41,485 bases of DNA from Acidobacteriota bacterium. Its GTDB lineage: Bacteria; Acidobacteriota; UBA6911; RPQK01; JBHHYX01. Shown in pieces: positions 1-41,485 of the stretch. How positions within the stretch are numbered: position 1 is the first letter of the stretch; every line of letters starts with the position of its first letter. Made by a program: the position numbers and the translations under genes. The notes beneath the pieces were generated by a model, which saw nothing but the letters and a program-made list of their open reading frames with translations, did not search any database and was not told the DNA's origin. Where the stretch lies: the NCBI GenBank assembly GCA_046757765.1, contig JBHHYX010000003.1, forward strand, positions 1-41,485. Reading direction: 5' to 3'.

Positions 1-79
1 ATCCAGGGATGGCGCGATCTGTGGATGCTCAAGGCCGCTTTGCAAGGGCCTGATCGAGTCCCAAAAACAGAGACGGATA

Positions 80-149
80 AGCGGTCCTCTCACCCCGATA
101 CGCTAGAATCGGGGAAAGCAAATTGAAACGAAAGGAGAGGACCGCTATG
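80..149 (+). promoter_or_regulatory. RBS-sequestering nested hairpin ahead of the transposase start
   Basis: Perfect 12-bp inverted repeat AGCGGTCCTCTC (80-91) / GAGAGGACCGCT (135-146) covers part of the AAAGGAGAGG RBS just before ATG 147. There is an inner stem CCCCGAT (93-99) / ATCGGGG (108-114). Confidence 0.6.
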
Positions 150-556
150 ACAGAACAACCCTACCGCGCGTTGCTGGAGTCTCTGGTAGAGAGAGGAGAG
201 AGAGAGGAGTGGACTCGGGTGGACAATACCTGTTTGTCATCGACGGCTCCAAGGCCCTACGATCCGCGATTGCGCGAGTTTTTGGGGCAGACAGTGCGGT
301 GCAACGATGCCGTCTGCACAAGGAACGCAACGTTTGTGAAAAGCTTCCAGAGGGGCTGGCCCGGGAAGTGAAATCGGAGATGAGAGCGGCCTATCAGCTT
401 CCCTACGAGAAAGCCGTCAAACGGCTGAAAAAGCGAGCCGAATGGCTGGAGTCGACTTATCCCGAGGCCGCCGCCAGCCTGAGGGAAGGCCTGGAGGAGA
501 CCCTGACCATAAATCGACTCCAGCTCCGGCCCTTGACTCGTTGCGTTAAGGTGTGA
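147..556 (+). pseudogene. IS256-family (Mutator) transposase remnant, internally deleted, frameshifted and 3'-truncated
   Basis: Translated pieces RALLESLVERG (123 frame) and VDSGGQYLFVIDGSKALRSAIARVFG..VQRCRLHKERNV..AAASLREGLEETLT (209 frame) match the IS256 DDE core (DG and QRCxxH motifs). An 11-bp tandem duplication (188-198/199-209) breaks the frame, and the total is far shorter than a ~400-aa transposase. Confidence 0.8.
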
Positions 557-620
557 TGTGTTATCAGGTGCGCAACCTGACTCAAGTTTTAAAGATTACC
601 GCCACCCTAGTGGCCTATAG

Positions 621-2858
621 CTAATTGCCCTGGTGAGTTTCCGGTTCAGGTTTCAGGATGAGTGCCGCCAGAGGCGGCAGCGTCAAGCAGATCGAGTCTG
701 AATGTCCATGCTGCGGAATCGGCCGGGAGCTCACGCTTCCCATGTTGCCGAGGTTGGAGCCTCCCCACAGCTTGGAGTCACTGTTGAGAAGCTCACGATA
801 GCAACCCGGGGAGGGAACGCCAATCCTGTAGCCCGTCCGCGGCACCGGAGTGAAGTTGTAAACAAACACGAGAGAATCTTGCGGCTGGCTGGCGATTCGG
901 AGGAAGGAGACGACGCTGTTGTCCTGGTCGCGAAAGTCGATCCACTCGAATCCACTCGAATCGAAGTCGATTGCGTAGAACGCCGGCTCAGAAGCATAGA
1001 GCCGGTTCAGTTCTCGAAAGTAGTGCAGCAGCCGGCGATGGTAATTCCACTCCAGCAGATGCCAGTCCAGGCCGGTGTCGAAATTCCATTCCCGCCACTG
1101 TCCGAATTCGCCCCCCATGAAGAGGAGCTTCTTGCCCGGATGGCCGAACATGTAGGCGTAGAAAACTCGAAGATTAGCAAATCTTTGCCAGACATTGCCG
1201 AGCTGCTTGTTCAAGAGAGCTTTCTTGCCATGAACCACTTCATCATGGGACAGAGGGAGGATGAAGTTCTCGTTGAAAGCATAAAGAAGCGAGAAGGTCA
1301 GCTTGTCCTGATGGTACTTTCGGTAAACCGGGTCTTGAGTGATGTACTGCAGCGAGTCGTGCATCCAGCCCATGTTCCATTTCAGATCGAACCCGAGTCC
1401 TCCCAGGTGGGTCGGTCTGCAGACACCGGGCCACGCGGTCGACTCCTCCGCCACCGTGATGACCCCCCGTTCCTCCTGGTGAACGAGTTCATTGAGCCGT
1501 TTCAAGAAGTCAATCGCTTCCAGGTTTTCTTTGCCGCCATAGGGATTTGGGACCCATTCTCCCGGGTTGCGGGAGTAGTCGAGATAAAGCATTGAGGCTA
1601 CGGCGTCCAAGCGAAGGCCGTCAATGTGGTATTCCCTCAGCCAGAAGAGTGCGCTGGAGAGCAGGAAATTTCGAACCTCGCGTCTTCCCAGGTTGAAGAT
1701 CAGAGTGCCCCAGTCCGGATGGGAGCCTTGACGAGGATCGGCGTGTTCGTAAAGATGAGTTCCGTCAAAAAAGGCCAGGGCATGCTCGTCTCTCGGAAAA
1801 TGAGCCGGCACCCAATCCAGCAGCACTCCAATACTTGCTTGATGGCAGGCGTCGACAAAAAACCGGAAGTCGTCGGGGGCCCCGAAGCGGCTGGAAGGAG
1901 CGAAGTAGCCGGTGGTCTGGTATCCCCAGGAGCCTGAATACGGGTGTTCGGTGATGGGCATGAGCTCGATGTGAGTGAAACCCATTTCCTTCACGTAGGC
2001 GACTAGCTCTCGTGCCAGTTCACGGTAAGTTAGGCAGCGCTCGTCTGGATCGTAGGCTCGCCGCCAGGAACCGAGGTGCACTTCATAGGTTGAAAGGGGC
2101 GCCGCCATGGCGTCCCGCTCCCGGCGAGCCTTCATCCACTCCTGGTCTCGCCACTGGTACCGGTTCAAATCGTGAACAATACTTGCGGTCCGAGGGGGGG
2201 GCTCGAAATGGAAACCGTAAGGATCGATCTTCTCGCGAAAGTCACCGTTTCGAAAACGAACGCGATACTTGTAGAGGCTTCCGGCGGAAACTCCGGGAAC
2301 GAAAAGCCACCACAGCCCAGTGCCTTCGTGAAACTCCATGGGCAGGCTGTAGGGGTTCCACTCGTTAAAGTCGCCCGTCAGGCATACGGATTGGGCATTG
2401 GGAGCCCAGACGGCGAAACGCACCCCCTTGACTCCCCCCAGCGTCTCGATATGCGCCCCCAGCTTCTGGTAGGAGCGGTGGTGAGTTCCCTCGCCCAACA
2501 AATGGAGATCGAAATCACCGAGAAGGTTCCTGAAGGAATAAGGATCCCACCTCTCTTCCTGTTTGTCCCGGGCACGGGAATAGAGAAGTTGATAGCTGAA
2601 CTTCTTTTCCCGGGGGTGAGGCAGTCGAGCCTGGAAAAGTCCCTCGGGATGAAGTACGGACATCGGAAGGGTCCGCTTCTCTCCTCCGCTCTCCAGTTGA
2701 AGCTGGACCTCCTGAACGCCGGGTGCCAGGGCCCTCACGACCAGTGTATCCGGCTGGAGCGGCGACCTGACTCTGTGGGGGCCCAAGAGGAGAAAAGGCC
2801 GGCCATGGCAGCCTCGAACCAAGGCTTCGATTTCGTCTTGGGTGATATTTCCAGCCAC
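621..2858 (-). CDS. glgB: 1,4-alpha-glucan branching enzyme (GH13)
   Basis: 745 aa with [65 protein letters not shown] and [10 protein letters not shown] motifs; GTG start. Confidence 0.97.
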
Positions 2859-2884
2859 GGCGCCCTAGTGTAGCATGCGCCAGG

Positions 2885-3457
2885 TCAGCGGGGGCGCTGC
2901 TCGGGCATGGAGGAGCGGACCGGAGGGGGCGAAGCCTCCTTCCGATCTTGGCGTCGGGCTTTGCGGGCAGAGGCGCCGGGCAAGACTTGAGGGGGGATCT
3001 GAGGAGTCTGGCCAGGAGGTCGCCGCCTCCCAACAGACCGCCCTCCCGGGGCGGTTGCCTGTCTCCCGCGTCCCTTAGAGCTCTGTGGAGGCCCTGGCCG
3101 GGTGGGCTTGGAACGGATGACGTTGGTCTTGGCGCGTGGTGTCCGAAGTTCTGCGGGTAGGCTGCTGCCCCGGGTTCGGTCGGCGGCGCCCCGTTCCGCC
3201 AATCCGCGTGACGTTGGGGTCTTGTGAGCCGACGTGGGTGCTGCCGTTCGGGGAGTTGAACCTCTGCGCTGGCTGTTCAGAGCGGGTCCGGCGGCATCGG
3301 TATCCGCCGAGTCCTGCGGGGAGGGGCGTTGACTGTGGGGCGGGATCTCAATGCGAGGGGTGGAATTCGGGTTCCAAAAAGTCTGAGCGAATGCGATGAT
3401 GGCTACCACCACCCCAACCAACACGAGCAGAGTATTGATCTGATTTGAGTATTTCAC
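2885..3457 (-). CDS. Hypothetical membrane-anchored protein with a long Pro/Ser/Thr/Arg-rich low-complexity tail
   Basis: N-terminal hydrophobic segment LLVLVGVVVAIIAFA followed by a disordered-looking tail; fills the gap 26 bp upstream of glgB on the same strand. Confidence 0.55.
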   Translation of the reverse strand: MKYSNQINTLLVLVGVVVAIIAFAQTFWNPNSTPRIEIPPHSQRPSPQDSADTDAAGPALNSQRRGSTPRTAAPTSAHKTPTSRGLAERGAADRTRGSSLPAELRTPRAKTNVIRSKPTRPGPPQSSKGRGRQATAPGGRSVGRRRPPGQTPQIPPQVLPGASARKARRQDRKEASPPPVRSSMPEQRPR

Positions 3458-3492
3458 GGTCTCAAAAGTAGGCTACAAGCCGACTCCAATTT

Positions 3493-3683
3493 CTAACCCG
3501 CACGTCTCAGTCTCACGCCGATTCTACCGCGGACCCGGAACCATCCACGCTGACTGCGCTGCCCGTCCTCGGCCTCCTGGTCGTAGACGACCACGCCTCC
3601 GGGGGACTCGGTCGCGACGCCTTGTCAGCCCGGCGCCCCCAGGGCCCGCTTCGCAACGACACCCCTTGAATAATCCGGGCTAG
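3493..3683. mobile_element. MITE-like element, family A, copy 1 (~190 bp)
   Basis: Ends CTAACCCGCA... / ...TTGAATAATCCGGGCTAG. The interior (CGCTGACTGCG..CCTCGGCCTCCT..CTCCGGGGG.CTCGGTCG..ACGCCTTGTCAGC) aligns with 6825-7009 and 30002-30098. Confidence 0.75.
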
Positions 3684-5047
3684 TGAAAATCTATTCGCAA
3701 CAGGGCGTCGCGGGCATACCGATTACTCGGATTCAACTTCAGGGCCCACCCGTAGAGTTCTCGGGCCTGCTCCCAGCGCCGCCCCCTTTCGGCGCAGTAG
3801 CCAAGGGCAGCATAGCTCAAGTCGTCCCGGGGGTTCAAATGGTGCGCCTTGCGGAACTCGATCTCCGCCGGCCGGGTCTGCCCGCGGCGGACCAGAGCTG
3901 CCCCCAAATTGTAGCGAACCCGGGCCTTTGATGGGCTCTTCCTGGCGGCGTCGCGCCATAAAGCCAGATCATCCTTCCAGATGGCGTTTCGGGCCAGGCT
4001 TGTTGGAATCATAGCGACCATCAGAAACGCCGCCAACCCCATCCGAAACGGTTGGAACCTGTGAACCGGCCCTGTGTTCCACACCACCCAACTCACTAGA
4101 AAGGCAAAACCACCCAAGGCGAGATAGGCACGGCTCTCATTGAAGAGGTCCGAATTGGGAATCAGCCAAGAGGGAATAAAGGGGGTCATCAGCCAGAGTA
4201 GCCCAAGGGCCGGCATCGGAGCCCTGTGTCGGAGTGTCCAAACCAGGAAGACGGCCCCCAGCAGGGCCGAGATCCCCAGCAGGACCAGAGGCCAGTGGGG
4301 TTGTTGGAAGTCGTGGTCGACATGCAAGCCCGAGGGCCAGAACATCAACTTGACGTACTTCAGCAAAGCGGACGGTTGGGCAATGTAGTAACCGCCCACG
4401 TCGGGGTGATTCCAGCCCACTTCCAGGGGGTTGCCCCGCAAGAGGCCGAAAATGAAGCCCCCGACATTGACTGTGGCGACGACGGCCACCCCTTTCCAGC
4501 GTTTCGGGTCGAGCATCAACAGTAGGAGCAGCAGAACGACTGCCTCCGTGCGGCTCCAGATCGCCAGCTGAAAACAGATCAGGGCCATCCAGGGCCGGCG
4601 CCGAATCAGAATCATGGCGGTCAGGCCGAAGATGGCCATCAACAGCATGGAACGTGACCAAATGTAATTGACGGGTTGCGTCTGGAGGGGATGAAGGGCG
4701 AAGAGCAGAGCGGTTGTCATGGAGACCCTTCGGTTGTCCGTCAGGAGGGTGGTGAATCCGTACACGGCCATTGCAGCCAGACAGTGGAGGGCGAGCTGGA
4801 TCCAGTGGTAGGGGAGCGGGTCGCTGCCCGCCCACCGGTAGTTCCAGTGGAACGTCCACAGCGTCAGCGGGCGGCCTCCATACTGATCCAAAAAGGACGC
4901 AAGCCGAAAATGAGGGTCGGTCACGTCCGGGTTTTCCAACAGCAGGGCAAAGTCATCGAAATGAAAAGCACCCGGAAACGAATTCAGATAAACTGCCCCC
5001 GTGACCAGCACCAGAACCAAGCCAAACCACCAGTGTCGCACGTTCAA
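3680..5047 (-). CDS. TMTC-like (GT-C fold) membrane glycosyltransferase with C-terminal TPRs, putative protein O-mannosyltransferase
   Basis: VYLNSFPGAFHFDDF..NP, RPLTLWTF, FALHPLQTQPV..IWSRS, LMFWPSGLHVDH, ESRAYL and RNAIWKDDLALWRDA motifs, then TPRs. Start placed at TTG 5047 because the longer ORF extension is antisense to the neighbouring transporter. Confidence 0.8.
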   Translation of the reverse strand: MNVRHWWFGLVLVLVTGAVYLNSFPGAFHFDDFALLLENPDVTDPHFRLASFLDQYGGRPLTLWTFHWNYRWAGSDPLPYHWIQLALHCLAAMAVYGFTTLLTDNRRVSMTTALLFALHPLQTQPVNYIWSRSMLLMAIFGLTAMILIRRRPWMALICFQLAIWSRTEAVVLLLLLLMLDPKRWKGVAVVATVNVGGFIFGLLRGNPLEVGWNHPDVGGYYIAQPSALLKYVKLMFWPSGLHVDHDFQQPHWPLVLLGISALLGAVFLVWTLRHRAPMPALGLLWLMTPFIPSWLIPNSDLFNESRAYLALGGFAFLVSWVVWNTGPVHRFQPFRMGLAAFLMVAMIPTSLARNAIWKDDLALWRDAARKSPSKARVRYNLGAALVRRGQTRPAEIEFRKAHHLNPRDDLSYAALGYCAERGRRWEQARELYGWALKLNPSNRYARDALLRIDFH

Positions 5048-5170
5048 TGAGATGCTGGGGGGGCTTGAAAAGTCGACATTGAAGCCAATTGCCCCGGCGG
5101 AAATCCCAATCCAGCGATGTGGAAATTGAATGCAATCCGGGTCTTGGGCCTGGAGAGTCGTTTTGGTAGG

Positions 5171-6322
5171 ATGCGTTTCGATCTTGCCGAGGCCAGCGGC
5201 GCGCTCGGGGACCTTGGGACATTCGTTCCTATTGTGGTCAGCCTGGTAGCAGTGTGTCATCTGGACATTGGAAGCATTCTCCTTTTCGCCGGGCTTTACA
5301 ACATCATCACAGGTATTCTCTTCAACCAGCCCGTCCCCGTTCAGCCGATGAAGGCAATTGCGGCGGTCGCGATCGCGGAGACGCTCAGCCAGGGGTCGAT
5401 TGCTGCCGCCGGCCTGGGGGCGGGGGCGGTCGTCTTCCTTCTTGGGGTGACGGGGTTGGTGGGGGTCATCGAGCGCCTGATTCCCCACGCCGTGGTGCGC
5501 GGGATTCAATTGGGAGTCGGACTCAAGCTGCTGGTGAAGGGTCTCTCCATGATCCACTCGTCCGTTCGGGTGGAACAGGGTGCCTGGGCGATTGCTTTGT
5601 CCGGCGCCGGCTTCATCCTCTTGACCGCCCGTTGGAAGCGCTTCCCCTCTGCCTTGATTCTCTTTTCCGGGGGTCTGGTGTTGCTTTTCTTCACCCTGCC
5701 CCATCACTTTTCCGACCTGCCTGTCGGCTGGGCTGGGCTGAGCCGCTCGATTCCCAACCTGTCGGAATGGGAAACGGGTGTCCTGCGGGGCACCTTGCCC
5801 CAGGTCCCTCTGACGCTTCTCAACTCGGTCATCGCTGTCTGTGCTCTGAGCGGCGATCTTTACCCCAACAGGGGCGTCGGCGTCCGCCCCATGGCTATCA
5901 GCGTCGGTCTCATGAATCTCATCGGGTGCTGGTTCGGCGCCATGCCCATGTGTCATGGGTCGGGGGGACTTGCCGGCCAGCACCGCTTCGGTGCCCGCAC
6001 CGGAGGCAGCGTCGTCATGCTGGGGGTGGCGAAGGTGGGGATCGGCCTGATGCTGGGCTCCAGTGCGGCCTTCCTGTTGAATGCCTTTCCCGCCGCAATC
6101 CTGGGAGTGCTCCTCTGTTTTGCCGGCGCTGAACTGGCGCTTCCCGCCCGCGATAGCACCTCCCGCGACGAGTTTTTCCTCGCCGCCCTGACCGCGGGAG
6201 GTTGCCTGGGCATGAACACCGCCCTGGGTTTCGGGATCGGAATGGCCGCAGCCTCTTTTTTGGCCTTTTCGGGTAAGAATAGCGACCGGTCGGGAGCGAC
6301 CTCAAATAGCGGCGAGAATTGA
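5171..6322 (+). CDS. Molybdate/sulfate transporter, MOT1 family
   Basis: ASGALGDLGTF, PVPVQPMKAIAAVA, LPQVPLTLLNSVIA and GAMPMCHGSGGLAGQHRFGARTG signatures; multiple TM segments. ATG 5171 preferred over 5117. Confidence 0.9.
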   Translation: MRFDLAEASGALGDLGTFVPIVVSLVAVCHLDIGSILLFAGLYNIITGILFNQPVPVQPMKAIAAVAIAETLSQGSIAAAGLGAGAVVFLLGVTGLVGVIERLIPHAVVRGIQLGVGLKLLVKGLSMIHSSVRVEQGAWAIALSGAGFILLTARWKRFPSALILFSGGLVLLFFTLPHHFSDLPVGWAGLSRSIPNLSEWETGVLRGTLPQVPLTLLNSVIAVCALSGDLYPNRGVGVRPMAISVGLMNLIGCWFGAMPMCHGSGGLAGQHRFGARTGGSVVMLGVAKVGIGLMLGSSAAFLLNAFPAAILGVLLCFAGAELALPARDSTSRDEFFLAALTAGGCLGMNTALGFGIGMAAASFLAFSGKNSDRSGATSNSGEN

Positions 6323-6383
6323 CAGGTTGGAGTCGAGAGGGAGCAATCCGCGCGGTATTGCTCCCTTCCGAGAGACCCGTTCG

Positions 6384-6737
6384 CTACGGCTTCTTCTTCG
6401 GGGCAGCGGGCGAAGGCTGCTTTTTGGCCCGTCGGGAAGCGGGTCTGGCAGCCGGGGCCTTTCCCACCGTGATCCGGTCTTTAAGGCTCAAGAACTTTTT
6501 TTCCCCAACGCCTCGAACGTTCATCAGATCTTCGATTCTCTTGAAGGGACCGTTCTTCTTCCGAAAGTCGATGATCCTCTGGGAGAGTGCGGGGCCGACG
6601 CCTTGCAGGTCCTGCAATTGGGCGGCGGTGGCTGTGTTGAGGTTCACTTTCTGGTCCTGGGCGATCAGCGGCCAGGCGAGGCAGCAGGACACAATTGCCC
6701 CAAGACCCCAGGTAGCAAACTTTGTACTCATGTTCAT
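6384..6737 (-). CDS. comEA: ComEA-family helix-hairpin-helix DNA-binding protein with signal peptide
   Basis: KVNLNTATAAQLQDLQGVGPALSQRIIDFRKKNGPFKRIEDLMNVRGVGEK; strong AAAGGAGG RBS; N-terminal signal peptide. Confidence 0.88.
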   Translation of the reverse strand: MNMSTKFATWGLGAIVSCCLAWPLIAQDQKVNLNTATAAQLQDLQGVGPALSQRIIDFRKKNGPFKRIEDLMNVRGVGEKKFLSLKDRITVGKAPAARPASRRAKKQPSPAAPKKKP

Positions 6738-6824
6738 ATCCTCCTTTGTCTGTTTTTCTCTACTCAGCTAAAACGTCCGACTCAGGAAATCTGCGAGATT
6801 TTCTTGAGCCGGAGTTGAGCGATT

Positions 6825-7009
6825 CTAGGCCGCATTTCTCACACCCAATCTACTGCAGAGCCGGAATCATCCGCGCTGACTGCGTTGCCCGGCCTCGGCC
6901 TCCTCGACGTAGTGCACGACTACGGCTCCGGGGGCCTCGGTCGTAACGCCTTGTCAGCGCGGCGCTTCCGGGCTCTTCGCTACGATCGGATGTGAGAAAT
7001 CCGGGCTAG
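6825..7009. mobile_element. MITE-like element, family A, copy 2 (most intact)
   Basis: Terminal inverted repeats CTAGGCCGCATTTCTCACA / TGTGAGAAATCCGGGCTAG (17 of 19 complementary); internal hairpin core CCTCGACGTAGTGCACGACTACG; non-coding. Confidence 0.8.
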
Positions 7010-7273
7010 CGCAGGATGTCGTTCTTTGGTTTGGTTTTCTTGGAATGTCGGTGCCAGGCGGCCAAGGCGGCGGCTCCGATCGGCCGGCGGTGCGCCGCCG
7101 CGTCTTCATCGGTATCGGAATCGGTCATCGCGATCGACCCGGATTTCCATAGCGGGGGGAATGGCAGGATGTCGATTGCCGATTGCGATCTCGACAGCTC
7201 GGACGACAGAGCCGAGATCGCTTGCTCTCGGCTTGTGCAGATAGACCGGGGTGGAAGGGATCGCCGGCAGGGG

Positions 7274-8569
7274 CTAACCGGCCGACATGGATCTCAGGAA
7301 GTCGGCATTGGCCTTGGTCTTGCTCAGCTTTTCCAGCAGGAGTTCCATGGACTCGGTGGCCGACAAGGGATTGAGCACCTTTCGCAACACCCAAACTCGG
7401 TTGAGCTCTTCCTTCTTGAGGAGAAGATCTTCCTTGCGTGTCCCCGAGCGGTTGATGTCGATGGCCGGAAAGACCCGCTTGTCAACAAGCTTGCGGTCCA
7501 GGTGGAGCTCCATGTTGCCGGTGCCCTTGAATTCCTCGAAGATCACATCATCCATACGGCTGCCGGTATCGATCAGAGCCGTGGCCATGATAGTCAAGCT
7601 TCCTCCCTCTTCAATATTTCGGGCCGCCCCGAAAAATCGCTTGGGCCGCTGCAAGGCGTTGGAGTCGACTCCTCCGGAGAGCACTTTCCCGGAGGGGGGA
7701 ACGATGGTGTTGTAGGCACGTGCCAGGCGAGTGATGGAATCGAGCAGAATGACGACATCTTTCTTATGCTCAACCAGTCGCTTGGCCTTCTCGAGCACCA
7801 TTTCAGCCACCTGAACATGCCGGGTCGCCGGCTCGTCAAAGGTGGAACTGATGACCTCGCCCCGCACCGACCGCTCCATGTCGGTGACTTCCTCGGGGCG
7901 TTCATCGATCAGCAGGACGATCAAGACGCACTCCGGGTGATTGGTTGTGACGGAGTTGGCGATACTCTGCAGAATCATCGTCTTTCCGGCCCGCGGCGGA
8001 GAGACGATGAGCCCGCGCTGGCCCTTGCCGATCGGTGTCAGCAGATCCATGACCCGTCCCGAAAGGTCCTTCTGAACCGTTTCCAGCTGCAGCCGTTGGT
8101 TCGGGTAGATCGGCGTCAGATTCTCGAAGAAGGTCCGATCCCGGGCGATGTCGGGATGTTCAAAGTTGATGGCCTCTACTTTGATGAGGGCGAAATAGCG
8201 CTCACCTTCTTTGGGAGGGCGGACCTGGCCGGATACGGTGTCCCCGGTGTGGAGGTCGAACTTGCGAATCTGTGATGGAGAAACGTAAATATCGTCTGGC
8301 CCGGGGAGATAATTGTATTCCGGAGCTCGAAGAAAGCCGAACCCATCCGGCAAGGTTTCCAGAACACCCTCTGAAAAAATCAAGCCACTGCGCTCGGTCT
8401 GGGCCTTGAGAATCTGAAAAATCAGCTCCTGCTTTCGCATTCCAGTCGCGCCGGCGATGTCCAGATCCTTGGCGATGTGATTGAGGGCCTGGATGTTTAA
8501 CTCCTTTAGCTCTTGAATATTCAAGGGCTGCCCACTTTCCTTCACGGCACGAGTGCCTGCTTCAGCCAT
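7274..8569 (-). CDS. rho: Transcription termination factor Rho
   Basis: [56 protein letters not shown] and [10 protein letters not shown] motifs. Confidence 0.98.
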
Positions 8570-8572
8570 GAC

Positions 8573-9139
8573 TCAAACCTCTCGAATGAATTGCCACAAT
8601 TCCTTTTTCCCGATTCCGGTGGCAGAGGAATAGGGAACAACCCGACCTACATCCATCACCCCGCGGACCCGAACGAGGGCTTCTTGCCGCCCGTTGCCGG
8701 AAAGTTTGTCCATCTTGGTCGCGACAACCTGGTAGGGGACAGCAAAATGCTCCAGATAACCTTTCATCGATAAATCCAGAGGCGACGGCTCATGTCGAGC
8801 GTCCAGGATGAGAAACACGAGTTTCAGCCTCTCATCAGTCTTCAGGAACTCTTCAATCATCGGGCCCCAACGGGCCCGGACTTTCTTGGAAACCCTGGCG
8901 AAGCCGTAACCTGGCAGATCCACAAAAACCCACTGCCGACTCACCTCGAAAAAATGAATCTCCCGCGTGCGCCCTGGGCTGCCGCTAGTCCGGGCGACAC
9001 TCTTGCTCCCCAACAGGCTGTTGATCAGCCTGGACTTTCCAACATTCGATCTCCCCGCGAAAGCGATCCTGGGAAGTTTGGATTTCGGATAGTGCCCCTT
9101 TCGGGTTGCAGCGCCAAGGAATGAGATCTCCACACCCAC
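8573..9139 (-). CDS. engB: Ribosome biogenesis GTPase EngB/YihA/YsxC
   Basis: G1 GRSNVGKS, G2 PGRT, G3 DLPGYG and G4 TKMD; canonical position downstream of lon. Confidence 0.95.
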   Translation of the reverse strand: MGVEISFLGAATRKGHYPKSKLPRIAFAGRSNVGKSRLINSLLGSKSVARTSGSPGRTREIHFFEVSRQWVFVDLPGYGFARVSKKVRARWGPMIEEFLKTDERLKLVFLILDARHEPSPLDLSMKGYLEHFAVPYQVVATKMDKLSGNGRQEALVRVRGVMDVGRVVPYSSATGIGKKELWQFIREV

Positions 9140-9286
9140 CTGATGATTGCGGTCCGGGAAACTTCGGCCCCCGACTTGCGAAGCTCAATCTGCTACGGCG
9201 CGGGAACGGATCTGCCGGGACGAAACGGCTGTGACGTTCCTCGGGTTCGCGGTTTCAAGTGATTGGTCAAGCCGGACAGCGGAATC

Positions 9287-11725
9287 TCAGTGAACCCCTG
9301 GTCGATCGCCACCCTCTATTTTGGGCGGCATCTGCTTTTCCATGTACTCTTCCCGGTCTTTCTTTCGGGCCGGCCGCTCCAGAGCCAGGTCCAGGACTTC
9401 TTCCATGGATTCGACCAGTACGATCTTGAGGTCTTCCCGCACCATCTCAGGGATTTCCTTCAGATCCTTTTCATTGTCCCTGGGCAGAATTACGGACTTG
9501 ATACCGGCGCGATGGGCCGCCAGCACTTTTTCTTTCACGCCGCCAATTTGCATGACCTTTCCACGGAGCGTGATTTCTCCCGTCATCGCGACATCCCGAA
9601 AGACCGGGATTCTCGTCAAGGCGGAGACCATTGTGGTGGCCATGGTAATCCCGGCCGAAGGGCCGTCTTTGGGGATGGCGCCCTCGGGCACATGGACATG
9701 CAGATCGAAGACTTTGTGAAAATCCTTCTGGAGCCCGTAATCGGCTGCTCGGGAACGGACGTAGGTGAGGGCGGCCTTAGCCGATTCCTGCATCACTTCA
9801 CCCAGCTTGCCAGTGAGCAGAAAGTTTCCCTTCCCCTCCATCGTCGTGCACTCCGTAAAGAGTACCTCGCCTCCCATTTCCGTCCACGCCAGGCCGGTGG
9901 CCAAGCCCACTTCGTTGGCCTGGGCAGCCAACTGATTTCGAAAGCGCGGGGTGTCCAGCAGGTCACGAACCTGCTTTTCATTGATGACAAAGTGAATAGC
10001 CTTCGCCTTTCGCTCCTTCTCCTTGCCTTGCTCCACCACTTTGCGCGCGATCTTACGACAAATGTTGGCCAATTCACGCTCCAGGTTGCGCACCCCCGAT
10101 TCCCGCGTATAGCTGCGAATCACATCCAGGATCCCATCGTCCCTGAACTCCACCTGGGTCTTCTTCAAGCCTTTCAGCAGCAGCTGTTTGGGAACCAGAT
10201 ACTGCTTTGCGATGTTGAGTTTCTCCCACTCGGTGTATCCGGAGATGAAAATGACCTCCATCCGATCTTGAAGGGGCCGAGGCACCGAGTGGATGACGTT
10301 GGCGGTGCAGATGAAAAGAACCTGCGAGAGGTCGAACTCGGTGTCCAGGTAGTGATCGACGAAGCTCTTGTTGAATTCAGGATCGAGCACTTCCATGAGT
10401 GCGGCCGAGGGGTCCCCTCGAAAATCCGTGCTCATCTTGTCGATTTCGTCCATCAGGAAGACCGGATTGCGGGTGCCGGCCTTCTTCATCATCTGGATGA
10501 TCTGCCCCGGAAGCGCTCCAATGTAGGTTCTTCGATGACCTCGGATCTCGGCCTCATCCCGAACTCCACCCAGGGAAAGGCGAACAAACTTCCTCCCCGT
10601 AGCTCGGGCGATCGATCTCCCCAGCGAGGTCTTCCCCACGCCGGGCGGCCCGACGAAACAGAGGATGGACCCCTGGTGTCTCTTCTTGGCCAGCTGCCGG
10701 ACAGCCAGGAATTCCAGAATGCGTTCCTTGACCTTGTCCAGGCCGTAATGATCTTCCTCAAGGATCCGGTGGGCTCGGTCAATGCTTCGGATTTCGCGAC
10801 TCCGCCGGGACCATGGCATCGCCAGCAGCCAATCCAGATAGGTACGGCTGACGGTTGTCTCGGCGCTCATCGGCGGCATTTGTTCCAAGCGCCGGATTTC
10901 GTTGCTGGCTTTTTCCTGAGCGTCGGCCGGCATCTTTGCTTCTTCGACTTTCTCTTTCAGCGCTTCGATCTCGTCCTTTTCACCCCGGCCCAACTCCTTC
11001 TGAATCGCCTTCACCTTCTCATTCAGGTAGTATTCCCGCTGGGCCTTCTCCATCTGGCGGCGGACCTGACCCTGAATAGACTTGTCCATCTTAATCTTTT
11101 CGATTTCAATCTCGATGAACTCGCAGATCTTGCCCAGCCGCTGGGAGGGATCGGCCGTTTCCAACAAGGACTGCTTATCTTCCACCGGAATGGGGAGGTT
11201 GGAGGCGATGGTGTCGGAAAGACGATCGCTGTCGGAGTTTCGCGCCGCCTGGATAATGGTCTCGTAGTTGACGTTGGGGTTGAGCTTGGTGAATTGCTCG
11301 AAAAGGGCATTGAGCCTTTTGGTCAGCAGGCTCATCCTGGTGGCGGAGACCCGCGGCACCGGCATGAGCTGAATCTGGGCCCGGAAACACCCATCGACTT
11401 CCACCACGCGAAGCGAGCGGGCCCGGTGCAAACCTTCGACCAGAACCTTGATGTTGCCGTCCGGCAGTTTCAGGCTCTGAACGATGCTGGCCACGGTGCC
11501 CACCCGGTAGATGGCCTTGGGGGAAGGGTTGTCCTCAGAAGCATCCATCTGAGTGGCCAGGAAGATCTTCTTATCTCCACGCAGCGCCCTTTCCAGTGCC
11601 AGAACGGAGGAATCCCTCCCGATCACAAAAGGAACCATCATCGACGGGAAAACCACCACGTCGCGAATAGGCACCATCGGGTAACTCTCGATATTTCCAG
11701 CTTGTACGGTGTCGTCCATTGCCAC
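9287..11725 (-). CDS. lon: ATP-dependent protease La (LonA)
   Basis: Lon N-domain, [18 protein letters not shown], Walker [20 protein letters not shown] and catalytic PKDGPSAG; start GTG 11725 or ATG 11719. Confidence 0.98.
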
Positions 11726-11918
11726 TCAAATGCCTGCTGAATGGGGTCCCAAAAACCGCCACTTACTTAGATCCGGGACCCGCCGAAAGAGTTTCATTTC
11801 TTGTTCGCGCCGCCCTCTATGTCTTCGTGGTCGGGAAACGCAAAAATCGGAAACAGCCAGGAATAACGGAAAAGAGCCACGGAAAGAGAGAGTTGATAAC
11901 GAGGGTCGAATGAGAGGG

Positions 11919-13160
11919 TTACCCAGCCTTTTCCAAAACTTTGAAAACTACGTCTCGGTTTTCAACCATCTCCTTTGTGACGACGAACTCTTTGACCTTC
12001 TTGGCGGAAGGCAGTTCGTACATCACGTTCAGCATAAGATCTTCAGTGATCAAGCGCAAGCCGCGGGCGCCGATTTTCCGCTCCAGCGCCAGCCGGGCAA
12101 CACTGGCCAGCGCATCATCAGTGAATCGAAGGGCGACCTTCTCGAACTCGAACATCTTCTGGTACTGCTTGGTCAACGCGTTTTGCGGCTGGGTAAGGAT
12201 CTTCACCAAGGCCTTTTCATCCAACTGGTGAAGGGTACAGATGACCGGCAATCGACCCACAAACTCTGGAATCAATCCGTACTTGATCAGATCCTCCGGT
12301 AACACATGCGGGAACACGTCGGACTCGTTGGCCGTCTTCCAGCGGCTGTCGCCCAAGTCCGCTCGAAAGCCCATTCTGCTGCGTCCGAGCCGCCTGCGGA
12401 TGATATTGTCCATCCCCACGAACGCCCCCCCGCTGATGAAAAGAATATCGGTCGTATCCACTTGGACGAATTCCTGGTGCGGATGTTTTCGTCCCCCCTG
12501 AGGCGGGACATTGGCAATCGTGCCCTCCAGAATCTTCAGCAACGCCTGTTGCACGCCTTCGCCGGAGACATCGCGCGTGATAGAGGGATTCTCATCCTTG
12601 CGTGAGATTTTGTCGATCTCGTCAATATAGATGATCCCGTGCATGCACCGTTCGCGGTCGCCTCCTGCCGCTTGAAGCAGCTTCAGGATGATGTTCTCCA
12701 CATCTTCTCCCACATAACCCGCCTCGGTCAGAGTGGTGGCGTCCACGATGGCGAAAGGCACCGAAAGCATGCGGGCCAAAGTCTGTGCCAGCAACGTCTT
12801 GCCGGTTCCGGTGGGCCCAATCAAAAGGACGTTGCTCTTGGCCAATTCAACGTCCTGGTGCCGTCTGCGCCCCAGCTTGATCCGCTTGTAGTGGTTGTAG
12901 ACGGCAACCGCCAGTTTTTTCTTTGCCGTCTCCTGGCCGATCACATACTGGTCCAGGAAACCTTTGATCTCGGTAGGTTTGGGGAGGGTGTCCTTGACGG
13001 AAGAGGCTTCAGCGGAGATGTCATCCGAGATGATCTCATTGCACACCTCCACGCATTCGTCGCAGATGAAAACAGTGGGGCCAGCGATCAGTTTCTTGAC
13101 GTCGTTCTGGCTCTTGTTGCAGAACGAGCACCGAAGGACCTCATCTCCGTCTTTCTTCAC
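11919..13160 (-). CDS. clpX: ATP-dependent Clp protease ATP-binding subunit ClpX
   Basis: Zn finger [42 protein letters not shown] and GGRKHP. Confidence 0.98.
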
Positions 13161-13276
13161 TCCCTAGCCTCCATCGCAACTTCTTGAGGAATGCGGCCCC
13201 ATCATCGGAATAGGAACGGCGCTCGGCGACACTGTCATGCTCGGGTTTCAATCTGGTCACGGGTTGGTCGTCGTTC

Positions 13277-13864
13277 TCACGTGTGCTTCTCGATAATCAG
13301 ATCGATTATACCATACTCCTTGGCCTGCTCCGCGCTCATGATGTAGTCCCGTTCGACATCCTTCTCGATCTTTTCCACATTCTGTCCGGTGTGCTTGGCC
13401 AGAACCGCGTTGGTCATCTCTCGCATTCTCAAGATTTCCCTGGCATGGATGTCAATGTCGGTGGCCTGACCCGACAGCCCACTGATGGCCGGCTGATGGA
13501 TCAGGATTCGGCTGTTGGGAAGGGCGAAACGCTTCCCAGCGGTGCCGGCGGCCAGCAGTAGCGCCCCCATTGAAGCGGCTTGACCGATGCAGATCGTGGT
13601 CACGTCGTTCTTCACGAACTGCACGGTATCGTAGACTGCGAGCCCCGCGGTGATCGAGCCTCCGGGAGAATTGATGTAGAGGGAAATGTCTCGGTCGGGG
13701 TCCTCGGCTTCCAGAAACAAGAGCTGGGCCGTCACCAGATTGGCAATGCTGTCATCAATCGGGGTGCCCAGGAAAATAATGTTGTCTCTGAGGAGCCGCG
13801 AATAGATGTCATATGCGCGCTCTCCACGGTTGGTCTGTTCCACAACCATCGGAATCAGTGTCAT
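13277..13864 (-). CDS. clpP: ATP-dependent Clp protease proteolytic subunit
   Basis: [18 protein letters not shown], catalytic GQAASMG and HQP motifs. Confidence 0.98.
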
Positions 13865-13882
13865 CGTCTCTCTTCCATGAAC

Positions 13883-13888
13883 ATTATA
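13883..13888 (-). promoter_or_regulatory. Possible -10 box (TATAAT) upstream of clpP
   Basis: Perfect TATAAT on the minus strand about 19 bp before the clpP ATG in GC-rich DNA; no clear -35. Confidence 0.35.
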
Positions 13889-14030
13889 TCGACCTTATTG
13901 AGGGGGCGGTTACGGGCAGAAATTGAGCCCCTCTCGGCATAGGCCGTGAACGATGCAACCACCCCAGGCCCCGGAGCCGAGGATCAATCCGGCTGGAGCC
14001 GCTCCAGCCGGCCGCACTCGGGCCTTTCCG

Positions 14031-15329
14031 TCAACGCTCAACCACCTTGGCCTGTCGAAGGAGCAAATCCAATGCCTTGCCTCTTCGAATCTGCTTCCGA
14101 AGCTCTTCCATTCGACCTTCCGCCTGAAAATGCCGCCGCACTCCTTCTTTGGGTTGATGCCAGGAAGCCGCAATCCGTTCCAACTCCTGATCCAGGTCGG
14201 TGCTGCCGACCTGGATCTCCTCCCGGTCCGCCAACTCGTTCAGGATCAACATGGCGCGGACTTCTTTTGCGCAGCTGGGGCGCAGATCTGAACGGAACTG
14301 TTTCCAGTCCAGGTCGGCCTTCGATGGGTCCCTGCCTTGGGAGGCCAGATTCACCGCCACCTCTCTCACTTTGCTGTCGATCTGTTTCTCTACCAGTGTT
14401 TCCGGCACTTCAAAGGGGGTGGATTGAATGACCTGGTCCATGAGCCGATTCTTGAGATCGTTCTCGCGGTTTCTCTCCCTACTTCGCTCCAGGTCTCCGC
14501 GGATCTTGTCGCGGACCTGGTCCAAGGTGTCGAACTCTCCCAGGTCTTTGGCAAACTCGTCGTTGAGCTGGGGAAGAAGCGGGCGTTTGATGTCGGTGAC
14601 TTCGACCGTGAAGCGAACGACGTTGCCGGCCAGTTTCTTGTCCCCGTAATCCGCGCCATACTCCACCTCAAACTGCTTGTGCTCTCCTATGTTGGCGCCG
14701 ATCAGGGCCTGTGTAAAGGCCTTGTGGGTCTTCTCTTCCCCCACTTTGACAACCACCCCTTCGTCGCGTATCGGCTGCCGGGAGCGGGAACTCGTTTCTC
14801 CCAGGTACTCGCCCACCAGGTCGATGATCACGTGGTCGCCCTCTTCAGCCGGGCGGTCTTCCACCGCCACCAGACGGGCGTTTTCCTCCCTGACACCCTC
14901 CAGCGCCTGCTCCATCTCTTCAGCGGTCACCGGTTGGACGTCTGAAGAGACCTCCAGTCCCTTGAAGTCCGGCAAGACGACCCGCGGCCGAATCTCCAAC
15001 TCGGCCACATATTTGAGAGGTTGGCCCGTTTCAAAACTGAGTTCCTTCAGGTCAGGCTCGCCCAAAGGCTCGAGCGCCTTTTCACGCAGGGCCTGACGGT
15101 ATGATTCCGGGACCAACTTGTTGACAAGGTCGTTGCGAATCTCCTTGGAAAAGCGTCGCTTCACCAGTCCGACAGGCGACTTGCCGCGTCGAAACCCCGA
15201 AAGCCTGACACGCTTTCTGTAATCGTCAGCGATGTCGTTGAACCGGGCCAGGGCGGCTTCCGCCGGCACCTCAACCCTCAGTTTCTTCTTGACCGAGCTG
15301 ACATCTTCGAGTTCGACCCGAATCTCCAT
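14031..15329 (-). CDS. tig: Trigger factor
   Basis: 432 aa; ribosome-binding signature variant GFRRGKSP, FKBP-like middle domain, LPQLNDEFAK; canonical tig-clpP-clpX-lon order. Confidence 0.93.
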   Translation of the reverse strand: MEIRVELEDVSSVKKKLRVEVPAEAALARFNDIADDYRKRVRLSGFRRGKSPVGLVKRRFSKEIRNDLVNKLVPESYRQALREKALEPLGEPDLKELSFETGQPLKYVAELEIRPRVVLPDFKGLEVSSDVQPVTAEEMEQALEGVREENARLVAVEDRPAEEGDHVIIDLVGEYLGETSSRSRQPIRDEGVVVKVGEEKTHKAFTQALIGANIGEHKQFEVEYGADYGDKKLAGNVVRFTVEVTDIKRPLLPQLNDEFAKDLGEFDTLDQVRDKIRGDLERSRERNRENDLKNRLMDQVIQSTPFEVPETLVEKQIDSKVREVAVNLASQGRDPSKADLDWKQFRSDLRPSCAKEVRAMLILNELADREEIQVGSTDLDQELERIAASWHQPKEGVRRHFQAEGRMEELRKQIRRGKALDLLLRQAKVVER

Positions 15330-15363
15330 TGGGTGATCTTCGATCGGTTCTATCTTAACCCAA

Positions 15364-15544
15364 GGGCTCGCGCAAAAATAACTTCACATTTTGGCATCTC
15401 ATCTTCACACCCTCTTCGGCCGCTCCTCAATCGTGAAATCCTCAACGTAAGCTCGGCTACGCCTGCGGTTTTGCTCAATCGTTCGCGGCCAAGTCAGGTG
15501 CAAATCTGAGTGCCAACTCTGCGGACTTATGCTTGCGCAAACCC
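15364..15544. mobile_element. MITE-like element, family B (~180 bp)
   Basis: Imperfect long TIRs GGGCTCGCGCAAAAATAACTTCACATTTTGGCA / TGCCAACTCTGCGGACTTATGCTTGCGCAAACCC; internal core CCTCAACGTAAGCTCGGCTACGCCTGCGG. Confidence 0.6.
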
Positions 15545-15846
15545 GAGACCGAAACTGAGCGCTTCTCGACGGCAGTGAGCACCAGTCTGTTGCGCCCGTC
15601 CGGTCTTGTTGATCCTCAACCGGCCCAGCCGGCATGCGCGCGCTCCCCGTTACTCACGGGAACACGCCATCCTGGCGCTTCTCATCCAGAAGAATCATTC
15701 AGCTCGTCTCGGCCGGGCCGCGGCCTCAACCAGGTGCTGAAAAAACGGAGCATTGGGAGCGACCGCCAGGGAACCGAAGATCCTGCCCCGCCGCCGGCGC
15801 GCCACCTTGCCCGAGTGCAAGGGAGTGAATTATAGTCTCTGGCGCG

Positions 15847-16053
15847 ATGTTGGAACAAGACCTGATGGAAAGTCGCTGTAAGGCCCGGGCCTTTGACCGC
15901 ATTCTGGAAAAATACCAGACCTTGCGGGATGATGCCGGCTTCTACAGCAGCAATTGGGTGGAACTTGCCGAGATCATCGAAAGCGAATGGAAGCGGTTGC
16001 AGTGGCTTTCCAAGAAGAAGGAGAGTCTCCCGGGCCCGGAGGGCCGACACTAG
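15847..16053 (+). CDS. Small hypothetical protein (68 aa)
   Basis: ATG start, amphipathic-helical composition (WVELAEIIESEWKRL), fills an otherwise empty gap; no recognised family. Confidence 0.5.
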   Translation: MLEQDLMESRCKARAFDRILEKYQTLRDDAGFYSSNWVELAEIIESEWKRLQWLSKKKESLPGPEGRH

Positions 16054-16310
16054 GGCTGCTAAGCCCTAAACAAGTTCACAAAAGGGTCAAGTTGCGCGTT
16101 GGATAACAATTCGCACCACACACAATCGCTATGACTGGCCATGAATCGCTCTTTCAGAGCTGCCGGGCTTCGCTGGAAAGACCCAGCGCGTTGCGCCGGG
16201 CTGAATATGAGTGGCGCCTTCGGCGCCTGAAGACGTGAGCGCGATCGACCCTGCCAAGCCAAAGGCCCGGAGGGCCGACATTCCAGTAGCCCGGTCCGTC
16301 AGGGCCGGAG
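16033..16310. repeat. REP-like hairpin cluster
   Basis: GGCCCGGAGGGCCGACA twice (~16033 and ~16264). Tri-hairpin unit at 16141-16226 (GCTCTTTCAGAGC / CCCAGCGCGTTGCGCCGGG / GGCGCCTTCGGCGCC) with the same layout as 33131-33220. Confidence 0.6.
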
Positions 16311-16352
16311 GCAGCGGTTCGACATGTGCACTGCCTCGGCATCTCTGGCCGC

Positions 16353-17435
16353 TCAGTCCACCTTCAGGTGGAGTTCCTCGCGCCCGCGATTGGCCAGGTA
16401 GAACTCGATCATGGCGGGAAGGTACTCTTCGGCTCTGGGGCAGCGACAACCCGTATCCCTCAGTGCTTCCAGGGTGTTCGAACAGTCGTAGTGGACCGGA
16501 TGGTTCATGTAGGCGATGGCCTCCTTTGGAATGGCGATTCGCTTTCTCAGCCAGCGCTGTTTGACCAGGCGCTCCATCCAGGTGGGAGAGAGTGTCCAAG
16601 CCATCCGGCGCCTCCCCAGGTAGCGGGCGGTCAGCTCAAAGAGCTGCCGGGTGCTGATGGGATCGGGGTCCACGATTTGAAAACACTTTCCACTCGAATC
16701 CGGTCGTCCACTGATGAGCGCACAGGCTTCGACCACAAAATCGACCGGCACCATATTGATCGCCGCCTTCATTGGACCCACTCTCGGCAGGGGAAGATGT
16801 CCCCAGCGGTGCAAATACTTGATGCTGAAATAGGGCCCGTCGAACTTGTCGGTTGCGCCTGTTCTCGAGTCTCCCACCACGATCCCGAATCGATAGATCG
16901 TAATGGGCAGATGCTCCCTCTCTGAACGGACCAGCCACTCGGCCTCGTTCTTGGTCAATTCATAGTGATTCTTGAAGTTTTCCGGCTGGGCCCGGGGGAG
17001 GTCGTCTTCTCCCACCCGCCCGGTTCTCCAGCCCGAGACGTAGGCGGTACTGACATAATTGAAGCGGGTCACATTGGGGGCGGCCGCGCGGGCCGCGGCC
17101 AGCACGTTGCGCGTCCCATCCACGTTTACTCTTCGCGCACTCCGCAGGTCGGCGTCCAGGCGATAGAGCGCCGCCAGGTGCCACCACTCCGTCTCCTCAC
17201 GGAGCAAAAGTCCTCTCACGCGCTCGTCCGAGAGGGCCAGATCGTTTTGAGTGATGTCTCCCTTGACCACCTCCGTTGAGGTCTTGGGCACCAGATCAGC
17301 GAGGAGTTCGCGGGCCCTCCGCTCGAATCTCTCTTCCACCAGCAGGATGACTTTCCGATACTCTCGAGCGGTCAGGAGTCGGGGAATCAAGTGGCGCGTG
17401 ATGAAGCCGGGAAACCCCGTGACAAATAAGTTCAT
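16353..17435 (-). CDS. Extended SDR-family NAD(P)-dependent oxidoreductase (thioester/fatty acyl-CoA reductase-like)
   Basis: FVTGFPGFI Rossmann motif, HLAALY, VNVDGT, YVSTAYVSG, catalytic YELTK, NMVPVDFV; start at ATG 17435. Confidence 0.88.
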   Translation of the reverse strand: MNLFVTGFPGFITRHLIPRLLTAREYRKVILLVEERFERRARELLADLVPKTSTEVVKGDITQNDLALSDERVRGLLLREETEWWHLAALYRLDADLRSARRVNVDGTRNVLAAARAAAPNVTRFNYVSTAYVSGWRTGRVGEDDLPRAQPENFKNHYELTKNEAEWLVRSEREHLPITIYRFGIVVGDSRTGATDKFDGPYFSIKYLHRWGHLPLPRVGPMKAAINMVPVDFVVEACALISGRPDSSGKCFQIVDPDPISTRQLFELTARYLGRRRMAWTLSPTWMERLVKQRWLRKRIAIPKEAIAYMNHPVHYDCSNTLEALRDTGCRCPRAEEYLPAMIEFYLANRGREELHLKVD

Positions 17436-17791
17436 CGGTCCTGCTCCGACTGGCCGCCCGGGCGGCAACCTCAGAATGATAGCTGATGAGGCGCGATCGG
17501 GCGATCAGTCGAGGGTGCTTTTGTTGGGTCAGGTGGATTGCGGCACAGTGGCTCGGCCGGCCTCCGTTCCGCACTTGCGACCAGCAGGTGCGGGGAATCC
17601 GCGCGGGATCCGGAGCGATGTCAAGTTGACCTGCCATTGTCCTACCTTTTACCCTAATGCTTCCGTAGTGGAGTCGGGCCTCCGGCGTAAGGCGGTTGCC
17701 TCTCACCCGCAGCGGGTGGAAGTGCTGAATAATGCGATCCGGCCCGCTCAAGCAGCTCATGCGGACCAGTGGGGCGAATCAGGGGTTGAGA

Positions 17792-18736
17792 ATGAAAAAA
17801 ATCGGCATCTTGTTCGGGCAGGAGAACACGTTCCCCCGGGCCCTGGTGGACCGGATCAATGAGGCCAACGAGAAAGAGGTGGTGGCGGAATTCGTCACCA
17901 TCGACAAAGTGATCCAGGCCCGTCCGACGGAGTACGCCGTCATCATTGACCGGATCTCGCAGGACATCCCTTTTTATCGCACCTACCTCAAGAACGCGGC
18001 TCTGGCGGGAGCTGTTGTCATTAACAATCCCTTCTGGTGGAGCGCCGATGACAAGTTCTTCAACAATGCTCTGGCCGAACACGTCGGCGTGCACGTGCCG
18101 AAGACAGCTCTGCTGCCATCCAAGGAGCATCCCGAGAACACCGATGAGCGGTCCATGAGGAACCTGGCTTACCCTCTGGATTGGGAGGCGATTTTCGATT
18201 ATCTCGGATTCCCGGCTTTTCTCAAGCCCTTTGCGGGAGGGGGCTGGCGCCATGTCTATCGGGTCAAGGACCGGGAGGAGTTCTTTCGAGTTTACGATCA
18301 GACCGCTCAACTGGTCATGATGCTGCAGGAAGAGATCGTTTTCACGGAATACTACCGCTGTTACTGCATCGACCGCCAACATGTGCGAATCATGGAATAT
18401 GATCCTCGACAGCCGTTTCACCTCCAGTACTCCAAGGCGCCGAAGCCGGTGGAGCCCGCTTTGTTGGGGAAGATGGAGGAAGCCGTCTTGAGGCTGAATC
18501 GGGCGTTGGGTTACGACTTCAACACCGTGGAGCTGGCCATCCGTGACGGTGTCCCCTACGCCATTGACTTCTGCAACCCCGCTCCCGATGCGGACGTCGC
18601 CTCGGTGGGAGAAGAGAATTTCAAATGGGTTGTCGAAACCGTCGCCGGTATGGCGATCCGAAAGGCCAAGGTCCACAAAGCAGGGCAGATCCATATCGAG
18701 TGGGGAGAATTTGTTGCCGAAACGAGCACGGGATGA
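17792..18736 (+). CDS. ATP-grasp (RimK-like) ligase
   Basis: VIIDRIS, VINNPFWWSADDKF, VPKT, GFPAFLKPFAGGGWRHV, LQEEI and YDFNTVELAIRDGVPYAIDFCNPAPD; start at ATG 17792. Confidence 0.85.
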   Translation: MKKIGILFGQENTFPRALVDRINEANEKEVVAEFVTIDKVIQARPTEYAVIIDRISQDIPFYRTYLKNAALAGAVVINNPFWWSADDKFFNNALAEHVGVHVPKTALLPSKEHPENTDERSMRNLAYPLDWEAIFDYLGFPAFLKPFAGGGWRHVYRVKDREEFFRVYDQTAQLVMMLQEEIVFTEYYRCYCIDRQHVRIMEYDPRQPFHLQYSKAPKPVEPALLGKMEEAVLRLNRALGYDFNTVELAIRDGVPYAIDFCNPAPDADVASVGEENFKWVVETVAGMAIRKAKVHKAGQIHIEWGEFVAETSTG

Positions 18737-18748
18737 GCTGTTTACCTT

Positions 18749-19783
18749 ATGACGATAAGAAGCAACGATGACATTGAGCGGTTCCCCCTTGACCCCGAAT
18801 TACTGCCGGGCGCTTCCAACGCGGTTCGCCAGTGCCTGCGAATCCAGCCTCACGAGCGGGTGACCCTGATCACCGATGAAGCCTCTCTGGCCATTTGCCG
18901 AGCCCTGGCGGATCAGATCCGAGAAGTGGGTTCCCACTATCGTCTGTTTGTCCTGGAAGACCATGCCGAGCGGCCCCTTCAACACATGCCCGAAGCGGTG
19001 CTGTCATCGATGGAATCGTCCCAGGTCAGTCTCTTCGCCGCTCAGGCCGGCCCTGGGGAACTGGGGGCCAGGATGGAGATGATGGTGATTGTGAATCGGC
19101 TCAAGCTGCGTCATGCCCATATGGTCAATATCAGCAAGGAAATCATGATGCAGGGCATGAGAGCGGACTTCCGGGCGGTGGATCTGCTGAGCAGTCAACT
19201 GATCGAGCGAGCTCGCAAGGCGGCCAAGATCAAGGCCACCTCAACGGCTGGGACCGATCTCGTGGCCGAGTTTTCTCCCCATCTTTGCTGGATCAAGACC
19301 AGCGGCCTCATCGGCACGGACAAATGGGGGAATCTGCCCGGCGGGGAGATCTTCACTTCCCCGCTTCAAGTGAACGGAGTCTTTGCCGTTGACGGTGTCG
19401 TGGGGGACTACCTTTGCAGCCGGTACGGGGACTTAAGGGAGACCCCACTGCAGATCGAAATCTCGGACGGCCGCATCCGGCATCTGAGCTGTGAAAACGA
19501 GGAGTTGCTGGACCATTTTACCGATTACACAAGTGTGGATTCCAACAGCAACCGGGTGGGCGAGTTTGCCATCGGCACCAATCTTTGGGTCAAAGACGTC
19601 ATTGGAAACATTCTCCAGGACGAAAAAATTCCGGGTGTCCACATCGCCTTCGGCCATCCCTACAGCGAGCATACGGGTCAAGACTGGACCTCCTCCACCC
19701 ACATCGATTGTGTCGGTCGCTGCTTCGATGTCTGGATGGATGAAGCACAGGTCATGAAAGAAGGTCAGTTTCTCCTCAGTTGA
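18749..19783 (+). CDS. M29-family (AmpS/aminopeptidase T-like) metallopeptidase
   Basis: NLPGGEIFTSP, VGEFAIGTN, QDEKIPGVHIAFG and THIDC metal-ligand motifs; 12 bp downstream of the ATP-grasp gene. Confidence 0.85.
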   Translation: MTIRSNDDIERFPLDPELLPGASNAVRQCLRIQPHERVTLITDEASLAICRALADQIREVGSHYRLFVLEDHAERPLQHMPEAVLSSMESSQVSLFAAQAGPGELGARMEMMVIVNRLKLRHAHMVNISKEIMMQGMRADFRAVDLLSSQLIERARKAAKIKATSTAGTDLVAEFSPHLCWIKTSGLIGTDKWGNLPGGEIFTSPLQVNGVFAVDGVVGDYLCSRYGDLRETPLQIEISDGRIRHLSCENEELLDHFTDYTSVDSNSNRVGEFAIGTNLWVKDVIGNILQDEKIPGVHIAFGHPYSEHTGQDWTSSTHIDCVGRCFDVWMDEAQVMKEGQFLLS

Positions 19784-19918
19784 CCCGCACTCGGAATCCC
19801 GCCGGAAAAGAGGCTATTCCCATTGCCGGCGCCGACCGCACAGTCGGGCATTGGGGAAACGGCGGGCTCACGCCCACCGCTCGCCCGGAGTAGATTGAGT
19901 GTGAGAAATGCGGGTTAG
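19781..19918. mobile_element. MITE-like element, family A derivative spanning two convergent stop codons
   Basis: The right end GTAGATTGAGTGTGAGAAATGCGGGTTAG is a near reverse complement of the 6825 left end; left end TGACCCGCA. Confidence 0.6.
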
Positions 19919-21309
19919 GCACCCTCCGTCTCGTGTCGGGTCGCCCACATCCCCAAGCGGCCGATCTTGGCGCTGGCGAAGGCCTTGAGAGCTCTTGGAT
20001 AGTTGGGTCGGGAGTCCCACTGTTTGTGGAAGGCCACTTCGCTCACCATCCAGCGGTTGGCGAAGCGGTAGAAACGCTGGGAGTGGCGCCCGGCCACCGT
20101 GAGATCGCGGTCGGAGCTGGTCTCGAAGGTTTTGGAGGCGATGACCCGAGTTTCCACCTGCTCAAAGTAGGGAGTGCCTTTGATGGGGTAGGCGACGGTT
20201 GTTAAGAACACGTCGGGATTGGCCGCCTTCAAGTGGCCAACGGTTTCCTCCAGATCGGAAAGCTCTTCTCCCTCGTAGCCAAGCATGACGAAAAGTCCCG
20301 CTTCGATCCCGTATCTTTGCAGCATTCGCACCATTTCTCGGACTCGAGCGGCGTTGGTGCGCCGTTTCATGGCATCCAGAATGCGCTGCGAGCCACTCTC
20401 GGCTCCAATCCACAAACGGAAACAGCGCAGCTCGGCCAAGGTCCGGATGATCTCTTCGTCGAGGCGGTCCTCGCGTGAAATGGTCTCAAACGGAATCAGA
20501 AGGTCTCGGCGCTTCAACTCCTCGGCGTAGGCGGAAAACCAGCGCGGATTGAGGGTAAACACATCATCGGCATACCAGAGCATGTCGGGCTCGTACTCTT
20601 CTCGGATCAGTTCCACTTCGTCGGCAACATGGCGGGGCGAGCGACCCCGATGACTGTAACCGAAGACGCCGTGACTGCACCAGGTACAGGTGTAGGGACA
20701 GCCGCGAGAGGTGATCAGGGAAACCGATCCTCTCCCATGATGTTCTCTCCACACACGGACGTATCGGTGGATGTCCACCGCCTCCCGGTCTGGAAAAGGC
20801 AAGCTGTCGAGATCCCTGATAAAGGGTCGTGGTTCGGTCCGAACGAGGGCGCCGTCTTCCTCACGGTAGACCAGGCCCCGGATCCGGTGCATACTCCGCG
20901 GGCCGCGGCCAACCAGGTGTGGCACCAGTTCTTCCAAGGTCAGTTCTCCCTCGCCCACCACCACCACGTCGGCGCCTCGCGCAAGGTATTCCTCCGGGTA
21001 GTTGGCCGGCTCCGGTCCGCCCACTACTACGATTGCTCCCGTCTCGCGGCAAATGGCGATCAGCTCGAAAACACGCTTCCGGTTCATGAGGTTGCAGTAG
21101 AAGCCCACGATCGAGGGCCGCTCCCGTCTCATGAATTCCTCGAAGGCGCTCCCGGAGCTGAAAGTGCTGTCGAAAACGGCCACATCGAACCCCTTGGCCT
21201 TCAGATAAGAGGAGAGGTGAAGCAGTCCCAGGGGAGGATACGGCTTCATGACCTTCAACTCGTGAGGGTCGTGGCGCAGAAAATAGCCGTGAGTGAGCAG
21301 AATATCCAT
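19915..21309 (-). CDS. Cobalamin-binding radical SAM protein (rSAM-A)
   Basis: YPPLGLLHLSSYL, VVVGGPEP and DVVVVGEGE B12 domain; SRGCPYTCTWC [4Fe-4S] motif; YADDVF and IGAESGSQRIL; start at ATG 21309. Confidence 0.92.
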   Translation of the reverse strand: MDILLTHGYFLRHDPHELKVMKPYPPLGLLHLSSYLKAKGFDVAVFDSTFSSGSAFEEFMRRERPSIVGFYCNLMNRKRVFELIAICRETGAIVVVGGPEPANYPEEYLARGADVVVVGEGELTLEELVPHLVGRGPRSMHRIRGLVYREEDGALVRTEPRPFIRDLDSLPFPDREAVDIHRYVRVWREHHGRGSVSLITSRGCPYTCTWCSHGVFGYSHRGRSPRHVADEVELIREEYEPDMLWYADDVFTLNPRWFSAYAEELKRRDLLIPFETISREDRLDEEIIRTLAELRCFRLWIGAESGSQRILDAMKRRTNAARVREMVRMLQRYGIEAGLFVMLGYEGEELSDLEETVGHLKAANPDVFLTTVAYPIKGTPYFEQVETRVIASKTFETSSDRDLTVAGRHSQRFYRFANRWMVSEVAFHKQWDSRPNYPRALKAFASAKIGRLGMWATRHETEGA

Positions 21310-21382
21310 GCTGCTTGTGTGCTCTCCCCGCCCAACCACCGGGCCCGGATCGCCGCTGTAGGCGGCCAGATTATCGAGTAGG

Positions 21383-21658
21383 TAGTCCTCGTCCGAAAAC
21401 TTTTAATTCCTTGGCAGAATGGTAGTTGTGTTCAGCATCGAGAGCTTGAAGTTTCACCCTCCGGTCAATTCGCGGCCTGAGGCCGCTCCCACCTTCCCAA
21501 TCGGCGCCGTTGAGCTGAAGAGACGGTAGATCGGAAAGTGGGAGCCGCCTCAGGCGGCGAACGGCCCGCTCAAGTGTTCCACTTCCCCTGGAATTCCTGA
21601 GGCGCTTTAATTCTGACGGCTTATCCTTTTTCCATCATTTAGGCGCGTTCGAGGACTA
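21383..21658. mobile_element. MITE-like element, family C, copy 1, containing a REP doublet (REPIN-like)
   Basis: TIR TAGTCCTCG / CGAGGACTA. Inner inverted pair CGCGGCCTGAGGCCGCTCCCAC (21471-21492) / GTGGGAGCCGCCTCAGGCGGCG (21538-21559). Near-identical to 28144-28429. Confidence 0.85.
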
Positions 21659-21673
21659 TCCAAGTAATCTACT

Positions 21674-23089
21674 TCACGAAGAACTCAAATAGTGACGCAG
21701 CAACGAGACGCCTTGTCGAAGCTGAATCCTCAAATCGCTGAGATTCCAGCTCTTTCCCCATTTTCTGGCCCGTTCTCCGAGGTAGCCGAGGTTGAAATAG
21801 AACTCCCCCAGGGCGCGCTGCTTCATGGCGGCGACTCGAGCACGGCTCAGTGTCAGAGTCTGCATGGCCACCGGATGGCCGGATTGGTCCATGATTTCAA
21901 AGTCGCTCTCAATCAAGCCGAGGCTGAGGGCCCGCTGGCGAAGGGGCGTCCCCATTCGCGGCACAGCCACGTTGAAGGAGACAAAATCAGGGCCAAGCCT
22001 TCTGAGCAAGGCCAGGGTCTCCTGAAAGCTCTCCTCCGTCTCTTCCGGCAGACCGATGATCACGGTCGCCACCGTACGGATTCCGTGTCGGGCACATAAT
22101 TGGAACCCCTCCTGGATTGCTTCCCGAGTGTAATCTTTCCTGGCGGCTCTCAAAATCCGTTGGTTGGCGCTTTCCACCCCGAGAATCACCGTGTGGCACC
22201 CCGCCGCCTTCATCTGGAGGAGGAGGCGGTCACTCACCACATCCGGCCGGCTGAAGCAGAGCCAACCGAATCCATAGCCCACCCGCTGCATTTCGGAGAG
22301 CAATTGTTGCGCCCGCTCCCTGCCTATCCCGAACGTCTGATCGAGAAAGAAGATCTCCCGAACTCGAAGACGGGCGAGAGAGTCGAGTTCCTCCAGAACG
22401 TTGCTCACCGGCCGGATCTTCCACCCCAGCGTTGACATGATGCAGAAGTTGCAGGAGTAGGGGCACCCGAATTCCGTCATGACAGTCGCGAAACGTCGAT
22501 GGCGGACAAAGGGATACCGGTACGGATGGCCCAGAAACAGGCGGTGCTGCGGAACGGGCAGAGAGAACTCCTCTCCCTTGGGACGTTCAATGGGAAAGGC
22601 GGAGATCCCGCCGCGTTCTCGAACAGTCATATTGTTGGGACGCCGGCCATCTGGTGCGCCTTCCAGATAGATGCGCAGATCGTCGCTGCTGAAATCATGC
22701 AGGAAGGCGCTCACGAAAGGCAGTTCCGCCAGTCTCTCCTCACGGTGGTCGATCAGTATGTCCCCGATCAGAACCAGTCTGGCTCCAACGCGCTGGCTGA
22801 GCGACCGGTAAAATGGCACGTCTTCGGAATAGGAGACCGAGCCGATGAGCCCAACCACGACGTCGGGATCGAGTCGCTCAACCCGGTCCAGGCAGGTCCT
22901 GGCGTCCAGCCGCTGGACGATGGCGTCAAGCAGGGAGACCTCACCCACGTCCTTCAGCAAGCCGCTCAGATAGAGGAAATCGATGGGATGATTGATGTAG
23001 TCCGCCTGCGACACCTTGCTGCAGAAATAGTCGCGAAGGTAGAGGCGGCGGCCGGGCGGGTTGAGAAGAACAATCTTTCTCTTAGGCAT
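21674..23089 (-). CDS. Radical SAM protein with divergent cobalamin-binding-type N-domain (rSAM-B)
   Basis: KIVLLNPP N-terminus, EFGCPYSCNFC, FLDQTF, GVESANQRIL and IIGLPEET; start at ATG 23089 overlaps the upstream GT9 stop. Confidence 0.88.
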   Translation of the reverse strand: MPKRKIVLLNPPGRRLYLRDYFCSKVSQADYINHPIDFLYLSGLLKDVGEVSLLDAIVQRLDARTCLDRVERLDPDVVVGLIGSVSYSEDVPFYRSLSQRVGARLVLIGDILIDHREERLAELPFVSAFLHDFSSDDLRIYLEGAPDGRRPNNMTVRERGGISAFPIERPKGEEFSLPVPQHRLFLGHPYRYPFVRHRRFATVMTEFGCPYSCNFCIMSTLGWKIRPVSNVLEELDSLARLRVREIFFLDQTFGIGRERAQQLLSEMQRVGYGFGWLCFSRPDVVSDRLLLQMKAAGCHTVILGVESANQRILRAARKDYTREAIQEGFQLCARHGIRTVATVIIGLPEETEESFQETLALLRRLGPDFVSFNVAVPRMGTPLRQRALSLGLIESDFEIMDQSGHPVAMQTLTLSRARVAAMKQRALGEFYFNLGYLGERARKWGKSWNLSDLRIQLRQGVSLLRHYLSSS

Positions 23090-24356
23090 GATCTTTGATC
23101 CGGTTTCCTCCACAGCTCAACCGTTGCACTCTGATCTCGTCCGATCCGGCCTCGGGATGCGCCGCCGCGCTCTGTTGGCGCCTGGGCCCTGCGCCGGGCA
23201 CCACCTGCTGACGGATGAATTGGTGGACTTCCCGAATCACGTGCGCGGTTTTGATCTCCTTCATGCAGGCCACGTTGTTGATGCAGTTGACTGTCTTGGC
23301 ATTGTCCACACTCATGCATGGGCTACACCAAAGGTTCTCGTAGAAGACCAGCCGGTGCGGGCTGAGCGGACCGTAGCGCAAGGGGGTCTCGGGCCCATAA
23401 AAACCCACCACCGGAACGCCGAAAGCGGATGCCAGATGAATGGGACCGCTGTCATTGGACACCAGGAGGAGCGCCGAAGCCAGGAGAGAAGCCAGCTGGG
23501 GCAGGTTCAACAAACCGGTCCAGTTGTGCACTCTGCGGGAGGGTCTCCAGGCTTGTTCCAGGGGCGCAACATAGGCCATCTCACCTTTCGAGCCAATCAA
23601 CACGAGATCAAAGTCGTACTTCCCCAAAAGGGATTTCCCCAGCCGCACGAACCGTTCTCGGGGCCAGCGTCTCTCCAGGGCGAGGGAACTGGCATTGACA
23701 TTGATCACAACGTAAGGGCGGTTCTCGAAGGCTAGCTCAAGAGAGGACGCACCTTGGCGATTCAGCACTGGCCGAGGAGGTTGTGGCAGTGTAGTCGCTT
23801 TGCCTCTGGCCAGATTGAGGAACTGTTCGGCGGCGTGAAGCTGGCTTTGGAAAGTGATTGAAACATCCTGGAGACGTCTCTTGAGACCTTCCTTTCGAGA
23901 GAATCCCACCGCACACCGTGGCTCCGCCCAGCGAGCCACCAGGCCGGAGAAGTTGACAAAGAATTCCCCGTCGAGAACCAGATCGTAGCCTTCCCTCCTG
24001 AGCGAACGAATCAACAAGAGGGAGCGGATCAGGAATGAGAGAGAACCCCGGAAAGCCAGCGTCCGCACTTTTTCGATCCAGGGAATACAGCCAAACAGAT
24101 CGCGATTGCGGGCGAGTGTCAGGTAATGGATTTCGGCCTCGGGATAAGCCTGTTTCAGCCACCGCAACGCCGGCTCTGAGAGGACAATGCTGCCAATGCC
24201 CCAGAACTTGATGAACAGGATCTTCCGAATAGGGCCGGGGGTTGAATCCCGCCTGGGAAAAAAGGTCCTCAGGGCAAGGTCTGCGAGAATGAAGGCGCGT
24301 CCCACATACTCGTCGATCAGCTTGGACAGTCTGATTTTGAGCCTTTCACGCTTCAT
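23082..24356 (-). CDS. Glycosyltransferase family 9 (heptosyltransferase-like)
   Basis: KILFIKFWGIGSIVL, RRWPRERF, VSNDSGPIHLASAFGVPVVGFYGPE and C-terminal CSPC..C..C; ATG 24356 overlaps the upstream TGA. Confidence 0.9.
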   Translation of the reverse strand: MKRERLKIRLSKLIDEYVGRAFILADLALRTFFPRRDSTPGPIRKILFIKFWGIGSIVLSEPALRWLKQAYPEAEIHYLTLARNRDLFGCIPWIEKVRTLAFRGSLSFLIRSLLLIRSLRREGYDLVLDGEFFVNFSGLVARWAEPRCAVGFSRKEGLKRRLQDVSITFQSQLHAAEQFLNLARGKATTLPQPPRPVLNRQGASSLELAFENRPYVVINVNASSLALERRWPRERFVRLGKSLLGKYDFDLVLIGSKGEMAYVAPLEQAWRPSRRVHNWTGLLNLPQLASLLASALLLVSNDSGPIHLASAFGVPVVGFYGPETPLRYGPLSPHRLVFYENLWCSPCMSVDNAKTVNCINNVACMKEIKTAHVIREVHQFIRQQVVPGAGPRRQQSAAAHPEAGSDEIRVQRLSCGGNRIKDHA

Positions 24357-26587
24357 TGCAACTCGTCTGGAATGGGAATCCAATACAGTGTACTAAACTC
24401 GAGGCCCCGGCCTCGATCGGAGGTAAAGACGATCCGGTTGTGGGCCCCGTCCCAGACGGGTTCATCGTCCGCCCCCAGGTGAACGGTCAAACGCGAGGTC
24501 TGGCGACTCTCCACCTCCACGGCCCAGATGTCCCGATTTCCAGGGCGATCCCAGGCGAAGAGAATTGTCCTCTGGTTGGAAGACCAGGCGGGCGAAGTGA
24601 TGCGGTCTTCGGAATGCAGGAGGGTGCTTTGTTGACGTCGCCTCAAATCAAAGATTCCCAAGCTGCTCCCCTCGCCATTACGCACACAGTAGGCCAGGTG
24701 AGTGCCCCGGGGCGAATAGGCAACATCGTAAAAACGGCCGCCTCTCAACACCGTCACCGCTTTCCCCGAAGCGATATCTGTCACCCTAAGGTCACCCTCT
24801 TTCACGGATGCAAAGCGGAGGCCGTCGGGGCCCCAGCTGGGTTTCTCTCCCTCGGCAACAAAAGCGGCTGGCTCCCCCCGTTTTCGGCTCAACCAGATCT
24901 CCGACCTCCCCGCCTCGACGGTTTCGACCAGAAGACTGGCATCATCAGACGCCAAATCCATATCGTAGTAATTGCGGCTCGCCGGCGGTGTCCAGCGCTC
25001 GCCGTCGGCGGCGTAGATGGCATAGTCTTCTCTAAAGAGCTCACAGTAGCTGAAGAGGAGTTCGTCTTTCCCCCCATCGGGCGCCCCCAGAATCAGACCC
25101 AGGTGGCGGTCAAACGCCTTGCCGGCTATCTTCAACAACCTTGCCCCATCCAAGGGTTGGTTTCGATCACCGCCATACTGATGGATCGTGCTCAGCCCAA
25201 TCAACAGAATCACCGCTCCCCAAGCCCATCGTCCCGGGCCCGGACTCCAGCGGATGAACCGTCGCAGGAAGAAAACGATTGAGAGATAGAAGATCAACAG
25301 CAAGTAGAGACGGGAGTAGGCCAGAGGCGTCCACCAGCCTCTGGCGAAGTCCTCGAGCCGAAGGTAGTGGGGCAGGTTGAGCACCACGAACTGAACTCCC
25401 AAAAAACCTGCTGCGGCCGGCTTTCCCAGATCCAGGAGAAGCTTGACGGAGGGGACCGCGGTCATCGTCAGGAGCAGAAAGTGGTAGGTCGCGCCGGTGG
25501 GAGAGAGGAGGAGAAGGGATAGGGGGATCCAACCCAATTGAAACGATTGGTTTTGTCCCGGGAGTGCAAAAGAGGCGCGAAGCAGGATGAAAAGCGAAAA
25601 GGCTCCCAGGCCCCACAGGATCAGGTTTTTCAAGAGGAAAAAAAAGAACGGCTGGGCGGCGGCAGGATGAGGATTGAGCGTTTCCTGGAAGAGAAAGAGG
25701 CGGCGAAAAAGGCTGTTCCAGGATTGAGCGCGAGTAGCAAAAGGGTCCTGGATCTCCCCTTTCAGGTGCCTGGGGAGAACCTGGTCTGCAAAGGTCTGAA
25801 AAGACTGGAAGCCCCCCAGCCACAGCGTCGCCATCAGAACAACCAGCAGGGTGAGGGCTGCGGCAGTTACGATCCTTGCTTCCTTTCGCCACAAGGAATA
25901 GGCGACCCACAAAGTGCCCACGTACTTCACCGGTATCAACAAGGCCAGGCAGACTCCCGCCGCAACAGGCCGTCCCCGCTGGCGAAAATAGAGGCCCAGC
26001 AAGAGCGAAGCCAGCAGCAGCAGGTAAACCTGCCCAAACAGAAAGTTGTTGATCAGGGCCGCCCCGCTGCCCAGAAAAAGGATCCCCGTGAGAAGCCAGT
26101 TCAAGTGTGATGTCTTGGCCAGGAGCACGACACACAGGACGGCCAGAGCGGCGTTGAACCCAATCCAGACCCTCTTGGCCGTGAGCGCATCGAGCCTGCT
26201 CAGAGGCAGCAGGAGCAGAGCCGTGGATGGAGGATGGGGAATGAACCCGCCCACCTGGCCTTTGATCCCGTAACGGTCCATCTGCTTCTGAAACCAGATA
26301 AAATCCCGATAGGCCGGCTCAACCGATCTTCCGTCCGCCAGGATCCGGGCAGCCGTGTAGTAGTTGGCAAAATCCCCCCTTGTGTCGGCCATCGCCGGGA
26401 CGATCCCTTTGACGACGATGATAGCGGTGAAGAAGAGTAACAGGCCGAGCAGCAGTGCTCTCGTCAGCACAGCGGCCGCCGGCTGATGCGCGAGAGTGAA
26501 CGGCGCCGAGAGCGAGGGTCCGGGATCACGAGCCTTGAGGGCACTCGAGACACAGCGCAGAGCGGCTCTCCAGCGCCGCGCCTTCAA
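24353..26587 (-). CDS. GT87/DUF2029-like membrane glycosyltransferase fused to a TolB-like (PD40) beta-propeller
   Basis: GDFANYYTAA, FIPHPP, NFLFGQV and IPVKY GT87-type motifs with many TM helices, then propeller repeats (PSWGPDG, VAYSPRG, PAWSSNQ, EPVWDG, IVFTSDR). Start uncertain: TTG 26587 coupled to the upstream stop, or GTG 26470. Confidence 0.78.
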   Translation of the reverse strand: MKARRWRAALRCVSSALKARDPGPSLSAPFTLAHQPAAAVLTRALLLGLLLFFTAIIVVKGIVPAMADTRGDFANYYTAARILADGRSVEPAYRDFIWFQKQMDRYGIKGQVGGFIPHPPSTALLLLPLSRLDALTAKRVWIGFNAALAVLCVVLLAKTSHLNWLLTGILFLGSGAALINNFLFGQVYLLLLASLLLGLYFRQRGRPVAAGVCLALLIPVKYVGTLWVAYSLWRKEARIVTAAALTLLVVLMATLWLGGFQSFQTFADQVLPRHLKGEIQDPFATRAQSWNSLFRRLFLFQETLNPHPAAAQPFFFFLLKNLILWGLGAFSLFILLRASFALPGQNQSFQLGWIPLSLLLLSPTGATYHFLLLTMTAVPSVKLLLDLGKPAAAGFLGVQFVVLNLPHYLRLEDFARGWWTPLAYSRLYLLLIFYLSIVFFLRRFIRWSPGPGRWAWGAVILLIGLSTIHQYGGDRNQPLDGARLLKIAGKAFDRHLGLILGAPDGGKDELLFSYCELFREDYAIYAADGERWTPPASRNYYDMDLASDDASLLVETVEAGRSEIWLSRKRGEPAAFVAEGEKPSWGPDGLRFASVKEGDLRVTDIASGKAVTVLRGGRFYDVAYSPRGTHLAYCVRNGEGSSLGIFDLRRRQQSTLLHSEDRITSPAWSSNQRTILFAWDRPGNRDIWAVEVESRQTSRLTVHLGADDEPVWDGAHNRIVFTSDRGRGLEFSTLYWIPIPDELQ

Positions 26588-28062
26588 AACCGTTGCTCGG
26601 CATGAAAACCCGTCTTCAGGCGCTGAAGGCCCCAGTAAGTGTAGACCTCCCATGGGAAACCGAACTTTTTGGTTCGGATCCGATATCTCGAGGAAGGTTG
26701 GAAGAGATTTAATACCAGCCGGTGGCGGCGGGAATGAGACTTCTCTCCCACGTTGACCTGGTGGTATCCAAAACGAAGATACTGACGGATGGATTGAAGC
26801 CGCCGATGCTGCCCGTCGCTGAGCCAGGGAAGCTTGGTGATGCGCGGGTAGAAATCGGCCCACTCCTCAAAGCTCCTGGGCGGGTCGAATCCCTTTTGGA
26901 GGCTGACCGGCCAGAGGGGTGATCCCGGATAGGGGGTGAAGATGTTGGTGTAGCAATCCGCCTGGGGGTTGGTCTGGTAGATGAGGTCGATCAGATCCAG
27001 GGTTTTTTGCAGCTCCTCCTCTCCCTCGGCGGGCAGACCGAAGATGAAGCCGAAGCTGGCCCGGATGTCGGCCGCCTTGCAACGCTCCAAAGCCGCCACG
27101 GTCTTGGCCGCGTTGGCCTTCTTTTCTATGGAACGAAGCACTTCGTCGGAACCGGATTCAGCGCCAAAGTGGATCCTCACCAGACCCGCGCGCCGGTAAA
27201 GTCGGGCTTGCTCATCGGTTAGTCTGGCCCAGCAGTCCACTCGATCCTGGATATACCACTCGCAGTTGAGTTCGGCGCGGAGGAACCCTTCCGCGATCTC
27301 CAGGCATCGCTCCCGGAAGGCAAAGAAGATGTCGTCGATGATCCCCAGCAGTCGAATGTCGTATCGCCGCACCAGATAGCTCACCTCATCCACCACCTGT
27401 TCGACCGGCAACAGGTCCAGGTTGCGGCCGTAGACGGAGGCATTCGAACAGTAGCCGCAGTTGTAGGGACAACCGTGGCTGGTGGTGTACATGACCCAGC
27501 GCAGACCGGTCAAACGGTGATAGCGATCATAATCGATCACTTCATAACCTGGCAGCCGGCTGGGGAGTTGAGCCACTTTAGGGTAAATCCGAGGCGGGTT
27601 GCTGCGAATCTCACCCTTGTCCTTCCAGATAATGCCGGTGACCTCCCCGATCGACTTCCCATCCCGAAAGCAATCGGCCAGCTCCAGCATGGTCCTTTCA
27701 CCCTGTCTCAACGCCACCACGTCAGCAAAGGACGCTTCCAGGCTCTGTTCCGGCAGGATGGACGGGTGCCAGCCTCCCAGCACGATCGGGATCTCGGGGT
27801 AGTGCTCTTTGACGGCCCTACCCACGTCTACGGCACCACTGATCATGGGGCCGGTGATCAGGGAGATGCCCAGGCAGAGCGCCCCCTCCATTTCCTTCAA
27901 CACGGCCTCAACGAAATTCTCCTCCAGGGCACTGTCAATGATCTTGACTTCATAGCCGGCTCTCACCAGGGCACTCGAGATCGCAATGAGAGCCAAAGGC
28001 GGGGACGCCTCTTTGCTGGCGTAAGAGGGGAAAAAGAAAACGATCTTGTTGCGGGTCGTCAT
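26584..28062 (-). CDS. Cobalamin-binding radical SAM protein (rSAM-C)
   Basis: PPLALIAIS, PIVLGGWHPS and VALRQGE; TSHGCPYNCGYC; IIDDIFF, FGAESGS and FTPYPGS; ATG 28062. Confidence 0.92.
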   Translation of the reverse strand: MTTRNKIVFFFPSYASKEASPPLALIAISSALVRAGYEVKIIDSALEENFVEAVLKEMEGALCLGISLITGPMISGAVDVGRAVKEHYPEIPIVLGGWHPSILPEQSLEASFADVVALRQGERTMLELADCFRDGKSIGEVTGIIWKDKGEIRSNPPRIYPKVAQLPSRLPGYEVIDYDRYHRLTGLRWVMYTTSHGCPYNCGYCSNASVYGRNLDLLPVEQVVDEVSYLVRRYDIRLLGIIDDIFFAFRERCLEIAEGFLRAELNCEWYIQDRVDCWARLTDEQARLYRRAGLVRIHFGAESGSDEVLRSIEKKANAAKTVAALERCKAADIRASFGFIFGLPAEGEEELQKTLDLIDLIYQTNPQADCYTNIFTPYPGSPLWPVSLQKGFDPPRSFEEWADFYPRITKLPWLSDGQHRRLQSIRQYLRFGYHQVNVGEKSHSRRHRLVLNLFQPSSRYRIRTKKFGFPWEVYTYWGLQRLKTGFHAEQRF

Positions 28063-28143
28063 GGACAATCAGTCCTATCCTAAGCCACTCGACCGGAACC
28101 TGGGAAGTGTCCCTGGCGACTTCTCTCCACTTCAGCAGCTAAC

Positions 28144-28429
28144 TAGTTCCCGTCCGGAAACTTATAACTCCTTGACAGAATGGTAGTTGTGTTCAGCATC
28201 GAGAGCTTGAAATTTCACCTCCGGTCAATTCGCGGCCTGAGGCCGCTCCCACCTTCCCAATCGACGCCGTTGGCAAAGAGCTGAAGAGACGGTAGATCGG
28301 AAAGTGGGAGCCGCCTCAGGCGGCGACCGACCCACTTGAGTGTTCCACTTCCCCTGGAATTCCTGAGGTGCTTTAGTTCTGACAACTTATCTTTTTTCCA
28401 TCATTTAGACCGCGTCCGGATGGGAACAA
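28144..28429. mobile_element. MITE-like element, family C, copy 2, containing a REP doublet
   Basis: TIR GTTCCCGTCCGGA / TCCGGATGGGAAC; interior nearly identical to 21383-21658, in the same orientation. Confidence 0.85.
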
Positions 28430-28460
28430 ACTAAACCAAACTCCAGGCCCGCGAGCGCCT

Positions 28461-29936
28461 TCAAAACCCTGCCGTCTCGGGCCGCTGATAATGGAGGAAG
28501 CGCTGCAGGACCCTCAACTCCAGGGGGAACCGGTAAATGCGAAAGCGGTAACGCCAGGAAGAGAGGAGGCGTAGGACAATTCGCGCAAGCCCAGTCAACC
28601 TCTGGTCAGTCGTGGTGGGGTAGTAAGCATTCAAGACCTTTTCGAAGTCTCGGATTCTAGCCCAAAGGGGATCCGAAACCCAGGGGATCTGGACGCTGCG
28701 CCTTTGTGAGAATTCCATCCACTCGGGACCAATCCACTCTTCCGGCGTGCGGGGGAATTCGAACCCTTCGGCTTTGGCCTGCTCATACAAGCTGCCGGCG
28801 AGAGGAACGGGAGTATAGAGATAGAGGATGATCTCGCTGGACGGATTGCAGCGTTTGACCCGGCGAATAAAATCAAGAGTTTGAGCGGCGTCCGTCTCCG
28901 GGTCCGGGGGGCTCCCGAGGACGAACGAGAACTCTGGAACCACCCCGTAGACGGCCATTTTTTCCGCCATCAACAGGGTCTTTTCAACTGTGGCTGTTCC
29001 GCCCTTGTCCATCCGTTTCAAGACTTCGTCGGAACCGGACTCGGCACCCATGAACACCATCTTGAGTCCGCTGTCTCGGAGGAGTTGCCAGCTCCGGTCG
29101 GAGTAATTGAGCAGGGTGTCGATTCTGGACTCTCCCCACCAGGCAATGCCCAGATCGCGAATGCGCTCGGCAAACTCAGCGCTTCGAGCCTCGTGGACAA
29201 AGAAGTTGTTGTCATAGAACTCCACCGCGTTGGCCCCCCATTGGCGCACCAGATAGCGGACCGTTTCCGACGTGCGCTGGGCAGACTGGGCCAACCATCG
29301 CCCCTCCACCATGTTGACGACCGAACAGAAGTTGCAGAAGAAGGGGCAGCCATAGCTGGAATGGTGGGAGAGGGTCTTCGTCCCCAGAAAGGTGCTGCGC
29401 AAATAGCGAGAAACATCCACTCGCTGGTAGGGGAAAGCGGGCAGTTCGTCCGGATGAGGGAGAGGTGCTTTTTCATTCGCATGGATCTCACCGGTCCGGC
29501 GGTGACGGTAGGCCATGCCGGGTAAGCGGGTCGCGTCGGAACCGTTGCGGAGCGCTGCCAGCAGGTCCCTGAAAACCCACTCGCCATGGCCTCGAACCAC
29601 ATAGTCCACGTAGTCAGCGCGCAGGCAGGCTTCATAGTGTTGAGTGGGGAAGTAGCCACCCCAGACAACCGTCAAATCGGGATAGTCTTTTTTCAGTTGA
29701 CGGCACTGGGGCACGGCGTGACTGAGTTGGGGCCCAGGCATCACCGTCACTGCCAGGAGATCCGCGTTCGTCTCCTCGATCGCCCGGTGGAGAGTCGACG
29801 CCGGGTCGGATTCGAGGTTTCCATCGATGATCAGGTACTCCTCTTCTCCCTCCAGCATCGCCCCCAGGGCAAGCAGAGACATTGGCAGGACCGGCTTGCG
29901 CAAAGCGGAACTGGGAGGATTATAGAAGATCAGCAT
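28461..29936 (-). CDS. Cobalamin-binding radical SAM protein (rSAM-D)
   Basis: LPMSLLALG, VVWGGYFPT and YVVRGHGE; SSYGCPFFCNFC; FYDNNFF and MGAESGSDEVL. Confidence 0.92.
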   Translation of the reverse strand: MLIFYNPPSSALRKPVLPMSLLALGAMLEGEEEYLIIDGNLESDPASTLHRAIEETNADLLAVTVMPGPQLSHAVPQCRQLKKDYPDLTVVWGGYFPTQHYEACLRADYVDYVVRGHGEWVFRDLLAALRNGSDATRLPGMAYRHRRTGEIHANEKAPLPHPDELPAFPYQRVDVSRYLRSTFLGTKTLSHHSSYGCPFFCNFCSVVNMVEGRWLAQSAQRTSETVRYLVRQWGANAVEFYDNNFFVHEARSAEFAERIRDLGIAWWGESRIDTLLNYSDRSWQLLRDSGLKMVFMGAESGSDEVLKRMDKGGTATVEKTLLMAEKMAVYGVVPEFSFVLGSPPDPETDAAQTLDFIRRVKRCNPSSEIILYLYTPVPLAGSLYEQAKAEGFEFPRTPEEWIGPEWMEFSQRRSVQIPWVSDPLWARIRDFEKVLNAYYPTTTDQRLTGLARIVLRLLSSWRYRFRIYRFPLELRVLQRFLHYQRPETAGF

Positions 29937-30001
29937 TCCCGGCGTTCCTGAACCATAGGGCTGTCAACGGGCTGCCCCGTTTCGGGGCACGGTTGGGCCG
30001 A

Positions 30002-30098
30002 AGTGCGCGACTATGGCTCCGGGGGCCTCGGTCGTAACGCCTTGTCAACGCTTCGCTTCCGGCTCTTCGCACCGACCGGGTGTGAGAAATCCGGGTTA
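30002..30098. mobile_element. MITE-like element, family A, right-half copy
   Basis: GGCTCCGGGGGCCTCGGTCGTAACGCCTTGTCA...TGTGAGAAATCCGGGTTA matches roughly 6911-7009. Confidence 0.75.
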
Positions 30099-30143
30099 CG
30101 CACCCGCTTGCAGACTTGGATTTTGAACTTGTTCCAGCAATGA

Positions 30144-30854
30144 TTATATCGCAGGAGGCAAGACTGTCTCAGGCGATACGCGGTACAACTCCAGAACCTC
30201 ACTTCCCAAATCACGCTCCGCGACCACTTTCGCCGCCAGATTGTGAGAACGGAATTCGCTCAGGAAAGACGCCCGCTCTCCCACCGAAGAAAGAACGACC
30301 AGCGCATGTCCATCCGTCTCCAGGTGGTGTTCCAATTGGCTGGCGAAACGGCTCCCGATGTCGTCGCTTCTGAGGGCCTGGTCGAGGGCGTCACTGGGGC
30401 AACCGGCCAAATAGGGAGGATTGAACAAGACGACATCGAATTTTTCTTCGCCCACGGGCCCGAAAAGGTTCCCCTCCCGGACCTCGACGCGATCTTCGAC
30501 TCGGTTCAACAACGCGTTGATCCTTGCGCAGCGAACGGCTGCGGGATTCAGATCCACGGCAACTATTCGGTCGCAATGAAGAGCGGCAACCATGGAGGCC
30601 GCTCCTGTCCCGGTCCCCATGTCCAGCACAGAGGCCCCCGCCGGTATTGGAACTCTGTCCAGATGGTCGGCCAGAAACTCTCCCGTGAAAAAGATCTTCG
30701 GGTTGAACACTCGAGGCAGGACGAGAATCGGCCTGCCTGCAATGGTCTCCAAGACGATCCGATTCAGGCGCCGCTTTCGAAAAAGTTCGAACTGCAACAA
30801 GACGAAAAGGCGCCAGAACCTTCTTGCCCACTTCTTGTCATTTGGCCGATTCAT
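30144..30854 (-). CDS. Class I SAM-dependent methyltransferase, HemK2/PrmC-like
   Basis: VLDMGTGTG, AVDLNPAAV..ARINA, GNLF and FNPPY motif typical of amide/amine N-methyltransferases; start at 30854 or 30863. Confidence 0.85.
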   Translation of the reverse strand: MNRPNDKKWARRFWRLFVLLQFELFRKRRLNRIVLETIAGRPILVLPRVFNPKIFFTGEFLADHLDRVPIPAGASVLDMGTGTGAASMVAALHCDRIVAVDLNPAAVRCARINALLNRVEDRVEVREGNLFGPVGEEKFDVVLFNPPYLAGCPSDALDQALRSDDIGSRFASQLEHHLETDGHALVVLSSVGERASFLSEFRSHNLAAKVVAERDLGSEVLELYRVSPETVLPPAI

Positions 30855-31791
30855 GAGACGCACTTCCGACCACCAGCAGGAATTGAGCCGGTTCCCGACG
30901 TCTCAAGAGCCATGCCTTCCACGGCTTGAGAGTCCAGCGCCAGCCGTAGAAGGGCTGGATCCGGCTCCACTTCAGCGCCAGGCCGGTCTCCAGTTCTTTT
31001 AAACCATCATAGGTGAGGTAGTTTCGGCTGGGAAGGGAGTTGGAAGGGAATCCGTAGGTCTTCTCGAAATAGAGTTCCCGTTCGCGCACCATCCGCTCTC
31101 CACTGGAGCCATCGTTGTAGACCGGAGTATCCATGATGACCACCTTCCCTCCTGGAACCAAGAGACGAAGCGCCTCCCGAAGTGTGGCCTCATAGCAGGT
31201 CGAATAATGGAAAGAGGCATTGAAGATGCAGAGGTCAAACTGTTTGGACTGGAAGGGAACGTGCTCGAACTCGGCTTGAACCGGCGTGAATGGGGCATCG
31301 TAGTAAACATGGCTCCCCAGTCCGTCTTCGGCGTTGGTCAGAAGATCCACGGCAACCACCTGGTGCCCCTGCTTCGAGAGTCGGTAAGATAACCATCCAT
31401 TTCCCGCTCCCAGGTCGAGTATCCTGCTGGAGTGCCGCCGCTTGCCCTGGCTGACGGGGAGGACACGAGCCAAGAGAGTCCGGTAGCTGACGGCACGGAT
31501 TCGCCAGTTTCTCTGGAACCGCCCCGAAAGGTCCTGATAAGGGAGCGCGCGGTAGTAGCCCGGGTCTCTGGCTCCCCGTCCTTCCGCCTGGCGGATCACC
31601 TGGTATTCGCGCATGAACTGTTGGAGCGACTTCAGCCGCTCCGGCGAGAGAAAACGCCAAACTCCGCCAGTGCACGGATAGACCCTTCCACAAGAGGGGC
31701 ACCTTTTGCGACCGGGTTCATTTCCGTCCAAGCTCCTGCCGCAGTGGGGACAACTCCACATCCAGTGGTCGGTGACGCTTGCCTGACTCAT
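30838..31791 (-). CDS. Class I SAM-dependent methyltransferase with N-terminal zinc-ribbon (Trm112-like) segment
   Basis: CPHC..CPSC N-terminus, ILDLGAGNGW, FDLCIFNASFHY and LLVPGG; overlaps both neighbours. Confidence 0.85.
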   Translation of the reverse strand: MSQASVTDHWMWSCPHCGRSLDGNEPGRKRCPSCGRVYPCTGGVWRFLSPERLKSLQQFMREYQVIRQAEGRGARDPGYYRALPYQDLSGRFQRNWRIRAVSYRTLLARVLPVSQGKRRHSSRILDLGAGNGWLSYRLSKQGHQVVAVDLLTNAEDGLGSHVYYDAPFTPVQAEFEHVPFQSKQFDLCIFNASFHYSTCYEATLREALRLLVPGGKVVIMDTPVYNDGSSGERMVRERELYFEKTYGFPSNSLPSRNYLTYDGLKELETGLALKWSRIQPFYGWRWTLKPWKAWLLRRREPAQFLLVVGSASHESAK

Positions 31792-33059
31792 TTTGATCGG
31801 GATCGGCCTGAGGGGGCATCGGGAGACCCAACCAAGGCGCGCCTTGGCTCGCCCGTTTGCAGGAAATCTTCCACGGCGTTCAGGAGCAGATCGATGTGGC
31901 GGGTGTCATTAAAGAAGTGGCAGGAGACTCTCAATCCCCCCACATTTGACGTATAACGGAGCGAAATCAGGATGTTTCGGTCGAGCAGATACTCTTGCAA
32001 GGCGAGTTCTCTGGCCCTCTCTTCCAGGCCGAAGGTGACGATCCCCGATCGGCATTGGGGATCCAGCGGCGTGACCATCGAAACGGACAGATCTTTCAAG
32101 CCTCGAATCAAGTGATCCGTCAGGTTTCGAATCCGGGATTCAATCTCCGCGGTTCCCAACTCGTTTATGAGGTGCAGCGAGGCGGCCAATCCCACTGCAC
32201 CCGGGTAATTTCCGGTTCCACCATTCTCAAAGAGCCGGGCGCCCTCCGTGAAGGAGATCGGCGTCAAGGGGGAAGCGGACGGGTTTTGAAAATGGGCCGA
32301 CCACCCGCCTGATGGAGGGTCCAGAGCGAGATAGCCGGAGAGAGGAGATTTGAGCCGATCCCGAAGGGACCTCCGGATGAAGAGCAACCCAGTGCCAAAG
32401 GGGGAGTTGAGCCACTTGTGTCCGCCACAGCTCACAATGTCGACCGGCGTTTGTCGCGTGTCAAGCGGGAAAGCGCCCAGTTGCTGGACTGCGTCGACCA
32501 CCAGGAGAACGCCGCGCCCACGGCACAGTTGCGCCAGGCCATCCAGGTCGATGCGAAAGCCGTTACACCACTGCACCGAACTGACCACTACTGCCCGCGT
32601 TCGCGCGTCCATCCTCTTCTCAAAATCAGAGGGGAGCAACTCCCCGTTTCGATGGCCCACCAGGCGGATTTCCGGACGGATTCCGTCCCCGGGCTGGCGC
32701 CATGGGAGGGGCACCTGAATGAACTCCAGATCTGAAATCAGGATGTTGTCCCCGCTTTCCATGGGCAAGGCCCGGGCCACGATCGACAGCCCATGTGTCG
32801 TGCTCTCGACCAGGGCAACTTCATCCGGAAGGGCCGCAATCAGCCTGGCGGCTTCGAGACGGGCAGCCTCCATCGAGGAGTCCAGGGCCAGGTGGTGAAG
32901 CGTGGCGGAACGCGACGGGCAGAGCATGACCTCTTGCAGGAAGTCTGAAACAGCCGTGACTGCCCGGCGGGGCGCCAGGCTGACACAGGCTGCGTCCAGG
33001 AAAACCTTCCTCTCCAGGGCAGGGAACTGGCCGCCGACATTCTCGATGGATATTTTCAT
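31788..33059 (-). CDS. Class V PLP-dependent enzyme (aminotransferase/lyase/epimerase type)
   Basis: FLDAACVS, VESTTHGL, VVDAVQQLG, PLP-lysine CGGHKWL, FENGGT and LRVSCHFFN; start at ATG 33059. Confidence 0.88.
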   Translation of the reverse strand: MKISIENVGGQFPALERKVFLDAACVSLAPRRAVTAVSDFLQEVMLCPSRSATLHHLALDSSMEAARLEAARLIAALPDEVALVESTTHGLSIVARALPMESGDNILISDLEFIQVPLPWRQPGDGIRPEIRLVGHRNGELLPSDFEKRMDARTRAVVVSSVQWCNGFRIDLDGLAQLCRGRGVLLVVDAVQQLGAFPLDTRQTPVDIVSCGGHKWLNSPFGTGLLFIRRSLRDRLKSPLSGYLALDPPSGGWSAHFQNPSASPLTPISFTEGARLFENGGTGNYPGAVGLAASLHLINELGTAEIESRIRNLTDHLIRGLKDLSVSMVTPLDPQCRSGIVTFGLEERARELALQEYLLDRNILISLRYTSNVGGLRVSCHFFNDTRHIDLLLNAVEDFLQTGEPRRALVGSPDAPSGRSRSK

Positions 33060-33130
33060 TCTAATGATTCTCGCAGCGCCGATCCCAACCGCTCGCGGCC
33101 CGACGCGGGCCTCTCTCGACACAAGTTACC

Positions 33131-33238
33131 CCTATGCCGCCCCTTCAGGGCTTCTTTGTCTCGAGCAGCTCACCACCCAGGGCGTTGCCCTGGGCTGACC
33201 TATGCTGCCCCGTTGGGGCAGGGGGCAAATCCGGGTAA
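33131..33238. repeat. REP-like tri-hairpin unit ending in a family-A-type terminus
   Basis: CCTATGCCGCCCCTTCAGGGC and CCTATGCTGCCCCGTTGGGGC flank the palindrome CCCAGGGCGTTGCCCTGGG; followed by AAATCCGGGTAA. Confidence 0.7.
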
Positions 33239-33355
33239 AGGCCGCAATCTCTCATGATGCCACAAGTAAGGGGGAGCCAGTTCCCTCCCGGGAAAGCGGG
33301 TCGACCTCGCCCACTCCGAGTGCGGGGACACTGGAATCGAAGGGGAGAGGAGCTG

Positions 33356-35017
33356 TCAGGAGCTTTCCGCGATCCTAAAGCCGTCGTTGGCCGTCACAAC
33401 TTCATTTCCTACCCGGTCCCGGATCTCGACTTCGACCCGATACTCACCCGCCTCCAACCCTTTGAGAGAGATGCCTTTGATCAGGGCGATGCGCTTTTCC
33501 GAATAGATATGCAGCGATCGGTTGCTTTCGTCCACCAGCTCGAGCACCGTCTTCCCGTTCTGCCGGACTCTGTAAGTCACGTCGAGATCGGGTTGGAGCG
33601 AACTCTGGTCGAGCGCGGCGTTGTAGAGCTGCAGGTAAAGGCCCAGCGCCCCGTCGCGGGGAAAGGTCTTGTCCGTTGCCGGACGGACCTTGACGTCGCC
33701 CAGGACAAACATCTGGCGAGTCGCGGGCACCGAGCCAAGTTGCTCGATAAAATCCGCCAGAACCAGAGAACTCAGCGCCATCTGCCCACTCGGGAAGCGA
33801 GGGGGGGCCAGACCGCGGTCTACGACTCCCATGTTCCCGCCTCCAATGTCTTTGGCCACCAGGCTCACCTTATGGCGCATCCCGGCATCCAGTACAAGGA
33901 GCTTTTGATAGAGGGTCTTTCCTTTCAAACCCCGCTCCAGGTCTTGGGGCTGAAAAGAGGTGACCAGGTCGTCTTCAAACTCGGTCACCACCTTGTTGGT
34001 CAGGCTGCTGACGATCCCATAGACAGCGATCTTCGCCCTTTGCACTCCATTCTCGAGCTCGAAGGTCAGATTCTTGTTCTGGAACTCGAGCGTCACCGGG
34101 ACCAGGACCTGCCTGTCGTTCAGTCTGAAATAGTCCTGGCGGACGGTAAAGGGGAAATCCTGGTAACGAATCTTAATCTGGACCGCTTCGCGCAGATCCC
34201 TGTATTTCAGGGTCGCCGGTGCCCGAACCTTGGCGAAAGTCTCATAGCGGGCAAAAATGGAATCTTTGGCCCGGTGTTGCATCAACGGATAGATCTCTCG
34301 ATTGGCACCACTCATTCTCAACTGCATGCGCTGAAACTTGGTGGCGAGACCGATCTGTTCAGCTTTGGTCATCCCCATACCGGGTGCGTTCAAAAGGGCA
34401 TCCTTCTCGTCGGCGGTCAGGGCCAGACGATAATCCCCCGTCCAGGTCTTATCGACGAACTCCAACTCGACGTCGTCTCCCAGGTCGTTGATGTGGCGAT
34501 AGCGCCACACCTCGAAAGGATAGGTAGCGGTGGCGCCGCCTCCTTCGTAAATGGGCCGGTCGTAGCCGCCGCCCGAAGGATGGCGCTCGATTTCCGCGGG
34601 TGGGCCCTGGATGATGTAAACCCGACCGCGATCCGTCATCCATCCGGCAAAACCGCTGCCGAAGTGGTCGTTGGCATAAACGATTCGCCGGTAGTGCTCT
34701 TCCTTGAACTCGTTCAGCGTCGTCCTGGGATCGGGGTCGCGCCTGGACCAGAATTGTTCAATAAACTGCTCTTTCTCCTCAGTCGTCGTCAATTTCCGGA
34801 AGATGTTTTTTTCTTCATCCGTGATGATGTACTTGACGTCTTCTTCGAGCCACTTCTGAAAATAGTCACCCTGTTCCTCTTGTCGGGTAGAGGCCTGCTT
34901 CCGGTCGCTTTTCTTCTTCCCCTTCTCAGTGGCCGTCTCCCTTGCCGCCGCTTGCAACGGGCCACTACCCAAGAGGAAAACGCTCAAGAACAGGGTGACG
35001 GCATAAACATTCTTCAT
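33356..35017 (-). CDS. GWxTD domain-containing secreted protein
   Basis: Signal peptide, KWLEEDVKYIIT, FIEQFWSRRDPDP, EEHYRRIVYAN and GWMTDRGRVYI signature; beta-rich C-terminal domains; start at ATG 35017. Confidence 0.9.
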   Translation of the reverse strand: MKNVYAVTLFLSVFLLGSGPLQAAARETATEKGKKKSDRKQASTRQEEQGDYFQKWLEEDVKYIITDEEKNIFRKLTTTEEKEQFIEQFWSRRDPDPRTTLNEFKEEHYRRIVYANDHFGSGFAGWMTDRGRVYIIQGPPAEIERHPSGGGYDRPIYEGGGATATYPFEVWRYRHINDLGDDVELEFVDKTWTGDYRLALTADEKDALLNAPGMGMTKAEQIGLATKFQRMQLRMSGANREIYPLMQHRAKDSIFARYETFAKVRAPATLKYRDLREAVQIKIRYQDFPFTVRQDYFRLNDRQVLVPVTLEFQNKNLTFELENGVQRAKIAVYGIVSSLTNKVVTEFEDDLVTSFQPQDLERGLKGKTLYQKLLVLDAGMRHKVSLVAKDIGGGNMGVVDRGLAPPRFPSGQMALSSLVLADFIEQLGSVPATRQMFVLGDVKVRPATDKTFPRDGALGLYLQLYNAALDQSSLQPDLDVTYRVRQNGKTVLELVDESNRSLHIYSEKRIALIKGISLKGLEAGEYRVEVEIRDRVGNEVVTANDGFRIAESS

Positions 35018-35481
35018 GACATTCAGCTTAACCTCCGGGAAAGGACACCAAAGAGGCCCATCGCGTCCATCACCTTTTCGCGCCATCGCAGACCGCCGCT
35101 TTCCGTTGGTGCAACGCTTCCGGGCAGGGGGCCTTCCTCAAGCGACTTCAGTTGTCGACTGATTCAGTATACTCCGAGCCCGGAGAGCCGTGCGGGAAGA
35201 ATGCGAGTTACGATCCCCTCAATTGTTTTTTCTGGACTCTTACGGGCTCCAGGGTTCAAAATATTCGGCGAAAAGGGAAGTGGGGTCTTTGACTCGAGAC
35301 GGCCTCCAATTGGCGACTCCTCTGGTTTTGGGCACCGTTCACGGACGAAAAGAGAGCCTTCAATTTTCTGGACGGGTATCCATTTATTTGGATGATCGAC
35401 TTTGCATAAACTCGTGGAAAATGCATAGTGACGGTTGCAAGTGGCTATGTGGAAAATACTTAGGCCAGGTGGGTGTTTGTA

Positions 35482-35497
35482 TGGAACACAAATTGCT
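35482..35497 (+). promoter_or_regulatory. Putative sigma54 (-24/-12) promoter for the TonB-dependent receptor
   Basis: TGGAAC-ACAAA-TTGCT matches TGGCAC-N5-TTGCW with exact GG-N10-GC spacing, about 110 bp upstream of the start in an AT-rich intergenic region. Confidence 0.6.
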
Positions 35498-35608
35498 GCT
35501 CCGTGAGTGGTCGTATTAGTTTGCAGATATTGCTGAGGAGAGTTGTCTGCTCCAAGCAGTTCCAGCTTCAAGAGTATGCAAAGGATCATTTTGAAGGAGG
35601 AGGATAGA

Positions 35609-38600
35609 ATGAAGGGGACGTTGAGCAAAGGATTGTTTCTGCTACTGGCCTTGGTGGTGGCGGTAAGCTGTCCGTCCTACCTGGGTGCCCAGGCCGTTTA
35701 CGGGACGATTATCGGAACTGTGAGTGACGAGACCGGGGGCGTGCTCCCGGGCGCTGAAGTCACTATTACGAATGTCGGGCAAGGCACCGCCTGGACCCTC
35801 ACCACGGACTCAGCGGGCAACTTCCGAAAGGAGCGACTGGTTCCGGGAAGCGAATATACCGTCAAGGTGTCGCTGCCTGGATTCAAGACCTACACTCAGG
35901 AAAACGTCACCGTCAACACGGATGCGGTTGTCGATCTGAAGATCACTCTGCCTCTCGGTGAAATCACGGAGCAGGTCACCGTAACCGGAGCAACCACGGC
36001 GCTGATGAAGACGGAGAAGACGGATGTGGCAGTCGCCTTCACGGAGAGGGAACTGGAAGAGCTGCCGATATTCCAACGCAACTTCACCCAGTTTCTGCTT
36101 CTCTCTCCCGGCACCCAGAGTCTGGCCTGGCAACACGCTTCCAGTGAGAACCCCCAGGGCAGCAAGCAGATCATGGTCAACGGCCAGCACTTCAGCGGCA
36201 CAGGTTTCCAGTTGGATGGGACCAGCAACCGGGATCCGATTCTGGGCATCATTGTCATCAACCCCACTCTGGAAGGAGTCACCGAAGCCAAGGTCACAAC
36301 CCAGAACTACGACGCGGAGTTCGGCCAGGCCACGGCCGGAGTGGTGACCGCCCAGACCAAGTCGGGAACCAACACTTTCCATGGCAGCGCGTTCATATTC
36401 CGGCGCAATGACGATCTGATGGCTCGAAATCCCTTTTCTCAGAGCAACCCTCTGAGTGCCGACGAGCCGAACAAATTCATTCCCGACACCTTGTGGGACC
36501 AGTTCGGGGGGTCCATTGGCGGCCCCATTGTCAAGGACAAGGCCTTTTTCTTCTTCGACTATCAGGGGACGCGGCGCAAGAACGGCGGCTCGGTGTTGAC
36601 CACGGTGCCCACGCTGGCGGCCCGGGACGGCGATTTGAGCGAATATATCGCCGCCACCGGAAGGCCCATTTTTGACCCCTTGACCGGAGATGCGACAACG
36701 GGCGCCGGTCGCCAGGAGTTTGCGGGTGGAGTCATTCCCACCAATCGACTCTCTCCCCAGGCGTTGAACCTGATTCGCCAACTGCCTCTTCCCAACCTGC
36801 CGGGAATTGAAAACAACTTCTCGACGGGGGGGATTGAGGCCTTTGACGATGACGCCTTCAATGTGCGCGGGGACTGGGCCTATACGGATAACCTTCACAT
36901 CTTTGGACGCTACAGCTTTGCCGATTTCGACCGTAAGGGACCCGGCGCCTTCGGTGAGGTGCTGGGGGGGCCCGCCTTCGACAATATCTTCTTTGCCGGT
37001 GCCTCCAGTGTCCGCAATCAGAGTGTGGCGGCCGGTTTCGACCATGTGCTCAGCCCCACTCTTCTGACCGACTTCCGGTTCGGATTCTTCCGTTACTTTG
37101 TTCAGGTCCTTCCGGGAGGTGTGGGCACAACTCCCGCCGCTGATGCGGGGATCCCCAACCTGAACAGTGTCCCGGGTTTGAATCAGGATCCGATCTTCAC
37201 TTCGGGGATGCCTTTTTTCGATATTCAGGGCACGGGCGGATTTCGGCTGGGCTACTCGCTGGGCGCCAACCAGTGCAACTGCCCGCTGACGGAATCCGAA
37301 CAGCAATGGCAGGTGGTCAACAACTGGATCATGAGCCGCGGAGAACACACCTATAAGTTCGGGGCCGACATCCGCTGGGCCCAGAACCTGAGGGTTCCCA
37401 GCGACAGCCACCGGGCCGGCGAACTGTTCTTCAAACCTGAACGGACCCAGGGCGACGTCGGTGGCGGTCTCGGCATCGCCTCCTTTCTGGTTGGGGACGT
37501 CTCGTCTTTCGGCCGTTTTGTGAGTGAAACCACCGATGCCAAGGAGCGCCAGAAGCGGTGGTTCTTCTACGGCCAGGACACCTGGAAAGTGAACCCCAAG
37601 CTGACCGTCAACTATGGACTGCGCTGGGAGATCTACTTTCCCGAAAAAGTGACCCAGGACGGCAGCGGCGGCAACTTCGACCCGGCTACGGGCAACATCG
37701 AAGTGCTCGGAATCGGGGGGATCAGCCGGGATGGCAACATCAAGAACCGGTTCACCAACATCGCGCCGCGGCTGGGTGTCACCTATCAACTGAGTCCCAA
37801 GACGGTGTTGCGGATGGGGTACGGCAGGAGTTATGACCTGGGAGTCTTTGGGTCCACCTTCGGCCATGCCGTGACCCAGAATCTACCGGTGCTGGCCCAG
37901 CAGAACCTGAACCCGGCGGCCAATTTCGAGAGCGTCTTCAATCTTGCGGATGGACCGGAGACACCGCCCTTCCCCTCGCCGGACCGAACGGGTCTCCTGA
38001 AAGCGCCCGACGGCGTGGCCCTGTTTGTCCGGCCGCGCAAGACCCGAATCCCCACTCTCGATGCCTGGAACATCACGCTGCAGCATGAAATGCGGGGGGA
38101 TATGGCATGGGAGGTTGCCTACGTCGGCAACAAGGGCACCCACGTCTTCGCCGGCGACGGTCCCGACTACAACTTCAACCAGCCTATTATCGACGGTTTT
38201 ACCGACGGGATTTCCAGCAATGACCGAAAGCCCTTCTTTGCCGGCCCGATCAGGGGGTTTGGCGGTCCCTTCGGCCTGAGCCAGGGGTTTCGCTATTTTG
38301 GCAACGACGCCTCCAACAACTACAATGCCCTGCAGGCCAAGTTCGACAAGCGCTTCTCCAGCGGCTGGACTCTTCTGGCCCACTACACTTTGGCTCGGTC
38401 GTACAACTACGATGGCAGCTACTACATCTGGAGTGCGCCGCTGGCCTATGGACCGGCCAACACCGACCGGAAAAGCGTCCTGGTGCTGAACAGTCTGGTG
38501 GAGTTGCCGTTTGGGAGAGGCAAGCGCTTTGGGTCTGATGTCTCCAGAGGTCTGGATGCCCTGATTGGAGGCTGGCAGGTGAATTTCACCACCAACTGGA

Positions 38601-39061
38601 GCAGCGGTCTGCCCTTTTCAGCCACCAACCGGGACTGCGGCATTTTGCGCGACACCGGGCCCTGTCGTCCCGACCGGGTCGGAGATCCCGGCATCGATGG
38701 CAACAGGAACCTCTGGTTTGCGGTGGGTGCCGGCCCCAATGCTCCCTGGCAAATCCCCCAACCGGGCACCTTTGGCACGGAGGAGCGCAACGATCTGCGC
38801 GGACCCGGCTTTTTCAACACCGACTTTTCCATCTTCAAGAACGTCAAGATGCCCTGGTTCAGTGGAGAAGAGGCCACCTGGCAGTTCCGTGCCGAGTTCT
38901 TCAACCTCTTTAACCACGTCAACCTGGGCCGACCCGGCGGGGGACGCTTCAACGGCGGCGCTTGCGTGAACTGCAACCCGGCCGAGGATGGCCGCATCAC
39001 GGGACTACCCCAGGGCGCTTCGGTGCGGCAGATCCAACTGGCGCTTCGCTTCCAGTTCTAG
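35609..39061 (+). CDS. TonB-dependent outer-membrane receptor, Oar-like, with N-terminal carboxypeptidase-regulatory-like domain
   Basis: Signal peptide, GTIIGTVSDETGGVLPGAEVT, YDAEFG..GVV..TKSGTNTFHGSAF, QFGGSIGGPI, YGQDTWKV, APRLG, C-terminal RQIQLALRFQF; RBS AGGAGG before ATG 35609. Confidence 0.92.
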   Translation: MKGTLSKGLFLLLALVVAVSCPSYLGAQAVYGTIIGTVSDETGGVLPGAEVTITNVGQGTAWTLTTDSAGNFRKERLVPGSEYTVKVSLPGFKTYTQENVTVNTDAVVDLKITLPLGEITEQVTVTGATTALMKTEKTDVAVAFTERELEELPIFQRNFTQFLLLSPGTQSLAWQHASSENPQGSKQIMVNGQHFSGTGFQLDGTSNRDPILGIIVINPTLEGVTEAKVTTQNYDAEFGQATAGVVTAQTKSGTNTFHGSAFIFRRNDDLMARNPFSQSNPLSADEPNKFIPDTLWDQFGGSIGGPIVKDKAFFFFDYQGTRRKNGGSVLTTVPTLAARDGDLSEYIAATGRPIFDPLTGDATTGAGRQEFAGGVIPTNRLSPQALNLIRQLPLPNLPGIENNFSTGGIEAFDDDAFNVRGDWAYTDNLHIFGRYSFADFDRKGPGAFGEVLGGPAFDNIFFAGASSVRNQSVAAGFDHVLSPTLLTDFRFGFFRYFVQVLPGGVGTTPAADAGIPNLNSVPGLNQDPIFTSGMPFFDIQGTGGFRLGYSLGANQCNCPLTESEQQWQVVNNWIMSRGEHTYKFGADIRWAQNLRVPSDSHRAGELFFKPERTQGDVGGGLGIASFLVGDVSSFGRFVSETTDAKERQKRWFFYGQDTWKVNPKLTVNYGLRWEIYFPEKVTQDGSGGNFDPATGNIEVLGIGGISRDGNIKNRFTNIAPRLGVTYQLSPKTVLRMGYGRSYDLGVFGSTFGHAVTQNLPVLAQQNLNPAANFESVFNLADGPETPPFPSPDRTGLLKAPDGVALFVRPRKTRIPTLDAWNITLQHEMRGDMAWEVAYVGNKGTHVFAGDGPDYNFNQPIIDGFTDGISSNDRKPFFAGPIRGFGGPFGLSQGFRYFGNDASNNYNALQAKFDKRFSSGWTLLAHYTLARSYNYDGSYYIWSAPLAYGPANTDRKSVLVLNSLVELPFGRGKRFGSDVSRGLDALIGGWQVNFTTNWSSGLPFSATNRDCGILRDTGPCRPDRVGDPGIDGNRNLWFAVGAGPNAPWQIPQPGTFGTEERNDLRGPGFFNTDFSIFKNVKMPWFSGEEATWQFRAEFFNLFNHVNLGRPGGGRFNGGACVNCNPAEDGRITGLPQGASVRQIQLALRFQF

Positions 39062-39077
39062 GCGGCGGGCCGCTATA

Positions 39078-40100
39078 ATGCTTGTCTTACGAATGGCTCG
39101 TTTGACAAGCGTCCTGTTGACAACTTTTCTGGCATGCCGGCTGCTGGGAGCACCCGGCATACAGGATTCCGCTCCTTCCCCTTCCCTCCAGCAGCAACTG
39201 GGGCAAATCGATGCCCTGGTGCAACAGAACCAGCTGGAGGAGTCGCTTAACCGTCTGCAGACGCTGCGCCGGCAACATCCCAACAATGCGGCCATCCTGG
39301 CCCGCTTGGGCACCATCTATTTTCAGAAGCAGGACTACTTCAAAGCTTTGGCTCCCCTGCGCGACGTCCTCCGGCTGGAACCCGATCACAAGCAAGCGAC
39401 CCAATACCTGGGAAGCAGTCTCTACTCTCTGGGCAAGCTGCAAGAGGCCACCCCCTACCTGGAGAAGGCGCTGGCCTGGTTTCCAGACAACGTCAACTTC
39501 CTCAACATCCTGGGTCTCTGTTACGTGCAGACGGGAGAGCCGGACAAGGCTCGTCTCATCTTCAGCCGCATCTTCGACATTCCAGCCGACTCGCCTCAGG
39601 CGCACTTTGTCGCCGGCGTGATGCTCCGCCAGCAGGACATCTGGGGGCATGCGGAGAAAGAGCTCCGACGCTCGCTGCAGCTGAACCCGGACATGCCGAT
39701 GGCCCATCTTTACCTGGGTGAAATCCTCTTCTCCCAGCGACGAATGAAAGAAGCTCTGGCCGAGTTTCAAGAGGAAATCACCCGTAACCCGGGGATGTGG
39801 ATGGCCTACTATCGGAGTGGCGAGGTGCTCTTCGAAACGGGTCAGAGCGACGAGGCCATTCCTTACCTGCAACGGGCGGTCTGGCTGAACAAGTTCTTCG
39901 CAGGTCCCTACCTTCTCATGGGGCGGATCCATCTCAGGGCGCGACGGTTCGACCTGGCCCTGGACAACCTCCAACGGGCCGCGGCACTGGACTACACCAA
40001 CGCGAATGCCCATTACCTGTTGGGTCGGGCCCTCTCCCGGGCCGGCAGGAAGGACGAGGCTGAAAAGGAGTTCTCCCTTTCCAAACAGTTCCGCCGCTAG
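39078..40100 (+). CDS. Secreted tetratricopeptide-repeat protein
   Basis: Signal-like N-terminus and tandem TPRs (LARLGTIY, YLGSSLYSLGK, AHLYLGEIL, AHYLLGRAL); start at 39078 or 39093. Confidence 0.85.
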   Translation: MLVLRMARLTSVLLTTFLACRLLGAPGIQDSAPSPSLQQQLGQIDALVQQNQLEESLNRLQTLRRQHPNNAAILARLGTIYFQKQDYFKALAPLRDVLRLEPDHKQATQYLGSSLYSLGKLQEATPYLEKALAWFPDNVNFLNILGLCYVQTGEPDKARLIFSRIFDIPADSPQAHFVAGVMLRQQDIWGHAEKELRRSLQLNPDMPMAHLYLGEILFSQRRMKEALAEFQEEITRNPGMWMAYYRSGEVLFETGQSDEAIPYLQRAVWLNKFFAGPYLLMGRIHLRARRFDLALDNLQRAAALDYTNANAHYLLGRALSRAGRKDEAEKEFSLSKQFRR

Positions 40101-40199
40101 CCGGGAGTTGATTCCTGCCAGCAGAACCAGCCTTCAAATGCCCCCGGGGACGGGCCGCAAGGGCCGGAGAGCAGTGGGTTTGACTTGACGGTTTTGGAT

Positions 40200-40538
40200 T
40201 CATCCTCGCGGCGCAGGGAGGCCAGAGTGCACCCGATGCCGCTGCATGGCGGCTTTCTGGTGGGTCAGGATGCGAAGGTCGCCTCGGGGTTGAGCCGTGC
40301 ACAGGAGGATGAAGCGCGCCTTTCGATCGGCGCCAAAGTAACGCAGCGCCTGGGACTGGTCGAATTCGCCTTGCAAGACCTTTCCAGCGCAGCTCAGACA
40401 CCAGCCCTGCAGACAGGTGTGCGGCAGCTCGAACCCCGCTCGAGCCGCCGCATCCCATATCGTCTCGTTTGCCGCGACCTGAATTCGCACAACCTTCTCG
40501 TCCGGCGTAATCAGTTCGACGGCATACCGTGTGTCCAC
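40200..40538 (-). CDS. 2Fe-2S ferredoxin (plant-type fold)
   Basis: C-x4-C-x2-C (CLQGWCLSC) plus distal LLC; ETIWDAA..G..LP; GTG start 14 bp after the DPSL stop. Confidence 0.88.
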   Translation of the reverse strand: MDTRYAVELITPDEKVVRIQVAANETIWDAAARAGFELPHTCLQGWCLSCAGKVLQGEFDQSQALRYFGADRKARFILLCTAQPRGDLRILTHQKAAMQRHRVHSGLPAPRG

Positions 40539-40552
40539 AATTCTCGGGGCAA

Positions 40553-41179
40553 TCAGGGATTGTAGAATCCGGCGTTTTTGCTGTAGGGCGCCTCTCCCGG
40601 CGCTCCTCGCCGAAAGTGGCCGGAAGGCCTGGAGACATTGTCCCGCTCCATGCTCAGGAGCTCAATAAACCAGGCTTCATGCTCGATCTCCTCCTGCAGG
40701 ATTCGTGAGGCCATGTCATAGGTGCGTGGGTCTTTTCCCAAGGTCAGGTCGCAAACCTCATTCCAGGTGCGAACCGCACACCGTTCCGCTTCCAGCAGGA
40801 CCGTCAAGATCTCCACTGGGGTGGGATCATCGGGCAGGTAGGCATCCGGGCAGCCGGCCCGGTCCGCAAAGTCGCGAATGTCACGCGGGATCTGTCCACC
40901 CAGTTCATAGATTCGCGGTGTAATCAACTCGAAGTGGGAGCGATCCTCCAAGCGGGCATCTTCACAAATCTCCTTGTAGTCCTCCTTGCCGGCCAGATGC
41001 ATTCGCAGGATGGTGTAATAGTAGTAGGTTGTGAACTCGGCGCCGGCTGCGTCGATCAGCTTTTCCACCAGCTCTTCGACATTAACGCCACGCGATCGGA
41101 TCTGCTCTACGCCCACGCGCTGTGTGAGGTCCCCTCGTGGCACCTTTCCAGTGGCGTGCGGCTTCTGTCCGTCTGTCAT
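40553..41179 (-). CDS. dpsL: DPS-like (DPSL/thioferritin) ferritin-superfamily protein
   Basis: [33 protein letters not shown], the two thioferritin cysteines ([14 protein letters not shown]), EEIEHEAWF and SGHFRR; AAGGAGG RBS. Confidence 0.88.
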
Positions 41180-41485
41180 TTCTTACCTCCTTTTCGAAAA
41201 TCGTTATGGATACTTCCAAAGCGCATTATTCACAAACCGGACGGCGGCGGCAACTACTCCGTTTGAAAAGATGCGAGCCCGCCGTCTTCATCCGCGCGAA
41301 CCTTTTCCGAGCGGCTCAGACGCGCCTCCTCGACTACCGTCCACCCGGTCTGCCCCGGCTTTTCAATGCTGGCAAGCTAACGCTGCCAGACCGGCGCTGC
41401 AGTTGGCGGCTCACGGAAATCAGCTGCTTACAACTGAACCGAAGCGTCAGCGCCCGGCCCAATCCGGATGGCCACTCACTGACGT

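Follow-up and report, generated by a model that had tools for sequence, protein, structure and literature searches.

AprD4, which works with AprD3 in the 3'-deoxygenation of apramycin, is a sugar-acting diol dehydratase of the radical SAM type, with an N-terminal domain similar to a B12 domain. GenK is a B12-dependent radical SAM sugar methylase from an antibiotic pathway. The natural-product B12-dependent C-methyltransferases, of which TokK, CysS and TsrM have been solved, combine a B12-binding domain, a radical SAM core and a CxxxCxxC motif. MoeK5, mentioned in PMC11214058, is likewise a sugar methylase from an antibiotic pathway, and HpnP, HpnR, HpnJ and GrsA/B are class-B enzymes with lipid methylation- and cyclisation-type chemistry (in part from PMC11214058). 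Among glycosyltransferases, PimE is a GT87 mannosyltransferase of mycobacteria that depends on polyprenyl-phosphate-mannose, WaaC and WaaF are the heptosyltransferases of the LPS inner core, and ArnC/ArnT and GtrA/GtrB/Gtr-type enzymes form three-component periplasmic glycosylation systems.

The operon described here, or its counterparts in other genomes, resembles these systems in part. It lies in a window of 41,485 nucleotides, which is the whole stretch of DNA analysed, and its best reading is that of a patchily distributed, uncharacterised envelope-glycan tailoring module.

Gene Organization and Conservation

Families were assigned to the nine open reading frames through Pfam and NCBIfam profile scores. 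Both frames and families agree with the order on the minus strand given in an earlier note on this DNA: a PLP class V enzyme, a Zn-ribbon methyltransferase (MT1), an MTS/HemK2-like methyltransferase (MT2), rSAM-D, rSAM-C, a GT87 protein with a propeller, a GT9 protein, rSAM-B and rSAM-A. The last of these ends the operon and is followed by a convergent gene. Four junctions show start/stop overlaps on ATG starts, at the positions already proposed (31788-91, 30838-54, 24353-56 and 23082-89). A fifth overlap, at 26584-87, is present if the GT87 gene starts at TTG, but the alternative GTG at 26470, which is the start used in the ESM Atlas record, would separate the two genes by about 110 nt.

The GT87 protein was the only query used to retrieve 33 loci with a GT87 homologue, from Acidobacteriota, KSB1, Bacteroidota and Calditrichaeota MAGs. 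A GT9 gene stands beside GT87 in 27 of the 33, and class-B radical SAM genes number at least one in 30 loci, at least two in 24 and at least three in 11, all mapped module genes sharing one orientation. Co-occurrence in other genomes, which the earlier note had proposed as a check, is thus observed, the core recurring co-oriented in several phyla. This conserved core is made of the radical SAM enzyme(s), the methyltransferases, the GT87-propeller protein and GT9. The conserved unit does not comprise all nine genes: the PLP gene lies outside it, and rSAM-A and MT1 vary with lineage. Within the same order, synteny is kept in 6 of 40 relatives, spread over several families, and the module is rare in the phylum (3 of 400 other sampled genomes at an rSAM-C identity of at least 70%). 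In rearranged variant clusters, the GT87-PD40 gene is still paired with a row of radical SAM homologues (four in the variant of genome G338) and methyltransferases.

Such synteny across phyla places the cluster beyond chance. A fortuitous adjacency of unrelated genes, with no shared pathway, could draw on the three repeat-bearing gaps, each 200-400 nt long, which could hold promoters of their own. However, order and orientation are kept across phyla and four junctions overlap, so that this explanation is extremely improbable and already largely refuted by synteny. The tightly packed operon is real and its core is recurrent in uncultured bacteria of several phyla.

Radical SAM Enzymes

Three of the four minus-strand radical SAM proteins exceed the Pfam B12-binding cutoff of 32.1 bits and are class-B enzymes: rSAM-A (19915-21339, likely start ATG 21309; B12-binding 70.6 bits, Radical_SAM 75.9 bits), rSAM-C (26584-28068; 56.2 and 79.1 bits) and rSAM-D (28461-29936; 56.4 and 42 bits). 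The fourth, rSAM-B (21674-23113, likely start ATG 23089), scores 79.2 bits for Radical_SAM but has only a partial B12-binding match of 26.6 bits, so that, of the four cobalamin-type enzymes initially counted, a clear B12 domain is seen in A, C and D only. Their motifs are distinct (CPYTCTWC, CPYSCNFC, CPYNCGYC and CPFFCNFC in A, B, C and D, respectively) and their pairwise identity is 23-29%. They are therefore old paralogues, as the claim that they are not recent duplicates implied.

Within the module, conservation is highest for rSAM-C, with 61-78% identity in Acidobacteriota and KSB1-type loci and a position directly upstream of GT87 across loci; about 107 clusters (at 90%), at 55% identity or more, carry generic names only. 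Orthologues of rSAM-D (45-70% identity across loci) and of rSAM-B (45-64%, downstream of GT9) are also found. For rSAM-A, which is lineage-variable among loci, orthologues occur in G004 (62%) and G370 (59%), and homologues elsewhere have 35-54% identity.

None of the four reached any cutoff in the NCBIfam equivalog search, the best match of rSAM-D being BchE (115 bits versus a cutoff of 481). Their chemistry is consequently left without family assignment, which counts against the envelope-glycan reading. A search of the literature found no paper on the gene set, and with NCBIfam equivalogs all far below cutoff, the locus indeed matches no characterised pathway.

The nearest solved relative of rSAM-B (6fd2, 92.5 bits) and rSAM-C (72.7 bits) in a PDB phmmer search is AprD4. 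The likeness spans the radical SAM core and the C-terminal part, and the weak domain of rSAM-B likewise recalls the B12-like domain of AprD4. On the other hand, the operon enzymes score 52-106 bits against NF033070 (cutoff 500), no AprD3-type reductase adjoins them, and the context is that of an envelope glycan rather than of an aminoglycoside cluster. TokK, CysS, OxsB and TsrM are weaker PDB matches of rSAM-B and rSAM-C. The operon enzymes share little identity with these natural-product methyltransferases, their scores stay under every family cutoff, and operons of the present type hold three to five paralogues of this kind.

If the product were a diffusible secondary metabolite, such as an aminoglycoside-like or moenomycin-like glycoside, instead of an envelope component, this would fit the AprD4 relationship, the occurrence of B12-dependent sugar methylases in antibiotic pathways, the presence of a PLP enzyme and methyltransferases in the cluster, and the patchy distribution. 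Such a metabolite is nevertheless improbable, as the module has no conserved gene for scaffold formation, resistance or export, and the envelope is indicated by the Wzx flippase, the periplasmic propeller and the two GT-C enzymes, which are membrane- or periplasm-facing.

Class-B families that act on lipids and peptides reach scores similar to those for AprD4, whose likeness is low, and this weighs against the glycan assignment. In membrane-lipid tailoring, hopanoids or branched tetraether/diabolic-acid lipids would be methylated or cyclised, and their head groups would then be glycosylated. HpnP/HpnR/HpnJ and GrsA/B show that class-B enzymes are capable of such chemistry, HpnI/HpnJ/HpnK and HpnP/HpnR resemble the operon in having class-B enzymes adjoining a glycosyltransferase, and HpnJ, HpnR and a "ladderane lipid" family are among the NCBIfam matches (35-126 bits). 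Moreover, brGDGTs are produced by Acidobacteria and their methylases are unknown, according to PMC11868695. However, all lipid-family scores are far under cutoff (HpnJ 108-126 bits versus 578, HpnR 35-100 versus 650) and no lipid-synthesis gene is conserved next to the cluster. Squalene-hopene cyclase (PF13243) was not found in G000 (91.7% complete), one KSB1 carrier and one Bacteroidota carrier, two further carriers giving weak partial matches only, and the hopanoid tailoring evoked in the earlier note is thereby disfavoured. The module is also too rare in the phylum for a general acidobacterial lipid trait. Overall, a lipid product appears distinctly unlikely.

Methyltransferases and PLP Enzyme

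MT1 (30838-31791, minus strand; Methyltransf_11 57.6 bits) is a class-I SAM methyltransferase with an N-terminal zinc ribbon of the CxxC...CxxC type, formed by CPHC and CPSC. In the GT87-fetched set, its orthologues have 50-58% identity in 6 Acidobacteriota loci, always adjoining or near MT2, and a homologue of 46-47% identity occurs in multi-rSAM variant clusters. MT2 (30144-30863, minus strand, likely start ATG 30854; MTS 63.9 bits) scores 84.7 bits for TIGR00537, versus a cutoff of 87. It carries an FNPPY motif, and N-x-P-[YF] is kept in every one of the 8 orthologues aligned, which come from Acidobacteriota, KSB1-type and Bacteroidota loci. The classical targets of NPPY-type methyltransferases are protein Gln or nucleic-acid bases and not sugars, which argues against a glycan.

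A modified protein or peptide has to be considered. The radical SAM enzymes would C-methylate, MT2 would N-methylate Gln/Asn amides, and GT9 and GT87 would attach sugars to a surface protein, or to a ribosomal peptide whose gene lies elsewhere, while the propeller would bind the protein substrate. The HemK2/PrmC-like nature of MT2 with its NPPY motif is in line with this, and the RiPP enzyme ApyD is among the top NCBIfam matches (69 bits for rSAM-B and 96-127 bits for the other three). Protein O-mannosyltransferases belong to the GT-C superfamily, a PMT_2 gene is found alongside the module, and protein-heptosylating GT9-like enzymes exist. Yet the ApyD scores are far under its cutoff of 750, and no open reading frame of 25-95 residues is conserved within or around the cluster across the 33 loci; the small frames of the rSAM-D/rSAM-C gap in relatives look non-coding. 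The cluster has no conserved protease or ABC exporter associated with it, and the Wzx flippase and polyprenyl-P-sugar-synthase-like GT2 of other loci indicate glycan carriers. A protein or peptide substrate is rather unlikely.

The PLP class V fold enzyme (31788-33122, minus strand, likely start ATG 33059; Aminotran_5 152.6 bits) has an HK lysine motif and scores 116.7 bits for the SufS family, versus a cutoff of 475. No Cys was found in its alignment to the GHHCA loop of 5b7s, and by sequence it is predicted to be SufS/C-DES-like without the catalytic Cys of a desulfurase. Other loci have no orthologue beside the cluster and give only matches of 23-26%, in five of them (four KSB1-type); the gene is a window-specific accessory.

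Glycosyltransferases and Envelope Context

The GT87 protein (24353-26587, minus strand, start TTG 26587 or GTG 26470) is a GT-C membrane enzyme fused to a PD40/TolB-like beta-propeller (GT87 75 bits, PD40 35.7 bits). The model of its TM domain (pLDDT 88) has PimE (9dm7) as top PDB fold match (E 8e-6, TM 0.60/0.71), followed by ArnT/ALG-type GT-C enzymes, and the C-terminal propeller matches TolB. The score above the Pfam GT87 cutoff and the Asp-containing loop after TM1 (GDFANYYT, invariant in 6/6 orthologues) are further likenesses to PimE. The differences are an identity of only 19%, the fused propeller, and a Gram-negative host without PIM pathway.

GT9 (23082-24356, minus strand) is a heptosyltransferase-like GT-B protein above the Pfam cutoff (Glyco_transf_9 100.7 bits), with PDB matches 3tov and WaaF 1psw. 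It falls just under the cutoff of the heptosyltransferase II model TIGR02195 (119.5 versus 134.6 bits) and far below those of the WaaC and WaaQ models. Since the genome has five further GT9 matches, three with a higher score, the operon GT9 is unlikely to be the housekeeping core enzyme.

Glycan-type neighbours are found in other lineages: a Wzx flippase, GT2, GT4, PMT_2 (a second GT-C), GNAT and SGNH, the GT2 being closest to polyprenyl-P-sugar synthases of the AglJ/PpgS/ArnC type. The envelope-glycan interpretation already proposed fits these polysaccharide-type neighbours. That there is no transporter is true of this window, but a Wzx flippase lies inside the cluster in three KSB1-type loci, which, like the three-component systems, pair a GT-C with a GT2 and a flippase. 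The window itself differs from these systems by the absence of both flippase and polyprenyl-P-sugar synthase, which counts against a glycan product, and the operon adds several radical SAM enzymes and GT9. No nucleotide-sugar biosynthesis gene was seen travelling with the core in the surveyed loci, another point against it. With all this taken together, we place the chances slightly above even that the genes form an accessory operon for the tailoring of an envelope glycoconjugate, with an uncharacterised product; most likely it builds an unusual cell-envelope sugar.

In the proposed mechanism, GT9 would use a nucleotide sugar, possibly a heptose-type donor, at the cytoplasmic face to extend a lipid-linked acceptor, for which lipid A-core and a polyprenyl-linked glycan are candidates. 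The radical SAM enzymes would perform C-H chemistry on the added sugar or on an activated precursor: probably cobalamin-dependent C-methylation or rearrangement for rSAM-A, C and D, whereas rSAM-B may catalyse an AprD4-like diol dehydration. MT1 and MT2 would add further methyl groups, MT2, from its N-x-P-[YF] motif, probably on nitrogen, and the PLP enzyme may provide a lineage-specific extra step of amination or elimination. After flipping, the GT87 protein would take a sugar from a polyprenyl-phosphate carrier and transfer it to an acceptor that its propeller binds in the periplasm.

Dispersed Repeats

As first claimed, the three large gaps of the cluster are all filled with dispersed repeats, to which no strand is assigned. 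Two copies of a repeat of about 265 nt, about 91% identical, lie in the rSAM-D/rSAM-C gap (28144-28408) and in the rSAM-B/rSAM-A gap (21383-21650); counting these two, the genome has 10 matches to this repeat. The MT2/rSAM-D gap holds a fragment (29999-30098) of a highly dispersed repeat of about 186 nt, a family with at least 52 members among the matches listed and 651 first-look candidates in the genome.

Organization of the operon

Nine co-oriented open reading frames (ORFs) occupy the minus strand of the window from 19915 to 33122, in the transcription order PLP class V enzyme, MT1 (a Zn-ribbon methyltransferase), MT2 (MTS/HemK2-like), rSAM-D, rSAM-C, a GT87-propeller protein, GT9, rSAM-B and rSAM-A. 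The families attributed to these genes in an earlier note on this DNA were borne out when the ORF map of the window was searched with Pfam and NCBIfam. All four cluster motifs quoted for the radical SAM enzymes are found in the sequence, and the claimed divergence of these enzymes from each other is reflected in pairwise identities of only 23-29%. Most of the proposed start/stop overlaps are also confirmed, with ATG starts at 31788-91, 30838-54, 24353-56 and 23082-89. The rSAM-C/GT87 junction is uncertain, since the overlap at 26584-87 requires a TTG start for GT87, while the ESM Atlas record starts at the alternative GTG at 26470.

Downstream of rSAM-A lies a convergent M29-like ORF (18749-19783, plus strand). 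An NAD_binding_4 (“male sterility”) acyl/thioester reductase-like gene is found 2.4 kb past the operon end (16353-17468, minus strand), and shows no conservation with the cluster. The PLP gene is preceded, in the same orientation, by a gene for an exported GWxTD-domain protein (33356-35017, minus strand; 58 bits with Pfam, 123.8 bits with TIGR04514); none of the other loci showed a homologue of it next to the cluster. The longer plus-strand ORF overlapping this gene (33254-35395) has no family match and is probably spurious. Farther out, the window contains the housekeeping genes tig, clpP, clpX, lon, engB and rho, and an acidobacterial-type OMP_b-brl_4 receptor. Promoter and terminator scans were uninformative, their counts being equal to or under the shuffled expectation.

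Conservation and distribution of the module

Full-length homologues of the GT87-propeller protein (38-53% identity) are present in 6 of 40 same-order relatives, a tally which counts the unpublished genome G003 as a non-carrier. The gene order around these six hits was mapped by tblastn of the window proteins on the surrounding DNA. Two relatives with long contigs (G035 and G012) show the order MT1-MT2-rSAM-D-rSAM-C-GT87-GT9-rSAM-B, with two unrelated genes inserted between MT1 and MT2 in G012; a further relative (G004) adds rSAM-A to the same order, and three short contigs carry matching cluster fragments. Of the proposed nine-gene unit, the part from MT1 through rSAM-B is kept in G035, G012 and G004, and the PLP gene is absent; in G035, SurA-like genes stand upstream of MT1.

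A wider pattern scan of one genome per species, performed with the GT87 alignment alone, returned 34 loci, all from MAGs (Acidobacteriota, candidate division KSB1, ‘Cytophagia’, Bacteroidota/Bacteroidetes, Calditrichaeota and Blastocatellia). A GT87 match at 1e-8 was obtained for 33 of them, and the remaining one (L054) matches no cluster gene. A GT9 homologue is found in 27 of the 33 loci, and class-B radical SAM homologues longer than 900 nt are numerous, with at least one in 30 loci, at least two in 24 and at least three in 11. These counts are lower bounds because several contigs are incomplete. All mapped genes lie on the GT87 strand. This neighbourhood comparison, which the earlier note had suggested, shows that the cluster genes co-occur and are co-oriented in other genomes, within loci retrieved by GT87 only.

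Orthogroups were built, with minimum values of 38% identity and 60% coverage, from ORFs picked greedily in 34 sources including the window, some ORFs being mis-picked on the opposite strand. GT87 was recovered in 28 sources and GT9 in 26, followed by rSAM-C (17), rSAM-D (16), rSAM-B (15), an rSAM-A-like group (10), MT2 (7), a fifth radical SAM enzyme (7) and MT1 (6). GT87 identity across the loci is 40-55%. The Bacteroidota form is shorter and consists of an rSAM-A-like enzyme, a methyltransferase, GT87, GT9, rSAM-D and MT2. The gene order recurs across four or more phyla whose bacteria are mostly uncultured, and an adjacency of these genes due to chance appears extremely improbable.

The distribution is patchy. 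Among 400 other genomes sampled from the phylum, rSAM-C is found at 70% identity or more in 3, and homologues of 40-44% identity occur in 6 more. Three of these six were examined and all show a rearranged variant (loci L055, L056 and L057 of genomes G338, G302 and G281), in a different acidobacterial lineage. In G338, four radical SAM homologues are accompanied by a plain methyltransferase, a homologue of MT1, a protein in which a methyltransferase is fused to an amidohydrolase, and a GT87-PD40 gene that is transcribed divergently; the G302 and G281 variants contain five radical SAM homologues each. No GT9 was detected in the variant clusters within the 20 kb examined.

Some local irregularities were observed in these loci. 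In an Acidobacteriota relative, an IS-like pair (rve integrase and AAA_22 ATPase; L032, 15640-17717) is located between rSAM-B and an unknown membrane protein/PMT_2 pair. The match to rSAM-D in G012 is split into two overlapping parts (residues 1-312 and 310-491; L043/L016), and that to GT87 in locus L039 likewise falls into two parts (42-535 and 540-738); both splits may be frameshifts or assembly errors in MAGs.

The radical SAM enzymes

Each of the four enzymes matches Radical_SAM above the Pfam cutoff (42-79 bits) and contains a CxxxCxxC motif. The B12-binding domain PF02310 scores above its gathering threshold in rSAM-A (70.6 bits), rSAM-C (56.2 bits) and rSAM-D (56.4 bits). Of the four enzymes described as cobalamin-type, these three thus have a clear B12-binding domain; in rSAM-B the domain is partial, with 26.6 bits, under the 32.1 cutoff. 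We know of no sequence motif that would be diagnostic for cobalamin binding or use in class B radical SAM enzymes.

Judged from sequence, none of the four enzymes is a member of a named family: with the NCBIfam equivalogs BchE, HpnJ, HpnR, PhpK, ApyD, AprD4 and ladderane-lipid, they reach 35-153 bits, where the cutoffs are 360-750. The solved structure that both rSAM-B (92.5 bits) and rSAM-C (72.7 bits) match best is AprD4, followed by TokK, 9ccb, OxsB, CysS and TsrM. The best conserved gene of the module is rSAM-C, with 61-78% identity between Acidobacteriota and KSB1-type loci. In public protein collections, about 107 clusters (90% identity) resemble it at 55% identity or more, under generic or automatic names only. 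Past this group, identity drops to about 42%; the general class-B family, of which 3287 representatives are found at E up to 1e-30, comes next with 30-38%.

In the window's own genome (G000), B12-binding-domain matches reach a total of 12. Two of them lie in nearby ORFs of about 490-550 aa on contig C111 (1906-2235 and 4610-4939), which may be a second class-B radical SAM cluster.

The glycosyltransferases

The GT87-propeller protein matches Pfam GT87 with 75 bits, for a cutoff of 25, and its C-terminal half is a TolB-like propeller (PD40/TolB-like repeats). Its transmembrane (TM) domain was modelled from a 10-sequence alignment (pLDDT 88, pTM 0.88). The best PDB match of this model is PimE (9dm7; E 8e-6, TM 0.60/0.71), ahead of PIG-U, ArnT, ALG6 and ALG3. 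This match came from the TM domain alone, the full-length model retrieving beta-propellers only. The GDFANYYT loop after the first helix, the first extracytoplasmic loop, is invariant, and its D72, which may be catalytic by analogy with PimE/ArnT, is conserved in 6/6 and 10/10 aligned sequences. Proteins joining GT87 to PD40 recur in the ESM Atlas, where this unnamed architecture forms clusters of 53-232 members, mostly from Acidobacteriota.

GT9 matches PF01075 above cutoff (100.7 bits), and is nearest to 3tov and WaaF. It falls slightly under the heptosyltransferase II cutoff, its scores with the heptosyltransferase equivalogs being 119.5 for a cutoff of 134.6 (TIGR02195), 82.6 for 185 (TIGR02193) and 80.3 for 170 (TIGR02201). 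G000 has five further GT9 matches, three of which score higher than the operon GT9. For an ADP-heptose pathway it has candidates below cutoff only (GmhA-like, 93-101 bits; HldE-kinase-like, 120 bits). Two other carriers of the module have heptose-pathway matches above or near cutoff, and the KSB1 carrier weak ones only. On contig C16 of G000 (8648-12014), a GmhA-like match (93 bits) and an HldE-kinase-like match (120 bits, 508-aa ORF), both below cutoff, lie within 3.5 kb; they may be a divergent heptose-activation pair which could supply the GT9 donor.

The methyltransferases and the PLP enzyme

MT1 combines a zinc ribbon (CPHC...CPSC) at its N-terminus with a class-I methyltransferase, and the ribbon is limited to the Acidobacteriota MT1. 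A Trm112-like role of this ribbon, as partner of the HemK2-like MT2, is not claimed here: its matches are to generic Zn-ribbons, with one sub-threshold Trm112p match in one orthologue. The N-x-P-[YF] motif marks methyltransferases acting on an amide or exocyclic amino nitrogen. It is invariant in the MT2 orthologues (8/8, from three lineages) and reads FNPPY in the window, in agreement with (N/D)PP(Y/F), the motif IV of HemK/PrmC/MTQ2 N5-glutamine methyltransferases. MT2 stays under every HemK/PrmC family cutoff tried (84.7 for 87 with TIGR00537, 65.6 for 199 with PrmC TIGR03534, and 106.9 for 162 with NF011529).

The PLP enzyme has the HK lysine and a SufS score of 116.7 for a cutoff of 475. 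Its alignment to 5b7s reveals no cysteine opposite that of the desulfurase GHHCA loop, which rules out a SufS-type desulfurase.

Neighbouring genes and possible function

Several glycan-related genes travel with the module in other genomes. A Wzx-type flippase is found between rSAM-C and GT87 in three loci, and a GT2 lies beside GT87 in three, its best NCBIfam matches being polyprenyl-phosphate-sugar synthases (AglJ, 103 bits, PpgS and ArnC, all sub-cutoff). A second GT2 type occurs in three loci, a GT4 in four, and a PMT_2/Agl23-like second GT-C in five, where it forms a pair with an unknown membrane protein (multi-pass, about 500 aa), itself present in eight loci including two of Acidobacteriota. 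Other recurring neighbours are a GNAT, an SGNH/AlgX-like protein, more class-I methyltransferases and a class V PLP enzyme.

The module of radical SAM enzymes, methyltransferases, a PimE-like GT-C with its periplasmic propeller and a GT9 is thus conserved, co-oriented and partly translationally coupled, and it is embedded in glycan loci of other phyla. On balance, we lean towards glycan tailoring using class-B radical SAM chemistry. In the cytoplasm, the radical SAM enzymes and methyltransferases would remodel a sugar or the lipid- or nucleotide-linked precursor of that sugar; GT9 would transfer a sugar from its nucleotide-linked form to a lipid-linked acceptor; and the GT87-propeller protein would then attach, on the periplasmic side, a sugar linked to polyprenyl phosphate. 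This envelope pathway as a whole is, by a modest measure, probable in our view. A more specific and tentative proposal, which may well prove wrong, is that the product is a sugar new to primary envelope glycans. This heptose-type or related residue could be altered in several radical SAM steps that depend on cobalamin (multiple C-methylations, deoxygenation or carbon-skeleton rearrangement) and then N-/O-methylation, before its periplasmic installation by the PimE-like transferase, whose fused beta-propeller would pick the acceptor.

Other substrates have to be considered. Modification of a protein or peptide would agree with the HemK-like MT2, with the similarity of the radical SAM enzymes at the ApyD level and with the propeller on GT87; we regard it as unlikely. 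As to a precursor peptide, no family of 25-95 aa ORFs outside larger ORFs is common to the 33 loci, and where relatives have small ORFs in the rSAM-D/rSAM-C gap, these appear to be non-coding. The scanned neighbours included no gene of lipid synthesis, no NRPS/PKS and no conserved exporter. A diffusible glycoside as the end product seems quite improbable. The earlier statement that NRPS/PKS, transporter and precursor peptide are missing thus stands for NRPS/PKS, a conserved exporter and such an ORF family, and needs amending for the flippase encountered in three loci elsewhere.

Tailoring of a lipid, of which hopanoids had been put forward as a speculative case, is about as improbable as such a glycoside. 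The neighbour genes of the module speak against it, and squalene-hopene cyclase (PF13243) has no match in G000 nor in two other carriers, one of KSB1 and one of Bacteroidota (G418 and G419), with only partial matches of 22-34 bits in G035 and G420. Since the carriers tested are without a hopanoid cyclase, it is unlikely, as far as these genomes are concerned, that methylated-hopanoid biomarkers can be traced to this cluster.

The known pathways with class-B radical SAM enzymes make cofactors, antibiotics, RiPPs and membrane lipids. Our literature search found no paper placing these enzymes in cell-envelope glycan assembly. For the gene combination itself it gave no matching paper, its hits being on unrelated O-antigen subjects and on archaeal GDGTs (PMC11214058, PMC11868695). 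Every part of the set comes from a known superfamily, and the set as a whole maps to no characterised pathway, in line with what had been noted from the sequence and with the absence of any radical SAM score at an NCBIfam equivalog cutoff. If the product is indeed a new envelope sugar, B12-radical chemistry would for the first time be assigned to LPS/surface-glycan assembly, and rSAM-C, with its approximately 107 sequence clusters at 55% identity or more, would represent a new, highly conserved enzyme family. The module provides a testable set of enzymes, namely a highly conserved radical SAM enzyme, a GT9 and a propeller-bearing PimE-like transferase. New sugar chemistry and a new mode of acceptor selection by GT-C enzymes could come to light once the module is solved.

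Dispersed repeats and RNA motifs

The large gaps of the operon had been described as containing repeat elements, and dispersed repeats are indeed found in all three. A repeat of about 265 nt is present at 21383-21650 and 28144-28408. It has 10 matches in the genome including these two, 8 of them of at least 135 nt, with copies outside the window on G000 contigs C41, C5, C39, C26, C31 and C1. According to the ORF lists, at least 5 of the 8 long-copy sites show a single orientation, between co-oriented genes of the opposite strand. This suggests an element transcribed inside operons rather than a randomly inserted MITE. A role as a regulator specific of the radical SAM genes was ruled out, as the ORFs flanking the six other long copies are unlike the cluster proteins.

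The operon gaps are without known riboswitch. At gathering thresholds, Rfam has no match anywhere in the window, and the 265-nt repeat matches no Rfam family. A permissive scan of 19700-33400 gave only a chance miRNA match inside this repeat and a sub-threshold Acido-Lenti-1 match outside the operon (33176-33220, plus strand; 33.4 bits for a gathering score of 37, E 2e-4). The latter sits between the PLP and GWxTD genes, on the strand opposite both.

A second, partly palindromic repeat of about 186 nt is found at 3511-3682 and 6837-7008, with a piece at 29999-30098 and a fragment at 19889-19918. A first look gave 651 candidates for this family in the 5.6-Mb draft genome; many of the 52 matches listed are 87-96% identical, and the repeat may contribute to the fragmentation of the assembly into 698 contigs.
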